DNA of 64,000 nt from Candidatus Omnitrophota bacterium (GTDB taxonomy: Bacteria > Omnitrophota > Gorgyraeia > Zapsychrales > Fredricksoniimonadaceae). The DNA is taken from positions 5,092 through 69,091 of the forward strand of contig CAIUQE010000020.1 of the NCBI GenBank assembly GCA_903901225.1, in the 5' to 3' direction. This document shows positions 1 to 64,000 of this stretch, one piece after another; within the stretch, counting starts at the first letter, position 1, and each line of letters opens with the position of its first letter. Both the position numbers and the translations under genes were made by a program. The notes under the pieces are model-generated. The model did no database searches. It was not told the DNA's origin and saw only the letters and a list, made by a program, of their open reading frames with translations.

Positions 1-6
1 ATTTTT

Positions 7-930
7 GTGACAGAATTCTTTCCCTTCGGTCGCCTCAATTACATGCCGGAACTTTTACCAACGCTGCAGCACTTGCGCCGGAGAAATGTCGCCATCTACG
101 CGAGCATCGGGTATCCTTACCTGTTAAACCTGTCCGACATGAAGGAAGCAAAATTCAGGGATATGCTGGGACAACTCCTGCAGCTTTATGACAAGATCCT
201 CATCCATACGCCGCCGGGTCTGGAAGATCCCTATTTCGCAAAAACCATATCGTCACCGGGCCCGCAACGGCGTTACCGTGAATTCTTTGACGGGATCAAA
301 GAAAAGATCATCTACACGGGCTATGTCGTGCCCGGCAAGGTATTGAAAGGCACCGCGCCCCTTCCATCGGCAACAACCTCTGGCCAGAGCACGGTCGTCG
401 TCAGCCGCGGTGGCGGCGCGGTCTATCCCAAAGTGATCCTTAACGCCATCCGGGCCCAGGCCCTCCTTGGCAACGCGTATCGCTTCATCATCGCCTGCGG
501 CCCCGCCACATCCGTCGCGGAACAAAAACTTTTTGACCTGCACGTTCGGAAATACGGCACGGGCAATGTCATTTTGCATCGCCATATCCCCAACCTCGGC
601 GAGCTTCTGGCCACCTGTGACGTGTCCGTAAGCCTGGGCGGTTACAACACCGCGGTCCAGTTGATGCGCGCGGGCGCACGGGCGATCATCATCCCGCACC
701 ACATCAAGGACGCGCCCCTCGCCACCACCGACCAGCTGGCACGCGCCCGTCTGATGAAAGAAAAATTCCAAAGCACGGTCATTGACTACGCCGACCTTAC
801 GCCCGTCAAATTGGCGCGCGCCATCGAGAAAAAATGCCGCGCGCCGCGCCCGGGTCAGGCACCAACCGTCTGGTTCGGCGGCGCAACGTCATCAGCAAAC
901 ATCCTCATGAAATACAGGCCGGATAAATAA
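7..930 (+). CDS. GT-B fold glycosyltransferase-like protein (MGT/GT28-like), 5' end may be cut by the window edge; paralog of the next gene
   Basis: Shares FFPFGR..YIPELLP..IYASIGYP..VVVSRGGGAVYPKVI..GGYNT with the C-terminal two thirds of ORF 946-2178; the first in-frame Met lies at the window start, so the true N-terminus is probably upstream. Confidence 0.55.
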   Translation: MTEFFPFGRLNYMPELLPTLQHLRRRNVAIYASIGYPYLLNLSDMKEAKFRDMLGQLLQLYDKILIHTPPGLEDPYFAKTISSPGPQRRYREFFDGIKEKIIYTGYVVPGKVLKGTAPLPSATTSGQSTVVVSRGGGAVYPKVILNAIRAQALLGNAYRFIIACGPATSVAEQKLFDLHVRKYGTGNVILHRHIPNLGELLATCDVSVSLGGYNTAVQLMRAGARAIIIPHHIKDAPLATTDQLARARLMKEKFQSTVIDYADLTPVKLARAIEKKCRAPRPGQAPTVWFGGATSSANILMKYRPDK

Positions 931-945
931 TTACGTAAAAATACA

Positions 946-2178
946 ATGGCGAACCCAAAAAAGATCCTTATCCACTACACGCACAAAGGTACGCTTGGGC
1001 ACACGACCCGCATCCAGAGCCTCTGCCATGAACTTGTCAGGCAATACGGCGCGCGCGTCAAGATCCATGTCCTGCAGGGGGGACTACCCCAGCCGTTCAT
1101 CCGGTTCCCGCGGCAGGTACGGCTGATCCCCATCCCGGCACCTTTTGATTCACGGGCAAGTTTCCGCATCGGTCGGAAGATCCAGAAGAATGACCGCCTC
1201 CGCAGCCATTTTGTCCTGAAAATAGCGCAACGCATCGAGCCCGATGTTTTCCTGACCGAATTCTTCCCCTTCGGACGGCAGGATTACATCCCGGAACTCC
1301 TGCCCGCTCTCCAGGCGTTACACCGCCAGGGCACACGCATTTACGCCAGTATCGGTTACCCCTGTTGCGTTGACCAGATCGACGGGCAGAACAGGGACCT
1401 GGCCGCTGGCCGCGCCGGGATCATCACGCTTTACGACAAGATCTTCATCCACACGCCCGAAGGCCTCGAGAACCGCTATTTCCAGAAGACCCTCCCCACC
1501 CCGGCCCTTCGGCATAACTACGCCAATTTTTACCGTGCGATCGCCCCAAAAACCATTTACACCGGCTACATCGTCCCGGCCAGGCCGGGCAGCACACCGC
1601 GGCGCGCCGCGCTGACACGCCATACGCCCGGAAAATATTCTGTGGTCGTCAGCCGTGGCGGCGGCGCGGTTTACCCGAAGGTCATCATCAATGCCGTCAA
1701 GGCCCAAAAGATCCTCGGAGATAAATACCGCCTTATCATAGCCCTTGGCCCGTCAACCAGCCCGGCGGAACAAAAGGTCTTTCAAATGGTCCTGAAAGAT
1801 CACCCGTCAAGGAACATCGCCATCCTTGACGACATACCGGACCTTCCCTATTTCCTGGAACGCTGCGACACCTCCGTCAGCCTGTGCGGTTACAACACCT
1901 CCGTGCAACTCCTGGGCGCGAGGATCCCCGGCATCGTGGTGCCGTTCGTCAATCCCAATTCACCCTTCCCGTCGAATGAACAGTCCGCGCGCGCCCTGCT
2001 CTTGCGCGACCACGGCGGAAGTTCTGTCCTTCCTTACAACAAAATGACACCCGAAGCCATTGCTGGGACTATCCGTGAGAAATGTGAGAACGGCAGGAAT
2101 GTGTTCAAAAGTCCCGCGGGCTGGTTCAACGGGGCCTCGAACACGGCTGGCTTACTTATGCAAGATGAGCGGCGTTAA
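946..2178 (+). CDS. GT-B fold glycosyltransferase-like protein (full-length paralog)
   Basis: 410-aa ORF; the N-terminal KKILIHYTHKGTLGH resembles the N-terminal Gly-rich nucleotide-sugar site of MurG/MGT-type enzymes; the C-terminal half is homologous to ORF 7-930. Confidence 0.55.
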   Translation: MANPKKILIHYTHKGTLGHTTRIQSLCHELVRQYGARVKIHVLQGGLPQPFIRFPRQVRLIPIPAPFDSRASFRIGRKIQKNDRLRSHFVLKIAQRIEPDVFLTEFFPFGRQDYIPELLPALQALHRQGTRIYASIGYPCCVDQIDGQNRDLAAGRAGIITLYDKIFIHTPEGLENRYFQKTLPTPALRHNYANFYRAIAPKTIYTGYIVPARPGSTPRRAALTRHTPGKYSVVVSRGGGAVYPKVIINAVKAQKILGDKYRLIIALGPSTSPAEQKVFQMVLKDHPSRNIAILDDIPDLPYFLERCDTSVSLCGYNTSVQLLGARIPGIVVPFVNPNSPFPSNEQSARALLLRDHGGSSVLPYNKMTPEAIAGTIREKCENGRNVFKSPAGWFNGASNTAGLLMQDERR

Positions 2179-3148
2179 AATCCTTGAGAAAACCATGGTA
2201 GGCGAAACATCCCGGGCAAGCGGCTGTTGAGCCTTTCTTGATGTGGGCATCACGAGCCGCGAAGAAGGCTTTGGAACAAAAATTATCGTCGTGGATCGAA
2301 CCCGCGGGCGCCATGTAAAGGCAAGGATGGACATCGCCCCGCGACGTTATAAACAGGCACCGGCGGGGTGTCGCGCATTCCCTGATCGCTCCAGTCCCCT
2401 CCTCCACAAGGCGCAGGAGCATCTTGAGCATTTTCGGCTGGAGTGCTTTTACCGGGACACGGGCTTCCTGCTGCAATATCCTCAGGATCTGCGCGCGCAA
2501 CACCGGAAGGATCTCCTCCCCGCGGACCTCCGGCCTTTTTCCAACGGCACCGCGGTGATAATACGCCGGCACGTTCCCTTCAACAACTTTCGGCGTGAAA
2601 CGGAACCCGTGCGCGCGGGCAAGTTCATACACATCAAATAATTCGCGGCAGTTCACCCCGCTCACCGTGAATTTAAGCTCCACATCGAACATCCCGCCAT
2701 AGCGCCCGCTGAGCCGCCGTAATGTCTTCATTGTCTGACGGTAGGCGTCGCGCCCCCGCAGCGCGTCATGGGTCTTTTCCAGTCCATCCACACTGATCCC
2801 GATGCCCATGCCGGCAAGAATGGCCGCGTCCTTCTTCAGGACCCTGTCAATAATATCCGGGAATGCCCCGCTGGAATAAACCCCAAAGGAGCGGATATGT
2901 CGCCGGGCACGCCAGGCCGCGAGGGTTTTCAATATGCCCGCGATATCCGGATGCAGGAACGATTCCCCTCCGGTGATCGATATCCCGTGGATCCGGAACG
3001 ACGCGTGGAGGCTTTTCAACGTTGCCGTTAGCAGCGGAAGGGGTAGCTCATAAAGGCGCTTTTCCCGCCAGATATCGCAGCAGCGGCAACGCAAACGGCA
3101 TTTGTTCGTGACCTCGATGGTCACATCATCGAGACTGGGCTTTGGCAT
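2156..3148 (-). CDS. radical SAM protein with SPASM/twitch-like Cys-rich C-terminus
   Basis: N-terminal CRLRCRCC fits CxxxCxxC; Gly-rich GGESFLH SAM motif; C-terminal C..C..C..CPGC auxiliary-cluster-like cysteines. Confidence 0.75.
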   Translation of the reverse strand: MPKPSLDDVTIEVTNKCRLRCRCCDIWREKRLYELPLPLLTATLKSLHASFRIHGISITGGESFLHPDIAGILKTLAAWRARRHIRSFGVYSSGAFPDIIDRVLKKDAAILAGMGIGISVDGLEKTHDALRGRDAYRQTMKTLRRLSGRYGGMFDVELKFTVSGVNCRELFDVYELARAHGFRFTPKVVEGNVPAYYHRGAVGKRPEVRGEEILPVLRAQILRILQQEARVPVKALQPKMLKMLLRLVEEGTGAIRECATPRRCLFITSRGDVHPCLYMAPAGSIHDDNFCSKAFFAARDAHIKKGSTAACPGCFAYHGFLKDFNAAHLA

Positions 3149-3152
3149 AACT

Positions 3153-4256
3153 TTACACCGTCATGAATTTCCGGCATCCCTCAACAACGCGCAACGCTTT
3201 GTCCTGACTCATGAAGGAATGTATGGGCAAATGCAAGGCCCGCCGATAATACGCATCACTGACGGGGTACTTCCCGCGAGCCACATACCCATGCGCGGAC
3301 ATCAAATGCAGGGGCATATACGGCTTTTGGACAACAATGCCATTATCCGCAAGGAAATCGACGCACGCGTCACGACGATCGCAACAAACCACAAAATTTT
3401 GAGGGACGCTGTCCGCGCCCGCGGGGTCCGTGAATATTTGCAGGCCCTTGATACACCCCAATTCCTTCTCATAAAGCATCTTGATCTTTTTGCGCGACGC
3501 GACGATCTTTTTCAAATGGGTGAATTTCACGCGCAAGGCCACCAAGTCCATGAACGACATCGGAGCGAACCTTTGCCCGAGCTTGAGTAACCCGGGATCG
3601 TTCCGCCAGTCATCCATCCAGCGCCCGATACGCTGGTAAGCCGCCTCATTGCAAACCACCATCCCCCCGCCACCGCCGCACGAAGACAGCGGCTTATAAT
3701 AAGAAAAAGAGAACGCGGCAAAGGCGCCAAAACTGCCGAGCATTTTTCCATTATATGTCGAGCTTTCAGCCTGGCACACATCCTCAATAAGGACGAGCCC
3801 TTTCCTGCGGCAGATCTCCTGCAACGCATCAAGGGCACAAGGCCGTCCAAACATATGCGCCGCGATCACAGCCTTTGTCCTCTTTGTCACGGCGCGGGAT
3901 ACCTGCGCGACATCCAGATTCAGGTCGCGCGCATCCGCATCGACCAGGACCGGCGTCGCCCCCGCGTACACCACCGCCAGCGCCACGGCATGGTACGTCA
4001 GGTTTGGGATGATCACCTCGTCGCCTTTGCCAACCCCGGCCGCCCTCAGGATCATGGCGAGCGCGTCACTGCCGGAGTTCACCGCGAGCGCGCGCTTGAC
4101 GCCGATATACGCGGCAAGATCACGTTCAAATTCCCGGATCAGCGGCTTGATATCGTTCAGCCCCTGCATCGCGCGCAAATACGCCTTCATCTGAGCCGCG
4201 TATTCCGGCGCCAGGGCTTGTTCCACTAGGACTGATTCATAACGGATCTTCGGCAT
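3153..4256 (-). CDS. DegT/DnrJ/EryC1/StrS-family PLP-dependent (sugar) aminotransferase
   Basis: AVNSGSDALAMIL, IIPNLTYHA and SFSYYKPL (Lys-containing PLP motif) are typical of DegT-family enzymes; the alternative start Met at ~4190 would remove the overlap with the next gene. Confidence 0.75.
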   Translation of the reverse strand: MPKIRYESVLVEQALAPEYAAQMKAYLRAMQGLNDIKPLIREFERDLAAYIGVKRALAVNSGSDALAMILRAAGVGKGDEVIIPNLTYHAVALAVVYAGATPVLVDADARDLNLDVAQVSRAVTKRTKAVIAAHMFGRPCALDALQEICRRKGLVLIEDVCQAESSTYNGKMLGSFGAFAAFSFSYYKPLSSCGGGGGMVVCNEAAYQRIGRWMDDWRNDPGLLKLGQRFAPMSFMDLVALRVKFTHLKKIVASRKKIKMLYEKELGCIKGLQIFTDPAGADSVPQNFVVCCDRRDACVDFLADNGIVVQKPYMPLHLMSAHGYVARGKYPVSDAYYRRALHLPIHSFMSQDKALRVVEGCRKFMTV

Positions 4257-5272
4257 GGCATCCTTCCCATGATATCCTGGTCGATACGTTCAATGGCCTC
4301 GCAAAGCCCCAGATAAGCGGAAAAACCCCTGACACGCTTGCCCGGGATTGCGCGCACGGCCAGCCCCGCGTTAAAATTACTCACCTGCCGGTATGTCACG
4401 GCCTTGTTGCCGCAAGCCTTGATAAAACCTTCCAGCGCGCTGAAATAAGCGCGTCCCGATGGCAAGATCAACGGCGCGCTGCCGGAAAGGTCCATCACGT
4501 AAAAATGGCGCCGCACTTTTTCCGGAAAAGATAACAATGTCCAGCTGGGCAGGACCCTGCCCTGCGGGAGGATGACCATATCCCAGGTGCCACGTGCCGG
4601 CGCGCTGTACTCCCGCCCGATCAAACCTTGCCGGCGCTCACGCAATTCCCAGGCACTGGCCTTGCGGTATTCGCGCAGGAACAACGCCGCGGACCGGCGG
4701 TCCCAGTCCTCAAGGAACGCCGGATGCACTTCGATATTCCGGGCACCCAGGCCATCCAGATGCCTGACGTTGGCGAACAAGTCTTGCGCGCCATGCGGAT
4801 AGACGGTCATTGTCGTCGACATAGCGACCCTGGCTTTTTGCAGGACACTGATCGCCCGGCACACACGCTGATAATACCCCGCCCGCGCGCCAGGACGATT
4901 CACCCGCGCCGTGCGCTCATCCCCGTCGGCACCCACTTCAACGTTAACACGGTGTTTCCTGAAGAACGCGGCCTTTGAAGCGTCAAGCAATGTCGCGTTC
5001 GACTGGACAGAAACATACCGGCGCGGGAACGCCGCGCGGACCGCTTTGATCATCTGCCTTGTCCTGTCCCACTCCAGCAAAGGTTCTCCGCCCGAAAGGA
5101 TGAATTCACCCTGCCTTGCCAAACCCGCGCAACGCATCGCGTTGCTGAACACCGCATCAGAGATCACCGCGCGCTGGGTCTTGTGCCTGAAAAAACAGTA
5201 CCCGCAACGGAGATTACATCGGTCCGTCACAAAAAACCAGATATGATTAAGCGGAAATTTTTTTATGGCCAT
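4226..5272 (-). CDS. radical SAM protein
   Basis: CNLRCGYC CxxxCxxC motif and SGGEPLL; paralogous to the next gene. Confidence 0.75.
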   Translation of the reverse strand: MAIKKFPLNHIWFFVTDRCNLRCGYCFFRHKTQRAVISDAVFSNAMRCAGLARQGEFILSGGEPLLEWDRTRQMIKAVRAAFPRRYVSVQSNATLLDASKAAFFRKHRVNVEVGADGDERTARVNRPGARAGYYQRVCRAISVLQKARVAMSTTMTVYPHGAQDLFANVRHLDGLGARNIEVHPAFLEDWDRRSAALFLREYRKASAWELRERRQGLIGREYSAPARGTWDMVILPQGRVLPSWTLLSFPEKVRRHFYVMDLSGSAPLILPSGRAYFSALEGFIKACGNKAVTYRQVSNFNAGLAVRAIPGKRVRGFSAYLGLCEAIERIDQDIMGRMPCRRSVMNQS

Positions 5273-6254
5273 AAGAAAGATGCACCCGTGTCATGAACCG
5301 CATCAGCGGGACGATCTGACGGGTATTGAGATAGTTGCGCCCCATCATCGCGTTCACCATTTCAAAGCCGAACGAAACATGATCGCGATAGGTCCGCCAG
5401 GACGGCCTTTTCCATAAAAGGGCATATCGCCGCCGGTAATACGCGACCATCTGGGGCCGTAACGTCCCGGTCGCCGGGTCCCACAAGCTGAATTTCTTGC
5501 GCGCCTTCCCGGGCAGGCACAGAAAGGCATCACCTAACAGCACATCCCCCGGCGGATGCAGGCTGATATCCATAAGGCCCGCGGGCATGAACTCGCGATC
5601 TTCGCGGGTAAAAAGCATCCGGCGCAATGCCGGTGTCGCAACAATATCCACGTATGCCGCCCTGAAAGCCGCCCGGCGCGCCGCGTCCCAGGGCATGAAC
5701 GCGGCGGGCGTGATATCAACGCACGACAATCCGATGCCTTTCAAAAACCGCAAATTCTCCGCCATACGGGCCACTTCATCAGGATGGACCGTCATGGTGC
5801 AACCGCACGATATCCCCGCGTCGAGCGCCGCGCGGATATTGCGCACAAGGCGGGCGAACATCCCGCGGTCCATCGGCCGTCGCCAGCGGGCTGTTGTTCC
5901 AAGATCCCCGTCTATCCCGAACTCCAGGCCGACGCCCCGGGCGCTCAGCCAGGCAATCTTTGTCCTGTCCAGCATCAGGCCGTTGGTTTGCATGCGCACA
6001 TCGGCGCCGGGGAATCCGGACCGCAGCGCCATCACCAGCTTCTTTACCTTATCCCAGCACATCAATGGCTCTCCACCGCTGATCACGAACGACCGGGGAG
6101 ATCCCCATTCCCGTTTCACCAGCACAAGGAAATTTGCCAGGACCTTCCAGGAAAGGTCATGTTGCCTCTTGTCCCGGAAATAACAATATCCGCACGCCAG
6201 CGGGCAACGTTCGGTCAGGTAGATCACGGCCGAGCGCATACGGATCACCGGCAT
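5247..6254 (-). CDS. radical SAM protein (paralog of 4226-5272)
   Basis: CPLACGYC motif and ISGGEPLM; N-terminal 100 aa align with the previous ORF. Confidence 0.75.
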   Translation of the reverse strand: MPVIRMRSAVIYLTERCPLACGYCYFRDKRQHDLSWKVLANFLVLVKREWGSPRSFVISGGEPLMCWDKVKKLVMALRSGFPGADVRMQTNGLMLDRTKIAWLSARGVGLEFGIDGDLGTTARWRRPMDRGMFARLVRNIRAALDAGISCGCTMTVHPDEVARMAENLRFLKGIGLSCVDITPAAFMPWDAARRAAFRAAYVDIVATPALRRMLFTREDREFMPAGLMDISLHPPGDVLLGDAFLCLPGKARKKFSLWDPATGTLRPQMVAYYRRRYALLWKRPSWRTYRDHVSFGFEMVNAMMGRNYLNTRQIVPLMRFMTRVHLSYGHKKISA

Positions 6255-7066
6255 CTTTCTCTCCCTGACTTTTCAACACGCAACAGATCCGAGAACAAGG
6301 CCAAACGCACGTGGCCCTGATCCCGCAGCAAGGCAAGGAAACGAAAGAATGTTTTGATCGCCGTCATGTCATCCGCGCCCTTGATGGCGCGATGATGGTA
6401 CACAAGGCCGATCACGCCGCGCCCGGCCGCGGCACGGCGCCATTGCGCGATCATGTCACGACTGTCAAACGCCAGCGGGGTCCCGTCAGGGGCATATTTA
6501 TTAAGCGCGACACGGGCGGGAAGGTCAAGAAAAGACCTTCCGGAAAGAGCGGCCTTTTTTCCGGCGGAAAAGATCCTGAATCCCAGGTCTTCGACCGCGT
6601 CAAGTGTCGCCCGGTCATAACCATGGTACGGCGGAATAAATGCCGGCGTGAACATGGCGCCAAACGACCTGTGCATGATCTTCAAGCCAGCACTCATATC
6701 TTTATGTTGACGATCATTAGATCTTCCCGGCCCGAACTCATATTTGGCAACGCCCGCGGCCGCATGGTTCGCATGCTGATACCCGTGCTGGACAATATCC
6801 ACAAGGGCCGGATCGCTCTTTTTGGCGTTCTTCAAAACAACAGCCATGCGTGGTTCGAGGCGCAGCGGAATAACACCATAGATGACAGGCAACCGCAGTT
6901 CTTTCAGAAAACCTGACAATTCAAGGAATACCTCATCATCCGACCAGATATCGTCATCCCGCAGGAAGACGCAGGGCAAAAACATTGCAACTCTGCGCCT
7001 ATCCACCTCACACGCATCAACGATCTTTACCTTGGCATTTCGCCGCTTCGTTGCTAAATTAATCAT
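6245..7066 (-). CDS. NodB/CE4-like polysaccharide deacetylase family protein
   Basis: NodB-like motifs FLRDDDI (TFDD-like), QHGYQHANH (H-x-x-x-H) and IPPYHGY (RPPY-like). Confidence 0.45.
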   Translation of the reverse strand: MINLATKRRNAKVKIVDACEVDRRRVAMFLPCVFLRDDDIWSDDEVFLELSGFLKELRLPVIYGVIPLRLEPRMAVVLKNAKKSDPALVDIVQHGYQHANHAAAGVAKYEFGPGRSNDRQHKDMSAGLKIMHRSFGAMFTPAFIPPYHGYDRATLDAVEDLGFRIFSAGKKAALSGRSFLDLPARVALNKYAPDGTPLAFDSRDMIAQWRRAAAGRGVIGLVYHHRAIKGADDMTAIKTFFRFLALLRDQGHVRLALFSDLLRVEKSGRERCR

Positions 7067-7138
7067 ACGATACGTTCATTTTCCTTCTTTATACGGCCCA
7101 TTGCGGCCTGCTTTGAAAAAGTTCCATGTGATTCTAAC

Positions 7139-8320
7139 ATGCCGCGCAAGGAATATGCCAGTCATTGGTGCCCGGCATCCTTTATATCGGGATCTGTCAT
7201 GAAAACAAGACCAAATGACCCCAATGATCGGGACGAAAGACCGGCAGCCACCCGCCCCGGCGAATTATTGATCTCACTCGGTAATCGCTGCCAGTACCGC
7301 TGCCAATTCTGCGCATATTTAAAAGGCAGGAACCCAAAAGTCCTTTCCGCTTCCGCGTGGATATCCCTGCTGAAAGATGCCCGTAACCTGGGCTTCAAGA
7401 AACTCGAGATCGGCGGCCAGGGAGAGCCCGCTTTATTCAAAGGATTTGTGCGCATCGTGCATGAAGCGCGCGCCCTGGGATTCCGGATAAAGCTCTTAAG
7501 CAATATCCAGCACAAAAAAAATATCCTTGCCATATTACCCGCATTGAGCGAACTGACGGTCAACATGAACGCCCTTGATGAAAAAGGATTCCGCTGCCTG
7601 CACCAGCCGCAAAACCCCGCCTCGTTCAACACCGCCATCGACAACCTGGCTGATGGCGCGCGCCTGATCACTGAAGGAAGATCATCGGCCTTTCTCAATA
7701 TCAGCTATGTCGTTTCAAAAACAACGGCAAGGTCCGTCCTGCTTTTTCCAAAAAAACTTTGGAAGATGCTGCAGCAGCGAACGAACATTCAACACCCTGT
7801 GTATGTTCGCTTCCATCACATCCTGATGGTCCCCAGTAATTATCACCTTTGTCCGGACAGCCGTGACCTGCGGCGCATGATCGTGGCGCTTGATAAGGCC
7901 CAGGATAATGCGTTCCTGATGGCCCATTCCAATATCCGGGACTTCTCGACAGAAACAAAAAAGCTCCTGACTTTTTATAAACTCTGGGGACCATTCACGG
8001 CGGATTCGATCCCCGGCTCAAAAAAACACGCCGCAGCGGGAAAAATATCCCGTCACATCTGGTGCGATGCCGCTGAAAAGATCCTTTTCATTGATTGCGA
8101 CGGCGATGCTTTTGGCTGTTATAATCCGACCAGGACCTTGACCGGCATACCAGCCAGACAGGATGATCTATACCTGGGGAACATTCAGGAAGTCCCGGTA
8201 AGAACAATGCTCCGGCGGGCAAGTAAGATCGGCTGTTTTCATCCTGATATTACCAGGCGATCCTGGAAAGTCTGCGCGGCCTGCGGCCTGAGAACAACAT
8301 GGATGCCACCACACGCCTGA
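7139..8320 (+). CDS. radical SAM protein with SPASM-like C-terminus
   Basis: CQYRCQFC CxxxCxxC motif; C-terminal CDAAE..CDGDAFGC..C..CAAC cysteine cluster. Start uncertain: 7139 or the Met at 7199. Confidence 0.7.
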   Translation: MPRKEYASHWCPASFISGSVMKTRPNDPNDRDERPAATRPGELLISLGNRCQYRCQFCAYLKGRNPKVLSASAWISLLKDARNLGFKKLEIGGQGEPALFKGFVRIVHEARALGFRIKLLSNIQHKKNILAILPALSELTVNMNALDEKGFRCLHQPQNPASFNTAIDNLADGARLITEGRSSAFLNISYVVSKTTARSVLLFPKKLWKMLQQRTNIQHPVYVRFHHILMVPSNYHLCPDSRDLRRMIVALDKAQDNAFLMAHSNIRDFSTETKKLLTFYKLWGPFTADSIPGSKKHAAAGKISRHIWCDAAEKILFIDCDGDAFGCYNPTRTLTGIPARQDDLYLGNIQEVPVRTMLRRASKIGCFHPDITRRSWKVCAACGLRTTWMPPHA

Positions 8321-9150
8321 ATATCCTCCATTACGTCAAGTCAAGAACATCTCCGGGAACAAGCCGCCTGTTGAAGAAATTCTGCTGCCTCAAGCCAAGG
8401 ATCACCGGAAGCCTTGAGATATCCAGCGAATCCACCCAGGGAGCAGGCCGGGATTATGCCCGCCTGGCACTGACCTGCCTGCGCCGTGAACAGGTCATCA
8501 GCCTTTTCGCCGAAGCCGGCCATGCGCGCGCCGCCGTTGAACCCTACATGTTTGATAACCATAAGGACCATTGTTTCGGGATGGGCATCGCGGACTATGA
8601 CGCCACGCGCGACGAACGGCGGATGAAACTGTATAACTACTATCATCTTTCTCTACAGAAAGTCCCCTGGCGCGCCCATATCAGGAAAGTTTGCCATAAG
8701 GCGGGGATCTCCTTGCCGCAAATTGAAAAGGATCTCCTGTATTTCAAAAAAGCGCGGATGTCGGCGGTCGATCTTTATGACAGCGGCAAAGTCGAACTGA
8801 AGGTTTATTTCGGCCCTTTTCTCAGCAGGGATATCACGGGAAAATTCAAAGGACTTTTTAAAAAAAGGACCGTGCTCCGATACAAGGAATTATTATCAAC
8901 CGGCCACCTTCCGGACCTGGTCCTGTTCTGCGCGCGGTATGGCACTCATGGAAGGTCTATAAGGACCGATTTCTGGAACGGCCGGGAACGGCCTCTTGCG
9001 ATCCTCGAAGCATTGGATACGCAAGGCGAAGGACTAAGGTTGTACCATGACCTCGCGGCCATCACCAGCGCATTGCGGCTGACCTTCACATGCGTCGACA
9101 TGGACCAACGCCCAAGGACACAATTTTATTTTGAAATTATAGACTTTTGA
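8299..9150 (+). CDS. hypothetical protein (283 aa); alternating aromatic beta-strand pattern
   Basis: No recognisable motif. Repeated KVYF/LRLYH/FTCVDMD/QFYFEI strand-like segments; sits inside the rSAM cluster and overlaps the upstream gene end by 22 nt. Confidence 0.4.
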   Translation: MDATTRLNILHYVKSRTSPGTSRLLKKFCCLKPRITGSLEISSESTQGAGRDYARLALTCLRREQVISLFAEAGHARAAVEPYMFDNHKDHCFGMGIADYDATRDERRMKLYNYYHLSLQKVPWRAHIRKVCHKAGISLPQIEKDLLYFKKARMSAVDLYDSGKVELKVYFGPFLSRDITGKFKGLFKKRTVLRYKELLSTGHLPDLVLFCARYGTHGRSIRTDFWNGRERPLAILEALDTQGEGLRLYHDLAAITSALRLTFTCVDMDQRPRTQFYFEIIDF

Positions 9151-9196
9151 AAGCGACCTTATGTTCTATTGTCCTGTGTTATAATCAGGCTCTTCT

Positions 9197-10069
9197 ATGG
9201 ACCTTCCCCGCGTGATCTCATCCATCCCTTTTATCCTGATCTGCATAACAGGCGCGCTGACCAGTTATTCGGATATCCGTGAAAAAAAGATCAGGAACAT
9301 CCATTTGTTCATGACAGCTTTTCCCGCCCTGGCGCTCTATGCGGTTTCTTTCTTCACGGCGGGATCCCTATGGCAGGCGCCATTAAGCAGTGCTGTCACC
9401 GCCACAGTGGCGGGCGTATTTTTCTTCAGCATCAACCTTTGGCGCCCCGGGGACGCGAAACTCTTCGTCACATATGCTTTTCTCATGCCGCTCACGGGTT
9501 ATGAACAGGTATTCGCTTTACCGTGCGTCCCTTTGTTCATCAACACATTCCTCATCGGCCTGATCTGCTTTACCCCTTTGTTCCTCTGGTCGGTGCTGAA
9601 GCATCCCAAAACTTTGATCCAGGCAATATTTATGATCAAAGACCCGAAAAACACGCTTATCGCGTTCATGGTCATGATATCCGTATCATGGGCGATCCCT
9701 CATTTATTGGCCATGACTGCGTGGCATATCCAACCCTTCACCCGGTGGATCATCATTTCCACGCTATATTTTCTGATCTTCCGGATGGCATCATACCTGG
9801 AGGAATATCCGCAGATCGTGATCCCCTGCGTTATCATCGGCCTGGGCCTTGGCCTGCGCTGGTCACCGGATTTCTACACGCTGGAACACCTCACCCGCAC
9901 CGTCATGACCCTGTGTGCCTATTCCCTGGGCTTCCAACTGATCCACAACCTGATCCGGCAAACCAGGGACAACAAGGACCGGGTAGCTTTCGCGCCTTTC
10001 CTTTTCGCCGGATGCCTGGCCAGTTACACGCCATTCCTCGGCTGGATGCTGAAGATCTTACACCGATGA
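9197..10069 (+). CDS. peptidase A24 (prepilin peptidase/TadV/CpaA-like) family membrane aspartic peptidase homolog
   Basis: Polytopic membrane protein; SDIREKKIRN matches the first catalytic-Asp motif (D-L-R-x-R-R-I-P-N) and RPGDAKLF matches the second (G-G-D-V-K-L). Its stop overlaps the next start in an ATGA. Confidence 0.55.
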   Translation: MDLPRVISSIPFILICITGALTSYSDIREKKIRNIHLFMTAFPALALYAVSFFTAGSLWQAPLSSAVTATVAGVFFFSINLWRPGDAKLFVTYAFLMPLTGYEQVFALPCVPLFINTFLIGLICFTPLFLWSVLKHPKTLIQAIFMIKDPKNTLIAFMVMISVSWAIPHLLAMTAWHIQPFTRWIIISTLYFLIFRMASYLEEYPQIVIPCVIIGLGLGLRWSPDFYTLEHLTRTVMTLCAYSLGFQLIHNLIRQTRDNKDRVAFAPFLFAGCLASYTPFLGWMLKILHR

Positions 10070-11043
10070 AAAACCCCTCCTCCATCGTCATCGAGATCAC
10101 CGGACAGTGCAACCTGCGCTGCCGCCACTGCACCGGCGCCAGCGCGCGCCGCGCCCGCGTCACATTCGCAACTGTCAAAATGATCATTGATGATGCCAGG
10201 CGCAACAAGGTCACGGCCATCAGGTTCACCGGCGGCGAGCCGCTCCTTCATCCCGAACTCCCGCAGATGCTGGCTTACGCCAAAGAACAAAAAATGTATG
10301 TCCTGCTCAATACCAACGCGACGCTGGCAACACCCGCCTGGCTCAACATCTTTGCGCTCCACGTCGATAATATCCTTGTCTCCCTGCAGGGCTGCGACAG
10401 CGCCTCCGACCGCGACCTGACGCGAACGTCCCTGCCGTTCTCAAAAAAGATCAAAAACATCCTTCTGCTGCGTGACACTGTTCCTGTCGTGCGGCTCGGT
10501 ACGGTCATCACGCGGCAGTTCCTTGACGACGTCCCGCGTTACGCGGCGCTGATCGCGAAGATCCGCCCGTATGCCTGGGAACTCTTCCGCCCGATGAGTA
10601 TCCAGGCGCGCCGCGCGATCCGCCTCAATGCCAGTGATTATCAGTCTCTGGCGACAAAACTTCTGGAGCTGTCACAAGAGGGGCTTAACGTGAAACTCGC
10701 CAACGCCCTGCCTTTTTGCGTCCTGCCGGACCTGAAAGCCGCCTCCAGCATCATGCTCGGCGCTCTATCCGACGACGGGCACACGCGGCTTGTCTGGGAC
10801 GCGCGCGGTTTCTACAAGCCAAGTTACTTTATCGACGAAGATCTTGGAAAGAACATCAAGGTTGCCTGGGCTCATACCTTCCTCAGGAAACTCAGGAAGC
10901 CATCGTTCCTGCCCGCGCGTTGCCGGGCCTGCTCCGTCCTGAAGCAATGTCAGGGCGGCAGCCGTGCTTTGGCCATGGCTGCCAACGGGTCTTATTTTAC
11001 CGCGGATCCTTTGTTCCAGCCCCGCGCTCAGCCCACCGCCTGA
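10066..11043 (+). CDS. radical SAM protein with SPASM-like C-terminus
   Basis: Start at the Met of MKNPSSIVIEITGQCNLRCRHC (internal to ORF 9523-11043, which is an artefactual extension); FTGGEPLL; C-terminal CRACSVLKQC cluster; ATGA overlap with the A24 homolog. Confidence 0.7.
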   Translation: MKNPSSIVIEITGQCNLRCRHCTGASARRARVTFATVKMIIDDARRNKVTAIRFTGGEPLLHPELPQMLAYAKEQKMYVLLNTNATLATPAWLNIFALHVDNILVSLQGCDSASDRDLTRTSLPFSKKIKNILLLRDTVPVVRLGTVITRQFLDDVPRYAALIAKIRPYAWELFRPMSIQARRAIRLNASDYQSLATKLLELSQEGLNVKLANALPFCVLPDLKAASSIMLGALSDDGHTRLVWDARGFYKPSYFIDEDLGKNIKVAWAHTFLRKLRKPSFLPARCRACSVLKQCQGGSRALAMAANGSYFTADPLFQPRAQPTA

Positions 11044-12406
11044 ACACCTCCGCCGCCCAGCCGCCTTCCTCCAGCTTTCCGAAAATATATTCGAACTGAA
11101 AATCAAGGATCTTGAATGCCGATGAACATCGGGTCTTTGACACGACATTATGCTGCAAGGCGTAATTGACCACCGGGCAATACCCCGTCCAGGGGATGAA
11201 CGGCGAGGCATACTGCGCGATATCCGCGCAGGACGCCTGCAAAAGATAAAGCAGCTTGTCGCTGGACATCATGTCCTGATACCGGTCTTGCAGGATATTG
11301 CCAAGCTTGAACATATCGCCCCCGACCATCCGCGCCTCGTCGCACGGGAAGCACCCCCCGTCGGGCATATAGGCCATCTGCGCGCGCCCGGCCCCGCAGG
11401 GATTCATCAGGTCGACGAACATCGGGTCCTTTTTGGCCAGCACCTTCGTAAGGATGACACGGGCCATCCGTTCATGCATCTCAACACCCTTGCGGTTCAA
11501 TTCCAGGATATGCTCCATCGCCACCCGGTAAAATCGCTGGAATGCCTCAGGGCTGTAACCAAGGGCCTCCCAGCCGCACTCCGCGCCACCCATATTATTC
11601 ACCGGACGCAGGGAGATCTGCGTCTGCCCCTGACGGACGTATTCGTCCACGATCTGCCGGGGATGCCGGAGTGAAGCCGCGGTTATCGTCGGCAGGAATG
11701 ATACCTGCCGGCCGAATTTTTTGCTGAATTCCCGCGCCTTGCCGGTCACGACCCGGTAAGTCCCCCGCCCGTTGGGAAGGACACGGTGGCGGTCATGGAT
11801 ATCCGCGGGGCCATCAAGCGAGGTGCAAACTTTAACGTCATTGTCAGCCAGGACGCGCATTTTAGCCTCATCCAGCAGCGTCAGGTTGCTCACAAGGGAG
11901 ACCGTGACGTTCTTGCCGGGGCGGCCCAGACGGCGCGCGCCCTCGATCAGGAATTTTGCCACCGGCCAGTTCACCAGCGGCTCACCGCCCTGCAATTCCA
12001 GCGTGACATGCGGATTGCGGACATCCTCGAGATAACGCAGGACCTGGCGCGCCACCTCCAATGACATATCCCGGCCTTCCGGGACCCTGGCCTGGCAATA
12101 GGAACATTGAAGATTACATCGGGTCGTGACAACAGCGATATGCAGGGATGTGTCGGCAAAGAGGTTGGTATTGACGGAGCGGAAATCGCGGATCAATTGC
12201 CGGACATTATCCGCGTCGGCCACGAGGCCTCTGGATCGGAGCCTCGCGAACAAAGGCGTGGCGCGGGCCAGGCCCAGCGCGTTCAACTGCCGGAATTCAT
12301 CCGGTGCCAGAAAGTCCCAGCCGCACAACCTGTTACTGACAAGATAACGGCCATTGATCCGGCGTGAATTGAAGGGAGGGATGAAAAAATTGTCGGTCTT
12401 TTTCAT
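10997..12406 (-). CDS. radical SAM/SPASM-domain protein (anSME/peptide-maturase-like architecture)
   Basis: True start at MKKTDNFFIP (12406). The upstream 123 codons of the track ORF are Arg/Ser-rich and look like frame noise. CNLQCSYC, LQGGEPLV, and a C-terminal NPCGAG..C..C SPASM-like Cys cluster. Confidence 0.7.
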   Translation of the reverse strand: MKKTDNFFIPPFNSRRINGRYLVSNRLCGWDFLAPDEFRQLNALGLARATPLFARLRSRGLVADADNVRQLIRDFRSVNTNLFADTSLHIAVVTTRCNLQCSYCQARVPEGRDMSLEVARQVLRYLEDVRNPHVTLELQGGEPLVNWPVAKFLIEGARRLGRPGKNVTVSLVSNLTLLDEAKMRVLADNDVKVCTSLDGPADIHDRHRVLPNGRGTYRVVTGKAREFSKKFGRQVSFLPTITAASLRHPRQIVDEYVRQGQTQISLRPVNNMGGAECGWEALGYSPEAFQRFYRVAMEHILELNRKGVEMHERMARVILTKVLAKKDPMFVDLMNPCGAGRAQMAYMPDGGCFPCDEARMVGGDMFKLGNILQDRYQDMMSSDKLLYLLQASCADIAQYASPFIPWTGYCPVVNYALQHNVVSKTRCSSAFKILDFQFEYIFGKLEEGGWAAEVFRRWAERGAGTKDPR

Positions 12407-12443
12407 CTCAATGCCGTCGGCAAGGCTTCCGGCTGATCCTTTG

Positions 12444-13715
12444 TTACTTGCCCAGAAGCGCGAACATCTTCTTTTTGTACGCCTCGACACCGGGCTGGTC
12501 GAAAGGATTGACGCCGAGGATATACCCCGATATCCCGACACCTTTCTCAAAAAAATAATACAGCTGGCCGATATGGAACGCGTCCGCCTGCGCCAGGCTG
12601 ATCGCCATGTTCGGGACCCCGCCCTCGTAATGCGCCTCGGCCGTGGCTTTATACGCCTGGGCATTGACCCATTCCAGCTCTTTGCCCGCCACACAATTGA
12701 ACTGGTCGGTATTTTCCGCCTGGGAAGGGACCACGACCTTGTCCGCGACCTTGTCGATGGTGATGAACGTCTCAAAGATATTGCGCATCCCGTCCTGCAT
12801 CATCTGGCCCATGGAATGCAGGTCGGTGGAAAGGATCGTCGACGCCGGGAATATCCCCCGCCCGCCCTTGCCTTCGCTTTCGCCGTAAAGCTGCTTCCAC
12901 CACTCGGCCACATACTGCACGTTCGGATAGAACGACGCCATCATCTCAATGACCTTCCCCTTGCGGTAAAGGACATTGCGGATGGCGGCATACCGGTAAC
13001 AGCTGTTGCGCGCGCTGTCGGGGTCGGCGTATTCTTTCTCGCCCGCGCGAAACCCGTCGACAAAAGCGCGGATATCAACACCAGCCAGCGCCAGCGGCAC
13101 CAGGCCGACAGGGGTCAGGATCGAGAACCTGCCGCCCACATCGTCGGGAATGACATAGGAACGGTATCCGGCCTTGTCCGCGATCTGGCGCAAGGCGCCC
13201 TTCCTGCCGTCCGTCACGCAAATGACGCGCTTTTTCAGTTCGGCGGCACTGTATTTCTTGCGCATGGCCTCGTCGATGAGGCGGAACGCGAGTGCCGGCT
13301 CCGTGGTCGTGCCGGACTTGGAGATCACGACGACCGTGACATCCTGGCGGGCGATCACATCCAGCACCCTGACGATATCCGCCGAGGACATGTTATGCCC
13401 GGCGTAATGGACCGGGACCGCGGAGGCACCGCCCAGGAATTCCAGCGTGGAGCGGATGCCCAGATAAGACCCGCCAATGCCGATGGAAATAATGGCTTGT
13501 GAATGCCCGGCCACTTCCTTCGCCAATCCGGAAAGCTCCTTGACCAAAAGGTCCGGGGTTTTTGAAGGCAGGTCGACCCAGCCAAGAAAATCATTGCCCG
13601 CGCCCGTCTTCTGGTGCAGGTCCGCGTGCGCCTTGGCCACGGCGGGCGCCAGCGCGTTCAATTCACTCTCGCTCACAAGACCCTTCAAATATCCCGTATC
13701 AAGCCTGATCCCCAT
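12444..13715 (-). CDS. pgi: glucose-6-phosphate isomerase
   Basis: Conserved ISIGIGGSYLG and surrounding PGI sequence; length typical of the short bacterial type. Confidence 0.9.
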   Translation of the reverse strand: MGIRLDTGYLKGLVSESELNALAPAVAKAHADLHQKTGAGNDFLGWVDLPSKTPDLLVKELSGLAKEVAGHSQAIISIGIGGSYLGIRSTLEFLGGASAVPVHYAGHNMSSADIVRVLDVIARQDVTVVVISKSGTTTEPALAFRLIDEAMRKKYSAAELKKRVICVTDGRKGALRQIADKAGYRSYVIPDDVGGRFSILTPVGLVPLALAGVDIRAFVDGFRAGEKEYADPDSARNSCYRYAAIRNVLYRKGKVIEMMASFYPNVQYVAEWWKQLYGESEGKGGRGIFPASTILSTDLHSMGQMMQDGMRNIFETFITIDKVADKVVVPSQAENTDQFNCVAGKELEWVNAQAYKATAEAHYEGGVPNMAISLAQADAFHIGQLYYFFEKGVGISGYILGVNPFDQPGVEAYKKKMFALLGK

Positions 13716-13729
13716 CGCTTTCCTGCTCC

Positions 13730-14407
13730 TTATTTCTTGTCATCGGCCGCATTGGCCGCGGGTTTATCCTGGACCTTGTCCGGGGCATCGCTCTTCACCT
13801 TTGGTTTTTCAGGCGCTTTGGCCGCCGCGGGCTTCGGCAGCGGAGGTTTCTCCTTCAGCAGGCCCGCCCCTGTGTCATAGGTCAAGGTGTTCACCAGGAC
13901 ACCATCCCGATAAGAAGACTCGGACTTGGGCTTGCCGCTGTCATCGTATTCGACCAGCGTCCCGTTAAGCACGGCATTCCTGTAAACCATCTGCTGTTTA
14001 ATAGCGCCGTTAGGATAGTACGTGGAAGCTGAACCGCTCAGGACACCGTTCTCGTAGGATTCTTCCTTTGACAACTTCCCGTCCTTGTCGTAATACTTCA
14101 CAACACCCTCGACGGCATTATTCTTGTAAAAACCCGCCATCCTGGTCACGCCGGACTCGTAATACGTCGCCGCCTCGCCTTCACGGCTTCCGTCGGCATA
14201 ATTCGTGACAGCCTTGAGCTTGCCATTCTCGTAATATTCCCTGACCGTGCCGTCAAGGTTCGTATTCCTGTAATTTTCTTCCCTGAGGATAGCGCCACCC
14301 TGATAATAAACACGGTAAGGCCCGTCCGTGACCGGGGATTTCTTCGCCGCCACCGCGGGGCCGCCGGCGACCAGCAAAACGCACAGCATAATGAACAATA
14401 TCCTCAT
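13730..14407 (-). CDS. secreted MORN-repeat protein
   Basis: Signal peptide followed by repeated YY..G.L...Y.NG MORN-like units; Pro/Lys/Ala-rich tail. Confidence 0.6.
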   Translation of the reverse strand: MRILFIMLCVLLVAGGPAVAAKKSPVTDGPYRVYYQGGAILREENYRNTNLDGTVREYYENGKLKAVTNYADGSREGEAATYYESGVTRMAGFYKNNAVEGVVKYYDKDGKLSKEESYENGVLSGSASTYYPNGAIKQQMVYRNAVLNGTLVEYDDSGKPKSESSYRDGVLVNTLTYDTGAGLLKEKPPLPKPAAAKAPEKPKVKSDAPDKVQDKPAANAADDKK

Positions 14408-14429
14408 GATCCCCTCCGAAGGTTAGGTG

Positions 14430-15515
14430 TCATTCCGATAAAGCAGCGTCGATCACCGCGCCGCCCAGCATACGGTCCCCGTCGTAAATAACAACGGACT
14501 GCCCCGGCGCCACGGCTTTTTGCGGCACGTCAAACCGCACGCGCATACGCCCGTCCTCCAAAAAACTGACCTGGGCGTTAATATCGTTGTGATTATACCT
14601 TATCCGGACGCTGGCTTCGATGGTTTCTTTGGAAAAATTCCCGGCCAGCAGGTTAAGGCCGGATGCCTCCAACCCGCGGCTCAGCAGCAGTTCTTCAGGC
14701 CCCACATGCACCCTGTTAAGCAGAGGATCGATACGATTGACGTAGACCGGATGGCCCAGGGCGATGCCCAGGCCCTCGCGCTGGCCGATGGTATAGCGCG
14801 CGATGCCCGCGTGACGCCCGACCACTTTTCCATGTTCATCGATAAAATCTCCGGCCCGGCCCGCCGACCCCGCGTACGCGGCAAGAAAATCCTGATACTT
14901 CCCGTCGGGAATGAAGCAGATATCCTGGCTATCCTTTTTTTCCGCCACCGGCAGGTTGAATTTTCGCGCGAGGCCCCTGACCTCGTCTTTCGTATAACCA
15001 CCCAGGGGAAAAAGCAACGACGGCAGGCTGGCACGGGGCGTGTCATACAAAAAATAGGACTGGTCCTTATGCCGGTCACAGGCCTTGTGAAGCGCGTATT
15101 CTCCCGTCTTCGCATCAAGGATATTGCGGACGTAATGGCCCGTCGCCAGATGGGTCCCGCCGAGCGCTTGCGCGTCCAAAAAAAGCCGCTCGAATTTCAG
15201 GTAACGGTTGCAGCGCGCGCAGGGATTGGGCGTCCGCCCCCGGCCGTATTCCCGGACAAAATCGTCGATGACGAGCGATACCAGCGCGTCACCATAATTG
15301 AGCACATGATGATCGATGCCAAGGCTGCGGCAAACCCATCGGGCATCCTCAATGGACTGCAAGCCGCAGCAACTGGGCCGGCGGGCGGAAGCGCTGGAAG
15401 GAGGGAGCTCAAAACACATAGTGACCCCCGCGACATCAAAGCCCTGCTCTTTGAGCAACGCGGCCGTCACGGAAGAATCAACCCCCCCCGACATGGCAAC
15501 CATCACTTTGGCCAT
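14430..15515 (-). CDS. mnmA: tRNA-specific 2-thiouridylase MnmA
   Basis: VAMSGGVDSSV PP-loop and typical MnmA length/sequence. Confidence 0.9.
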   Translation of the reverse strand: MAKVMVAMSGGVDSSVTAALLKEQGFDVAGVTMCFELPPSSASARRPSCCGLQSIEDARWVCRSLGIDHHVLNYGDALVSLVIDDFVREYGRGRTPNPCARCNRYLKFERLFLDAQALGGTHLATGHYVRNILDAKTGEYALHKACDRHKDQSYFLYDTPRASLPSLLFPLGGYTKDEVRGLARKFNLPVAEKKDSQDICFIPDGKYQDFLAAYAGSAGRAGDFIDEHGKVVGRHAGIARYTIGQREGLGIALGHPVYVNRIDPLLNRVHVGPEELLLSRGLEASGLNLLAGNFSKETIEASVRIRYNHNDINAQVSFLEDGRMRVRFDVPQKAVAPGQSVVIYDGDRMLGGAVIDAALSE

Positions 15516-17575
15516 ATCGCTCCCTCCTGGCCCGGGTTGCGGCCATCTCCCAGGACATCACCAATGGATCTTTCAACGGCGCCCACCAGCGTATCAAGTT
15601 CAGTGCTGCTCATGGACAAAGGCGGCATCAGGACGATCACATCGCCCAAAGGCCTCAGGATAACGCCATAATGGCGGGCGCGCGCGCAAACCCGCATGCC
15701 CACCCTGTCCTGCCACGCGAAGGGCTGTTGGGAGGGCCTGTCCGCCACAAGTTCTATCCCGACCATGAAACCGCGCTGGCGGATGTCCCCAACGCAGGGA
15801 TGGTCCTTGAGCCGGGCGAGGCGTCCTTTCAGGAACGCGATCTTCGGCCGTAGCGCCGCGACCACTTTTTCTTCCTTGAAAAGGCGGATATTGGCCAGGG
15901 CTGCCGCGCACGCCAGGGGATTGCCCGTGTACGTATGCCCGTGGAAAAATGTCTTCATGTCGCGATAAGGGAACAGGAATCCGTCGAAAACGCGCTGCGT
16001 CGTCAAGGTCGCGGCCAGCGGCAAATAACCGCCCGTGATCCCCTTGGCGACGCACAGAAAGTCAGGGTGGACATCCTCATGTTCGCAGGCGAACATCTTC
16101 CCCGTACGCCCAAACCCTGTCGCCACCTCATCAGCGATCAAAAACACGTCGTGCCGCCGGCACACCTGTTCAAAAAATTTGAGGACGCCCCTTGGCCACA
16201 TGATCATGCCGGCCGCCCCCTGCACCAGAGGTTCGAGCACCAGCGCCGCGATCCTGCCGCGCTCTTTTTTCACAAGGGCCTCGAACCGATCTACCGCCTC
16301 GAAGGCATAGCCCGGATAACTCTTGCCGTCGGGCGCGCGATAACAGTCCGGCATATCGATCCGGAGCGCCTTGAAGACCAGCTTGCGGTACACCTTATGG
16401 AAAAGGTCAATGCCGCCGACGCTGACACTGCCGAGCGTGTCGCCATGGTAGGAATTCCCCAAATGCGCGATGGCTGTTCTTTTTGCATCTCCCTTGTTCT
16501 GCCAATACTGATACGCCATCTTGATCGCGATCTCGACAGCCGTGGACCCGTTGTCCGAATAGAATACCTTCGCGAGGCCGCGGGGCGCGATCCCGACGAG
16601 TTCTTTGGCCAGGAGGATCGCGGGCGTGTTCGAAAGGCCCAGCAAGGTCGAATGGGCAAGCTTGCCGATCTGCGCCCGCAGGGCTTCATCAAGTTGACGC
16701 TTGCGATGCCCGTGCACGTTAACCCACAAACTCGACGCGCCATCGAGGTATTTTCGCCCGGCGGTGTCAATGAGATACGACCCTTCACCGCGGTCGATCA
16801 CCAGCGGCTCACCCGGCACGCCGGCGATCCAGTCCTGCATCTGGGTAAAAGGATGCCAGACATACTTCTTGTCCATGGCAACAAGCCCCCTCCCGTGCGG
16901 TGCGGGGACGGACAAAAGTTTTTTCAAGTTCATCTTGCCGCGGCAGGCGCGCGCGACGGCAACGGCACGGGTGTCTTTCAGGAACGGAACCTCTCCGAGC
17001 ACGGGGACCCCGGCAAGTTCTTTGACCGCCCGGGGATTCGTCCGCTCCGGGATCCCCCGGACGCGGCCGGTCGCGTCGCAAAAAATGATCCCCGCGACGG
17101 GAATGCCCTGCCGTTGGGCTTCCCGCACGGTCAATAATGTGTGGTTGATCGTCCCAAGGCCAAGGCGCGCGACAATGACCAGTTCCCCGCCAAGGTCCCG
17201 CGCAAGGTCTGCCATCAGATAGTTCCCTGTCACGGGCACGAGGAGCCCGCCGGCGCCTTCGACCAGCATCACACTGTGGCGCGCGGCAATGCGTTTGAAC
17301 GCGGCCATGAGCCGCGCGGACGTAACACGCACACCGGCCCGCTTTAACGCAAGATGGGGTGAAAGGGGTTCGCGGGCAAAACAAGGATTGATCTCCCGCA
17401 GGCCATCGGCAAGAGCCAGGTTCTTTTTGAGGAATTCCGCGTCGCCCACCCCCGACTGGACGGGCTTGAAAACACCCGTGTCATGCCCCGCCTTCGCCAA
17501 TAACGCGCCCAGCGCCAGGGTCGTGTAAGTTTTTCCGACACCCGTATCGGTCCCTGTAATAAAAAATGTCCTCAT
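15503..17575 (-). CDS. bioDA: fused dethiobiotin synthetase (BioD) / adenosylmethionine-8-amino-7-oxononanoate aminotransferase (BioA)
   Basis: N-terminal [12 protein letters not shown] (BioD P-loop); C-terminal class-III aminotransferase with [15 protein letters not shown]-lysine region. Confidence 0.85.
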
Positions 17576-18351
17576 GCTTTTGCCTCGATCCAGATCACTT
17601 CAAATGTCACGCGCAACGCCTCATCAAAAGTAAAATGCGCGCGGTATTCTTCCGCGGACGCCTTCAACAAGGCCTTCCCCAGAAAGAACCGCGGCGTCAG
17701 GGCGTTCGCGCCGATCCCCTTGAGCCACGCGAGGATGGCGGCCATGTCCCTGAACCCCGCCGTGCGCTCCTCGGATGTCACAACAACATGCCGGAACCCC
17801 GCCGAACCAAGAGCGGCGCGCACCTCATCCGCCCGCGCCAGCCGCTTCATCGCCGGCAATGTCCGTCCCAAACGCGCGGCACCGCGCTGCAGGCTGGTAA
17901 AAAACTCGTTCAGTGTCGTGTACCCGAACAGCACGCCCGTCAAAGGCCTGCCGGGTTTCAGGACCCGTCGGGCTTGTTCAAACGCCAGGGGAAGGTCCTC
18001 CACCCACTGGTAGGCCGAAGACGACACCACACGGTCAAATTTTTCCCGCGCGAAAGGCAACGCGCACGCGTCGGCCTGGACCCACCAGGCTCCGCCGTTC
18101 AAGCTCTTGCCCTGGCGAGCCATCCCCCACGCCGCATCAAGCGCGACGACCCGCGCACCAGCCCGCGCCAATCCCGACGCCAGCGCGCCATCGCCCGCCC
18201 CGACATCCAGGACCCATGACCCGGGCGCGGCATCGATCCTTTTCAAAAGCTCGCCCGCAATCCCCCGCTGGACATCCGCGACCGCTCCATAACGCGCCGC
18301 GGCGTCCGAGAACTTCCGGCGGATGAGCTGTTGGCAGGATGGGGCGTTCAC
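17572..18351 (-). CDS. bioC: malonyl-ACP O-methyltransferase BioC
   Basis: SAM-MTase motif VLDVGAGDG; sits between bioH and bioDA in a bio operon. Confidence 0.75.
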   Translation of the reverse strand: MNAPSCQQLIRRKFSDAAARYGAVADVQRGIAGELLKRIDAAPGSWVLDVGAGDGALASGLARAGARVVALDAAWGMARQGKSLNGGAWWVQADACALPFAREKFDRVVSSSAYQWVEDLPLAFEQARRVLKPGRPLTGVLFGYTTLNEFFTSLQRGAARLGRTLPAMKRLARADEVRAALGSAGFRHVVVTSEERTAGFRDMAAILAWLKGIGANALTPRFFLGKALLKASAEEYRAHFTFDEALRVTFEVIWIEAKA

Positions 18352-19136
18352 GCGACAGCCCCTTCCAGCAAGGCGTTAAACTCATCGGCACGCGACAAGA
18401 ACGGGAAATGCCCGCACCCCGGCATGATGTTCACCCTGGCCGAAGGGACGATCTCACGCAGGGGCCCAATGACCTCCAAAGGGCAGATCGGGTCATTATC
18501 ACCAAGGACGAACTGCACGGGGACCGTGACGGTCTTCAGGGTCTCCCGCAGGTCCGCCGTCCCCAGGATCCGCAGGAACGCGTGCAATGTTTCCTTTGAT
18601 GGCACAACCTCCTGCTGGCGTGCCTGTTTGATCAAACCATACCAGGGACTGGCGCGTTCCTCAGGTGAAAAAAGCGAACGGAAGAACATCTCAAGGACCG
18701 ACGGGACATCGCCTTCAAGCTGCGCCATGAACTTCCTGATCCGCGGCGCGTCAAGGCCAGCCGGGAACTGAGGCGTATATGTGAACCGCGGCAAGGAACC
18801 CGCCAATGTCAGGGACCTGAAAATACGCGGATAGCTCTTCCACAGCTCCAGCGCCACAAGCCCGCCGAATGAATTCGCCACGGCAATGACCTGGCCATCG
18901 ACGGGCGCGGGACCCAGTGCCCGCGCGACACACGCCGCCATGTCGGGCAAAGTTTCCCCGTGCCAGGGTGCTCCGCCATGCCCCGGCAAATTAACGGCGA
19001 CCACCCGGCCTTTTGTCCTGAAATGAGCGGCCTGGGCGGCCCACAGTTGCGCGCATCCTCCAAACCCGTGAATAAATAAATAGACCGGATCAGCCCGCAT
19101 GCCGGAACGCCTCCAGGCAACGCGCGATATCTTCAT
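18348..19136 (-). CDS. bioH: pimeloyl-ACP methyl ester esterase (alpha/beta hydrolase, BioH-like)
   Basis: Alpha/beta hydrolase with HGFGG and nucleophile elbow ANSFGG; operon context. Confidence 0.65.
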   Translation of the reverse strand: MKISRVAWRRSGMRADPVYLFIHGFGGCAQLWAAQAAHFRTKGRVVAVNLPGHGGAPWHGETLPDMAACVARALGPAPVDGQVIAVANSFGGLVALELWKSYPRIFRSLTLAGSLPRFTYTPQFPAGLDAPRIRKFMAQLEGDVPSVLEMFFRSLFSPEERASPWYGLIKQARQQEVVPSKETLHAFLRILGTADLRETLKTVTVPVQFVLGDNDPICPLEVIGPLREIVPSARVNIMPGCGHFPFLSRADEFNALLEGAVA

Positions 19137-20241
19137 CGGTATGCGCCGCGCTTACCGTCACCCGCAGTCGCGCCGTCCCGGACGGGACCGTCGGCGGGCG
19201 GATCGCCGAAACAAAAATACCTTGCCGCAAAAGTTCTTTGGAAAAAGCCACGGCACGGGCCGCGTCCCTGACCAGCACGGGAATGATCGGGGTGCAGCTT
19301 TGCATCGTGTCAAATCCGGCTTTATTAAGTCCCTCCCTCAATCGGGACGCATTCTCCAGAAGCTTCACCCGGCGCCAGGGTTCATCCCGCATGATCGCCA
19401 GCGCCGCGCGGGTGGCCGCGGCAACCGAGGGCGGGACCGCGGTCGAAAAAACAACGCTGCGCGCGCTGTTGATCAACACCTCTTTCAATTCACGGCTGCC
19501 CGCGACATAGGCCCCACAGGAACCAAGCGCCTTGGAGAACGTCCCCATCTGCACATCAACCGCCTTCTGCAGCCCCTCGTGCGCCACAAACCCCTCTCCG
19601 GCGGGACCGAACACGCCAAAAGCATGCGCTTCATCCACCATGAGCCACGCGCCGTATTTCTTCGCGAGCGCGCCCAGATCTTTCAGCGGTGCCACATCGC
19701 CATCCATGCTGAACACCGTATCGGTCACGATCAGCTTGCGCCGCGCGGACATATCCCGCCGCAGCATATCTTCGAGCGCTGTGGCATCATTGTGCGGATA
19801 ACGCCGCAGGCCTGCCCGGCTGAGGATGATCCCGTCGACGATCGAGGCATGGTTGAGCCGGTCCGAATACACCGCGTCATCCCGGCCTACAAGCGCGGGG
19901 ATGACCCCCGTGTTCGCCGTGTAACCTGATGAAAAAACAAGCGCCGCGGCGGTCCGCTTGAGTTGCGCAACATCTCTCTCTAACGCCTCATGTTCATCAA
20001 AATTCCCGCACACCAGCCGTGACGCGCCGGCGCCAAATCCCCGACGGCCCATTGCCTCCGCGGCCGCCCGGGCCAGGCGGGGATCCCCCGCGAGCCCCAG
20101 ATAATCATTGGAACAAAAATTAAGGCACCGCTGCCCGTCCAGGTCGATCTCCCGGCCCTGAGCGGAACGGACAATCCTGAGCGAACGCCGCAATCCCCGC
20201 GCCTCCAGCGCCCGCAATTGTTCACGCAAGGCCGTATTCAC
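19090..20241 (-). CDS. bioF: 8-amino-7-oxononanoate synthase
   Basis: NFCSNDYLGL and SGYTAN motifs of alpha-oxoamine synthases; operon context. Confidence 0.85.
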   Translation of the reverse strand: MNTALREQLRALEARGLRRSLRIVRSAQGREIDLDGQRCLNFCSNDYLGLAGDPRLARAAAEAMGRRGFGAGASRLVCGNFDEHEALERDVAQLKRTAAALVFSSGYTANTGVIPALVGRDDAVYSDRLNHASIVDGIILSRAGLRRYPHNDATALEDMLRRDMSARRKLIVTDTVFSMDGDVAPLKDLGALAKKYGAWLMVDEAHAFGVFGPAGEGFVAHEGLQKAVDVQMGTFSKALGSCGAYVAGSRELKEVLINSARSVVFSTAVPPSVAAATRAALAIMRDEPWRRVKLLENASRLREGLNKAGFDTMQSCTPIIPVLVRDAARAVAFSKELLRQGIFVSAIRPPTVPSGTARLRVTVSAAHTDEDIARCLEAFRHAG

Positions 20242-21191
20242 AGCAGGATGTCCCCCGCGATGCGTTTGACAAGTTTACCGTCGGGCATCCGCACCAGAAG
20301 GCCACCGTCCTCCGCGAGGTCCTCAGCGATCCCGGCGCGTTGTTCGCCGCGTTCCACGAAACGCACCCGTACCCCGAGCGTCGCGGAACGCTTTTTCCAC
20401 TCCGGCAACACAGCGCCGGCTCCGCTTTTAAGGAACGCGGCATAACGGCCCTCGAATTTGCGCAGCACTTCCTGGAAAAGGGCGACCCGCGGCACGGCGT
20501 GCCCCGCCTCCACCCGCAGCGATGTGGCTTCGGGCAAAAGTTGTGTCGCAAGATTGTTGACGTTGATGCCGACCCCGACGATCACGTACTGCACGCGGTC
20601 GGTCTCCGCGCGCAATTCCGTGAGAATGCCGCAAAGCTTCTTCCCGCCCGCGAGGATATCATTGGGCCATTTGATGCGCGGCTTGACGGCGGGAACAACC
20701 TTTTCGACAGCTTCGCTCAGCGCGACAGCGGCCGCGAGGGTCAGCAGCGGCGCCTGTGACGGGGGTATCCTGGGGCGTAAAATAAGGGAGAAATAAATGC
20801 CTTTGGAACGGGGGGACGACCAATTCCGCCCGAGGCGGCCACGGCCCCTGGTCTGCGCTTCGGCGACAACGACCGTGCCCTCGACCGCGCCCTCCAGCGC
20901 AAGCTGAAAAGCCTCGTCCATCGTCGAGCCGGTGCTGTCAAAATGGCGTATCTCGCAACCGAACTTGCGGGTCCCCAGGCCAGGCTGGATCTCTGTCGGA
21001 AAAAGAAGGTCAGGGGCGGAAACAAAACGGTAACCGCGGTGCGGGAACGCCTCGATCTCATAACCGAGCGCGCGCAGCTGGTCCATGTGTTTCCAGATCG
21101 CCGCGCGGCTGATGCGCAGCGTCCGGCTTATATCTTCACCGGAAAGATAACCTTCATGGGACCTGAGGGAGGAGAGTATCCTGGCCAGCAT
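20238..21191 (-). CDS. birA: bifunctional biotin-[acetyl-CoA-carboxylase] ligase / bio operon repressor BirA
   Basis: N-terminal HTH (ISRAAIWKHMDQLRALG), GRGRxGRxW ligase motif (TRGRGRLGRNW) and KWPNDIL. Confidence 0.85.
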   Translation of the reverse strand: MLARILSSLRSHEGYLSGEDISRTLRISRAAIWKHMDQLRALGYEIEAFPHRGYRFVSAPDLLFPTEIQPGLGTRKFGCEIRHFDSTGSTMDEAFQLALEGAVEGTVVVAEAQTRGRGRLGRNWSSPRSKGIYFSLILRPRIPPSQAPLLTLAAAVALSEAVEKVVPAVKPRIKWPNDILAGGKKLCGILTELRAETDRVQYVIVGVGINVNNLATQLLPEATSLRVEAGHAVPRVALFQEVLRKFEGRYAAFLKSGAGAVLPEWKKRSATLGVRVRFVERGEQRAGIAEDLAEDGGLLVRMPDGKLVKRIAGDILL

Positions 21192-21219
21192 CCAAGTATT
21201 TTACCGGCCGGCGGATCGA

Positions 21220-21252
21220 TTGTCAACCTTGTTGATGGAAGTGGTTTACGAT
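21220..21252 (-). promoter_or_regulatory. candidate BirA operator (bioO-like imperfect inverted repeat) upstream of birA
   Basis: TTGTCAACC-N15-GGTTTACGA resembles the E. coli bioO half-sites TTGTAAACC / GGTTTACAA; lies ~30-60 bp upstream of the birA start. Confidence 0.45.
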
Positions 21253-21263
21253 GGGAAGAACAT

Positions 21264-21347
21264 GCCGAAGGTGGGACTCGAACCCACATGCCCGTGAGGA
21301 CATCGGTTTTTGAGACCGACGCGTATACCAATTCCGCCACTTCGGCG
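21264..21347 (-). tRNA. tRNA-Leu (anticodon CAA), long variable arm, no encoded CCA
   Basis: Manual fold: acceptor GCCGAAG/CTTCGGC, anticodon stem TCGGT/ACCGA, loop CUCAAAA, GGTTCGAGTCC T-arm; 84 nt. Confidence 0.85.
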
Positions 21348-21381
21348 CAAGCGCGTGAAACCAGGGGGAAGATGATAAAAG

Positions 21382-21455
21382 TGGAGCCGATGGGGGTCGA
21401 ACCCACGACCTCCTGCATGCCATGCAGGCGCTCTCCCAAACTGAGCTACGGCCCC
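21382..21455 (-). tRNA. tRNA-Ala (anticodon GGC) with the G3:U70 identity pair
   Basis: GGGGCCGTAGCTCAGTTTGGGAGAGCG...CCTGC-ATGGCAT-GCAGG...GGTTCGACCCCCATCGGCTCCA; G3:U70 wobble present. Confidence 0.85.
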
Positions 21456-21461
21456 GTAAAA

Positions 21462-21653
21462 CTATGCTTTGGCTTCAGCGGCAGACGCGGCGGCCGCGGC
21501 AGCGTCATCCTTCTGCTTCTTCACGAAGGCCTGCCACGACGCCTTGTTCAGGAAATATTTGCCGTTACGGAAATAACGTTTGCGGCGCTTGATCGCCTTG
21601 CCGCTGTGCGCGCACTTGAACTTCCATTCATTCTCAGGCTTGACCTTACCCAT
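21462..21653 (-). CDS. small basic hypothetical protein (63 aa) with poly-Ala tail
   Basis: Lys/Arg-rich ORF immediately upstream of the tRNA pair; no recognised motif. Confidence 0.3.
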   Translation of the reverse strand: MGKVKPENEWKFKCAHSGKAIKRRKRYFRNGKYFLNKASWQAFVKKQKDDAAAAAASAAEAKA

Positions 21654-21796
21654 ACGTCCAAAACTCCTTTTTCATATCCACTTTCCAACCTCCCCTGCCA
21701 CCCGGCAGGTAGGGCGAAAGATGAGGCGTATTATAGTCACGCCCCTGTGTTCACGCAACAGTATTCTTTTTACAAGAGAAAAAAACATCCCCCGGA

Positions 21797-22324
21797 TCAA
21801 AAGAACAGCAAAAACCCGTTGAGGAAATACACGAACCCCGCCACGCCGATCGCGAGCCCGCACAGCCAGGACGACCTTTGTTTCAACAGCGAGCCGATCG
21901 CGGAGAGCATGATCGCGATCTGGAAGAACATCACTGCCAGGCCAAAATTCCCGCCGTGGCGCTTGAGCTCGCCCTGGCGGCTCGACAGCCCTTCCGCCTC
22001 AGTCTTGATCGCCGCCTTCTCCTTGTCGTAACGCGCGATATTATCTTCCACGGCCTTGATCTTGCCACGCAGCTCATCCTTGACCGCCGCGGGATTATCT
22101 TTCAGTAATTCGATCTTTACGAGATCAAGCTCCATTTCCGTAACATGCTGCTTGATGCTCTTCGATTGAAAATAAGACCACTTATTATTCTCCTGCGTGG
22201 TCATCAGCTGGACTTGTGTCGAGAAACCGCCGCCCTTGAGCGACGCGATCGCCGCGCAAACCGCAAGAATGGTTGTTGTCAGCGCCACCCACTTGAGCCA
22301 TTTTTCCTGAACATCACCCGCCAT
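21797..22324 (-). CDS. membrane protein, DUF4337-like (N- and C-terminal TM helices flanking a coiled coil)
   Basis: Hydrophobic helices at both ends; central Lys/Glu-rich heptad region. Confidence 0.4.
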   Translation of the reverse strand: MAGDVQEKWLKWVALTTTILAVCAAIASLKGGGFSTQVQLMTTQENNKWSYFQSKSIKQHVTEMELDLVKIELLKDNPAAVKDELRGKIKAVEDNIARYDKEKAAIKTEAEGLSSRQGELKRHGGNFGLAVMFFQIAIMLSAIGSLLKQRSSWLCGLAIGVAGFVYFLNGFLLFF

Positions 22325-22356
22325 AGATCCCTCCTGATCGATCGTTTATTTTTATC

Positions 22357-22899
22357 TTAAACTGCCCCGGCTCTTGCCCGAGCCTCGGCCATGCGGGCCT
22401 CGGCCACATTCTTATAAATAGCCAGGATCACGGCCTGGACCGCGATCACACCCCATACCGAAAAAGCCAGGCCAAGGGGCTTCCCTCCCGAGATCATCAA
22501 TGACGCGGCCGGAAAGCCAAGCGCCGCGGCGCCGGGAAGCTCAACCCAGGCCAGGCGTTTGCCCCTGCGGCGCGCCACAACGCGCTGGACGATAATGAAC
22601 GGCGCCGCGCACAGGACCCCCAGCATGAACGGTGCGTGATGGACTTCGTATGAAATAATAAAACACGCGTGGGCCACTATCCCGAGGATGATCGCCGGCA
22701 CGAAAGCCTTGCCGCGCAACGATTGCCCCATTAAGAACGCCAGCGCCAGCCCAAGCGCCAGGATACCGCTCTGCCAGCTTGGCGCCACGGCAAAGCCGAT
22801 GACCAGCGCTTCAACAAAAATGTCCAGGCCATCGTAATGCGACGATCCTGTGATCTTGTTCAATAATCCCGCGCCCATACAACTCCTGAAATATCCCAA
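22357..22899 (-). CDS. polytopic membrane protein, unknown function
   Basis: Five or more hydrophobic segments; no motif recognised. Confidence 0.4.
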   Translation of the reverse strand: MGYFRSCMGAGLLNKITGSSHYDGLDIFVEALVIGFAVAPSWQSGILALGLALAFLMGQSLRGKAFVPAIILGIVAHACFIISYEVHHAPFMLGVLCAAPFIIVQRVVARRRGKRLAWVELPGAAALGFPAASLMISGGKPLGLAFSVWGVIAVQAVILAIYKNVAEARMAEARARAGAV

Positions 22900-22922
22900 C
22901 CAAAAGACAAATCGAATTTTTT

Positions 22923-23351
22923 ATGCTAAACTTCAAACATATGAAAAAAACAGCCTTCTATATTATTCTTTTCTATGCGCTCATACCCAACGCGCACGCG
23001 TCCGACATCAAGGTCATCACGCTCCAGAACGGCGCCATCACATCCACCACAACGACGACACCTTCTCAACAGCTTACGGCAACTCCCGGCGCAACGGGAT
23101 CCGCCCGTATTACGGCGACACCGGAATTCCAGTCCATGCAAAACAGGATCCTGGCCGACCCCCAGGTCATGGGCGATATCCAGCAAATGGTCCAGGATCC
23201 CGAGATCATGGCCCTGCTGGCAGACCCGACCCTGCTCGCCGCGATCCAGTCGGGGAACGCGGCCAGCCTCCAGGCCGACCCGCGCATCAAAAAACTTTCC
23301 GAAAATCCCAAAGTCCAGGCCCTGATAGGAAAACTCCAGGCCAAACCCTGA
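22923..23351 (+). CDS. secreted protein with Thr-rich linker and DP/STI1-like repeat tail
   Basis: Signal peptide (ALIPNAHA), TTTTTPS stretch, repeated ADPxxM/LLADP units. Confidence 0.45.
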   Translation: MLNFKHMKKTAFYIILFYALIPNAHASDIKVITLQNGAITSTTTTTPSQQLTATPGATGSARITATPEFQSMQNRILADPQVMGDIQQMVQDPEIMALLADPTLLAAIQSGNAASLQADPRIKKLSENPKVQALIGKLQAKP

Positions 23352-23356
23352 CCCCA

Positions 23357-24382
23357 TCACACCGCATTGCGCAATTGGCCGCAAGCCGCCGCGATATCCT
23401 TGCCGCGAGGCGTGCGAAATGTCGTGACGATACCGCGCTCCTGCAATGATGCCCGGAACCGGCCGATCTCATCCCGCGACGAAGGCTTGTGCGGGAATTC
23501 CCCGACGGGATTGCACGCGATGAAATTGATCTTGCACAGCCAGCCACGCAATATTTCATACAGCTCATCCGCGCATTTGTCCGTGCACGTCAGGCCCTTG
23601 ATCAGGATATATTCAAAGGTCACCTGCCGGTCCGTCTTCCGCGCGTAAGCGCGGCAGGCCTTCATCAATGCCGCCAGCGGATACTTGCGGTTAACAGGCA
23701 TGAGGCTGGAACGCAACGCGTCATTGGACGCGTGCAATGAAACCGAAAGTTCCACCTGCAACCCCTCACCGGCCAGCCGTTCGATCCCGGGAAGAACACC
23801 GCATGTGGAGATCGTGATGCGCCGCGCCGCAATGTGCAGCGCTTCGGGCGCGTTCAAGAGGCGCACCGCTTTCAGGACATTGTCATAATTGTCAAAAGGT
23901 TCACCAACCCCCATGAACACGATGTGCGTGACCTCGCCCGCGTCGGCGCAGGCCTTCTTCGCCAGGAGAACCTGACCGATGATCTCGCCGGGAGTCAGGT
24001 CCCTCTTCCAGCCGCCCAGGCCGCTCGCGCAAAAACCGCAGCCGAACTTGCAGCCCGCCTGGGAAGAAATGCAAAGGGTCGCGCGTTTTTCCGCGGGAAT
24101 AAAGACCGACTCCACGCGCTGGCCATCACAAAGCCCGAACAGGAACTTGCGGGTCCCGTCTTCGGAGAGGTGCATCTCTATCTGGCGCATATCAGGGAAA
24201 GGGAACTGGCGGGACAACTTCGCGCGCAAGGCACCCGGCAGGCTCGACATGGCCTCCCAGGCAAATGACCTTTTTTTATAGATCCAGTCGAAGACCTGGC
24301 CCGCGCGATACTCCGGCTCACCATCAGCTTTCAGGTGCGCCGTCAGTTCAGCCAGCGTCAGGTCGCAAATGGAGGGCGCCAT
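23357..24382 (-). CDS. rlmN: 23S rRNA/tRNA (adenine-C2)-methyltransferase RlmN (radical SAM)
   Basis: ATLCISSQAGCKFGCGFCASG radical-SAM motif and overall RlmN conservation. Confidence 0.9.
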   Translation of the reverse strand: MAPSICDLTLAELTAHLKADGEPEYRAGQVFDWIYKKRSFAWEAMSSLPGALRAKLSRQFPFPDMRQIEMHLSEDGTRKFLFGLCDGQRVESVFIPAEKRATLCISSQAGCKFGCGFCASGLGGWKRDLTPGEIIGQVLLAKKACADAGEVTHIVFMGVGEPFDNYDNVLKAVRLLNAPEALHIAARRITISTCGVLPGIERLAGEGLQVELSVSLHASNDALRSSLMPVNRKYPLAALMKACRAYARKTDRQVTFEYILIKGLTCTDKCADELYEILRGWLCKINFIACNPVGEFPHKPSSRDEIGRFRASLQERGIVTTFRTPRGKDIAAACGQLRNAV

Positions 24383-24384
24383 GA

Positions 24385-25347
24385 CTACCTCTGGTCAGGG
24401 GAAATGAACGCGCCGATCTTGCGGAACTTGGCGTAACGCCGTTCGATCAGCTCGTCATGGTCCAGGCCTTTGAGGCGTTTGAGCTGTTTAACGATCGCGG
24501 CCTTCAACGTATCGGCAACTTGCTGCGGCTCGTAATGCGCCCCGCCGAGCGGCTCGGGGATGATCTCGTCGACAATGCCGAACTTGATAAGATATTCACC
24601 CGTGAGCTTGAGCGCCTCGGCGGCATCGGGCGCTTTGGAAGCGCTGCGCCAGAGGATCGACGCGCACCCCTCGGGGGAAATGACGGAATAATAAGCGTTC
24701 TGCAGGATCAGCACCTGGTCGGCGACGCCGACACCCAAGGCGCCACCGCTGCCCCCTTCACCGATGATCGTGGCCACGATGGGCGTGCGGACCTGCGCCA
24801 TGTCGCGCAGGTTCTCGGCGATCGCCTGGGCCTGCCCGCGCTCTTCAGCGCCGATACCCGGATAAGCGCCCGGCGTATCGATGAAAATAACGACCGGAAT
24901 GCCGAAACGTTCGGCCAGGCGCATCAGGCGCATGGCCTTGCGGTAACCTTCAGGATGGGCGCAGCCGAAATTGCGCTTGATGTTCTCGGAGGTGTCGCGG
25001 CCCTTCTGGTGCCCCATGACGACCACATGCTCGCCGTCGATCGTCGCCATGCCCCCCACGATCGCGAGGTCATCCGCGAACAGCCTGTCGCCGTGGAGTT
25101 CCACAAAATCCGTGGTCATCATCCGGATGTAATCCAGCGTGTACGGCCTTTTGGTGTGGCGCGCGATCTGGATGCGCTGCCATGCCGTGAGCTTGTGGTA
25201 CACCTTGGCCTTGATCTCTTCCATCTTCTGTTCAAGCTTTTTGATCTCGGGATCGAAATCCACGTGCTTGTGATTTAATTTTCGCAGTTCCGCGATCTTC
25301 TGCTCGATCTCAATGATGGGTTTCTCGAATTCCAGGGCCATCGTCAC
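24385..25347 (-). CDS. accA: acetyl-CoA carboxylase carboxyltransferase alpha subunit
   Basis: FIDTPGAYPGIGAEERGQ and IGEGGSGGAL motifs. Confidence 0.9.
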   Translation of the reverse strand: MTMALEFEKPIIEIEQKIAELRKLNHKHVDFDPEIKKLEQKMEEIKAKVYHKLTAWQRIQIARHTKRPYTLDYIRMMTTDFVELHGDRLFADDLAIVGGMATIDGEHVVVMGHQKGRDTSENIKRNFGCAHPEGYRKAMRLMRLAERFGIPVVIFIDTPGAYPGIGAEERGQAQAIAENLRDMAQVRTPIVATIIGEGGSGGALGVGVADQVLILQNAYYSVISPEGCASILWRSASKAPDAAEALKLTGEYLIKFGIVDEIIPEPLGGAHYEPQQVADTLKAAIVKQLKRLKGLDHDELIERRYAKFRKIGAFISPDQR

Positions 25348-26141
25348 TCCTGTATGAGCACTTGCGTCCCGACAGGGACGATCTTGTAAAGTTCTTCGAC
25401 GTCGCTGTTGCGCATGCGCACGCAGCCGGCCGTGATCTGCTGGCCGATCTTGTCAGGCTGGACGGTACCATGGATGCCGTAACCCTGCTTGTCGAGCCCC
25501 ATCCAGCGGCTGCCCAGCGCGTTATCCGGGCTTTCAGGCGGGATGATGGCATTCTGCTTATACCAGACCGGATTCTCGATCTTATTGGTGATCTTGAACG
25601 TCCCCGCCGGCGTGGAGGCGTTGGCGCCGGTTGAAACATTGTAAACCTTGAAAATATCCTCATCGCTCTTCAACATCAGCGTGTTCTGCGTCTTGTTGAC
25701 AACGATCGAGAATTTGCCGGACCACACGCGTAATCTCTGGCCCAAGCGCACCACATCCGATCCAAGGCCATTCGATGCTTTGACCAGGTCCATCGTAACA
25801 TTGTATTTCCGGCATATCTTGCCCAACGTGTCGCCCAGAACCACCTCATGCGTCACGGCCTGGGGAGCCGGGATATCCGAGAACAGGAATTTTATGTTAA
25901 GGGCATACAAGTCTTGTTCAACCTGTTCGATGTCCTTGAAATCAGAATGTTCGGTAATGATCTGCTGCAGGGCCGCCCTGGCATCTACCACCTTGCCTTC
26001 GGTGATCATGGACTTCGCCTTCTCATAAAGGCCGTCCGTGGGAGACGCAAGCAATTTCGCGGCCTTGCCGCCGACCTGCCCGCACCCGGCCAACAACGCG
26101 CTCACCAGCACCACAGCTATAAATAAGGACCTGCGCATCAT
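25344..26141 (-). CDS. lipoprotein L,D-transpeptidase (LysM + YkuD domains)
   Basis: LAGC lipobox; LysM-like HEVVLGDTLGKI; catalytic HGT..GCVRM. Confidence 0.8.
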   Translation of the reverse strand: MMRRSLFIAVVLVSALLAGCGQVGGKAAKLLASPTDGLYEKAKSMITEGKVVDARAALQQIITEHSDFKDIEQVEQDLYALNIKFLFSDIPAPQAVTHEVVLGDTLGKICRKYNVTMDLVKASNGLGSDVVRLGQRLRVWSGKFSIVVNKTQNTLMLKSDEDIFKVYNVSTGANASTPAGTFKITNKIENPVWYKQNAIIPPESPDNALGSRWMGLDKQGYGIHGTVQPDKIGQQITAGCVRMRNSDVEELYKIVPVGTQVLIQE

Positions 26142-26147
26142 ACCTCC

Positions 26148-26609
26148 TCAGTAAAGCAAAACCGCCAGGCTGAAGCCCAGGATGGACCCGACAAGGACCT
26201 GGATGGGCGTATGCCCCACAAACTCCTTGATCCGGGCCACCTCAACCTGCTTATGCCAGTACATATCATCAATGACCTTGTTAAGGACTTCCGCCTGTTC
26301 TCCGGCCTGGCGCCGGACACCCTGGGCATCGAACATCGTGACCATGGCGAATACCGCGGCCAAAGCGAACAGGCCTGAATTGAAACCGTATTCCAATCCG
26401 CAACTGGTTGCGAGTGCCGCGACACCGGCCGCATGACTGGAAGGCATGCCCCCGGTCCCGATAAACCAGCGGAAATTAAACCTCTTGCCCCGCAAGATGT
26501 TAATAATGATCTTGATCCCCTGCCCAATGACCCAGACAGAGAGCGTGATCGTGAATATTTTATTCTGGAACATCTGGGTGAACGCACCCGAAAGGTCAAA
26601 TGCATGCAT
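26148..26609 (-). CDS. divergent PAP2 family membrane protein (DUF212-like)
   Basis: GMPSSHAA motif and ~150-aa size typical of PF02681. Confidence 0.6.
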   Translation of the reverse strand: MHAFDLSGAFTQMFQNKIFTITLSVWVIGQGIKIIINILRGKRFNFRWFIGTGGMPSSHAAGVAALATSCGLEYGFNSGLFALAAVFAMVTMFDAQGVRRQAGEQAEVLNKVIDDMYWHKQVEVARIKEFVGHTPIQVLVGSILGFSLAVLLY

Positions 26610-26784
26610 ACGGACACATCGGATAAAAAGGTTTCTCTAATAATATTACGGAGGTCATTATATCCGGCAAGCTCCAAAAAGCAAGTAAAAGCCATATTTG
26701 ACCAGAACCCGGCCCTATGGTATAAAGGTCATGCCTTATCCCCCCGTAACGCACCCTCTCACGGTCCAGCAGAGAGGGGTTTTC

Positions 26785-28326
26785 ATGCTTGCCAGATCAT
26801 TCAGTTTCGGACTCAACGGCCTTGATGCTTACCCGGTCACCATCGAAGTGGATGTGGGCAAAGGATTGCCCGCGCTCACCATCGTCGGCTTGCCCGACAG
26901 CGCCATCCGCGAAAGCAAGGAACGCGTGCGTTCGGCCATCAAGAATTCAGGCTTCACCTTTCCATCCGCGAGGATCACCATCAATCTCGCTCCCGCGGAC
27001 ATACCCAAGGAAGGCCCCTGCTTTGACCTGCCCCTGGCGCTGGGGCTCCTTGGCGCGACAGAACAGCTCCCCCTGGATAACCTGGCACGGTTCGCCGCCC
27101 TGGGTGAACTGTCACTGACCGGGAACATCAAGGCTGTCAACGGGGTCCTCCCGGCCTCCATCGCTTCCACCATCCAAAACACGGAAAAACTCGAAGGCCT
27201 GATCGTGCCTCGCCCCAACGCTGAAGAAGCCGCCCTTGCCGACAACGCGCGGATATTCCCCTGTGAAACCCTCACGCAAGCCGTAGCGTTCCTCCATGAC
27301 CCCGGAGCCACGGAAAAATTCACACCTTCAGAGAAAGCCGCGCCAGCTTTACCAGAGAACGGGCAAAACCAGGACTTCGCGGATGTCAAAGGCCAAACTT
27401 TGGTCAAGCGGGGGCTTGAGGTGGCGTCGGCCGGAGGGCACAACACCCTGCTCATCGGCCCCCCGGGCAGCGGCAAAACCATGCTGGCCCGAAGATTCCC
27501 CTCGATCCTTCCCCCTTTGAGCCGGGAAGAAGCCCTTGAGGTGACCAAGATCCATTCCATTGCCGGCCTCACGACACCCGGCGCCGCGCTTGCCATGGAA
27601 CGGCCGTTCCGCTCACCTCACCATACGGCTTCTACAGTATCGCTCGTGGGCGGAGGATCTGGCCCCAGGCCCGGCGAAGTGACGCTCGCGCATCACGGCG
27701 TCCTCTTCCTGGACGAGCTTCCCGAGTTCTCGCGCACCACGCTTGAAGCCCTGCGCCAGCCCCTGGAAGACCGGCACATCACCATCGCGCGCGCGGCCAA
27801 AACACTGCGCTTCCCCACAAAATTCATCCTCCTCGGCGCGATGAACCCCTGCCCGTGCGGGCATCTGGGCGACCGCAAGAAAGCCTGCCGCTGTGCCAGC
27901 ACACAGATCCATCACTACCGCGCCAAGATCTCGGGCCCTTTACTGGACCGCATTGACATCCATCTCGAGGTCCCCGGCCTTAAAACCGATGAACTTACGG
28001 CCGCGCCGTCAGGAGAACCGTCAGAGCTGATCCGGGAACGGGTGATCAAGGCGCGGGGCCGCCAGATGAAGCGCTTTAACGGTGAGAAAATATATGCCAA
28101 CGCGCAAATGTCGCACCGGCATATCCGCAAATTCTGCCAGCTGGATAAAACGGCGCACAACCTTCTGGCCAACGCCGTCGAGACACTCGGGCTTTCGGCA
28201 CGCGCCTATGACAAGGTCCTGCGCCTGGCGCGCACCATCGCGGATCTCGATGAAAAAGAGAACATCCTTCCCCAGCATCTGGCCGAAGCGATCGGATACC
28301 GGACGCTGGACCGGGCCGTCGGTTAA
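26785..28326 (+). CDS. yifB: YifB/ComM family Mg-chelatase-like AAA+ ATPase
   Basis: Start at MLARSFSF with an AGAGAGGGG RBS; Walker A GPPGSGKT, Walker B VLFLDEL, C-terminal CPCG zinc-ribbon region. Confidence 0.85.
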   Translation: MLARSFSFGLNGLDAYPVTIEVDVGKGLPALTIVGLPDSAIRESKERVRSAIKNSGFTFPSARITINLAPADIPKEGPCFDLPLALGLLGATEQLPLDNLARFAALGELSLTGNIKAVNGVLPASIASTIQNTEKLEGLIVPRPNAEEAALADNARIFPCETLTQAVAFLHDPGATEKFTPSEKAAPALPENGQNQDFADVKGQTLVKRGLEVASAGGHNTLLIGPPGSGKTMLARRFPSILPPLSREEALEVTKIHSIAGLTTPGAALAMERPFRSPHHTASTVSLVGGGSGPRPGEVTLAHHGVLFLDELPEFSRTTLEALRQPLEDRHITIARAAKTLRFPTKFILLGAMNPCPCGHLGDRKKACRCASTQIHHYRAKISGPLLDRIDIHLEVPGLKTDELTAAPSGEPSELIRERVIKARGRQMKRFNGEKIYANAQMSHRHIRKFCQLDKTAHNLLANAVETLGLSARAYDKVLRLARTIADLDEKENILPQHLAEAIGYRTLDRAVG

Positions 28327-28356
28327 CAAAAAAACGGGGCCCTTCATGGGCCCCGT
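28327..28356 (-). terminator. rho-independent terminator (hairpin ACGGGGCCC-TTCAT-GGGCCCCGT plus T7 on the minus strand); may act on both convergent genes
   Basis: 9-bp GC-rich stem followed, on the minus strand, by TTTTTTT; lies between yifB (+) and the 28381-28623 gene (-). Confidence 0.6.
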
Positions 28357-28380
28357 TGAAAACAGCATTCATTCCCGCCG

Positions 28381-28623
28381 TTATTTTGTCGCAGGCGCAG
28401 GCGTAGCCGCTGGTGCCGTCGTTGTTGCGTCGGCAGCATCCGCTTTCTTGGCCTTCTTGTGACCCTTGCCCTTATGATGTTTAGCCTTTGACTTCTTCAC
28501 GGTCTGACCGGAAGCCGCGTCACCGGCAGCCGCCGAATTTGTGACCGGCGCCGCAGCCGTTTCCGCGAAACTCACCGCGGTGAACATGCCCAGGACAACG
28601 AGTGTTAACAATAACTTCTTCAT
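28381..28623 (-). CDS. small secreted Lys/Ala-rich protein (80 aa)
   Basis: Start at MKKLLLTLVVLGMFTAVSFA (signal peptide); KKSKAKHHKGKGHKKAKK basic tract. Confidence 0.45.
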   Translation of the reverse strand: MKKLLLTLVVLGMFTAVSFAETAAAPVTNSAAAGDAASGQTVKKSKAKHHKGKGHKKAKKADAADATTTAPAATPAPATK

Positions 28624-28672
28624 GACGATCTCCCTTTTCAACTGTTTTTTTATTAAATACCTTTTCCAAAAT

Positions 28673-28939
28673 TTACGCCGCAAAGGGCGGAGGCCGCTCC
28701 TGGCTGGTCAGAAGATACCTTTCAAGGCAGCGCGCCAGCTGGCCCTGTTCAAAATACTCCCGGATAAAAACAACCCCCGGCAAAACGACAGCGAATATAT
28801 CGCCCGGCAGGGCGAACGACGCGGGCTCGAACGACAGGAACGCGACCCGTTCATCCTCAACCGCCGCCGATAACGCCGGACGTCCGAACATGACGAACGC
28901 ACAAAGAATTATCAGGAACACCACAAATATCTTTTTCAT
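28673..28939 (-). CDS. hypothetical small protein with N-terminal hydrophobic segment
   Basis: ORF only; no motif recognised. Confidence 0.25.
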   Translation of the reverse strand: MKKIFVVFLIILCAFVMFGRPALSAAVEDERVAFLSFEPASFALPGDIFAVVLPGVVFIREYFEQGQLARCLERYLLTSQERPPPFAA

Positions 28940-28951
28940 ACCGCCCCGGGA

Positions 28952-29110
28952 TCAAAACAACGTATAAATAAAAGGAGCCACGGCTGAACTCTGAGCAAAA
29001 ATGATCAGCAGGCTCAACAACAACAGAATGATAATGATCGGCGCCAGCCAGAACCGCTTGCGTGTCTTTAAGAAATCCCAGAATTCTTTCACAATGGATA
29101 TTTTGGCCAT
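28952..29110 (-). CDS. DUF5989-like small membrane protein (52 aa), not in the ORF track
   Basis: Hand translation gives MAKISIVKEFWDFLKTRKRFWLAPIIIILLLLSLLIIFAQSSAVAPFIYTLF. From memory, this FW.F...KFWL...LLLL...SAVAPFIYTLF pattern fits the small proteins found next to carbamoyltransferase/SxtJ pairs. Confidence 0.6.
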   Translation of the reverse strand: MAKISIVKEFWDFLKTRKRFWLAPIIIILLLLSLLIIFAQSSAVAPFIYTLF

Positions 29111-29117
29111 ACCCGTC

Positions 29118-29516
29118 TCAAAACTGCTGTAAATACCGCTCTTTCAAAATATTCCCGGACGGACAACGCTGCCAGTACGTGGCCGCGTCCGCGTCCTTTT
29201 TCCGTTGCAAATGATCCTTGCCTGCCAGGCGCAACACAAGGCCGACAGGGACAAAAACAATAAAAAATACAACTCCCAGGATCACCGTCGTCATAATGCT
29301 GCCAATGATCTTGGCAACAGCCATCCACCCGCGGTATCCCGGCTTAAGCGCTTTCCAGCGGAGCAAGGTTACGCCTGTGAAAATAACAGCACAGATAAAA
29401 AACGTTACCGGCGCCCAGGAAAAGCCGTGCCTGAACACGCTGCCAAGGCCAAAGAACAGGGCAATAAGACCCAAACCGTAACCAAAGACGATAACATCTT
29501 TTTGAGCTTTATCCAT
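29118..29516 (-). CDS. SxtJ-like small membrane protein
   Basis: ~130-aa protein with three TM helices located between the carbamoyltransferase and DUF5989 genes. Confidence 0.5.
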   Translation of the reverse strand: MDKAQKDVIVFGYGLGLIALFFGLGSVFRHGFSWAPVTFFICAVIFTGVTLLRWKALKPGYRGWMAVAKIIGSIMTTVILGVVFFIVFVPVGLVLRLAGKDHLQRKKDADAATYWQRCPSGNILKERYLQQF

Positions 29517-29517
29517 A

Positions 29518-31350
29518 TTAATCCAAAATTTGCGATATTTGTTCTTTTTTGTATTTTTTACGCTCAGGCTGCTCGGCCTTGTCCAGGATGAACCTGTTCA
29601 GCACCAGATAATCCATGTCCGTGCACATAAAGCAGCGATAAGCATCCTCAAGCGTACAAACGATCGGCTCACCCCGGATATTGAACGACGTATTGATAAT
29701 AAGAGGACAGCCGGTCTTCTTAAAAAAAGCATTGATGATCCGGTAATAGAACGGATCACGCTCATTGTCAACGGTCTGCACGCGCGCGGAATGATCCACA
29801 TGCGTGATGGCGGGAACACTGGAGCGCCTGACCTTGAGCCGGGCAAGCCCCCTCAGCGTGCTGTCCCGGGATGCAGGATCGATCAGCGCCTCTTTGACCC
29901 GGCCAACCATGAGCATGTAAGGGCTGTCCTGGGGAAGGTCCACAACGTCCTGCGCATGCTCCCGCAGGATGCTGGGCGCGAAAGGCCGGAACGATTCGCG
30001 GAGCTTGATCCTCAGATTCATCTCTTCCTGCATTTTCATCGAGCGCGCGTCGCCAATGATACTGCGCGCCCCCAGCGCCCGCGGGCCGAACTCCATGCGC
30101 CCCTGAACAAGGCCGATGACCTTCTCGTCCGCCACGAGATCAGCCACCCTCTCAAAAATGCTCTCCCCGTCACATTTCTCATAAGGGACGCCTTTGGCCT
30201 GAAGGAACGTTTCCACCTCTTCATCCGCATAACCGGGGCCCAGGAGCGAACCTTTCTGAAGGTCATGCGTACCATCAACCCGCCGGGAATGACCAAGATA
30301 CTGGTGCCAGGCAAAAAGCGCGGCGCCCAGCGCGCCACCCGCGTCACCGGCAGCCGGCTGGATCCATATCTTGTCAAAGATCTTTTCCCGCGCGATCCTG
30401 CCATTGCCCACGCAATTAAGCGCGACCCCGCCCGCCAGGCACAGGTTCTTTTGCCCTGTCACCGCGCGCACATGACGGGCACTTGCCACCATGATCTCTT
30501 CAGTAACGACCTGGATGGACCTCGCCATATCCATATCAAATTGCGACAGGGCCGTCTCTGGCTGGCGCGGCGCGCGCCCGAAAAGGCGATGGAACCTTGC
30601 GTTGGTCATGGCAAGTCCGACGGGATAATTAAAATAGGCCATGTTGAGGCGGAAAGAGCCGTCGGGCTTGACGTCCACAAGCTCCCGGCGGATAATGTCC
30701 GCGTAACGCGGCTCTCCGTACGGCGCCAACCCCATGAGCTTGTATTCGCCGGAATTGACGCGGAATCCGCCGTAATACGTGAACGCGGAATACAGGAGTC
30801 CCAGCGAATGCGGGAAACGGAGCTCGTGCGTTAACGCCAGCGTGTTGCCTTCGCCCGTCCCAAAACTCGTTGTCGCCCACTCGCCAACGCCGTCCATGGT
30901 CATGATCGCCGCGCTTTCGAACGGCGAAGGAAAAAACGCCGAGGCCGCGTGCGCCTGGTGATGCTCTGAAAAAATAAGCTCCCCGCTGAACCCGTTGAGC
31001 TCAGCCAGGAGCAGGTCCTTGAGGAACATCTTCTCCTTGAGCCAGACGGGCATGGCCTTGAGAAAAGAAAAAAGGCCGGCGGGCGCGTAATTGAGATACG
31101 TCAGCAGAAGACGTTCGAATTTAAGGAATGGCTTTTCATAAAAGGCCGCGCACGCGACATCTTTGAGGGTGATCCCGGCTTCCTTGAGGCAATACCGCAA
31201 CGCCTCGACGGGAAACGCCGCGTCATGCTTCTTGCGTGAAAAACGTTCTTCCTGGGCGGCGGCAATGATAACGCCGTCACGCAGGACAGCCGCGGCGCTG
31301 TCATGATAAAAAGCGGAAATGCCAATGGTGTAAACAAAGGGTGTCATCAA
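29518..31350 (-). CDS. carbamoyltransferase (NodU/CmcH/HypF-like family)
   Basis: N-terminal ISAFYHDSAAA and ~600-aa length typical of O-carbamoyltransferases. Confidence 0.85.
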   Translation of the reverse strand: MMTPFVYTIGISAFYHDSAAAVLRDGVIIAAAQEERFSRKKHDAAFPVEALRYCLKEAGITLKDVACAAFYEKPFLKFERLLLTYLNYAPAGLFSFLKAMPVWLKEKMFLKDLLLAELNGFSGELIFSEHHQAHAASAFFPSPFESAAIMTMDGVGEWATTSFGTGEGNTLALTHELRFPHSLGLLYSAFTYYGGFRVNSGEYKLMGLAPYGEPRYADIIRRELVDVKPDGSFRLNMAYFNYPVGLAMTNARFHRLFGRAPRQPETALSQFDMDMARSIQVVTEEIMVASARHVRAVTGQKNLCLAGGVALNCVGNGRIAREKIFDKIWIQPAAGDAGGALGAALFAWHQYLGHSRRVDGTHDLQKGSLLGPGYADEEVETFLQAKGVPYEKCDGESIFERVADLVADEKVIGLVQGRMEFGPRALGARSIIGDARSMKMQEEMNLRIKLRESFRPFAPSILREHAQDVVDLPQDSPYMLMVGRVKEALIDPASRDSTLRGLARLKVRRSSVPAITHVDHSARVQTVDNERDPFYYRIINAFFKKTGCPLIINTSFNIRGEPIVCTLEDAYRCFMCTDMDYLVLNRFILDKAEQPERKKYKKEQISQILD

Positions 31351-31778
31351 GCAAAGGCGATGTTGATGATATCGTGACGGCCGATGACGCCGACAAGCTT
31401 GTCGCCGGCGTAAACGGGGATCGTGGGGACATTGTGCTTGAGCATCAGCCCGATCGCCTTGTCCGCGTGGTCCGTGTGCTCGATCCTCAGGAACTGGCGG
31501 TTGACGAATTTTCCCACCGGCTGGTCAGCCAGCGCGTCCAAAGCCGCCATCTTCTGCGGAAGGCCGGAGATCGCCAGGCCCATCAAATTCAGGAAATCCA
31601 CGGTGGTGAAGACCCCCAGCAGGGATTCCTCCTTGTCTTCGTCGACGACCAGGATGCCATTGATCCTGTAGCGCAGCAGCAGATGGGCGACGTTGCGCAT
31701 GGAAACGCCCGCTTTCACCTTGATAGGATGGTCGTTCATGATGTCGCTGACGACAACGTTCAACATGCGTCCCTTCAA
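31347..31778 (-). CDS. CBS-domain pair protein
   Basis: Two CBS-like units (ILVVDEDK..., IPVYAGDKLVGVIGRHDII). Confidence 0.65.
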   Translation of the reverse strand: MKGRMLNVVVSDIMNDHPIKVKAGVSMRNVAHLLLRYRINGILVVDEDKEESLLGVFTTVDFLNLMGLAISGLPQKMAALDALADQPVGKFVNRQFLRIEHTDHADKAIGLMLKHNVPTIPVYAGDKLVGVIGRHDIINIAFA

Positions 31779-32182
31779 AGGCCAAGGATACGCTCGACCT
31801 TGATCCTTAAAAATTCACTCCTGAAAGGCTTGGCCAAAAAATCATTGGCCCCCATTTTGGCCACTTTCTCAACGCCATCCATATCCAGCGCGCCGGAAAT
31901 AATGATGATCTTGGCATCCCTTCCCCAGGATTCCCGGCGGATCATCGCACAGACCTCATATCCGTCGAGACCCGGCATCCGTATATCCAGAAGGATAAGG
32001 TCGGGCTGGAATATCCGCGCCTTTTCCAGCGCCGCGGCGCCGTCATACACCGCGTCGCAAACAAGCTGCTTGACGGGAAGAAGTATCCGGATGATGGCGC
32101 TGACCATCTCCTGGTTATCATCAACAATGAGGACTTTCTTCCTTGCCGGGGCAGGATCCCGGGGATCATTGGCAGTAGCCAT
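31775..32182 (-). CDS. single-domain response regulator (CheY-like receiver)
   Basis: KKVLIVDD, DLILLDIRMPGLDG, and conserved Lys in DFLAKPF. Confidence 0.8.
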   Translation of the reverse strand: MATANDPRDPAPARKKVLIVDDNQEMVSAIIRILLPVKQLVCDAVYDGAAALEKARIFQPDLILLDIRMPGLDGYEVCAMIRRESWGRDAKIIIISGALDMDGVEKVAKMGANDFLAKPFRSEFLRIKVERILGL

Positions 32183-32191
32183 AACGCGCCT

Positions 32192-32545
32192 TCAGGTCTT
32201 GGGTTGACGCAACAGGCAATAATTATAAAGCTTGTTACAGCCCTCTTCCGCGACAAGGCCGTCGATCAGGAAACTCACGCCCGTGCAGTAATCCCCGTCC
32301 TCATTAGCCGGCCCGGCCCACATCACCTCGCCTGTCATGTTGATCGGACCTTCGAAGGGGACTTCCACGATAATACGCACGGACTGGCCTTCCTGGAATG
32401 ATGTCGGGCCAAAAATACAGCAACCGTGGTGATGCATGTCAACGATCAAGGTGGACTCGTAACGCGGCGGCCCGTCGATCACGCGGCAGCGCGCCCGCAT
32501 ATTGACGACGACCCTCTGCCATTGCCTTTGTTCGGGTTCTTTCAT
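32192..32545 (-). CDS. PilZ-domain protein (candidate c-di-GMP receptor)
   Basis: QRQWQR (RxxxR) followed by a D-x-x-x-x-G-like stretch (DMHHHGCC); ~115 aa. Confidence 0.5.
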   Translation of the reverse strand: MKEPEQRQWQRVVVNMRARCRVIDGPPRYESTLIVDMHHHGCCIFGPTSFQEGQSVRIIVEVPFEGPINMTGEVMWAGPANEDGDYCTGVSFLIDGLVAEEGCNKLYNYCLLRQPKT

Positions 32546-32925
32546 AAAGCCTCCGGAAAAAGAATAGACTTCACGATATTGACAAGCTCATCCCTGTCCC
32601 AGGGTTTTTCCATGAAATACAGCAGGCCGCCGTCGTTCACCGCGCGCGAGAACCCGCGCGCGTCCATCATCCCCGACAGCATGATGGCCTTCACAGACCC
32701 GAAGCGCGCCTGCGCCTGCGCGAGGAACTCGTCGCCAAGCATACCCGGCATCCGCTGGTCGACGATCATCAAATCGACCTTGCCGCCGCGCTGCGCGAGA
32801 ATCTCCAATCCCGCCGGGCCATCAAGGGCCTGAAGGACCTCGAAATTCTCCAGGCTCAAACAACGGTCCAGGCTGTGAAGGACGCCCGGTTCATCATCAA
32901 CGCACAAGATCACTGATTTGCCCAT
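32542..32925 (-). CDS. single-domain response regulator (CheY-like receiver)
   Basis: ILCVDDE, DLMIVDQRMPGMLG, KAIMLSG, EKPW. Confidence 0.8.
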   Translation of the reverse strand: MGKSVILCVDDEPGVLHSLDRCLSLENFEVLQALDGPAGLEILAQRGGKVDLMIVDQRMPGMLGDEFLAQAQARFGSVKAIMLSGMMDARGFSRAVNDGGLLYFMEKPWDRDELVNIVKSILFPEAL

Positions 32926-32934
32926 AAGGCTCCA

Positions 32935-33372
32935 TTATTGCGCAAATTCAAGACCACCATTGACCAGACGACGATAATAGCACCCGAACCGTGTCCGCCC
33001 CGCCTTGTCCTTCACGTGGCACGACCCGGCCCCTTTCATTGTCACCAGGTACAACAAAGAATTCTGCTCGCAATTGACCCTGACCTCGACGATCTCAAGC
33101 TCATCGCCGGACGTCTTGCCCTTGATCCACAGCTCGTGGCGGGACGTGCTCCAGAACGTCGCGAGGCCCGACTCAAGCGTGTGGCGCAGGGCTTTTTCAT
33201 TGGCATAGGCCAGGATCAGGACATCCTTCGTCGCCGCATCCTGCACGATGACCGGGACGACGGGATCAGGGCTCTGGGCGACCTTGCAAAGCTTCTCGAA
33301 ATCGATAAGAACGCCGGTGCCGTCTTCAAGGACCTGGTGCGTGACCTCACCTCTAAAATCTTTTCGGTTCAT
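32935..33372 (-). CDS. hisI: phosphoribosyl-AMP cyclohydrolase
   Basis: PVIVQD...ILAYANEKALRHTLESG..WSTSRHELWIKGKTSG matches the HisI core. Confidence 0.8.
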   Translation of the reverse strand: MNRKDFRGEVTHQVLEDGTGVLIDFEKLCKVAQSPDPVVPVIVQDAATKDVLILAYANEKALRHTLESGLATFWSTSRHELWIKGKTSGDELEIVEVRVNCEQNSLLYLVTMKGAGSCHVKDKAGRTRFGCYYRRLVNGGLEFAQ

Positions 33373-33381
33373 GGCTGCCTT

Positions 33382-34398
33382 TCAAGCGTAGATCTTCGCG
33401 AATTTGCGCGGTTTCCGGGTTTTCCACGACGCGTTATGGTACGCGTAGCTGACGATCAAAGGAACGACGGTCGTAGCCTCGGCGTAAACCATCTGCTCAT
33501 ACACCGTATCGACCTTGCCCCACGACGACGCTTCCTTGAGCGTGGAGCTGGAACAGGCACCGTCACGCACATCCGCGACCGTGACCTGGACCGCGTATTT
33601 GTGCATCGGGACCTCAACTCCCAGGACCTCGGCGCAAACGACCGTGTCCTGCGCGAAATTTTTCGGCACGCCCCCGCCGATCATGAAAAGGCCGGAGGTG
33701 GCGGACTTCATCTTGATCTGCGTCAGCTCGTAAAAATCCTTTACGGAATCAATGCTCAGGTGCGCGCGGGGATTCTTCACCTGGTGCAGCACCAGCCCGA
33801 ACCCGGCCGACGAATCCGTGAACGCGGGGCAAAAGATCGGCACATCATGCTCGTAAGCCACCTGGACCAGGGAATCCTTCTTTTTGGAATTCTTCAGCAG
33901 GTAACGGCCCATCTCGGCGATGAACTCCCGCGAAGAATACGGGCGCGGCTCTAAACTGTCAGCGATCTCGCCGATGGTGCGGTCGCAGGCCTGCAGTTGC
34001 GCTTCATCGATGAAGGTGTCGTAAATGCGGTCGATGTAGAGCGAACGCAGGACCTTGTCATCCACAAAGGGCGACCCCTTGTAATGCTTGAACCCGAGCG
34101 CCTCAAAGAAATCCATGTCGACGATCGAGGCTCCGGTGGCCACGATCGCGTCGATCATGCCCGAGCGGACCATCTCGACGTAGACCTGCATGCACCCGCC
34201 CGCGGACGTGCTCCCCGCCAGGGTAAGGATGTTGGCGGAGCTTTTCTCATTGATCATCTTGACCAGGATATCAGCCGCGCGCGCGGTATCGCGCGAGGTG
34301 AACGACATCTCCCGCATCGCGTCGATGATCTTCGTCGCGTCAAATGACCTGATGTCCACGTGCTTGACCGGGTTCTTGAGAAGGTCTTTTTTCTTCAT
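33382..34398 (-). CDS. deoxyhypusine synthase-like protein (DHS/homospermidine-synthase family)
   Basis: Overall similarity to the DHS fold (AGSTSAGG, IVATGASIVD, MIGGGVPKNF NAD-site-like segments); adjacent to a pyruvoyl arginine decarboxylase. Confidence 0.6.
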   Translation of the reverse strand: MKKKDLLKNPVKHVDIRSFDATKIIDAMREMSFTSRDTARAADILVKMINEKSSANILTLAGSTSAGGCMQVYVEMVRSGMIDAIVATGASIVDMDFFEALGFKHYKGSPFVDDKVLRSLYIDRIYDTFIDEAQLQACDRTIGEIADSLEPRPYSSREFIAEMGRYLLKNSKKKDSLVQVAYEHDVPIFCPAFTDSSAGFGLVLHQVKNPRAHLSIDSVKDFYELTQIKMKSATSGLFMIGGGVPKNFAQDTVVCAEVLGVEVPMHKYAVQVTVADVRDGACSSSTLKEASSWGKVDTVYEQMVYAEATTVVPLIVSYAYHNASWKTRKPRKFAKIYA

Positions 34399-34480
34399 CT
34401 TTTCTCTTTCTTGTGCCGGGTTAAAAAAAAGTCCGCGGTGAACTGCTCCGCGGACTCGAAGTTATGCGCAAGTCGCGTGA

Positions 34481-35110
34481 TTAGCGGATGCTCTGGACAG
34501 GATACACGTAATTCGTGAAACAGATCGCCACCAACGCGGTGCCGAATTTCTTTTTGGGAATAAAGCTCTCGGTTGTCAGGTGTTCGTCGCGCAACTCGTA
34601 TTCCTGGTCAAACCCGTTCTTGTAAAGGGTCTGGAGGCTCGCGCGCAGCTGTGTCCCCGCCTGCTCGGCGGTCAGGGACCCGTTATACTCGCAGACAAGC
34701 CCGCCGTAACGCTGCTTGCTCTTGCGGTTGTAAAGCCACCCGTAAATGATGCCCGCCGTGGCGCGCACCCCTTTTTCCATGCTGGCGCAGGCCATGATGG
34801 TCTCGACGACACAGCCATGGATAAGATCTTTGGGCTGGGCGACCAGGCGCGCGATGCCGGGAAGGATCGAGGAATAGGTCATGATGTTGTAACGTTCAAT
34901 GCCCGCGTCGCGCAAGGCCAGGTGGAACGACCCCGCGTGGACGGTGATGTCGCACTCACCGACGCCGCTCGTCACAAAATAATCTTTCGGGATACGCGTC
35001 CCGATGGTGAGCGACTGGAACTGCCTCTCGTTGACCAATCCTTCAGCGTCACGGATCACGTCATCAAGACCCGCCGGAGCGCTCACAACGATATTCGCGG
35101 CATGTTTCAT
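34481..35110 (-). CDS. pyruvoyl-dependent arginine decarboxylase
   Basis: ~200-aa protein with the MTYSS|ILP self-cleavage serine region typical of PvlArgDC. Confidence 0.7.
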   Translation of the reverse strand: MKHAANIVVSAPAGLDDVIRDAEGLVNERQFQSLTIGTRIPKDYFVTSGVGECDITVHAGSFHLALRDAGIERYNIMTYSSILPGIARLVAQPKDLIHGCVVETIMACASMEKGVRATAGIIYGWLYNRKSKQRYGGLVCEYNGSLTAEQAGTQLRASLQTLYKNGFDQEYELRDEHLTTESFIPKKKFGTALVAICFTNYVYPVQSIR

Positions 35111-35461
35111 TTCACCTGTATCCTTATTACCTGTTTGTTGACTGATCTTTCATCACCGGGAAATCAACGTAAATCTAGCACATATTAAAACAAAAAACAA
35201 CACGGAAGGCGCGCGCAAAACTTCCAACTGTTATTCTATACAAAATACTTTCAAATCATCAAAGAATCTTTGAAAAAAACTTTCGCGCGCCGGGATCCGG
35301 GAACGATGTTCTCCGTCGGAGAATCTACCTGCCGAAACAGGCCAGGCCCAGCAGCGCGCGTTGAATGAAGAATTTAACATCAATTGATATTTTTTGCAAA
35401 TAATATTTATTGATGAGCGATGATTTTCTTGCTGATAAAAAGCGTCCTTCTCCCCGCTTCT

Positions 35462-38398
35462 TTACCTGGCTGCCTCAAAGAACGATCGCGGATCATTTAA
35501 AGTTGTTACGCCAAGAACAACCGGCGTGAAACCATCGATCCGTTCTTCGAGCATCGCGGCATCAATGCCAATGTTAAAATTTATCTTCCCGCCAGTTTCC
35601 AGAAGGCGAAGCTTATCAGAATTAAGATCAATACCACCGTTCAAATTATTGGCATCAACGACTGTTTCACTATGCTGCGGCGTTGCGATCTTATTCTTTG
35701 CTCCTCTTCCCCAGACATGTTTTCCAGTTTTAAATTTTATTTCATCAAGATAACTCTCATCACTTGGTCCAGAAAATCTTATCCCGAACGCATTCGACAA
35801 TGCCTGGATCATATTGATTTTCTTTCTTTTCAGATGCGCGCCCGTGCTGCAGCTCTCGGCTATACCTTTGGCATCGGCCTTGACGAATTTGCTTAACATC
35901 CCCGAAGTCAACCGCCGATCCTCCGTTCGCAACGTTTCATCACCATAGTGCCCGAAGTCAATGGACCAGGGATTACCGTGCCCGCCAATGATCACAAACG
36001 ACGCCGGCTCCTTCCCATCCCCCGTTGCGTCAATAAAAGCATCGACCATTTCCTTGACAGAAGCCACTTCATAATACAGGACTGAATAGCCTTCTTTGAT
36101 CAATTGATCGATCGCCGATTCCCTCATAAATGCGGCATTCCGGTCTGATTTGGGATAAATAACAACAGCCCTTCCTTTCGGGGCTTGGGGGGTTGTCGTC
36201 ATTAATTTGTGCTGTAGTTTTCCGGCACTGGCCTGACGGTTATTAAAGCGATTGATCACGCGATTGATGAACAAATGCGATCTGATCTGCGCCGGCCAGG
36301 CTAACGGACGAAGAATATTTAACTCTTGCCAGTGGCCATACTGCAGCAACCTTTGCCATATATTGAAGCCATCTTTCTCCGATCTTTTTGCCAGCTCAAA
36401 CACCAACAATGAAAGTCTTTCTCTAAAATTATCCGTGCCGGATTTAACCCTGTCAGGTGGAGTCGTGCGCGGGAACATGCGCTCAAATTCATATTTAATC
36501 TCATCCATCCCAAAACGTGCATCTCGTATCAATTCTCCCCGATTGTAATACCTTGCGTATACATTCAGATTATTCATAAGATAATTTTTGGCCTCGTCAC
36601 TGCCCGCGTCAACCAAGGCATCCAATATGCGAATCGCCTTCTCCTGACTCAACCTATCTTTAGCAGCATGACTGACAATCCAACCCAAAGACCCAACTTC
36701 CCGAAAAGTTTTATTCCTGAGGGCATTCCTTCCTAATACCTCTATCACAGCATCTCGCGTCTTGCTTTCCAACCGATCCCATATTGAATTTCCATGATAA
36801 CTCAATAGAAAGCCAAGACCATACAACACGTTTTCATCGTTTTCCCTGGCATACTGGAACAACTCACGCGCGATCTCTACAGGAATGTGCCCACGGGAAT
36901 ACATACGTTCTAAATATGAATCAGCTACATCAACTCCCTTTGACACAAGACTGGCCAAAGCCCTAGTGATCAACACCCTGTGCTGACCATGAATGACTAT
37001 GCCCAGATGAAGAATCTCTGAGGCTATGCTCGTGTTGTTCTTACTAATTGCAGGATCTATAATCCCCTGAACATCAGGATCCTGGTACAGACTTAATAGC
37101 GCTGATACGATCTGCGGCGCAAGGCCAGGGCGACCTCTTCCCAAACTTATAAGCGCGTCCACAGTTTCGTAACTGTGGGCTCCTCGCATCAATGCCAGCA
37201 CTTCAGGAGCGTCAATCGAAGGAAATTTAAATCCCGAGGTCCGGCTTCCCGAAACAGGATCAAACTCAACCTCGGCGACTACATTTTTCCCGATATTCTT
37301 TTGCGCCGCATCAACCATCGCCCGGCCAGAAACCCGTTCTTCTTTGACCATCGCCGGGTCATGATGAAACCCGCCGGAGAAATATTTCCGGGGGATGATT
37401 TCCGAGGTTGTTTCATCCTTCTCTTCCTTGATGTAATTAAAAACACCTTTCCGAAACGCCTCCTCATACTGTTGCCAAATCTTGTCCTTGACCTTTTTAT
37501 CCGCCAGGTCAATCCCCGTCACCTTGTTCTTTGCCGCATATACCTGGCCGACCAGGCTCCGCTTCAAGTTGCGCTTGAACCACGTCGACAGGATCATGGC
37601 GTGATAGATCTGCCGCAACGTGCCAAAGTTTTCGCCGTTGTTGACCTCTTTCTCGATCTCAGGCAGAACGATCTCACGCATGACCTGCCGGGGAATGCCC
37701 CTGGCCTCAGCGAAGCCGTCCCGGGCTTTAGAATTATCGGAGTTCTTCCTCATGGACGTGTAATCAGTATCCAGCATGACCTTCAGGTGACTTTTCGCGA
37801 TAAATGCCGTATCGCCGTTCACATAGACAACCGCCTCATCCGGAACGATCCACACCTTGTTAAAAGTATCCAGCGGTATATCCGTCGTGCCGTATTTTTC
37901 AAAAACACGGGCGTAAATTTTCTTCCATACCTCACGGCCCAACGCCTTTTCGGGATACATCATCGATGAGGTCAATTGCTTGAGGATATAATCTTCGGCC
38001 AGAAGATCACGCCCCATTTCCGTAAGGCCAAAGTTGTCCGGGATGATCCTGTCGCCTTCATAAGGAGACAAATTCACCCAAAGCTCATCCTCCGGGACCG
38101 TCAAGGCAGCCAGAAAATACCTGATCAACCTGGTCGATTCCTGTTGCAACGGCACCCCCTGAAGGGCGGAATTTCCGGTATCAATAAGAAAATCAAAGCG
38201 TAATTGATCGGCAGGATAAACTTTCATGCCCTTAAGGACCGCTGGCACGAATGAAACGCTTGGGGTAACCATTGTGCCCGGTTGAGGCAGGATCCTCTCA
38301 CCTGCAACCATCTGGGCATATGACGGCGGGACGCTGGCGGTTATGAAGGCCACCAGCATGAATGACGCGATTACTCTTTTAGTGATTTCTTCCATCAT
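35462..38398 (-). CDS. large secreted protein (978 aa), unknown function; C-terminal region with a His-Gly...Cys arrangement reminiscent of clan-CD cysteine peptidases
   Basis: Signal peptide (FITASVPPSYAQ). Markedly lower GC than the surroundings. C-terminal ASFVIIGGHGNPW ... AESCSTG. No other motif recognised. Confidence 0.45.
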   Translation of the reverse strand: MMEEITKRVIASFMLVAFITASVPPSYAQMVAGERILPQPGTMVTPSVSFVPAVLKGMKVYPADQLRFDFLIDTGNSALQGVPLQQESTRLIRYFLAALTVPEDELWVNLSPYEGDRIIPDNFGLTEMGRDLLAEDYILKQLTSSMMYPEKALGREVWKKIYARVFEKYGTTDIPLDTFNKVWIVPDEAVVYVNGDTAFIAKSHLKVMLDTDYTSMRKNSDNSKARDGFAEARGIPRQVMREIVLPEIEKEVNNGENFGTLRQIYHAMILSTWFKRNLKRSLVGQVYAAKNKVTGIDLADKKVKDKIWQQYEEAFRKGVFNYIKEEKDETTSEIIPRKYFSGGFHHDPAMVKEERVSGRAMVDAAQKNIGKNVVAEVEFDPVSGSRTSGFKFPSIDAPEVLALMRGAHSYETVDALISLGRGRPGLAPQIVSALLSLYQDPDVQGIIDPAISKNNTSIASEILHLGIVIHGQHRVLITRALASLVSKGVDVADSYLERMYSRGHIPVEIARELFQYARENDENVLYGLGFLLSYHGNSIWDRLESKTRDAVIEVLGRNALRNKTFREVGSLGWIVSHAAKDRLSQEKAIRILDALVDAGSDEAKNYLMNNLNVYARYYNRGELIRDARFGMDEIKYEFERMFPRTTPPDRVKSGTDNFRERLSLLVFELAKRSEKDGFNIWQRLLQYGHWQELNILRPLAWPAQIRSHLFINRVINRFNNRQASAGKLQHKLMTTTPQAPKGRAVVIYPKSDRNAAFMRESAIDQLIKEGYSVLYYEVASVKEMVDAFIDATGDGKEPASFVIIGGHGNPWSIDFGHYGDETLRTEDRRLTSGMLSKFVKADAKGIAESCSTGAHLKRKKINMIQALSNAFGIRFSGPSDESYLDEIKFKTGKHVWGRGAKNKIATPQHSETVVDANNLNGGIDLNSDKLRLLETGGKINFNIGIDAAMLEERIDGFTPVVLGVTTLNDPRSFFEAAR

Positions 38399-38595
38399 CC
38401 CTTGCCCCTTAGAAAAACGATCACCACACCGTTAAATCAAGTATAGTCTATGAATATACGCTGGATGCGAAATTGGATGGTTTGACAAGAAAACGTTACT
38501 ACTACTTCTTGCAAGTAGTTGGGGAATAAAGACTTTGTAGTGTACTCAAATAGAAAACATTTGTAATTTCAACAGGCAAGGCTTGACAAAAAAAC

Positions 38596-39279
38596 CTAAA
38601 ATTTAAAGTTCACGCTGGTGGCCAAAGCCTGTCCCCCTCCAACCGCCCCTTCACAATTGAGCCACACTTTGGGCGTGAGCGGGATATCCACACCCAGGAC
38701 CGCGTCGAACCGGCGGCCCTCGCTCACAAACACGCGGTCCGCGTCATTGTTGATCCGGTGGATGTAGTCGGCCGAGCCGTAGCGCAGGCCCGTGTAAGGC
38801 GTGAATTTCTTCAGGTCATAGGACACCAACGCTGATCCCTGCCAGTCGTCCAGGATGGCATTATGCTTTTCGCCGTTGGCCTTGACCGTCGCGGGATGGA
38901 TACTGATGTGCTGGAAACCGCTGACGACCTTGACCGGGCCGCCCTCATAAAGCCTCACGCGAAATCCATAGCCACCGCCCCAGACAGGCGTGTTGTATTT
39001 GATCCGGGACCCGTCACCGGCCTCATGCTCGATGGTGCCGACGCTTGCCTTAAGGTCCAGGGAGAACCAGTCCGTCACGCCGTAGGTGAGCAGGAAATGC
39101 TCCTGGCGGCTTTTGAGATCGCCGTTGTCCTTGTTGAGGTCGCGGTCAAATATCTCATAATGCTGCAACCCGAAAAAGAATTCCTTCTGCCGCGGCATTT
39201 TCGTGCCGTACGCCGGCGCCGCCTGGGCGCATGTGCCCAACAAGAACAGAACAACTGCGATCATGATCACTTGCCGCAT
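38596..39279 (-). CDS. outer-membrane beta-barrel protein (OmpA-like small porin family)
   Basis: Signal peptide, alternating hydrophobic beta-strand pattern, C-terminal ...SVNFKF. Confidence 0.6.
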   Translation of the reverse strand: MRQVIMIAVVLFLLGTCAQAAPAYGTKMPRQKEFFFGLQHYEIFDRDLNKDNGDLKSRQEHFLLTYGVTDWFSLDLKASVGTIEHEAGDGSRIKYNTPVWGGGYGFRVRLYEGGPVKVVSGFQHISIHPATVKANGEKHNAILDDWQGSALVSYDLKKFTPYTGLRYGSADYIHRINNDADRVFVSEGRRFDAVLGVDIPLTPKVWLNCEGAVGGGQALATSVNFKF

Positions 39280-39328
39280 GCCAACCTCCTGTTATCGGAT
39301 GAGAAATACGCCAACTTACGCGTGAAAG

Positions 39329-39481
39329 CTAGCAGCATCCCTTACGCCCCGACCCGTCGGTCTTGGAAGAACAGGAACAACCGCCGCCCTCATTGGCCAG
39401 CGATTGCATCTTCTTGTCGACTTTGGCGAACAGGTTCGCGAAGAACCCCTTCTTTTCCTTCTTCTGCTTGTCATCACCCAT
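39329..39481 (-). CDS. small Lys-rich / Cys-rich peptide (50 aa), not in the ORF track
   Basis: GGAGG RBS 5 nt upstream of the ATG. Translation: MGDDKQKKEKKGFFANLFAKVDKKMQSLANEGGGCSCSSKTDGSGRKGCC. Confidence 0.45.
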   Translation of the reverse strand: MGDDKQKKEKKGFFANLFAKVDKKMQSLANEGGGCSCSSKTDGSGRKGCC

Positions 39482-39581
39482 ACATGCCTCCTTTTTAGTT
39501 TCGTCGGAAAATCAGGCCTTTGCTTACAATGACGGATTTTCCTATGGCAAAAGCCCGGATTATGTTAATATTCCTCCCGCT

Positions 39582-39653
39582 GTCCCCTTAGCTCAATGGA
39601 TAGAGCACAAGCCTCCGGAGCTTGGGATGGGGGTTCGATTCCCCCAGGGGGCG
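39582..39653 (+). tRNA. tRNA-Arg (anticodon CCG)
   Basis: Manual fold: acceptor GTCCCCT/AGGGGGC (one G:U), D-arm GCTC-AATGGATA-GAGC, anticodon stem CAAGC/GCTTG with loop CUCCGGA, T-arm GGGGG-TTCGATT-CCCCC. Confidence 0.8.
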
Positions 39654-39676
39654 CTCTTTCGCTCCGCGAAAGAGCG
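39652..39676 (+). terminator. hairpin (10-bp stem CGCTCTTTCG/CGAAAGAGCG) starting at the tRNA-Arg 3' end
   Basis: Perfect 10-bp inverted repeat with a 5-nt loop, followed by a moderately T-rich stretch; likely tRNA transcript terminator/processing structure. Confidence 0.45.
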
Positions 39677-39755
39677 GTCTTGTTCGTACCGTTTTGCGTA
39701 GCGACCTATAGAGAGCGCAGCAAAACATTTCTCCGAACAAGACCTATTCCACTGT

Positions 39756-40814
39756 TCATGCGGGTATCTGCTGCGACAAACAATGGCACGTCCCCAGTCC
39801 CACAATGATCGCGCTGCAATCGATCGGAACGATCCTGCGATCCTTAAAAACTCCCTTTAAGATCTTGATGGCCACCTTGTCCTGCGGACAGTTGAACACC
39901 GGCACCAGGACGATCCCGTTGGCGATATAAAAATTCGCGTAACTCGCCGGAAGGCGCTCGTCCTTGCGGTAATAGACGGGCCTTGGCATGGGAAGTTCAA
40001 CGATACGGAATGGCTTGCCGTTCACATCGCGGAAATTTTTGAGGTCCGCGAGATTCTCTTGCAGTATCCCGTAATTATCATCCGCCTTATCAGCTTCAAC
40101 AACGGTCACGATCGTGCGCGCGTCCGTGAACCGCGCGATATCGTCGATATGGCCGTTGGTGTCATCCCCCGCGATCCCGTCCCGGAGCCACAGGACCTTG
40201 CGTACGCCCAGGTTCGCCTTTAACAACCCTTCGATCTGCGCTTTGGAAAGTTGAGGATTGCGGTTCTTGTTCAGGAGGCATGCTTCCGTCGTCAAAAGGA
40301 CACCGGCCCCGTTGACATCGATCGAGCCTCCCTCCATCACCCAGGGAAATGAAAAACATTCCACCCCCAGGAACGCGGCCATCTTCTTCGCGATGCGGTT
40401 ATCCTTGGCCGACGGGTATTTTCCGCCCCAGGCGTTGAAGATCCAGTCGGTGGCGACCACGCGCCCGCTGCCGCGGTGCTTCAGAAAGATCGCGCCATGG
40501 TCCCGGCACCACGCGTCATTCGTCGGGAACAGGTGCAGGAAAACATTACGCCGCACGGCGCGCCGCCGCAATTTCAGCGTGAGCGCGCGGGCCATGGCCT
40601 CATCACAGACATTGACATGGACTTCCTCGACTTTGGCCAGGGCCGCGACAATATCAGCGAACCCTTCCTGGGCGCCCTTGAGTTTTGTAAAGAAACTTTT
40701 TGGATTATGCGGATACGACAGCCACGTGCCCCGGTGGGGTTCCCACTCGGCAGGCATCCTGTAACCTTGAGCGGTCAAGCGATGCGGATCGATATGAACG
40801 GCTGGCATCGTCAC
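39756..40814 (-). CDS. aguA: agmatine deiminase
   Basis: MPAEWEPH N-terminus, CRDHG, and C-terminal GGGIHCITQQ-like TCHCLSQQ catalytic Cys region. Confidence 0.85.
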   Translation of the reverse strand: MTMPAVHIDPHRLTAQGYRMPAEWEPHRGTWLSYPHNPKSFFTKLKGAQEGFADIVAALAKVEEVHVNVCDEAMARALTLKLRRRAVRRNVFLHLFPTNDAWCRDHGAIFLKHRGSGRVVATDWIFNAWGGKYPSAKDNRIAKKMAAFLGVECFSFPWVMEGGSIDVNGAGVLLTTEACLLNKNRNPQLSKAQIEGLLKANLGVRKVLWLRDGIAGDDTNGHIDDIARFTDARTIVTVVEADKADDNYGILQENLADLKNFRDVNGKPFRIVELPMPRPVYYRKDERLPASYANFYIANGIVLVPVFNCPQDKVAIKILKGVFKDRRIVPIDCSAIIVGLGTCHCLSQQIPA

Positions 40815-41707
40815 TCCTGGCCATCCGCGTAACGTTTGAGGATATCCGCGTAACTGTCAATGCGCCGGTCGCGCAGGAAAGGCCACTGGACACGCTTCGC
40901 GTTGATCACATCCAGATCGACCGGGACTACCAGGACCTCTTCTTTTCCGACGGAAGCCCGCTTAATGACCGTGCCGTAGGGGTCGGCCACGAAACTCTGG
41001 CCCCAGAACTCGATCCCGTCCTTGCCAGCCGGATCCTGCTCAAAACCGACGCGGTTGGCGGCCGCCACGTAGCAGCCGTTGGCGATCGCGTGCGACCTCT
41101 GGATGGTTTCCCATGACGCGTGCTGGCGTTCCCCGTAAACGGCCTTATCAGGCGGAAGCCAGCCGATGGCCGTGGGATAAAAGATGATCTGGGCCCCCAT
41201 GAGCGCGGTCAGGCGGGCCGCCTCCGGGTACCACTGATCCCAGCAGATCAGGACGCCGATATCCGCGTATCTGGTCCTGAACACCTTGTACCCGAGATCG
41301 CCGGGCGCGAAATAAAATTTCTCGTAGAACTGGGGATCATCGGGGATATGCATCTTGCGGTATTTTCCCAGGTATTTCCCGTCGGCGTCAAGGACTGCGG
41401 CCGTGTTGTGATAAACACCCTCTGCCCGCTTCTCGAAGAGCGACGCCACGATGACGGCCTTGTGCTTTTTGGCGAAAGCGCCCAGCTCTTTCACCGTCGC
41501 GGAATTTTCCGTGACAGGCTCGGCCAGCTTGAAAAGTTCATAGGATTCCTGCTGGCAGAAATACCGGGACTTGAAAAGTTCCTGGGTGCAGATGACCTTC
41601 GCGCCCTTCTTCACCGCCGAAGCCATGAGCGAAAGGGCCTTGTCAAAATTCCGCCGCGGCGAGGGGCCACAGGCTGTCTGGATCAGGGCGATATCAAGTT
41701 TGGCCAT
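40811..41707 (-). CDS. aguB: N-carbamoylputrescine amidase (nitrilase superfamily)
   Basis: Nitrilase-fold E-K-C triad context (ICWDQWYPE) and overall CPA similarity; translationally coupled to aguA. Confidence 0.85.
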   Translation of the reverse strand: MAKLDIALIQTACGPSPRRNFDKALSLMASAVKKGAKVICTQELFKSRYFCQQESYELFKLAEPVTENSATVKELGAFAKKHKAVIVASLFEKRAEGVYHNTAAVLDADGKYLGKYRKMHIPDDPQFYEKFYFAPGDLGYKVFRTRYADIGVLICWDQWYPEAARLTALMGAQIIFYPTAIGWLPPDKAVYGERQHASWETIQRSHAIANGCYVAAANRVGFEQDPAGKDGIEFWGQSFVADPYGTVIKRASVGKEEVLVVPVDLDVINAKRVQWPFLRDRRIDSYADILKRYADGQE

Positions 41708-41715
41708 GGGTCGTC

Positions 41716-44238
41716 CTAGAATCTTTTTTCGTAAGTGAGCCGGACCATGTGCTGCGTGGAAAGCACCGGCGCCGCGTAATATCCCAACAGAGGATTGGTC
41801 GTCGATGTGTCAACGAAATAGACCGGCCCCACGCCGAACTGCAGCGAGAACGTATTGTCCTTGGGCGCGATATAGCGGCTTTCCAGGAAAACATTGTGGT
41901 AATAACGATAATCCAGGACTTTATCCTTGTTGAACCGGTTAAGGTCATACCCCCGCGACAACGTGTACCGGGCGAAGAACCCGAGGCTTTTCGTCGGCAC
42001 CACGCTGGTCTCAAACCCGAAATGGTCCATGTTGTCGTCGATATTGCCCGCGAAACCGTTGGGGTTGCGCGTGTAATCGAAATACAGGTCCCAGATATTC
42101 GCCGGGCGAAGGTGCAGGCCGGTCTTGAAAATATTATGATAATCATACGGCGACTGGGGCAGGTAACCCTGGTCATACAGCCACGGCATGGGCCCGCGGT
42201 AAAGACGCCCGTTCTGGACGTACGTCTGCGTGCTCATACCGTCAAAAAGGCCGCGCGGGAAATTGTCCTCGGCAAGCGTGAGGTCATTGCTGTATTCCCA
42301 AACACCGTTGACATCCGCCCACTCGGTCAGCTGGTAACGCGCGCCGAGCGTCCCCGTCTCCAGGTTCCTTTTGTCACCGCCGGGGATCGCGTTATTGACC
42401 AGCGGCAGGCCCGTGTCATTGTTGGTGACGAACGGGTCCTCGTTCATGCGTGTCCGTGGCATCCCGTGCCAGAGGGCCAACCCCTCGAGCGTCAATTCAT
42501 CGGTCGTCTTCCAGGTCCATTCTGTCCGCGCCACGTTCTCGATCGTGTTATTCGCGTTGGTCGTCACATGGCGAAAATCGGCCATGCCTTCCACTTTTCC
42601 GTCAAATAAGAGCGTGTCCGCGCGCGCGCCGGCCACATCGCGGCCAATGTCGATCCCGTTGCCGAGCGCGAAAGCTTCCTGGTCCGACTCCGACATCGTG
42701 GCTTTGGCCCCCGGCATCTTGCGGTACAACGACGGATAAAATGTCAAATGCCGGCTCCAGAACGCGTCATCACGGGTCTTGTGATAATTCGACAGCGTCG
42801 ATTCGAACCCTCTGTCCATCCGGGCAAAAAAGAGCTTGCCCTTGTAAAGCGACCCGCCCTCCATCGTCCGCTGGGACATGTAATCTTTCTTCAGGAGGTC
42901 GACAGCATTGGAGATCGCTTCGATGGACGCAAAATACGCTTGCCCCTCTTCCTTGGTGCGGTAGGTATGGTTGCTCCAGTCGTTATGGCTGACCGAGGAA
43001 CTCACCTGCGCCTGCGCCTTGACGCCGTCAACGGGAACGATCGCCGTGTCCGTGCTGGCGACATAATTCTGCTCATCGACCCTCTTGTCAACAAAACCAA
43101 GGTGCATGTTGCCGGTCCCGCCGATATAAGCATTGTCGCCGAGGTACTGCTTGACGCGCAGGCTGCCCGGAACGGCGGTCACCTCGTTATAATCCTGCCA
43201 CAGCGTCTTGGGCGAAGCCACGGTGGCCTGGATCGTCGTGTCCTCCCCGGGATGCGCGTCGAGCGCCACGCCGCGCAGGGCGGTCAAGTGCGTCCCATCG
43301 CTGTCACGGGTCGCGAACGCAAGGCCACTGTCCCAGTACCCCTTGGAAAAATCCTCCGGCAGGGCGGTCAGGTGATTGACCTGCCCGCCGCGCCAGTCAT
43401 TCAGCCACGGGCTTGCTTCCCACCAGGTCTTGTTATTGGAAAGCCTCAACGGGTCATCACTGGTCAGCGCCTGGTCCTGGTAAGCCATGGGGAATATCCG
43501 TATCTTCCCGGCATCCCCCGGCTTGATGTCGACCCAGAACTCGCGCACGGGCTGGAAGGTAGTTTTCACCTTCATATCCGGCGTGCTGAAAGAATCGCAC
43601 TGCCCCCACTGGTTGCAGATCGTGGAAGCCATGGAAGCCGCGGGAACGGTACTGTTCTTGACCTTGAGCTCAGGCAGGGCCAGCACCCCCGCGTAAGTCA
43701 GGGTGTTGACCGAATGGTTGATCGTGTAACCGTTGTTGCCCCAGAACAAATGCTGGACCCGCGCGGTGTCGCCCCAGGCGCTGGTCACGTCCATGGTGCC
43801 GGTCCTGCCCGTATAGCTCCACGGGTCAACGGTCACGTTCAGGTGCATGCCGACGGCATCCTGGACCGCCGCGTCAACAACCACCTTGATCCGCGAATAT
43901 ATCGCCGGGTCATAGGTGTTCTGGTAGTTGTTCAGCTGGGCGCCGGAAAGGATGCGGAAATTCCGCTCGTTAAGGTCGGCGCTGGCGCGGGTAAAAACAG
44001 CGCCGTCGTTGGTATTGAACCCCACCGCGGCATGCAGCTCGCCGGACATCTTGACCTTCACGGGAAGTTTGGCAGAACGCAGCACTCCCGCCCCCTGCTC
44101 GAAAGTGTCCATGACGGAATTGACGATGGACGCGCGCAGTTCATCAAGTTCATTGTATTCCTGGGCCGGCGCCAAGCGCGCGCCCAGGAGCAGGATGAAC
44201 CCGCAGCACACCCATGATCTCAACGTGATTTTACGCAT
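41716..44238 (-). CDS. large outer-membrane protein (840 aa), unknown function
   Basis: Signal peptide (LGARLAPAQE), abundant amphipathic Y/W/N/G/T-rich segments, C-terminal ...LTYEKRF. Confidence 0.5.
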   Translation of the reverse strand: MRKITLRSWVCCGFILLLGARLAPAQEYNELDELRASIVNSVMDTFEQGAGVLRSAKLPVKVKMSGELHAAVGFNTNDGAVFTRASADLNERNFRILSGAQLNNYQNTYDPAIYSRIKVVVDAAVQDAVGMHLNVTVDPWSYTGRTGTMDVTSAWGDTARVQHLFWGNNGYTINHSVNTLTYAGVLALPELKVKNSTVPAASMASTICNQWGQCDSFSTPDMKVKTTFQPVREFWVDIKPGDAGKIRIFPMAYQDQALTSDDPLRLSNNKTWWEASPWLNDWRGGQVNHLTALPEDFSKGYWDSGLAFATRDSDGTHLTALRGVALDAHPGEDTTIQATVASPKTLWQDYNEVTAVPGSLRVKQYLGDNAYIGGTGNMHLGFVDKRVDEQNYVASTDTAIVPVDGVKAQAQVSSSVSHNDWSNHTYRTKEEGQAYFASIEAISNAVDLLKKDYMSQRTMEGGSLYKGKLFFARMDRGFESTLSNYHKTRDDAFWSRHLTFYPSLYRKMPGAKATMSESDQEAFALGNGIDIGRDVAGARADTLLFDGKVEGMADFRHVTTNANNTIENVARTEWTWKTTDELTLEGLALWHGMPRTRMNEDPFVTNNDTGLPLVNNAIPGGDKRNLETGTLGARYQLTEWADVNGVWEYSNDLTLAEDNFPRGLFDGMSTQTYVQNGRLYRGPMPWLYDQGYLPQSPYDYHNIFKTGLHLRPANIWDLYFDYTRNPNGFAGNIDDNMDHFGFETSVVPTKSLGFFARYTLSRGYDLNRFNKDKVLDYRYYHNVFLESRYIAPKDNTFSLQFGVGPVYFVDTSTTNPLLGYYAAPVLSTQHMVRLTYEKRF

Positions 44239-44309
44239 GGTCTCCCGGATAAAAAATTACTATATATTAATGATGATAAATCAATAAAAATTGAAGGACA
44301 AGGGGGAAA

Positions 44310-45254
44310 TCAAAATTCTGCGAGGATCGCCGTGAGGCAGCTTTCCGCCATGAAACCACTGCCCGTAAAATCCGCGTCCTGGCCCAGCGGCTGAAATTTT
44401 TTGACCGGACGGCCGCGCGCGGCTTTCTGCACGATATTCTGAAGGTGGGAATGAAGCATTTCACTGTGATTGGTGGCCACGAACACAACACCGCCCGGTT
44501 CCAGGATGGTGAGGGCGTCCTGCACCAGGCGCGGCAGGTCTTTCTTGACGCTGAACGTCCCACCGTCGTTACGGGAGAAGGACGGCGGATCAAGGATGAC
44601 CATCCCGAAGCGGTTATCTTTCTTGACCGCGCGCGCGAGGTATTCAGACGCGTCGCCGCGAATGAACTCGTTGCGTTCACACGTCAGCGCGTTGAGCTCA
44701 TAATTCACCCTTCCGCGTTCCAGTATTTTCTTGCTGACATCCACATTGACTACGGCGGCGGCTCCCTGGAGACGGGCATGGACACCAAAAGAACAGGTGT
44801 AGGAAAAAAGGTTCAGGACCTTGCGCCCCCCGGCCAGTGAAGCCACAAGCCGGCGGTTGGCGCGCATGTCCAGGAAAAGCCCGGTGTTGAGGGTGTCGTT
44901 AAGGTCGACACTGAATTTCACGCCGGACTCTTCAACGGTCGTGGACGAAGAGCCGCCATCGAGCACAATATTGAACCCGATCTCGTCGGGCCGCGCCGAA
45001 GGGCCGCGCGTGCGGTCCTTGATGATGAAATACCGCGCCCCGTGGCCCTTGACAAAATCGAGCAGGATCTCTTTTTCGGAAAGCCAGCGCGCGTCAAATA
45101 CCTGCGCGACAAAATGCTGCGCGTACTGCTCCAGCACAAGCCCGTCAAGCCCGTCGCCGTAGCCGTTGACCAGGCGCACGGCGTTGGTCGACGCGCGCAA
45201 GGCCTCACGTTTGTTGAACGCTTCTTGCAGGAGATCAAGGGTCGCGCCGCCCAT
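44310..45254 (-). CDS. class I SAM-dependent RNA methyltransferase (RlmI/RlmK-like)
   Basis: Start at MGGATLDLL (45254), one nt after the rho stop; VLNLFSYTCSFG and VILDPPSF motifs of RlmI-type MTases. Confidence 0.65.
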   Translation of the reverse strand: MGGATLDLLQEAFNKREALRASTNAVRLVNGYGDGLDGLVLEQYAQHFVAQVFDARWLSEKEILLDFVKGHGARYFIIKDRTRGPSARPDEIGFNIVLDGGSSSTTVEESGVKFSVDLNDTLNTGLFLDMRANRRLVASLAGGRKVLNLFSYTCSFGVHARLQGAAAVVNVDVSKKILERGRVNYELNALTCERNEFIRGDASEYLARAVKKDNRFGMVILDPPSFSRNDGGTFSVKKDLPRLVQDALTILEPGGVVFVATNHSEMLHSHLQNIVQKAARGRPVKKFQPLGQDADFTGSGFMAESCLTAILAEF

Positions 45255-45255
45255 G

Positions 45256-46230
<975 letters not shown>

Positions 46231-46241
46231 TATGGGATTGA

Positions 46242-46278
46242 TGATAAATAGGCCCTCCAGCCTTGCGGCTGGAGGGCT
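46242..46278 (-). terminator. rho-independent terminator of the csp gene (GCCCTCCAGCC-GCAA-GGCTGGAGGGC + T-rich tail)
   Basis: 11-bp GC-rich stem followed on the minus strand by TATTTATCAT; sits ~25 nt downstream of the csp stop and ~15 nt upstream of the rho start. Confidence 0.65.
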
Positions 46279-46301
46279 TATTTACAGAACCGAAAAAGCT
46301 A

Positions 46302-46502
46302 TTACAGCTTCACGACGTTCTTGGCCTGCTCGCCCTTGGGACCCTGAGCGATCTCAAACTCGACAGCCTGGCCGTCGCTGAGCGTTCTGTGGCCTTCGCC
46401 CTGGATCTCGCTGTGATGCACGAAGACATCTTTGCCGGACTCAGGTGTGATAAAACCAAAACCTTTTTTGTCGTCGAACCACTTCACTTTACCTTTAACC
46501 AT
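46302..46502 (-). CDS. cspA: cold-shock protein (CspA family, single cold-shock domain)
   Basis: [16 protein letters not shown] (RNP1) and DVFVHH (RNP2); 66 aa. Confidence 0.9.
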
Positions 46503-46619
46503 GAAACTTTCTCCTTGTTAGTAGAATTTGAGCAAATTCTGGCGGACCAAACAAAAAGACCACAGGGGTGGTGTTCCTTTTCCCTGCGGTCCAAGATCAC
46601 TTCACCAATCTGCTCGGTT

Positions 46620-46651
46620 GTAAGTATGCATCATGATACCTGTTTTGTCAA
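46620..46651 (-). promoter_or_regulatory. candidate sigma70-type promoter with long 5'UTR for csp
   Basis: Minus-strand TTGACA, 17 nt, CATACT, ~115 nt upstream of the csp ATG. Long 5'UTRs are typical of csp genes. Confidence 0.35.
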
Positions 46652-46678
46652 ATAAATATTTTGCGTGTGTTGCCCGGG

Positions 46679-47611
46679 CTAAAGGGCAAGCGCTTCCAGG
46701 AGGCGGATGTTAAGTTTTTCATTGGCCGCCTGGACTTCACGGAACGCCTGGTGGCGCGCGCTGTGGTCCGCGGGATGGTCGTGCCGGGCAATGAACGCCT
46801 TGATCCTGCCGTCCATTACCGGCGGCGAATAATCCCCCGCGATGTCACAGCCGATGATATCAAAATTTTCCCGGATAAGCTTCAATAATAAAAGGACCTC
46901 GGGCAATCCAAAAAGGCCCGGCTCCCAGTTCGTCCGCGAACAGGATGCCCGCAGGCAGTCTTTATCCAGGCTGACATAAACTTTCTTCGTTCCCAGGCGC
47001 CCCGCCAGATCTGCGATGAATGACGTCAGGTCCATGCCCTGCAACTGCCGCCATTCGATCGTGGCACCGCACAGGCCGGGGCGGACTTTCACGGAAACAT
47101 TATCCACGGGGACTTTTCTGAACAGTGTCACCGTCGGCGCGTGCCGGTAAGGATAGATCTCAACGCGGCCGCCCGCCAAAGCGGCCAGGTTCCCGGTCTG
47201 GATCGCGGGCATGGCAATATCATCGGACCCGACGCCCAGCAGCACGACTTTCTTCACATGGGGACGGCGCAGGATACGGGAAACCCATGAACCGCAGGCA
47301 AGCCTTGGCGGAAGGATATCCCAATCCGGATGGTGGTCAAGGACGATCACGGTGAGCGGCTCATCGAACTGGTCGATCAGGAGGCTTGAAACATGATGGA
47401 AATCGCCGGAGCCGAGGAATGTCACCGCGTTCCTCAGCCGCGGGTCGAACGCGGCACTGACCTTGCGGGCGTTGGAAGAATTGCTCCACAACCTGACAGA
47501 CGGGCCGATAGCCCTCAGGCCGACAACAGCCGGATGGTAGCGCTCAACCAGGGCCTTCTGCTCCGCCACCGTTGCGTCAAAATCCAGGATACGGACCTTG
47601 TCAGAAAGCAT
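46679..47611 (-). CDS. arginase/agmatinase/formiminoglutamase-superfamily protein (divergent, UPF0489-like)
   Basis: Degenerate ureohydrolase metal-site motifs GSGDFHHVS, LDHHPD, SLDKD. Confidence 0.45.
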   Translation of the reverse strand: MLSDKVRILDFDATVAEQKALVERYHPAVVGLRAIGPSVRLWSNSSNARKVSAAFDPRLRNAVTFLGSGDFHHVSSLLIDQFDEPLTVIVLDHHPDWDILPPRLACGSWVSRILRRPHVKKVVLLGVGSDDIAMPAIQTGNLAALAGGRVEIYPYRHAPTVTLFRKVPVDNVSVKVRPGLCGATIEWRQLQGMDLTSFIADLAGRLGTKKVYVSLDKDCLRASCSRTNWEPGLFGLPEVLLLLKLIRENFDIIGCDIAGDYSPPVMDGRIKAFIARHDHPADHSARHQAFREVQAANEKLNIRLLEALAL

Positions 47612-47626
47612 GCGTCCTCTGTCCGT

Positions 47627-49030
47627 TCACGCCGTCGCGGCAATGCCTTTTTTCAGGGCTTCCTCGAAAAGATCCACCGCCAGGTCCATCTCTTTTTCCG
47701 TGATGTCGAGCGATGGCGCCAGCGTGAAAACATTTTTGTAATAACCGCCGACATCGAGAATAAGCCCCTGCCTGCGGCCGCCCGCCGTCAGTTTCCCGCT
47801 GAGGCCGATATTCATGATCTCGTCCGTCAGTTCACGGTTGGGCGTGAAGCCGTCTTTCTGGCAGATCTCGATGCGCAGGGCCAGGCCCAGGCCGTCGACT
47901 TCCCCGACCTGCGGGTATTTTTTCTGCAGCTTCTTGAGCCGCGCCACAAAATATTTCCCCTTCAAAGGAACGGTCTTTTCGTAATCAGCATCCTCGATCA
48001 GTTTCATCACCTCGAGGCCGACCGCGGTACCCAGCGGGTTGGAAGAAAAAGTCGCGTGCGTCGAGCCGGGCGGAAAAACGGCCGGTGATATCAGCTCTTC
48101 CTTAGCCCAGATCGCGGAGATCGGGTTAAGGCCATTGGTCAAAGCCTTGCCGAACACCATGATGTCGGGCGTCACGTCAAAATGCTCGATCGCCCACAGC
48201 TTGCCCGTCCGGCAGAAGCCCATCTGGATCTCGTCGTCCACAAAAAGGATCTTGTAACGGTCGAGTATTTTTTTCAAGGCCGCGAAATAACCTTGCGGCG
48301 GGATGATATAGCCGCCCGTCGCCTGGATCGGCTCGACAAAAAAAGCCCCGAATTCGCACTGGCGGGTCTTGGTGTTGACCAGGGAATAATATTCCGACTC
48401 AAAAAGCCGCTCAAACTGCTGCAGGCACGCGAAATTGCACGTTGCTTTCTTTTTCCCCAGCGGGCAGCGGAAGCAATACGGATAGGGCACGAAATTCGCC
48501 CGGTCGCCGAAATGCCCGAACTTTTCACGGTAACGGTAACTGGAGGTGATCGCGGTCGCGCCCAGGGTCCGGCCATGGTAACTGCCCATGAACGCGAAAA
48601 CCGGATTTTTCTTCGTGTGGTTGCGGACCACCTTGATGGCATCCTCGATCGCCGAAGCCCCGCCGACGTTGAAATGCACGCGGCCCTTGGCGCTGAACTT
48701 TTTCTCGATGTCGCGGGCGATCCTGGCCGACAAGAGGATCTTTTCCTTGTGCAGGTACTGGCAGGCCAGCTGCGGCAGCGTCTCGATCTGGCGGATGAGG
48801 GCCTCTTTCAGCCGCGGCTGGTTATAACCGAACGTCGCCGCCGAATACCACATCTGCAGGTCCAGGAAAGGCGTGCCTTCCTGGTCGTAAAGGTAGCTGC
48901 CTTCGCAACGGGTGAAAATGTTCAGCTCCTTGGCGTAATGCACCGTGTCCCCCCACGAGCAGTACTGCGCCTCAAGCTTCAGCAGCTGCGGGTCGGATAT
49001 TGTCTTTTCAGCTTCGATCTTTTTGCTCAT
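47627..49030 (-). CDS. class III (aspartate aminotransferase family) PLP-dependent aminotransferase
   Basis: GGASAIEDAIK, FVDDEIQMGFCRTGK, and a VFGKAL PLP-lysine region. Confidence 0.75.
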   Translation of the reverse strand: MSKKIEAEKTISDPQLLKLEAQYCSWGDTVHYAKELNIFTRCEGSYLYDQEGTPFLDLQMWYSAATFGYNQPRLKEALIRQIETLPQLACQYLHKEKILLSARIARDIEKKFSAKGRVHFNVGGASAIEDAIKVVRNHTKKNPVFAFMGSYHGRTLGATAITSSYRYREKFGHFGDRANFVPYPYCFRCPLGKKKATCNFACLQQFERLFESEYYSLVNTKTRQCEFGAFFVEPIQATGGYIIPPQGYFAALKKILDRYKILFVDDEIQMGFCRTGKLWAIEHFDVTPDIMVFGKALTNGLNPISAIWAKEELISPAVFPPGSTHATFSSNPLGTAVGLEVMKLIEDADYEKTVPLKGKYFVARLKKLQKKYPQVGEVDGLGLALRIEICQKDGFTPNRELTDEIMNIGLSGKLTAGGRRQGLILDVGGYYKNVFTLAPSLDITEKEMDLAVDLFEEALKKGIAATA

Positions 49031-49769
49031 GGGGCCATCCTTTCAGGGCTTCATAAACATCACGCAGGTCCTTATACCAAATGAATTTCTTGCCTTTCTG
49101 GCGCAAATGCTCGGCCAGGCTGTCCTTGGCGAAAACCATGTGCGCCTGCAACGAGGCGCAAAAATCCGAACGTCCGTCACCAACGTAAACCAGCACCTTG
49201 CCGAGGTTGTCCTCGTTGCGCAGATGCGAGGTCTTGCAGTTGGCGCAGCGCCCGCACGCCGCGTTGCGGTAAGGGAACACCGGCGAAATGCGGTCATCCT
49301 GGACGCGCATGCGGTTCGCCAGGATCTTCACGCCATGCACATCATTGCTTTTCAGTATGGTCTCGATCAGAAAATTGAAACTGTCGCTGACGATGAGCGG
49401 GCGCACGCCGCCGCGCCGCAGCAGGACCAGGGTGCGGTGGAAATACGGGTCTATCTCGATCCCGGAAAGGTAATCCACCAGCTGCCGCCGCGTGGCCCTC
49501 AGCGAGCGCAACTGGCCGCGCAGGCATTCTTCCGACCCGATCTTTCCGGCCTGCCACTCTTCTTCCAGGACGCGCCATTGCCGGTCAACGGCAAAATGCT
49601 CGATCATATCGTCGAGGACATCGATCTTGGATATGGTATGGTCAAAATCGAAATAAAACCGGCACTGCGCCAGGGCAACACGCCGCGCGGCGATATCCGC
49701 CATATCCCAGCCGGACGCGGTGGCATTCACCAGGAAATCCGTCTTCTGGGACACCGGTATTTCAAACAT
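49008..49769 (-). CDS. HAD-superfamily phosphatase, MtnX-like (HAD-IB)
   Basis: Start at MFEIPVS (49769). FYFDFDHTI (DxDxT motif I), VGDGRSD (motif IV), CGRCANCK cysteine pair as in MtnX-type proteins. Confidence 0.55.
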   Translation of the reverse strand: MFEIPVSQKTDFLVNATASGWDMADIAARRVALAQCRFYFDFDHTISKIDVLDDMIEHFAVDRQWRVLEEEWQAGKIGSEECLRGQLRSLRATRRQLVDYLSGIEIDPYFHRTLVLLRRGGVRPLIVSDSFNFLIETILKSNDVHGVKILANRMRVQDDRISPVFPYRNAACGRCANCKTSHLRNEDNLGKVLVYVGDGRSDFCASLQAHMVFAKDSLAEHLRQKGKKFIWYKDLRDVYEALKGWPHEQKDRS

Positions 49770-50661
49770 GCGCCATTCCCGGCTGTGGCAAATGGTCCGT
49801 GAAGAAGCGCTGCATGTTCTCCAGCACCTTGCCCCGCTGCTGGTCGGCCGTAATAATATGGTAGGAGTCATCGAGCAGGACGATCTCTTTGTCGCGGGTC
49901 GCGACCCGGTCATAAATGAACTGGGCATTGCGGACGCTCGTCATGTCATCGTCTTTGGCCTGGATGATCTGCACCGGCGGCGTGATCCGCGGGAGCCTGG
50001 TCTTGAGATGCCTGACCAGGAATTCCAGCTGGCGCAACAGGCTCACGGGAAAGAACGGATAGCCGTAGCGGTCAATGTCAGGCGGTTCGACCGTGCTCAC
50101 TTTCTCGAAATACGCGTGGACCTTGCCGCGGAGCGCCTCATTCTTGATGCCGTAGGGCGATTTTTCCTGGAAATAAATGATGCGGTGCAGCTGGGTCCAG
50201 TATACCACCGGGAGGAAACAGCGGTACCACGGGCAGTTCCAGCCGTCATAAAATATTGTCGGGGAAAGGCAACTGACGCCGGCGATGGTCTGCGGGAATT
50301 CATCCGCGAGCAAAAGCGCCAGCAAGGCGCCCATCGAAAGCCCGCTGACAAAAATGGTGTCGCTGTGTTCGCGCGCCTTGAAATACGCCTGGCGCACAGT
50401 GGCGTAAAAATCCTGCCACGGCGTGCCTTTCAGGACGCTCAAGGGACGGTCATGGTTGGCCAGACGCGGGCACGCCACGGTGAACCCGCCATTGTTGAGC
50501 CGCTTGGCCAGGAAACTCATTTCCTGCGGCGTCCCGGTCAGCCCGTGGATAAGGATGACCGCGGCACCGTTCGTCCCCCGCATGGAGATCCCCGAGCTCA
50601 TGGGCGCATTCCCCGGACCGTCATTCAATTTGCTGACCTGGAACGAAAATTTAACGCTCAT
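49762..50661 (-). CDS. alpha/beta hydrolase (esterase/lipase-like)
   Basis: ILIHGLTG and nucleophile elbow GLSMGA. Confidence 0.65.
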   Translation of the reverse strand: MSVKFSFQVSKLNDGPGNAPMSSGISMRGTNGAAVILIHGLTGTPQEMSFLAKRLNNGGFTVACPRLANHDRPLSVLKGTPWQDFYATVRQAYFKAREHSDTIFVSGLSMGALLALLLADEFPQTIAGVSCLSPTIFYDGWNCPWYRCFLPVVYWTQLHRIIYFQEKSPYGIKNEALRGKVHAYFEKVSTVEPPDIDRYGYPFFPVSLLRQLEFLVRHLKTRLPRITPPVQIIQAKDDDMTSVRNAQFIYDRVATRDKEIVLLDDSYHIITADQQRGKVLENMQRFFTDHLPQPGMAHV

Positions 50662-50740
50662 TTCTTAAACCCTTCTGAAGAAAGCTCATCAAACTAACTT
50701 ATTGTTCATTAAGTTAAGATTAAGGCGGGCTTTGATTTTC

Positions 50741-52189
50741 TTAATCTTGCGCGTAGATCAAGGGAAGGGAAATAATGAACGTCGAGCCCTGGCCGGGTTC
50801 ACTGGCGACGTTGATGGTGCCTTGGTGCGCGAGCACGATCGCCTTGACAATGCTCAGGCCCAGGCCAAATCCCGGGCTGGTCCGCGATTTCTCCGCGCGG
50901 TAAAACCTGTCAAAAACACGCCCCAACTCCTCGCGGGCGATACCCGGTCCGGTGTCATTGACGGTGATCTCCACCGACGCGCCACGACGCACGGCCCGCA
51001 CCGCGATCTGCCCGCGGTCCGACGTATACTTCACGGCATTGTCCACGATATTGGAGACCACCCGCCCAAGCTGACTTTCATCCGCCTCGAGCGACACCTC
51101 GTCACTCGCCAGCAGGCGCAGGGCGATAGCCTTGAGTTCCGCCTGGGGACGGGCATCCTCGATCACCCGACGCAGCAGCGGCAAAAGATCGACCCGTTTC
51201 AATTGCAGCTCGTTCTCGGCCCTGTCCATCCGCGCGAGGACCAGGAGGTTCTCCACCAGCGCGTTCATCTTGTCGATCTCCTCAAGATTGACCGACAGGA
51301 CCTCCTCGTATTCCACGGGCGAGCGCCGCTTGTTCAACGCGACCTCCTGCTTGCCCTTGAGGACCGTCAGCGGCGTCCTTAACTCGTGCGACACGTCCTG
51401 GATCAGTTGCTGCTGCAGCGAGAACGCCTTGTCCAGGCGCGAGAGCATGTCATTGAACGTTTCGGCGAGCCGGCGGTTCTCGTCGTTGGCGGAAGGCACC
51501 GCGATGCGCTGTTTCAGGTTTCGGGACGTTATCTGTCGCATCGCCTTCGTCATGTTGTCAACAGGACGCAGGGTGGCCCTGGTCAGGAAGAACCCCATCA
51601 CCATCACCAGGACCATGGCCAGCGGCAGGAATATCAGCAACACTGTTTTAATACGGCCGAGCTTCACGAGCAAAGGCCTCAACGAGGCCGTGACCTGGAT
51701 AAAATATACGGTACCGCCCTTGTCGACACGCAGGACAAATGTCCGCAGGGGCCAGGCCTCTTCGCCAAAAGAAAAGGCGACCGGGCTGTCCCGGAAATTG
51801 CTCCTGCCCAGATCGGGTGAGAGATCCTCCAAAGCCCGGGGAAAAGGCATATTGCTCGAACGCGTCAATTCTTTCCCGTCATGCTGGAATATCTGGATAA
51901 AAACACCCTCGCCGCGGCTCCATTCGGCCGCGTTGTGCAGGGTGGTGACAAAATCCGCGTTGGACGCCGCCGCCGTCAGCCCTTCCCGCCGGTCGCGCGT
52001 CCGGTCCAGGAGCGCCTCCTCGACAACCTGCCCGACGTGCGCGGCCCGGGTCTCGAGCAGGTAATTGAAGTCCTTGTTCAGGACGCGGCTGAAATTGGCA
52101 TAGAGACAAACGCTCAGGATCAAGGCAATGAGCCCCACGGCGAGGACGTACCAGAACGTCATCCGGAAATAGATCGAATTAATCAGCAT
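50741..52189 (-). CDS. two-component sensor histidine kinase (HAMP + HisKA + HATPase)
   Basis: Two TM segments, H-box HELRTPLT, N/G-boxes (DNAVKY, DTGPGI, GLGLSIV). Confidence 0.85.
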   Translation of the reverse strand: MLINSIYFRMTFWYVLAVGLIALILSVCLYANFSRVLNKDFNYLLETRAAHVGQVVEEALLDRTRDRREGLTAAASNADFVTTLHNAAEWSRGEGVFIQIFQHDGKELTRSSNMPFPRALEDLSPDLGRSNFRDSPVAFSFGEEAWPLRTFVLRVDKGGTVYFIQVTASLRPLLVKLGRIKTVLLIFLPLAMVLVMVMGFFLTRATLRPVDNMTKAMRQITSRNLKQRIAVPSANDENRRLAETFNDMLSRLDKAFSLQQQLIQDVSHELRTPLTVLKGKQEVALNKRRSPVEYEEVLSVNLEEIDKMNALVENLLVLARMDRAENELQLKRVDLLPLLRRVIEDARPQAELKAIALRLLASDEVSLEADESQLGRVVSNIVDNAVKYTSDRGQIAVRAVRRGASVEITVNDTGPGIAREELGRVFDRFYRAEKSRTSPGFGLGLSIVKAIVLAHQGTINVASEPGQGSTFIISLPLIYAQD

Positions 52190-52859
52190 TGTTCGCCCTG
52201 ATCATGTAGCCGCGCCCTCTGATCGTCTGGATGAGCGCCTCTTCGCTCTCGGCATCGAGCTTCTTGCGCAAGGCGTTGATATGCACGTCGATGACATTGG
52301 TCGTGGTGTCAAAATTGATGTCCCAGACATGTTCCAAGATCGCGGTCCGCGTCACCACTTCGTTCACGTGCCGCAGGAGGTATTCGAGAAGGAAGAACTC
52401 CTTGGTCGTCAGGGTGATTTCCCTGGCGCCGCGGGTGACTTTATGCGCCAGCACGTCCAGCGTCAGGTCGCCAGCCCGCAGGACCGTTGCGGAAGGGCCG
52501 GAACCCTGCCTCAAGAGAACACGGATCCTGGCCAGCAATTCCTTGAAGGCGAAGGGCTTCGTCAGATAATCGTTGGCGCCGGCGTCGAGGCCGCTGACCT
52601 TGTCATCGACGCTGTGTTTTGCCGTGAGCATGATGATCGGGACATTGTTCTTGTCGCGCCGCAAGTTGCGGCACAGGGTTATCCCGTCCATCTTCGGGAT
52701 CATCAGGTCCAGCACGATCACGCCGTAATTCTCCGTGCCCGCCAGGAAATACCCCTTCTCCCCGTCATAGACCACATCGACGGCATAGCCTTCTTCCCGA
52801 AGGCCCTGCTGGATGAAATCAGCGATATGTTTCTCATCCTCGATGACAAGTATCCTCAT
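52179..52859 (-). CDS. OmpR-family response regulator
   Basis: MRILVIEDE receiver and C-terminal winged-helix (TKEFFLLEYLLRH...). Confidence 0.85.
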   Translation of the reverse strand: MRILVIEDEKHIADFIQQGLREEGYAVDVVYDGEKGYFLAGTENYGVIVLDLMIPKMDGITLCRNLRRDKNNVPIIMLTAKHSVDDKVSGLDAGANDYLTKPFAFKELLARIRVLLRQGSGPSATVLRAGDLTLDVLAHKVTRGAREITLTTKEFFLLEYLLRHVNEVVTRTAILEHVWDINFDTTTNVIDVHINALRKKLDAESEEALIQTIRGRGYMIRANNAD

Positions 52860-52876
52860 CCCATCCGTCCATATCC

Positions 52877-52938
52877 GGGGACACGTAACAAATTCAAAGG
52901 ACGAATTTGGTACATGTCGTACATGTCCCCGCTCTATT
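52877..52938. repeat. ~50-bp palindromic repeat element, copy A (GGGGACACGTAACAAATTC-AAAGGAC-GAATTTGGTACATGTC..CCCC + GCTCTA)
   Basis: Imperfect hairpin with the same AAAGGAC loop and GCTCTA tail as the copies at 53673-53764; intergenic between the RR start and the toxin gene end. Confidence 0.7.
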
Positions 52939-52948
52939 TAAAAAATGC

Positions 52949-53227
52949 TCAATTTTGCTTCAAGAATCGTTTTACATCCTCGTGATTACCCGCAAGCAGG
53001 AACTCCGCCAGGTCCCCCTCCCAACGGAACAGGATCCTGACTTTCAGCCCGTAACGAACTTCCCAAAAATTGTTTTTCAGGCGCTTCAGACCAAGTCCCT
53101 GGTAAATTTCCCTGTCTTTGGATAATACTTCGATAAGCTGGCTGGCCGCTGACTTGACGTCGGCTTTATCATGCAAAGGCAATTGCTTGATCGAACGGTC
53201 AAATGAAGGTTTAAACTCAAATCTCAT
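52949..53227 (-). CDS. type II toxin, RelE/ParE superfamily
   Basis: 92-aa basic protein with the RelE/ParE-like secondary pattern; overlaps the upstream antitoxin by 4 nt; low GC. Confidence 0.6.
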   Translation of the reverse strand: MRFEFKPSFDRSIKQLPLHDKADVKSAASQLIEVLSKDREIYQGLGLKRLKNNFWEVRYGLKVRILFRWEGDLAEFLLAGNHEDVKRFLKQN

Positions 53228-53487
53228 AATCCGGCAAGATGTGCCTTCGCGGCTTCATCATATGAAAAAACCTTGCCCTTGGCTGATGCCAATTTTTCGA
53301 TCTTCTGCCACTCACTGGAAGTGTAGGGTGATCGCGCGGTCACTTCGCACGGCATGAGCATGATGCCGTCTTTACTAACGCCAAAGGCGACCGAAGAACC
53401 CTCTTGCAAATGTAAAAGCTTACGGATCCGGTTAGGGATCGTGACCTGCCCCTTGGTGGTCATTTTTGCCGTTTCAATAATGGTCAT
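53224..53487 (-). CDS. type II antitoxin, AbrB/MazE/SpoVT-type (looped-hinge helix)
   Basis: N-terminal TTKGQVTIPNRIRKLL is the AbrB-like swapped-hairpin DNA-binding motif. Confidence 0.6.
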   Translation of the reverse strand: MTIIETAKMTTKGQVTIPNRIRKLLHLQEGSSVAFGVSKDGIMLMPCEVTARSPYTSSEWQKIEKLASAKGKVFSYDEAAKAHLAGL

Positions 53488-53672
53488 AAAAAGCGCCTTT
53501 CTTTATAATTCCTTACTTCCTTACAATAAGGATACTTCGAGCAGGCTCGAAAGTCAATAGCCCTACCTTATCACCCCGCGGCCGATGTGGGCGTTGCGGA
53601 TGATGGTCGGGCCGCCGTTGTTGTAGAGCGCGGTGACATCGGCGGGAGTCAGGGCGCGGTTGTAAAGGTTCC

Positions 53673-53764
53673 GGGGACACGTACCAAATTCAAAGGACGA
53701 ATTTGGAACATGTCCCCGCGCTACGAAATCCAAAGGACGGATTTGGTACATGTCCCCGCTCTAA
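53673..53764. repeat. palindromic repeat element, copy B (full) plus copy C (right half), tandem
   Basis: GGGGACACGTACCAAATTC-AAAGGAC-GAATTTGGAACATGTCCCC-GCGCTA then CGAAATCC-AAAGGAC-GGATTTGGTACATGTCCCC-GCTCTA; same orientation as copy A. Confidence 0.7.
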
Positions 53765-53765
53765 T

Positions 53766-55368
<1,603 letters not shown>

Positions 55369-55382
<14 letters not shown>

Positions 55383-57174
55383 GATATTCCTTCCTTGCCC
55401 GAAAACGATCCTTAAGATGTGTCTGACCCAAAATACGCAGGGCCTTCGCGATCAAAGAGGCGTTCGCCGGATTCTGTGACTGCAGCAAAGCGCGCTGCAT
55501 GGCGCGGTCCGTGTCTTTCTTGACGACATGGACGGGTTTTCCCGTAAACGGGTCTTTGCCCGTGTGGTACATGCACGCGGCCGCGGTCATCGGCAGGGGC
55601 AGAAAATCCTGCACCTGCTCGGGGCGCAGGCCGCGCGCCAAAAGCTCCTCGGCGCACGCGCAGGCATCTTCAAGCCGCGCGCCGGGATGGGCGCTGATGA
55701 AATAATTAACGAGATACTCTTTTTTACCAAGGCGCGCGTTGATCGCCGCGAACGCCGCGACGAACGCCTCATAGCGGGCGAACGGGGGCTTGTTCATCAG
55801 GGCCAGCACCTCATCCACCGTGTGTTCGGGCGCGACCTTCATCTGGCCGCTGACGTGACGCGCGCACAGCGCTTCGAAATATTTCTTTGCCTCCGGTTCA
55901 AGGAGTAAATCATACCTCAACCCGCTCTGAACGAAAACATGTTTTACTTTGGGTATCGCGCCCAGAGCTTCATAAAGGGCCAGCGCCTGGTCACTGCCAA
56001 TCCGCAGCGACGGGCACTTGGACGGCATGAGGCATTGCTTGCCGACGCACGCCTTGCCCTCGTCCCAGCGGCGGCAATGCGCCGCGTAAAGATTGGCCGT
56101 CGGGCCGCCCACATCCGTGATCGTCCCGCGGAACGCCGGGTCTTGGGTCATGGCCCGCGCTTCCCGCTGGAGCGAAACCTGCGTGCGGCTTTGGACGATA
56201 CGCCCCTGGTGCATGGTGATCCCGCAAAAACGGCACTCCCCCGGACACCCGCGCACCGCCGTCATGGACCAGCGCACGGTTTCCAGCCCCTTCACCCCGC
56301 CCTTCACGTTGTAAGACGGATGGGCCTGGCGCGTGTACGGCAGGTCATAGCTGATGTCCATCTCGGCAGGACTTAGTGGCAGCGCGGGCGGCAATTGGAG
56401 CACGCCCTGATCGCCGTGGCGCTGGAACAACGCTTTCCCGTCGGCCGGTGACGTCTGTTCATACGCCTGGCAGAACGCCTTGTTAAAAAGGTCCGCGTCC
56501 ACCGCCACTTCCTCGAACGACGGCAACGGAACCGCGTCCGCCGGTGCTTCGGCCGGTTTCACGCGCACCACGGTACCGCGCACATCACGGATCGAGCCTA
56601 TCGCCTCGCCCCGGCCCAGGCGTTCCATCACCTCAACGACCGGCCTTTCCGCCATGCCGTAAATGATCATGTCGGCCTTGGCGTCAAGCAGCAACGAACG
56701 GCGCACCGCGTCATCCCAGTAATCGTAGTGCGCCAGACGCCGCATGCTGGCCTCGACACCGCCGAGTATGACCGGCAGGCCCTTGAACGCCGCGCGCGCG
56801 CGGTTGACGTAAACAATGGACGCCCGGTCTGGCCTCTCCCCCGGTGAGCTATCATCCCGGCGGTGGCGTTTGTTCGCCGTATAATTGGCGATCATGGAAT
56901 CGACATTGCCCGCGGTCACGCAAACGCACAGCCGCGGCCGGCCCAAACGGGTAAACTCCTCCTGATCACGCCAGTCCGGCTGGGCAATGATCCCCACCCG
57001 GTAGCCCTTGCTTTCCAGGAGGCGGGCGATCAAGGCGGCGCCGTACGCGGGATGGTCAACATACGCATCCCCTGTGATAACAATGACATCCAACTCTGTC
57101 CAACCCCGGGCGGCTACCTCGGCCAGGCTCATGGGCAGAAATGATGTTTTTTTCTTATTGTCGGGACTACTCAT
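55369..57174 (-). CDS. ygiQ: YgiQ-family radical SAM protein (UPF0313)
   Basis: ARGWTELDVIVITGDAYVDHP N-terminal signature of the YgiQ family; CPGECRFC radical-SAM motif. Alternative start Met at 57132. Confidence 0.8.
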
Positions 57175-57263
57175 GGCAAATTCTTATTTCAATGCTATAC
57201 TTATTAAGGGTTTCGATCACGTGCTTGACGAAACCTGATAAAGATGTTAAAAAAAGGTCCAAT

Positions 57264-57491
57264 ATGTTAAAGCTACTGCCACTTTTAATGCTGATCATGA
57301 CCGCCGCGTGCGCGACCCTCTGGGTCGACAACGCGCGCGCTGAATCTGTCACATTCGATCTGAGCGTCGTGCTCCCGCCTCACGTGGTGACACCCGCGGC
57401 CGGCGTGGCCGTCGCCGCCCAGAGCATCCAGCAGCAGGCAGCGGTGCGCGACAATGCACCGGTATTGATCCAGTCTGTCGTTGTCCTCTAA
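57264..57491 (+). CDS. small secreted/lipoprotein-like hypothetical (75 aa)
   Basis: Hydrophobic N-terminus with AAC lipobox-like segment; weak RBS. ORF only. Confidence 0.25.
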   Translation: MLKLLPLLMLIMTAACATLWVDNARAESVTFDLSVVLPPHVVTPAAGVAVAAQSIQQQAAVRDNAPVLIQSVVVL

Positions 57492-60490
57492 GATCTCCCC
57501 TGGTTTTCCGAAGACGTTGCCGCCACTTTCCTTTTCACGGGTATGTGGAACGTATACGTCGTGCCTTCCGTGATATTGATCCCGTTGCGCAATTTGACGA
57601 GCGGGATCACATCCTGCGGCATGGTGACCATATCCAGCGTGATAACATGCGCGCCGGCGGGAACATTCTTGAAGAAATACGCCCCCTGGCCGCCGCTGAC
57701 CTGGGACAACTTGCCGTCCAGGATGACTTTGACCCGGCCGACGAACTCATCACCGGCATCAGGCGTATTGTTGCCGTTCTTGTCCACAAAGACCACACCG
57801 AAGATCCCCGACTCCATCCTCAACCCGAAATCAGCCCGCTGGCGCAAGCCCTGGCGCACATCAACCCGCGCCAGCGCGGGCGTTGAAAAGACAAATCCCG
57901 TCGGCAGGTTTTCCATCACAGGCGTCACGGCAACCCTTTTCGCGCGCACATCCATGTGATACCAGCCGTGGGCATCGGTGACGGTCTCATTATCGCCCAC
58001 CTTCACCTTCACATCGGGCACACCTTCATCGGAACGGTCATAGCGGCCATTGCCATCCTTGTCTTTGAACACGATGCCTTCGACCACCCCCGCCGGGTCC
58101 CAGCGCACGGGCGTGCCCCAGGCCGCGCGCATCCCCAGGCGCAGGTCCAGGTCATTGTACGACGGCGACCCCGTGACCTTGCCCCAGGCGTCGCGCGAAC
58201 GGCCGTCGAAGAAAAGGCTCACGTCGCTCGACTGATTGTAGGTGAGGCCGACCGAACCGTCAACGCTGTCTTCACCCGAAAGGAAACTGTTGCCGCCGCC
58301 GGCCCCTTCCTCCTTGCGGTAAGAGAGGCCGAAACTGCCGTTCAATTTAGCGGTCAGCTTCCTGTTCAACGTCAACCCCGTGGTCAGCACATTGGGCTGG
58401 TAGTCCATGCCGGAATACGGCTCATGCAGCCGGGAAATTTCATAATTCGCCGTCCAGGCAAGGTCCGGCGTCAACGGCAACTGGACCCCCGTCAGCACGC
58501 CCGCGCGGTCATAATCCGACGCCGACGCGACCTGGTAGCGGTTGCGCTGGCCTGAAACTCCCGCGTAGCCCGACCCGCGGCGGCCGTGCCATACCCCGAA
58601 AGACCGCGTCACGCGGGACATTCCGGACACATACTGCCGCGGTGAAATATCGCCGGGCGTATCCGTGTAATTGACATTCGTGTTGAGGCTGTAAGTTTCG
58701 TTGATCGGGACATTGACGCCCGCGCTCGTGTCATAATTGTACGCCTGCGGCCGGTCCGGATTGAAAATGACGCGATTGCGGTACGCCTCCACCGACGTGG
58801 TGATGCCCGCCTTGGGCAGGTCCGTGTCCGTGGTCCACACCGCGCCGATATCGCCCTGGTTGGACGCGCTGCTGGTCACCGTCGTAAAATCCTTGTTAAT
58901 GTCACGGAACTTCACGCCCGTCCTGAAAATGCCCCCGTCCCACTGCGCGCCGGCCAGCGAGGCCGTCGTGCGGTCATCGCGCGCCAGCTCCCCGTCAAGC
59001 GTGACCGCGGCAAGCTTCTGCGTGCCGCTGACGGAATAAACATCTTTCGTGAGCAAGGGGTCGCGGCCCGCGCCCGAAGCGGCGGCGTAATTGAACGCGT
59101 AATGTTTCTGGGGATCGCCGGGGAACAGCGTCACTCTCCCCGCGTCGATCTCGACATCCTTCATCGTGCCCGTGCCGAAAGAATAAAACCCGAACGTGGA
59201 TTCCTGCTGCCCGTGCACGGCGTAAAGCCCCACCTTGTTATCCAGGACATTGGCCCCGGCACTCACGCCCCGCAATGGCGAGCCCGGCAAGGTCAGCGGC
59301 GTCAGCGCCCCGTTCACGTCAAAGAGCCGTATATTGAAATTCGTGACGGCCGGGGCGGGAATGCCACTCAGCCCAACGGTATACGCGACGACGTTGACCA
59401 GCGGCTGCAGGCCGACCGTGCTGGCGGAGGCGTCAAAGAACCCGTACGGCGTTTCGCCTTCCATCCCGAAATTCTGCTGCGAGCTAAGGCTTTGCCGGCG
59501 CAGGTAGGTGGCCGTGTTCCCGCGATAATACGAACCCCAGTCGGTCGAATACCGCAGGCGGAAAGGCTCGGCATGTTCCACGGTTGCGGACTGTTTGAGA
59601 ACGCCACCCTCGGGCTGCGGCAGGACCACGTCGATGTAAACAGTATGCCGGGCCAGCGCTCCCGTCGACTCGTCCCAGATATGCAGGAAGGTGCCGCCCC
59701 AGCGCCGGGATTCGACCTGGAGCTGGTCGCGCGTCACTTTCCGGGCCAGGATCGCCGTTTCATCGAGCACCAGGAACCTCTGGATATTTTTTCCCTCAAT
59801 GATAACAGAGGTGCCGGTCTGCAGTTTGATCGACGCCCGGCCGCCCTGGCTGGCCGCCAGGATATCACTGAGCTCGATCACATCGGCAGAACCTGCTGTT
59901 TTTTTAGAAAGCGAAGGGACCGAAGGCAGGCGGGCCACCGGCGGACCCATGGCCACGCTTGCCGTAGGGGCTGCCTTAACCGGCGCGTTAACCGCGACCG
60001 GCCCTGCCCGCGGCTGGAACTTGTCCAATGCCGCGGTAACAGCGCCCTCCCGGTCAACGATCGGCGAAGCATCCTCCCTGGCCTGCTTCACCATTTGCAG
60101 GTACTTTAAAGGTTCTTCGGAGTCGCGGTCAAAAAGGTGCGCGGTATAAAAATGATCCGCCGCCGATTCATAATTCTTCCCGGCCAGCGCGGCCTTGCCC
60201 TTGCGCATGAGTTCCTCAAAATAAGGGGCAAAGGACTTGGGCGTAGCGGCAGCCTGCTGGCGCGCGTTCAACATGTCAATGTAACGTGATGGTTCTTCCG
60301 CGGAAGGGTCGAGCTGGTGCGCCCAGGACAGATAACGGGCAGCTTCTTCATCTTCATGCTGTCCAAAGGCTTTGATGCCTGCGTTAAGGTAATACTGATA
60401 AACGTGTGCTGGCTCGGCGGCAATCGCGGGGAATGCCCGGAGCGTTCCAAGGAGAATGCCAAGAACGCATATCACCCGTTTTTTCATCAT
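57488..60490 (-). CDS. large secreted outer-membrane-associated protein (1000 aa): N-terminal TPR-like segment, central beta-rich region, C-terminal Cna-B/SdrD-B-like (carboxypeptidase-regulatory-like) repeats
   Basis: Signal peptide; repeated FKDKDGNGRYD / FVDKNGNNTPD motifs typical of Cna-B/SdrD-B-type beta-sandwich repeats; first gene downstream of the chaperone-like gene. Confidence 0.45.
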   Translation of the reverse strand: MMKKRVICVLGILLGTLRAFPAIAAEPAHVYQYYLNAGIKAFGQHEDEEAARYLSWAHQLDPSAEEPSRYIDMLNARQQAAATPKSFAPYFEELMRKGKAALAGKNYESAADHFYTAHLFDRDSEEPLKYLQMVKQAREDASPIVDREGAVTAALDKFQPRAGPVAVNAPVKAAPTASVAMGPPVARLPSVPSLSKKTAGSADVIELSDILAASQGGRASIKLQTGTSVIIEGKNIQRFLVLDETAILARKVTRDQLQVESRRWGGTFLHIWDESTGALARHTVYIDVVLPQPEGGVLKQSATVEHAEPFRLRYSTDWGSYYRGNTATYLRRQSLSSQQNFGMEGETPYGFFDASASTVGLQPLVNVVAYTVGLSGIPAPAVTNFNIRLFDVNGALTPLTLPGSPLRGVSAGANVLDNKVGLYAVHGQQESTFGFYSFGTGTMKDVEIDAGRVTLFPGDPQKHYAFNYAAASGAGRDPLLTKDVYSVSGTQKLAAVTLDGELARDDRTTASLAGAQWDGGIFRTGVKFRDINKDFTTVTSSASNQGDIGAVWTTDTDLPKAGITTSVEAYRNRVIFNPDRPQAYNYDTSAGVNVPINETYSLNTNVNYTDTPGDISPRQYVSGMSRVTRSFGVWHGRRGSGYAGVSGQRNRYQVASASDYDRAGVLTGVQLPLTPDLAWTANYEISRLHEPYSGMDYQPNVLTTGLTLNRKLTAKLNGSFGLSYRKEEGAGGGNSFLSGEDSVDGSVGLTYNQSSDVSLFFDGRSRDAWGKVTGSPSYNDLDLRLGMRAAWGTPVRWDPAGVVEGIVFKDKDGNGRYDRSDEGVPDVKVKVGDNETVTDAHGWYHMDVRAKRVAVTPVMENLPTGFVFSTPALARVDVRQGLRQRADFGLRMESGIFGVVFVDKNGNNTPDAGDEFVGRVKVILDGKLSQVSGGQGAYFFKNVPAGAHVITLDMVTMPQDVIPLVKLRNGINITEGTTYTFHIPVKRKVAATSSENQGRS

Positions 60491-60525
60491 AAATATCTAC
60501 ACTCAAGGAAACCGCGCCGGAACCT

Positions 60526-61326
60526 TCAATCCTTGACGGCCGTGATCACGGCCCCCGCGGCGCTGTTCGTGAACTCTATTTCCTTGACGATGACATCACC
60601 CTCCTCAAGATCGGCGTTCAGGACCAGGGAATACCTGCCATCCTTGAGCTCTTTGGGCAAATTCAGCGTGAATGGCGCCGACGCCCCGGGCGGAAGGTAC
60701 AATTTCTGCACTTCGCCGCGATCGACCGCCATGCCCGCCTCATCCATCACGTAAAATGTGATGTGCGGGATCATGACCGCGTCGCCGCGATCGACAAAAT
60801 TCCCGGAAAGCTTGCCGCCTTCGATCTTGAAGTCCGTCAACGCCGCGCTCTTGTCCTTATCCCTGGCTTCGATGAAGAACAAGGTGCCGGTGCGCGTCAC
60901 AATGGTCACGCCCGTCCTCATGTCCCTCACCGGCTCGCCGGACTTCTCAAAGAACAAGGCGCCGTAATGCCCGCCCTTGATATCCGCGGGCACACTCACA
61001 GTATACTCGATCTTCTGCTTGCTGAAAGCGGGTAATTTGAATTCCTGCGGCGCGTAACTGACCCAGGCGCTCGCGGAACCGGGGACCGTCCCGGCGGGAA
61101 GGAACGCTTTGGAGCCGTCGTAGGGCGCCTCGTAGCGGAAATCCTCCCAGTAGACCTTGACCCCCACATCCGCGCCCGTGGTGTTATGGATCGTGATGCT
61201 TTTGTTGACGCGCTCACCGCCGGCCACAGGCAGGACGACCTTGCCTTCCTCGATCATGAACTGGGCCGCGGCGGGCCTGACGCCAAGGCACAGCAGGAAC
61301 AAAGCAACAGCGATATTTTTCAGCAT
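60526..61326 (-). CDS. secreted two-domain beta-sandwich protein, candidate periplasmic pilus-assembly chaperone-like
   Basis: Signal peptide; ~240-aa mature size; position between putative subunit genes and the large OM protein. No diagnostic motif confirmed. Confidence 0.3.
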   Translation of the reverse strand: MLKNIAVALFLLCLGVRPAAAQFMIEEGKVVLPVAGGERVNKSITIHNTTGADVGVKVYWEDFRYEAPYDGSKAFLPAGTVPGSASAWVSYAPQEFKLPAFSKQKIEYTVSVPADIKGGHYGALFFEKSGEPVRDMRTGVTIVTRTGTLFFIEARDKDKSAALTDFKIEGGKLSGNFVDRGDAVMIPHITFYVMDEAGMAVDRGEVQKLYLPPGASAPFTLNLPKELKDGRYSLVLNADLEEGDVIVKEIEFTNSAAGAVITAVKD

Positions 61327-61351
61327 ACCCGTCCTTGTGTGTTACAGAGGC

Positions 61352-61948
61352 TCATTGCACCGTCGATGTCACGGTCAGCGTTCCCGTGTAAGCCCCGGGC
61401 GTGTCCGCGTTCGTGAACGGCTCGGCGCCCGCCACGACCGGGAACCCCCGGTAGATCCCCAGCGCGATATCGAGCGAATCACCGCCCAGCTCGGCCGGCG
61501 TCACCGTCACAAGGCCGATGTCCTTGAGCGCCTGCGACGGGTGGGATGCCATCAGGTTTTGCTGGCCCGTGGCCGTCAGGCGCGTGAACGTCAGCACGAC
61601 CTTCGCCCCCAGCGCGTGATTCTGGTTCCCGTTGGGGTTGGCGCCTTCCTTGTAAGACACCGTGACGTTGGGGCTCACCCCCTGGACCGCGGCCACCGTG
61701 ATATAAAAATACGAGGGCGCGTACCAGACCTGGTTCTGCCCGTCATAGAGCAGCGTGCCGAAATCGAACAGCACGTCATTGAGGAGCTGCGCGCTGCCGC
61801 CGGTGACCTTGTAAGCGGACATCGTCGTGCCGCTCACGGTGGGGACAAAGGCCGTGGCCATGAACAACTGGCTGTCAGCCCTCGCCGCCACCGCCTGCAG
61901 GCAGAGCACTCCCGCGATCAGAACAAAACGAAAGAACGATCTCATCAT
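61352..61948 (-). CDS. secreted beta-rich protein, candidate fimbrial/pilin-like subunit (paralog of next)
   Basis: Signal peptide; C-terminal ...GAEPFTNADTPGAYTGTLTVTSTVQ aligns with ...GAEGFTNADVPGAYTGKVTITATAT of the next ORF. Confidence 0.35.
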   Translation of the reverse strand: MMRSFFRFVLIAGVLCLQAVAARADSQLFMATAFVPTVSGTTMSAYKVTGGSAQLLNDVLFDFGTLLYDGQNQVWYAPSYFYITVAAVQGVSPNVTVSYKEGANPNGNQNHALGAKVVLTFTRLTATGQQNLMASHPSQALKDIGLVTVTPAELGGDSLDIALGIYRGFPVVAGAEPFTNADTPGAYTGTLTVTSTVQ

Positions 61949-61957
61949 GCCTCAGCC

Positions 61958-62587
61958 TCAGGTCGCGGTCGCCGTGATGGTCACCTTGCCCGTATACGCC
62001 CCGGGCACATCCGCGTTCGTGAACCCTTCGGCGCCGGTCACCGCCGGGCTTCCCGTGTAAACACCCAGATAGACCCGGCACCAACCCCCGGTCAGCGTGG
62101 CCGAGGTGATGCTCGTGCCCGCGGCCAGCGTGGCCAGCGGCTTGTTCCAGATCAGCGATTCGGTCGGATTCTGCGCGACGCCGCCCACCGGGGCATTGAA
62201 TGTTTCTTTATTGGCCGACGCGACCACCTTGACGCCCAGGCTCTTCGTGGCCCCGGTCGGTTTATTCCCTTCCGTGTACGATATGGACACGGTCGGCGAA
62301 CCCGCGGCGAGGTTGGAAATGTCAACCGCGAAGAACTGGCTGCCCAGCCACATATTGACCGGCTTGGCCACGGTCCCGGGGGTCCATACGAGGTCCCCGA
62401 AATCCATGTTCAAATCCGGGAGCGTCGACGCGGACCACACACCTGCCGCCGTGATCGAATGCGCCACGATGCTCACGCCCGACGAGGGCGGGAGGTTGGT
62501 GCTCAGCGCGTAATCCACCGCGCCCGCCGTTCCCGCCTGGGCGAGGATAACTATACCTGTTAAAAGCAAGCTTAACATCCGTTTCAT
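61958..62587 (-). CDS. secreted beta-rich protein, candidate fimbrial/pilin-like subunit
   Basis: Paralog of 61352-61948; signal peptide. Confidence 0.35.
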   Translation of the reverse strand: MKRMLSLLLTGIVILAQAGTAGAVDYALSTNLPPSSGVSIVAHSITAAGVWSASTLPDLNMDFGDLVWTPGTVAKPVNMWLGSQFFAVDISNLAAGSPTVSISYTEGNKPTGATKSLGVKVVASANKETFNAPVGGVAQNPTESLIWNKPLATLAAGTSITSATLTGGWCRVYLGVYTGSPAVTGAEGFTNADVPGAYTGKVTITATAT

Positions 62588-62602
62588 GTCCTTCTCCTTT
62601 TT

Positions 62603-63982
62603 TTAATTCTGATTCACCGAAAACCTTATCGGAGCCGCGTAATTGCCTCCGCTCATTTGGGTATAACCCTGCAACCTGTAGACAACCTTGAACCGCGCCG
62701 GATCCCCCTGGCTGTCCGAAGAGAACACCGGATACTCGCCGACCTGCATCGGGGCGAATTCCGGGAACTTCGTATGGCCCCTGCCGCCGGGCGCGACCTG
62801 AACCTGGAACGTGAAATACTCCTTCTTCACCTCACTGCCTTTTTCATTCGCCAGCGCCGACGCCAGACCCTGCGTCACCTGGTAGGGCTTGCGCAGGTTG
62901 GTACGGACCGTCACCGTCACTTCCTTCTCCACCGGCGGGCTGATGGGCAGGACATTGGCAAAACTGACGCCTTCCGGCGGGAACGCCATATCCATCGCGA
63001 AAACCGGCGGCACCTCACATTCAAGGTCGATCGGGAATTCCTGGCGCGCGTCATCCGTTTCCACCGTGAACTTCATCTTCGCCGCATAAAGGCCGGCCGC
63101 CTGCAAAGGGCCTTTCACCGGGTCCATCATGAAATACACAAGAAAATCATCGGCCGGCTTTGGGGCTGAATAAATGAGCGTCTTCGCGCGCGCGATCGGC
63201 GAGGGGTCAACCACCCGTATCCCCTGGCCCGAACTGCCCGCGGCAAAGAACCTCACCGCGTCGGCGGCGATCTCCTGCGCGGCCGCGTCCTGCGGCAAAT
63301 TTTCAAACTCCTGGTAAACCCTGACCTCTTTGCCCATATTCCCTGAAAAAGAAACCTTCACGAAATCCGCGGTCTTGTCCGTCGTGTCAATGTCCTTGAT
63401 ATGCACGCGCCCCGCCAGTTTGCCGCCCGTGACCGAAGTTTTCCAATCCGCGGTGCTGTCGAGATAAACGTTCATCAGCACCTGGTCCTGGTTGCCGCCG
63501 CCGGCGGACCTGACCGTAAAAGCGAGCTTGCCCGAAAAATTCCCCGCCGCGTTCATAAGGTCGGGCCGGACCGCGTAAGCGATGGTGAACGCGTCACTCT
63601 CGCCGCCACGGCCTGACGTATACACCAGCTGGTCGCTGAACGTGAGGCCCTCGGCATTCTGCAAGTACAGGGTCCCCGCGCTGTTGGACCCGAGCGCCGC
63701 GGCCGTTTCAATGGCCTTGAGATCCAGCGTTTCGCCTTTTTCATTCACCACAGGCTCAACAACCCGTTGAAAGACCTGGTACTGGGTGCCGCCGTCCGAC
63801 GATACGCGGATGCGCAACTCCTTTTTATTGTCCAGACCGGAAACAACACGCCCCAAACGCAAGGCATTGCTGCCATCCACAGAATTGACAACCAGGTTCA
63901 AGGTCGCGGAAAAAGCCGACCCCTGGCCCAGAAAGAATAAAATGACCAAAAAAAACACTGATTTCATCATATTTCGCCGCAT
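62603..63982 (-). CDS. secreted hypothetical protein (459 aa), first gene of the surface-structure-like operon (candidate tip/adhesin-like component)
   Basis: Signal peptide (LGQGSAFSA); no motif recognised; operon position only. Confidence 0.3.
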   Translation of the reverse strand: MRRNMMKSVFFLVILFFLGQGSAFSATLNLVVNSVDGSNALRLGRVVSGLDNKKELRIRVSSDGGTQYQVFQRVVEPVVNEKGETLDLKAIETAAALGSNSAGTLYLQNAEGLTFSDQLVYTSGRGGESDAFTIAYAVRPDLMNAAGNFSGKLAFTVRSAGGGNQDQVLMNVYLDSTADWKTSVTGGKLAGRVHIKDIDTTDKTADFVKVSFSGNMGKEVRVYQEFENLPQDAAAQEIAADAVRFFAAGSSGQGIRVVDPSPIARAKTLIYSAPKPADDFLVYFMMDPVKGPLQAAGLYAAKMKFTVETDDARQEFPIDLECEVPPVFAMDMAFPPEGVSFANVLPISPPVEKEVTVTVRTNLRKPYQVTQGLASALANEKGSEVKKEYFTFQVQVAPGGRGHTKFPEFAPMQVGEYPVFSSDSQGDPARFKVVYRLQGYTQMSGGNYAAPIRFSVNQN

Positions 63983-64000
63983 TGGATGTTGAAAATATAA

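Follow-up and report, generated by a model that had tools for sequence, protein, structure and literature searches.

A dispersed family of long-stemmed REP-like hairpins and the toxin–antitoxin module that they flank in an Omnitrophota genome

REPs tagged by GTAG/CGTC are palindromes of 20–40 bp, with a stem of 6–13 bp and an unpaired GTAG/CGTC tag at one end (PMC3733652). Most of them lie at ~20 nt or less downstream of an ORF's 3' end, where the neighbouring genes are unidirectional or convergent, and they are found singly, as dimers or in clusters with duplication of the flanking DNA, some families being common to distant taxa (PMC3733652). They are thought to function at the RNA level, for instance as terminators, processing sites or stabilisers of the 3'-UTR (PMC3733652).

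We describe here a locus within a 64-kb stretch of DNA (64,000 nt, hereafter the window) from Candidatus Omnitrophota bacterium, in which a toxin–antitoxin (TA) pair lies between copies of a hairpin. This hairpin is one member of a REP-like family of intergenic palindromes, dispersed and with unusually long stems, and the TA locus itself is fairly ordinary accessory DNA, where a promiscuous type II module occupies a variable site behind a conserved gene.

The hairpins of the window and the genes between them

The window holds two full hairpin copies and one half copy, identical in orientation, on both sides of the TA pair (Table 1). This bracketing had been noticed in a sequence-only reading of the same DNA and was borne out by arm matching and by a covariance model. 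The copies follow the pattern GGGGACACGTA(A/C)CAAATTC-AAAGGAC-GAATTTGG(T/A)ACATGTCCCC, with the 7-nt centre AAAGGAC identical in all three. Five matches to the 19-nt arm at three mismatches or fewer were found in the window against 0.00 in window shuffles, and the covariance model, run over the 64 kb with filters off, returned full copies solely at 52869-52938 (copy 1; 38.8 bits, E=3e-9) and 53665-53725 (copy 2; 64.7 bits, E=5e-17). Single-strand folding of the window copies gives energies from -15 to -23 kcal/mol (z-scores from -4 to -5). Scanned against Rfam with E up to 10, the region 52500-54100 gave chance-level matches only, the hairpin having no match in Rfam 15.

Table 1. Features of the hairpin-flanked locus in window coordinates
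Feature	Position	Strand	Basis
OmpR-type response regulator gene	52179..52859	-	Pfam Response_reg and Trans_reg_C
Hairpin copy 1	52877-52930; with conserved flanks 52870..52936	.	Sequence reading, folding, covariance model
Toxin (putative), 92 aa	52949..53227	-	ParE_like sub-threshold; fold matches
Antitoxin, MazE/AbrB (SpoVT-AbrB fold), 87 aa	53224..53487	-	PF04014, TIGR01439
TA promoter/operator (predicted)	53488..53557	-	Promoter scan; conservation across aligned contexts
Laminin_G_3 (LamG) pseudogene remnant	53563..53670	-	phmmer; Laminin_G_3 matches
Hairpin copy 2	53673-53717; with right flank 53673..53723	.	Full copy; reading, folding, covariance model
Hairpin copy 3	53726-53757; with flank 53726..53763	.	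5'-truncated, without left arm
ABC-F ATPase gene	53766..55382	-	Context gene; homologs place the source in Candidatus Omnitrophota

All three copies are decayed, by duplication, mismatches or truncation. Copy 1 reads CATATCC, then GGGGACACGTAACAAATTC-AAAGGAC-GAATTTGGTACATGTC[GTACATGTC]CCC, then the flank GCTCTA (52931-52936); it contains a 9-nt internal duplication (GTACATGTC and GTACATGTCCCC) and a single arm mutation (GTAAC, an A/G mismatch in the arm), and its left flank agrees with the subfamily flank consensus C(G/A)TAT(T/C)N. Its outer end lies 16 nt past the toxin stop codon, and the start codon of the response regulator gene is 17 nt from the copy. Copy 2, followed by the right flank GCGCTA (53718-53723), has two stem mismatches, one A.A and one C.A, and a left flank reduced to 3 nt by the adjoining LamG remnant. 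Eight nucleotides separate it from copy 3, which reads AAATCC-AAAGGAC-GGATTTGGTACATGTCCCC, carries its GCTCTA flank at 53758-53763 and reaches to within 2 nt of the stop codon of the ABC-F gene. Copy 3 is probably the older resident copy; its variant exists as a full copy at L024/L137, and a like dimer, a full copy and then a 5'-truncated one, is seen at L139. The repeats also give rise to a spurious ORF, a 62-aa 'gene' predicted over copies 2 and 3; a word-indexed protein search with it matched only itself.

The TA pair is, as read from its sequence, a separate self-contained type II module with predicted promoter and operator, a MazE/AbrB antitoxin and a RelE/ParE-like toxin. It had been named a RelE/ParE-AbrB pair, and the antitoxin half of that name, with an N-terminal SpoVT/AbrB swapped-hairpin domain, stands above the family cut-offs, both for PF04014 MazE_antitoxin (E=4.4e-8, 33.4 bits, cut-off 24.7) and for TIGR01439 of the AbrB family (E=3.4e-10, 39.5 bits, cut-off 28.3). 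The toxin half holds less firmly, the match to PF24732 ParE_like (E=0.013, 15.9 bits) falling below the cut-off of 24.4; no NCBIfam model matched, and a profile search with the toxin family gave no real match among PDB sequences. The AF2 model of the toxin, of mediocre confidence (pLDDT 65), has a beta-alpha-alpha-beta4-alpha layout, and its top 20 fold matches are almost all RelE, HigB, YafQ and YoeB (prob 0.7-0.9, TM ~0.3); more than 500 homologs, all of ~92 aa, were found, some of them named RelE/YafQ by JGI. The 92-aa toxin probably belongs to the RelE/ParE superfamily. Antitoxin stop and toxin start overlap by 4 nt (ATGA). The promoter scan predicted a -35 box TTGACT (53557-53552) and a -10 box TATCCT (53534-53529), together with a repeat CCTTATTGTAAGGAAGTAAGGAA; this promoter/operator block is kept in 5/5 aligned TA contexts, where homology starts at TTGACTTT, and forms the upstream limit of the conserved module. 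As the sequence-only reading had stated, the module has a lower GC content (0.47) than its surroundings (0.57 for the window).

The GC-rich stretch of ~110 bp next to the promoter (53563-53670, GC 0.64) had been suspected to be what is left of a displaced gene, and it turned out to correspond to the 3' end of a LamG gene. It spans the last 35 codons plus the stop, with the 5' end cut 3 nt from hairpin copy 2, and translates as NLYNRALTPADVTALYNNGGPTIIRNAHIGRGVIR, the C-terminal end being GGPTIIRNAHIGRGVIR before the stop. A phmmer search with this translation gave 309 matches; proteins of 184-298 aa share its last 34 residues with 74-79% identity, and these full-length proteins are Laminin_G_3 (E=1e-19 to 1e-23). 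Judged by these matches, the stretch is a real gene remnant.

The suggestion that the TA pair is accessory also held, the pair being absent downstream of ABC-F in the closest relatives. In those whose ABC-F is 94% and 85% identical, hairpin, TA pair and response regulator are all missing; the closest relatives carry different genes downstream of ABC-F, and no clean empty site was found among them. The cassette was present in 17/17 contigs read with the exact response regulator. Neither an element restricted to this locus nor a TA pair kept there by all relatives, the two observations that had been set out in advance as pointing to simple operator repeats, was encountered.

A family of palindromes in several phyla

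A census yielded 76 hairpin copies at 66 loci in Omnitrophota, Aminicenantes, Alphaproteobacteria and other taxa, so that the family extends beyond Omnitrophota to at least two further phyla, and the palindrome is a dispersed REP/MITE-like repeat, as had been proposed, rather than a local operator. The census is biased, since the search patterns demanded near-consensus arms; the first pattern, ATTTGKWACRTGTCCCC, was too degenerate, about two thirds of its 115 stretches being chance single-arm matches. Family members share the arms GGGGACAYGTWMCAAAT, of which 17 nt are almost identical between phyla, while the loop differs by lineage and the flanks often lengthen the stem (by at least 5 nt in 12/70 copies against 0.8 expected). 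The stem is continuous, with two fixed mismatches and no bulges; it is 89% paired and 9 of its 19 pairs are changed on both sides in a compensatory manner. Its covariation score of 0.157 compares with 0.082 in shuffles, none of 500 reaching 0.157, and with 0.087 at most when partners were slid. On the wobble strand, members of the window subfamily carry (A/T/G)TAG-NNC before the stem (ATAGAGC, GTAGCGC and TTAGAGC in the window), L102 and L139 being alike in this respect; other subfamilies have AATTAN or different flanks.

The copies are intergenic and lie usually a few to 25 nt past a stop codon (27 of 50 stop-adjacent copies at 25 nt or less), and the flanking genes appear in all configurations (++ 7, +- 7, -- 6, -+ 5), distances and configurations both being based on crude ORF calls. 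Such a position favours the view that the hairpins are mainly functional RNA elements, acting as 3'-UTR stabilisers, processing sites or terminators and maintained by selection past the ends of genes, in which case their location would be uninformative on the arrival of the TA pair. The same view draws on the strand asymmetry of 57/70 copies, in which a given stem position forms a C.A mismatch when read on one strand and a G.U wobble when read on the opposite strand, the wobble strand in the window being the sense strand for every local gene. It is also consistent with an orthologous copy that remained unchanged over 40 nt in relatives whose surrounding DNA is 88-94% identical, and with a related genome in which this same stop codon of ABC-F has a palindrome of unrelated sequence. 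However, orientation relative to the upstream gene is weakly and not significantly biased (same 23, opposite 13, symmetric 14), the hairpins lack a U-tract and were not flagged by a terminator scan, and the near-identity of the arms in unrelated genes and phyla requires copying rather than convergent selection. Moreover, copies tend to cluster and to adjoin cut gene fragments (3' fragments at L033, L074 and L101, like the window), and partial terminal duplications recur among the loci; duplications and adjoining fragments argue for an activity at the DNA level. An RNA role as the whole explanation appears unlikely to us.

The MAG MBPbin6 has at least 7 copies and assembly ERZ1645192 at least 10, as has the first 16 kb of an RBC032 contig; in unbiased Omnitrophota DNA the density is ~1 copy per 70-80 kb, and the window has one locus in 64 kb. 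Clustering of neighbour proteins (33, then 66 loci; 463 ORFs at 4 kb or less from the 76 copies) revealed no transposase or RAYT and nothing recurrent, nor did Pfam find a mobility gene among the ORFs of the hairpin-dense RBC032 contig start. At other loci the hairpins adjoin ordinary housekeeping genes, and arm pairs 0.8-3.4 kb apart enclose such genes as well (public collections, sampled); a pair 3.4 kb apart at L113, considered as an autonomous element, was discarded on account of the housekeeping genes inside. No copies were detected in viral contigs or in PLSDB plasmids, and a literature search for the arm sequences brought up unrelated primers and viral sequences only.

How the module may have come to lie between hairpins

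Hairpins in the same orientation at both sides of a low-GC cargo, with a foreign gene remnant inside the bracket, could be the ends of a non-autonomous mobile cassette, either a composite MITE or a PATE of the IS200/IS605 type, that carries the TA pair and is moved by a transposase in trans. The spacing of the two sites is tighter than expected from the copy density and an 18-nt identity, GTACATGTCCCCGCTCTA, is found at both outer right ends; besides, one other TA context (L125/L126) has a hairpin likewise placed after the toxin stop codon. This 18-nt identity is, however, the element consensus, and L139 has the same GCTCTAATTC flank. Comparison of the seven genomic contexts of the module (the window and six others, with toxins 75-90% identical) showed that five lack the hairpin and that DNA homology between contexts extends from the -35 box to the toxin stop codon and no further; the TA pair was in fact found at many Omnitrophota sites without hairpins. 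At L125 a hairpin is present at just one side, is of a different subfamily, proper to that genome, and is separated from the stop codon by 14-16 nt unrelated to those of the window. No second copy of the bracketed unit was found, 17/17 toxin-bearing contigs read sharing the window context; the family lacks target-site duplications, direct flank repeats being at chance (k=3: 1 against 0.8 expected; k=5: 0); and no transposase was found near any of the 76 copies or in the window, whose copies are, in addition, decayed. Since the TA pair moves without hairpins and its homology ends at the limits of the module, the hairpins are not the ends of a TA transposon, and we judge the mobile cassette improbable. 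Of the earlier reading, the dispersed repeat, the accessory TA pair and the displaced-gene remnant stand, and the idea of hairpins as ends or vehicle of a TA cassette is not supported. The hairpin was also considered as an operator bound by the antitoxin and rejected, because another repeat, within the module, is the TA operator that is conserved, and hairpins are found after unrelated genes too.

TA pairs are common cargo in chromosomal integrons. The layout of the locus, a gene and then an imperfect palindrome within ~15 nt, in direct orientation, together with the 7-nt centre shared by the three copies, might accordingly suggest site-specific recombination sites of the attC or lox/dif-like kind, at which a recombinase would have brought in the TA cassette, in circular form, by crossover with a resident site. 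Against this, the hairpins have neither RYYYAAC/GTTRRRY cores nor extrahelical bases nor an unpaired central spacer, their stem being continuous, and no integrase, tyrosine recombinase, transposase or other mobility gene was found in the 64 kb. The other copies are solitary and follow large housekeeping genes, without cassette arrays. A reciprocal crossover predicts two complete hybrids, whereas a full copy, 8 nt and a truncated copy are seen, and truncation points vary between loci, which argues against a fixed crossover point. The attC reading was rejected on structure and context, and recombination sites in general seem to us very improbable.

Two observations speak against the account favoured below. 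Because the density is ~1 per 70-80 kb, two hairpin sites 0.8 kb apart are unlikely to be independent (~3%, an estimate). Moreover, in two of the seven TA contexts a hairpin lies 14-16 nt past the toxin stop, which exceeds the per-gene prior of 1-4%; for this co-occurrence p is ~0.02, an estimate that relies on a rough copy-number guess. Some genuine connection of the hairpins with the sites at which TA modules land, through insertion at a hairpin or hairpin-mediated mobilisation, is likely. The usual position of hairpins just past a stop codon explains, for its part, why two genes on the same strand are each followed by a copy in the same orientation.

The account that we favour, at a little better than an even chance, is that a fragment with the TA module, the LamG remnant and a hairpin was joined in where a hairpin already resided, through illegitimate recombination associated with the hairpins. 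A single resident hairpin, copy 3, would have sat after the ABC-F gene, and a fragment of ~0.8 kb would have arrived from another locus, bringing copy 2 together with the terminal 105 nt of a LamG gene and, from just downstream of that gene, the TA module. Its joining at or beside the resident hairpin would have left same-oriented copies on both sides, the likely routes being template switching or illegitimate recombination at a stalled or extruded hairpin, or local repeat duplication. The hairpins would then behave as hot spots of breakage and joining, and perhaps as RNA hairpins of 3' ends, instead of transposon ends. As for the enzyme that may spread them, the obvious candidate would be a trans-acting RAYT-type transposase that binds single-strand hairpins. 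The order of these events is deduced from three decayed copies.

With regard to the locus, the outcome is that the tempting story of a hairpin-ended TA transposon is removed. The wider interest resides in a long-stem REP-like repeat whose arms are near-identical across three or more phyla of bacteria that are mostly uncultivated. We consider it unlikely that the family is an undescribed, horizontally spreading ssDNA element whose 17-nt arms are read by one conserved enzyme and which captures foreign DNA. Were this true, a single enzyme in Omnitrophota, Aminicenantes and Alphaproteobacteria would read the arms including the fixed C.A/G.U position, and the copies would capture or join gene 3' fragments and TA modules, as a recombination platform resembling integrons and REPINs and belonging to neither. 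Recognition of the family by one enzyme would offer a handle on how REP-type repeats spread between lineages and seed rearrangements such as truncations and captured fragments. In practical terms, these repeats break assemblies and yield spurious ORFs.

Comparison with described repeats and modules

With integron cassettes the locus shares the layout of a gene and then an imperfect palindrome, the direct orientation of the sites and a TA pair as typical cargo, but core sites and extrahelical bases are absent, as judged by eye rather than with an attC model, no integrase was found in the 64 kb, and the copies form no arrays. IS200/IS605 elements or PATEs differ in that the unit described here is unique, its junctions vary by locus and no Y1 gene was seen. 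Like the MITEs (Correia/NEMIS, RUP, ERIC and Rickettsia palindromic elements), the hairpins have a short non-coding centre framed by terminal inverted repeats, and both are non-autonomous, scattered, sometimes located in genes and able to form long RNA hairpins. The family is nevertheless shorter (45-60 nt against 100-300 nt), lacks the target-site duplications of MITEs and has no parent insertion sequence with matching ends in the public collections, as sampled.

Regarding type II TA systems with PrlF-YhaV-like or MazE-type antitoxins and RelE-like toxins, the window toxin is above threshold in no curated family, its activity as RNase or gyrase poison being putative. The module otherwise conforms to them, with the antitoxin first, a 4-nt overlap, an AbrB-fold antitoxin predicted to bind DNA, a small toxin modelled as beta-alpha-alpha-beta4, a conserved operator repeat in the promoter and a patchy distribution that includes TA islands.

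Compared with REPs, the hairpins exceed the usual size, with a core of 45 nt and a stem of 19 bp (up to ~25 bp with the flanks), they are AT-richer and their 17-nt arms are nearly identical across phyla. They have no general GTAG/CGTC tag, (A/T/G)TAG occurring three nt from the stem in the window subfamily alone; their density in the source is low, at one locus in 64 kb; and no RAYT, the single-copy Y1 transposase gene that the repeats flank in REPIN/RAYT systems, was seen in the window or within 4 kb of the 76 copies. In common with REPs, the family has no adjoining transposase of its own, shows G.T pairs and compensatory variants in the stem, and is short, imperfect, multi-copy, dispersed and intergenic, lying just downstream of the 3' ends of ORFs.

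Hairpins, toxin–antitoxin genes and a gene remnant

Three copies of the REP-like hairpin share one orientation around two overlapping minus-strand toxin–antitoxin (TA) genes (see table). The sequence-only reading had described copies bracketing the pair in this manner, and the sequence is as described, with a signal well above chance: within three mismatches, the 19-nt arm gave five matches in the window and 0.00 in shuffles, and both strands of the hairpin folded much more stably than shuffled sequence (z = −4 to −5). A covariance model made from 70 copies and run with filters off located full copies in the 64 kb at the TA locus only. The 87-aa protein is clearly a MazE/AbrB-fold antitoxin. 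The 92-aa protein matched ParE only weakly by sequence, and the best fold matches of its predicted structure, a mediocre model, were the RelE, HigB, YafQ and YoeB toxins. The TA module has the lower GC content noticed earlier (47% versus 57% for the window).

The GC-rich stretch preceding the TA promoter had been taken for the remnant of a displaced gene. An exhaustive phmmer search returned 309 relatives of its translation, among them full-length proteins of 184–298 aa whose last 34 residues are 74–79% identical to it; these are Laminin_G_3 proteins, in which DDVRIY precedes the shared motif. The match to their C-termini identifies the stretch as the 3′ terminus of a LamG gene, truncated three bases away from copy 2, and the TA promoter follows directly after its stop codon. 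A full-length 248-aa LamG gene, 79% identical to the remnant at its C-terminus, is present on a 1785-bp contig (L169) of the BUCK21-1 project, also a source of the window's population; the contig ends 10 nt past the LamG stop codon, which would fit an assembly break at a repeat.

Features of the locus and of compared loci (window coordinates unless a locus is named)
Feature	Position	Strand	Description
Hairpin copy 1	52877-52930		GGGGACACGTAACAAATTC-AAAGGAC-GAATTTGGTACATGTC, 9-nt repeat of GTACATGTC, CCC; flank GCTCTA next
Hairpin copy 2	53673-53717		GCGCTA flank, then two bases CG before copy 3
Hairpin copy 3	53726-53757		Without left arm; flank GCTCTA next
LamG remnant	53563-53670	-	NLYNRALTPADVTALYNNGGPTIIRNAHIGRGVIR then stop
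62-aa 'protein'	53563-53751	-	Public gene calls, on 28 contigs of the protein collection; artefact, frame crossing copies 3 and 2 into the LamG remnant
978-aa ORF	35462-38398	-	Third-position GC 0.53 versus neighbours' ~0.7; no Pfam match
AT-rich 23-nt palindrome	35378-35415		Just downstream of the 978-aa ORF
Probable sugar- or lipid-modification cluster	1-12800		Seven densely clustered radical-SAM genes, DegT-type aminotransferase, GT28 glycosyltransferase fragment, DUF2334 gene
Gene fragment	L033:2834-3034	-	Trypsin_2 C-terminus (trypsin-like protease)
Gene fragment	L074:4341-4610	-	C-terminus of a putative IS91-type transposase
Gene fragment	L101:5209-5448	+	C-terminus of a putative IS91-type transposase
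Perfect 22-bp palindrome	L123:6614-6664		TTAATTCGGTGACAGTCACTTA-N7-TAAGTGACTGTCACCGAATTAA; overlaps ABC-F stop codon
Dimer difference	L138:6018-6130, L027:6480-6612		Aligned
Other repeats	L051:5880-6000, L145 and L162 (aligned); L125:3500-3560		Adjoin hairpins

A dispersed hairpin family

One genome per species was scanned first, then metagenome contigs with a two-arm pattern; together the scans yielded 76 copies in 66 loci, a dispersal that bears out the earlier likening to REP/MITE elements. Many of the labelled hosts are Omnitrophota and Aminicenantes; Alphaproteobacteria and a few others also occur. The alphaproteobacterial contigs span 130–650 kb and thus do not reflect mis-binning, while the single archaeal-labelled host, a 5-kb contig, is probably a binning error. 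Scans of viral contigs and of plasmids found no copies. The arms are almost invariant, at a level partly set by search patterns that demanded near-consensus arms; presence in different phyla is independent of this bias. Lineage subfamilies are distinguished by their loops and flanks: the loop of the window, TCAAAGGACGA, is found again in L044 and at least 10 times in assembly ERZ1645192, and the variant seen as a half copy (copy 3) exists as a full copy in L024.

The copies are intergenic, lying beside housekeeping genes such as leuS, lptE and holA, and no recurrent protein family was found adjoining them. By simple ORF calls, 27 of 50 stop-adjacent copies lie within 25 nt of the stop codon, with a weak orientation bias relative to the upstream gene (23 same, 13 opposite, 14 symmetric); this usual placement would put a copy in the same orientation behind each of two same-strand genes. 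Stem pairing reaches 89%, with changes on both sides in 9 of 19 pairs and a covariation score about twice each of two controls, and two mismatches are conserved: a C.A in 57 of 70 copies, which is a G.U wobble on the opposite strand, and an A.A in 28 of 70. Target-site duplications are absent, the flanks not being direct repeats; in 12 of 70 copies (0.8 expected) the flanks lengthen the palindrome by 5 nt or more, with sequences that vary by copy. Three genomes share an orthologous copy between leuS and lptE that does not vary over 40 nt, while its flanks differ by 6–12% among them.

Copies also cluster, often followed by a partial repeat of the last 6–30 nt plus flank, and the dimer of a full and a 5′-truncated copy in L139 matches that of the window. 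Gene fragments truncated at the 5′ end adjoin hairpins at three loci, like the LamG remnant. Two come from what looks, by its family motif and not by Pfam, like an IS91-type transposase, and share one hairpin–fragment junction despite labels from different phyla. Two ~99% identical genomes (L138 and L027) differ solely at a hairpin dimer, where in L027 an unrelated 62-nt hairpin-forming sequence replaces one copy, sparing its last 6 nt (GTCCCC); the replacement is recent, and its breakpoint falls within the arm. Other widespread repeat families also adjoin hairpins, e.g. GTCATTCCGAGCGAAGCGAGGAATCTC... and GTCATCCTGAGGGCGAAGCCCGAAGGATCTC; MAG annotations often turn them into spurious peptides.

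Contexts of the TA module and its site

More than 500 toxin homologs of ~92 aa were found. Six further TA contexts were read, with toxins 75–90% identical; the same antitoxin gene comes first in all six, and the neighbours are mutually unrelated (DEAD-box helicase, methyltransferase, HicAB, tRNA, RelE/MqsA-like pair, radical SAM gene). Among five aligned contexts, DNA homology runs from the −35 box TTGACTTT to the toxin stop codon. Five of the six further contexts lack the hairpin. These results give no support to the proposal that hairpins mobilised the TA cassette. A hairpin does occur 14 nt past the toxin stop codon in L125/L126, where it belongs to its own genome's subfamily (AATTAT flanks, different loop), after a spacer unrelated to the window's and with no hairpin upstream of the antitoxin gene. 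Hairpin type tracks the host genome, not the cargo. Homologs in L129-L132, L133-L136 and L170 lie in TA islands or integration hot spots, next to HicAB, a tRNA gene, or a RelE/MqsA-like pair plus a DUF3024 gene.

By its ABC-F homologs, the window belongs to Candidatus Omnitrophota. Each of the 17 contigs read with the toxin or the response regulator has the exact cassette; these contigs represent one population sampled in many metagenomes. At the ABC-F junction, the relative with a 94% identical ABC-F lacks the hairpin and has an unrelated gene for an ATPase downstream, and 85% relatives carry a 106-aa gene followed by a cold-shock-domain gene. In one of the latter (L123) the place is taken by a TPR gene, and before this gene lies a palindrome that differs from the hairpin, matches copy 3 in position and has the same layout (AATT-NN-GG.GACA); it may be a distant subfamily. 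Since relatives carry differing genes at this site, it is a variable region; no clean empty site was present among the relatives compared. Across the whole window, Pfam scans of the remaining ORFs detected no gene for a transposase or an integrase and no Y1 gene. The region of the 978-aa ORF may be another foreign insert.

Elsewhere the hairpin occurs about once per 70–80 kb, which makes a historical link between two sites only 0.8 kb apart probable. A resident copy, now copy 3, would have sat after the ABC-F gene; a fragment from a locus in which the TA module followed a LamG gene, with a hairpin copy at the fragment's broken end, could then have joined there through hairpin-associated illegitimate recombination or template switching. 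This history is the simplest fit to the decayed copies and the LamG remnant, with the order of events tentative. Truncation points vary between loci, which argues against a fixed site-specific crossover. The sequence-only interpretation hence holds for a REP/MITE-like element, a recombination-prone region and a gene remnant, and is not supported for hairpins mobilising the TA cassette.

Comparison with REP elements

The locus joins two known kinds of element, a REP-like repeat with a type II TA module, and its sole unexplained feature is that the arms, along with their fixed mismatches, are nearly identical across phyla while no enzyme is visible. This arm identity distinguishes the hairpins from REP elements, as do the lack of a general GTAG or CGTC tag and a stem of 19–25 bp versus 6–13 bp (PMC3733652). 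They resemble REP elements in their position after stop codons, in the G.T pairs and compensatory variants of the stem, in having no adjacent transposase, and in forming dimers and clusters with duplicated flanks (PMC3733652).

Follow-up and report, generated by a model that had tools for sequence, protein, structure and literature searches.

A conserved gene cassette of Omnitrophota that probably encodes a very divergent chaperone-usher-type surface-fibre system

Six genes at one end of the window, i.e. the 64,000 nucleotides of Candidatus Omnitrophota DNA analysed here, form a conserved cassette that, in our view, probably specifies a very divergent chaperone-usher-type system for the assembly of surface fibres. 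It is undescribed in the literature searched and is best read as specific to Omnitrophota and close relatives. None of its components is named by Pfam or NCBIfam, and no paper linking Omnitrophota to chaperone-usher pili was found in that literature, in keeping with the original prediction of a distinct, undescribed system. Five of the genes (A to E) are co-directional minus-strand ORFs whose limits in the ORF listing are exactly those given in that prediction, with gaps of only 15 (A–B), 9 (B–C), 25 (C–D) and 35 nt (D–E); the sixth, F, converges on E (Table 1). Sec signal peptides were recognised not only on the five genes for which they had been claimed, but on all six, each with a basic N-terminus, a hydrophobic core (KD 2.5–3.6) and a small-x-small site. 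A hydropathy scan revealed no transmembrane-like segment after the signal peptide in any of the six products. Gene F had been missed earlier, as had a triple repeat in A and the WxLIP affinity of D.

Table 1. Features of the cassette, with nucleotide positions in the window.
Feature	Position (nt)	Strand	Size or residues	Assignment or basis
Gene A	62603-63982	-	459 aa	Candidate tip/adhesin or pre-linked multi-subunit
A domain 1	63488-63904	-	residues ~27-165	Internal repeats
A domain 2	63029-63487	-	residues 166-318	Internal repeats
A domain 3	62606-63028	-	residues 319-459	Internal repeats
Gene B	61958-62587	-	209 aa	Small subunit paralog S1 (pilin-like)
Gene C	61352-61948	-	198 aa	Small subunit paralog S2 (pilin-like)
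Gene D	60526-61326	-	266 aa	Predicted periplasmic two-Ig chaperone-like protein, WxLIP (DUF916/DUF3324)/PapD-like fold
Gene E	57488-60490	-	1000 aa	Predicted outer-membrane usher-like protein
E signal peptide	60419-60490	-		Sequence
E TPR helices	60071-60412	-	residues 27-140	Pfam and AF2 map
E disordered linker		-	residues 141-201	AF2 map
E pil_N-like beta domain	59624-59884	-	residues 203-289	Pfam (weak) and AF2 map
E ~26 beta strands	58118-59563	-	residues 310-791	AF2 map
E SdrD_B-type beta sandwiches	57815-58093, 57521-57808	-	residues 800-892 and 895-990	
Gene F	57264-57491	+	75 aa	Convergent with E; stop codons overlap

The order A-S(1–3)-D-E followed by a reversed F, with S standing for the small subunit family of B and C, recurs in about 50 independent Omnitrophota MAG loci whose proteins share 19–50% identity. 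The conservation of the neighbourhood, suggested earlier as a check, is thereby established: since the same gene order is found in 55 loci from other contigs, the recurrence of the cassette is far beyond chance. Gene by gene, the order is kept for D in 42 of 46 loci and for S in all 45, while A precedes S-D-E in 39 of the 40 loci with sufficient flank, and F is found in the same position and direction in 49 of 53. Two loci (L044 and L047) display the arrangement S-D-S-D, in which subunit and chaperone genes were duplicated together; elsewhere, subunit or chaperone genes are duplicated singly. The surroundings vary from locus to locus. The upstream side of our cassette runs off the end of the window, and its neighbours were read on the downstream side, where a YgiQ-type radical SAM protein, an ABC-F ATPase and a two-component system are encoded; no glycosyltransferase or synthase adjoins the cassette within the window. 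In the flank comparison, these flanking genes were common only to the metagenomic locus L001. Promoter and terminator scans of the cassette yielded nothing informative.

Protein D is predicted to be a soluble, periplasmic, chaperone-like protein of two Ig domains with a PapD-type fold. Its AF2 model (pLDDT 94.1) is all-beta and consists of two beta sandwiches. The earlier proposal of a two-domain candidate chaperone is thus upheld by the fold and by the similarity to EcpB described below, with the length corrected from about 240 to 266 aa (~245 in the mature protein). According to Foldseek, the best fold match is WxLIP (6e-13; PDB 9i25, 9i1y), followed by the chaperones CfaA, Caf1M, FimC, SafB, EcpB and CsuC at 1e-10 to 4e-8; for these six and DraB the Foldseek probability is 1.00. 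Every class of pilus chaperone is represented among the matches. Comparison with seven E. coli chaperones by hhalign gave Prob 67% and E=5e-5 with both domains covered, and placed K29, conserved to at least 90%, opposite FimC R8 and N48 opposite the conserved Asn. R145, in a G1-like strand, is invariant in profile A1 of D and near-invariant in the broadened profile A7; its counterpart is the Arg in EcpB 'ARIG' and in WxLIP 'NRIA', whereas the hhalign comparison sets it two residues apart from FimC K112. In PapD, R8 and K112 are the basic residues of the cleft. Profile A7 reaches EcpB at 7.7e-6 and EfmWxLIP1 at 1.6e-3, the latter over residues 24–264 and hence almost full length. D itself matches the Pfam family WxLIP_PGBD at E=0.13, and its relatives P0220 (35.7 bits) and P0244 (29.5 bits) pass the gathering score of that family. 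This points to a relationship with WxLIP at superfamily rather than family level; judged by these profiles, D appears significantly related both to the fimbrial chaperone EcpB and to the Firmicutes WxLIP. PapD_N and PapD_C (PF00345/PF02753) do not match D at E<=1, and direct phmmer searches of D against PDB sequences gave nothing useful. An assignment as BasC was rejected, the NCBIfam match scoring 19 bits against a cut-off of 260. A C-terminal transmembrane helix is absent: the last residue, 266, closes a beta strand, and beyond the signal peptide the hydropathy over 19 aa peaks at 1.12.

The putative clients of D are B, C and A. With 32% identity over their full length (E=3e-28), B and C are paralogs, and both carry the C-terminal GAExFTNADxPGAYTGxxTxTxT, as had been noted for this pair of adjacent genes. 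They belong to a family of 60 sequences (S, profile A3) with a common layout, in which the signal peptide leads directly into an N-terminal strand, L-x-F-G occurs as a motif, and the C-terminus bears the strand G-x-Y-x-G-x-h-T-h-T. In C, the N-terminal strand follows the signal peptide with the family consensus F-T-V-S-A-T-V-P, and the C-terminal one reads G-x-Y-T-G-T-L-T-x-T, with G185 and Y187 invariant in 60/60 members. The family evolves fast, given that a word search returned only five close homologs of C. B has no Pfam match, and the family as a whole has no significant Pfam or PDB match. The spore-coat-U-like character once suggested for B and C holds in so far as DUF4402 and type-1 pilins have a strand similar to the C-terminal G-x-Y-x-G-x-h-x-h-T. 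It does not extend to the family models, as SCPU (PF05229) matches none of the 60 members, and DUF4402 (PF14352) matches two of the 60, both over the last strand only (the final 30 profile positions) and at best with 20.5 bits against a gathering score of 25.2; one of these matches (E=7.8e-4) covers profile positions 99–128 of 129. Comparison of S with 12 E. coli type-1-family pilins (hhalign) yielded nothing. Two further matches were discarded: Fab light chains, the only PDB hits of the S profile, are taken as an artefact of the signal peptide and an 'SLSASVG'-like stretch, and a DUF2574 (YehE) match on one member covers the signal-peptide region.

Protein A is composed of three tandem homologous domains of ~140 aa (hhalign of the internal repeats, E=5e-20, 4e-25 and 1e-15), each of which closes with a strand aG-x-Y-x-x-x-I-x-F-[ST]-[VL]. 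The profile of its family (45 members) matches nothing in PDB or Pfam. Domain 3 aligns with the same 12 pilins at Prob 39% over its C-terminal 62 residues, a likeness that is suggestive only. An apparent match of 88% between S and A was set aside as inflated by the signal peptide; compared directly and without signal peptides, S and the A domains match weakly (E about 2e-3, hhalign). Hence, the connection rests on L063_193, a homolog that bridges S subunits and the A domain (97% and 96%) and through which the A domains are linked to the S subunits.

In the mini-protein F, the signal peptide is followed by an N-terminal strand like that of S (SVTFDLSVVLPP), then by a linker of low complexity and, at the C-terminus, by a beta hairpin (RDNAPVLIQSVVVL). 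The motif [FY]x[VILA][ST][AVC][TSK][VIL]P was found in 20 of 51 F and 18 of 60 S sequences and in none of 3306 other ORFs (0/3306). In locus L063, the position of F is taken by a full subunit-like domain that matches A domain 3 at Prob 95.6%. Since the mature forms of F and S match at E=1.8e-3 over only 26 residues (hhalign), F is put forward here as no more than a candidate minimal subunit, possibly a terminator, anchor or cap.

For E, the earlier description as a 1000-aa protein with TPR and SdrD_B-like repeats was accurate. Pfam detects SdrD_B over two stretches (6.3e-9), TPR and, weakly, T2SS-T3SS_pil_N (PF13629; residues 220–284), which is also annotated on P0002, P0007, P0008 and P0017; the profile of the family agrees with this, retrieving consensus TPR proteins (1e-35) and SdrD (2.7e-9) from PDB. 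It was also rightly said that E does not look like a canonical usher, and its predicted fold is nonetheless nearest to FimD and PapC. The 13 best PDB fold matches of the AF2 model, which is of moderate quality (pLDDT 72, pTM 0.45), are all FimD or PapC (1.4e-18 to 3e-8 over ~800 aligned columns, Foldseek), and the ten full-length usher structures among them match at 1.4e-18 to 7.5e-14. TonB-dependent receptors follow at about 2e-7, so that full-length ushers exceed the best of them by 6–11 orders of magnitude in E-value. As the TM-scores to ushers are low (0.26–0.43) and the model is moderate, the match rests on local 3Di similarity and on domain order. The latter, in the model, corresponds to that of ushers: a periplasmic N-domain, a large barrel and two C-terminal sandwiches. 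Sequence comparison does not follow suit: PF00577 (Usher) does not match E, no usher emerged from the profile search against PDB or, like anything else of use, from direct phmmer searches of PDB sequences, and two E family profiles (A2 and A8, of 17 and 52 sequences) met five E. coli ushers at hhalign Prob of 0.2% and 0.6%. Because these comparisons are not significant, a resemblance at the level of the fold is claimed and homology is not. In known ushers, the barrel has 24 strands and is interrupted by a plug domain between strands 6 and 7. E has an invariant hairpin, GETPYGxFD. The strand map of E (DSSP) contains regular hairpins of 8–17-residue strands only and no inserted domain of ~80 aa, which suggests that a usher-type plug is absent from the predicted barrel or supplied by another domain.

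PapD-type chaperones complement pilins by a beta strand, and a similar course of events can be envisaged for the cassette. After Sec-dependent export of all six products, D would capture B, C and the three-domain A by beta-strand complementation. The D:subunit complexes may then be recruited by E, conceived as a large monomeric outer-membrane barrel with periplasmic TPR and pil_N domains at its N-terminus and two sandwiches at its C-terminus. E could catalyse subunit-subunit strand exchange via the conserved N-terminal strand FxVSATVP and extrude the resulting polymer, with A as a tip or adhesin module. F, which seems to retain only the subunit-type N-terminal strand and the C-terminal hairpin, might serve as a cap, terminator or anchor that offers a donor strand only and is expressed from its own promoter.

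D stands as near to WxLIP as to the pilus chaperones, and this affinity also admits another interpretation, which we consider unlikely without dismissing it lightly: the cassette could form a non-polymerising surface complex, a diderm counterpart of WxL/Csc. Here D would insert a strand into S and A and so bind them permanently and stabilise them, E would export this complex or anchor it at the outer membrane, and the product would be an adhesive coat. WxLIP provides the best fold matches of D, two remote relatives reach the WxLIP_PGBD gathering score, and profile A7 spans almost all of EfmWxLIP1. F may presumably be likened to CscD, the tiny extra LPXTG protein of Csc clusters. The composition of the cassette also parallels that of WxL clusters, which hold a small client, a large multi-domain client and a DUF916 protein, and in which, by prediction, the WxL client has its beta sandwich completed by a strand from WxLIP (PMC10599100). 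However, D does not have the C-terminal transmembrane helix of WxLIP, and its putative clients do not resemble WxL proteins: neither A, B, C nor F contains a W-x-L motif, PF13731 (WxL) matches no protein of the window at E<=1, and it is not among the matches listed for the 60 S or 45 A family members, which cover 25 of 32 families. Moreover, a usher-like barrel of ~26 strands with two C-terminal sandwiches exceeds the needs of an anchor, and the N-terminal strand common to S and F fits subunit-subunit exchange.

Were the subunits to complement one another by donor strands and build the fibre uncatalysed, in the manner of TasA fibres or archaeal threads and cannulae, D and E would be reduced to export and quality control. 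We regard this as very improbable. Donor-strand filaments that form without a chaperone do exist, and the missing sequence similarity of E to ushers would be accounted for. Yet D and E strictly adjoin the subunit genes in nearly all loci and S-D pairs are duplicated together, which speaks in favour of a chaperone and a pore dedicated to this task; the outer membrane of a diderm cell would in any case still require a conduit. The chances are slimmer still that E is a channel for uptake or export with no connection to fibres (TonB-dependent/SusC-like, or a TPR-barrel exporter such as BcsC, PgaA or AlgE) with A, S and D as accessory binding proteins, since the TonB-dependent receptors and porins among its fold matches (1e-7 to 1e-6), its N-terminal TPR repeats, as in BcsC and PgaA, and the CarboxypepD_reg-like domains of SusC-type proteins are set against full-length ushers whose E-values are better than those of the receptors by 6 orders of magnitude or more, a top 50 of fold matches free of BcsC, PgaA, AlgE and PelB, the absence of TonB plug, Secretin (PF00263) and synthase Pfam domains from E, flanks that differ between loci and lack a synthase in the window, and conserved partners that comprise a chaperone-fold protein and pilin-like proteins.

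A divergent chaperone-usher-type system thus remains the preferred reading, and it may, more tentatively, be part of something larger. The profile search with D returned 2,836 clusters at E<=1e-10, the D-like clusters numbering 8,668, and distant D-like genes in three loci (L064, L065 and L067) adjoin true secretins. As some relatives are paired with secretins instead, this multitude of clusters hints that the systems around D form a family which is far larger and still uncharted. Possibly, although we would not press the point, strand-complementation surface systems have a third, deep branch to which the cassette belongs and which bridges the chaperone-usher pili of Gram-negative and the WxL/Csc complexes of Gram-positive bacteria. 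A superfamily of DUF916-type chaperones, with thousands of clusters, would then work with interchangeable outer-membrane conduits: in one case a usher-like monomeric barrel that evolved independently or diverged beyond sequence recognition, in some relatives a secretin. One pilin-like domain could likewise be used once (S), three times over (A) or reduced to its terminal strands (F), and the fibre might constitute a phylum-wide attachment organelle in Omnitrophota that bears on their dependence on hosts.

The Omnitrophota, bacteria of ultra-small size that are uncultured and seem to depend on hosts, have type IVa/Tad pili and giant ORFs as their known means of attachment (PMC10066038). If the preferred reading is true, the cassette would add a further conserved surface-fibre system that is widespread in the phylum and was missed by standard annotation, and hence a new candidate for host attachment. 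The relationship of D to both EcpB and WxLIP suggests that PapD-type chaperones and WxLIP may form one strand-donating superfamily, which gives a testable hypothesis for the function of WxLIP. E, in turn, would exhibit the usher design in a lineage without detectable sequence similarity to known ushers, a design that could stem from extreme divergence or from convergence.

Among known systems, the exporters BcsC, PgaA, AlgE and PelB are set apart from E by their porin-like barrels of 16–18 strands and adjacent synthase or glycosyltransferase genes, as compared with ~26 strands in the model of E and unrelated housekeeping genes as neighbours. With Tad/T2SS secretins, E shares the weak pil_N match; it carries no Secretin domain, and the model shows the membrane portion of E as a monomeric barrel. 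The pilin-like DUF4402/SCPU proteins resemble S in the strand that follows the signal peptide, in the L-x-F-G motif and in the C-terminal strand, whereas the S family stays below the DUF4402 threshold. The WxL/Csc clusters of Firmicutes resemble the cassette, with a WxLIP (DUF916, WxLIP_PGBD, and DUF3324, WxLIP_HBD) that is nearest to D in fold and tied to it by profile and intermediates, and with the same mix of small and large clients. They differ in the helix that anchors WxLIP and in the WxL domain of the clients, while our host is diderm and has a dedicated, predicted outer-membrane barrel. WxL systems bind peptidoglycan; neither their polymerisation nor the building of fibres by WxLIP is known.

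The chaperone-usher pili (classical Fim/Pap, alternative CFA/I and Ecp, archaic Csu/CupE) offer both parallels and differences. The cassette has no significant PF00577, PapD_N/C, fimbrial, SCPU or DUF4402 match, and it is distributed in Omnitrophota. E is distinguished by TPR repeats and a CpaC-type pil_N domain, by C-domains of the Ca-loop SdrD_B type and by a predicted barrel in which no inserted plug is evident. The cassette further differs by its triple-domain lead gene, by the conserved convergent mini-protein F and by a gene order that departs from the typical major-subunit-first, adhesin-last arrangement. The operon logic is nevertheless alike, combining small secreted subunits, a larger multi-domain subunit, a two-Ig chaperone and a large outer-membrane barrel. 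D resembles CfaA, Caf1M, FimC, CsuC and EcpB in fold and profile, the subunits bear the C-terminal G-x-Y...T strand, and E, in its predicted fold, finds its nearest counterparts in FimD and PapC, with a like order of N-domain, barrel and two C-terminal sandwiches.

The five genes A-E follow one another on the minus strand at distances of just 9-35 nt, and a small secreted protein, F, is encoded convergently behind them. In each of A-E, a basic N-terminus leads into a hydrophobic core and then a small-x-small cleavage site, so that the original prediction of five co-directional secreted ORFs is borne out; past the N-terminus, no TM-like segment was found in any of the five. B and C, which had been singled out as adjacent ~200-aa paralogs with a common C-terminal strand, are indeed 32% identical over their full length (E=3e-28) and share the motif GAExFTNADxPGAYTGxxTxTxT. 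Pfam detected SdrD_B in E (6.3e-9) together with weak pil_N and TPR matches, no match for A, B and C and only noise for D, while NCBIfam gave no usable match for the cassette proteins. Elsewhere in the window, two overlapping minus-strand ORFs of 92 and 87 aa (52949-53487) look toxin-antitoxin-like by eye, the former RelE/ParE-like and the latter with an AbrB/SpoVT-type KGQVTIP N-terminus, and Pfam matches nothing at E<=1e-5 in two large minus-strand ORFs (35462-38398, 978 aa; 41716-44238, 840 aa).

Genes of the cassette and segments of the large outer-membrane protein E
Feature	Position	Strand	Description
A	62603-63982	-	459-aa ORF
B	61958-62587	-	209-aa ORF
C	61352-61948	-	198-aa ORF
D	60526-61326	-	266-aa ORF
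E	57488-60490	-	1000-aa ORF
F	57264-57491	+	75-aa secreted mini-protein; convergent with E, stop codons overlapping
E, TPR helices	residues 27-140		AlphaFold2 model
E, disordered linker	residues 141-201		AlphaFold2 model
E, beta domain	residues 203-289		AlphaFold2 model; coincides with weak pil_N match
E, ~26 regular beta strands	residues 310-791		AlphaFold2 model
E, two beta sandwiches	residues 800-892, 895-990		AlphaFold2 model; correspond to the SdrD_B matches

Word-indexed searches returned 17 homologs of E, 62 of D and 5 of C; some of the D homologs are labelled Candidatus Omnitrophica and one is labelled 'PapD' by JGI. A pattern scan in which each GTDB species was represented by a single genome yielded 53 loci, titled Candidatus Omnitrophota/Omnitrophica (39), Candidatus Aceula meridiana (1) and 'uncultured Planctomycetales' (13), the last of which we take to be mislabelled. 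Judged by its nearest named homologs, the window probably stems from Omnitrophota or a close relative. Gene order was counted after every ORF in the loci had been assigned with iterated HMMs. In 42 of the 46 loci with enough flank, D is the gene immediately upstream of E; a gene of S, the small subunit-like family that includes B and C, is present in all 45 loci counted, A in 39 of 40, and F in 49 of 53, including four where it overlaps the E 3' end. Since the flanking genes vary from locus to locus, the cassette is the conserved unit, and the neighbourhood of the proposed operon recurs in most of these 53 loci, in the order A-S-D-E followed by F in reverse orientation. S copy number ranges from 1 to 3, and D forms a tandem pair in L040, L042 and L043. 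Additional subunit-chaperone pairs (S-D-S-D) stand between E and F in L044 (4224-7500) and L047 (7302-10600), a co-duplication that argues for specific S-D pairing. One genome carries, besides an intact copy (L035), a second one split into many short ORFs (L048 4994-11270, CAVYLG010000006.1), which reflects either pseudogenisation or frameshift errors of long-read assembly.

The AlphaFold2 model of D (39 sequences, pLDDT 94.1) comprises two beta-sandwich domains. Its top Foldseek matches in the PDB are WxLIP of Enterococcus faecium (9i25_C and 9i1y, 6e-13), followed at 1e-10 to 1e-7 by CfaA, Caf1M, FimC, SafB, EcpB, YadV, CsuC and DraB, whereby every class of pilus chaperone is represented, with TM-scores normalised to target length of up to 0.67. 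Aligned with seven E. coli chaperones by hhalign, D matches over 203 columns in both domains (Prob 67%, E=5e-5), pairing K29 with FimC R8 and N48 with a conserved Asn. The best PDB match of the D profile is EcpB (0.087). Among 1.84 billion cluster representatives, a HMMER scan with this profile found 211 clusters at <=1e-30, 2,836 at <=1e-10 and 8,668 at <=1e-3, the remote members of which match Pfam WxLIP_PGBD (DUF916) and WxLIP_HBD (DUF3324), and two exceed the gathering score. A broadened profile of 74 sequences, including distant WxLIP-matching members, matches EcpB at 7.7e-6 and almost the entire EfmWxLIP1 at 1.6e-3, and aligns the near-invariant R145 of D with an Arg in both. These fold and profile matches place D in a large DUF916/WxLIP-like superfamily whose kinship with a bona fide chaperone of the chaperone-usher pathway is also detectable, and the suspicion of a two-domain chaperone has thereby gained ground.

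WxLIP is predicted to contribute one of its strands to the WxL client and so complete the client's beta sandwich (PMC10599100), the principle being that of donor-strand complementation. The main rival explanation, a non-polymerising WxL/Csc-like surface complex, draws on the best fold matches of D; no W-x-L motif occurs in A-E, D is without the membrane anchor of WxLIP, and we consider such a complex rather improbable.

Distant D-like tandem duplications of 524-566 aa with WxLIP_PGBD matches (L064 2282-5667, L065 2077-5462, L067 181-4327) have a true secretin (PF00263) behind them in place of the usher-like barrel; L064 further encodes a second D-like protein (305 aa) and a 216-aa protein with the C-terminus GTYAASVNMTIINQ. 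This suggests a chaperone superfamily coupled to different outer-membrane conduits. In L061 (4278-10600, Ca. Fraserbacteria, DRJF01000114.1) and L062, three small subunit-like genes with C-termini such as YAVTVVYTLSAP precede a dockerin fusion of a D-like protein and then a 965-aa SdrD_B/PKD protein that has the C-terminal sandwiches alone in common with E.

Among 60 aligned S members, a strand with the consensus FTVSATVP is conserved directly behind the signal peptide; further features are an L-x-F-G motif and a C-terminal strand, G-x-Y-T-G-T-L-T-x-T, in which the G...Y is invariant. Neither the PDB nor Pfam offers a significant match for S; DUF4402 is matched sub-threshold by the last strand of 2 of the 60 members, and a weak DUF2574 match on one member covers the signal-peptide region and is probably meaningless. 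A consists of three tandem copies of one ~140-aa domain (hhalign 5e-20, 4e-25, 1e-15), likewise without matches in Pfam and the PDB. Compared directly, S and A domains are weakly similar (~2e-3). With signal peptides removed, the S-position protein of the more distant cassette L063 is matched by the S profile (Prob 97%, 1e-10) as well as by A domain 3 (Prob 96%, 4e-9), from which it follows that S and A have one domain in common.

From the plausible start at 57264, F reads MLKLL...ARA/ESVTFDLSVVLPPHV...RDNAPVLIQSVVVL, and the same small convergent gene also lies behind E in L001, L002 and most other loci. In mature Omnitrophota F proteins (~50-65 aa), low-complexity sequence joins an S-like N-terminal strand to a C-terminal hairpin that is conserved. 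In its strict form, [FY]x[VILA][ST][AVC][TSK][VIL]P, the strand motif was found in 18 of 60 S and 20 of 51 F proteins and in none of the 3306 remaining ORFs across the same set of loci. The L063 gene in F position and orientation encodes an A-type domain in full (Prob 95.6%, 1.2e-8). F may be a pared-down subunit. The chaperone-usher operon yeh of E. coli K-12 encodes the tiny secreted YehE (DUF2574, 93 aa; L059 6516-6797), a possible loose parallel.

The AlphaFold2 model of E (17 sequences) is moderate (pLDDT 72, pTM 0.45). Its 13 best Foldseek matches in the PDB are all ushers, FimD and PapC, namely ten full-length structures (1.4e-18 to 7.5e-14, ~800 aligned columns) and three of the translocation pore only (3e-9 to 3e-8). 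Because the TM-scores are low (0.26-0.43), the resemblance is one of local structure and domain order, not of rigid superposition. TonB-dependent receptors and porins come next after the ushers (~1e-7), and transporter or polysaccharide-exporter readings are unlikely. Pfam finds no usher in E, hhalign against five E. coli ushers gives Prob 0.2% and 0.6%, and a 52-sequence E profile matches only TPR proteins (1e-35) and the B domains of SdrD and UafA in the PDB, no usher. E is thus usher-like in design without demonstrable family membership, consistent with the earlier view that it is not a canonical usher. The SdrD-B-like repeats claimed for it stand by Pfam and the modelled sandwiches, the TPR helices by a weak Pfam match and the profile. 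The strand map of this moderate-confidence model shows no sign of an inserted plug domain. The motif GETPYGxFD (residues 345-353, nt 59432-59458) is almost invariant among 52 E homologs whose identity is otherwise 19-50%; located in an early hairpin of the modelled barrel, it could be a gating or plug-like element.

On balance, the cassette probably follows chaperone-usher logic. Sec takes all six products across the inner membrane, whereupon D may capture S and A in the periplasm through strand complementation. E could then recruit the D:subunit complexes, with TPR and pil_N standing in for the usher N-domain and the two SdrD_B sandwiches for CTD1/2. During polymerisation, each incoming subunit would displace the D strand with its own N-terminal strand, and the fibre would leave through the barrel, with A as a putative tip or adhesin module. 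F, a putative strand donor without acceptor domain, would cap, terminate or anchor the fibre under separate regulation.

As attachment gear of Omnitrophota, the main comparative study of the phylum names no more than giant ORFs, type IVa pili and Tad pili (PMC10066038). In the literature searched, no paper connects Omnitrophota with chaperone-usher systems, in line with the proposal of an undescribed system, and none links WxL/DUF916 with donor-strand or chaperone-usher biology. Compared with chaperone-usher pili, the cassette would employ a chaperone of the WxLIP lineage and an usher-like barrel that is a sequence orphan with added TPR and pil_N modules, together with a lead subunit made of three domains and a mini-subunit that is itself conserved.
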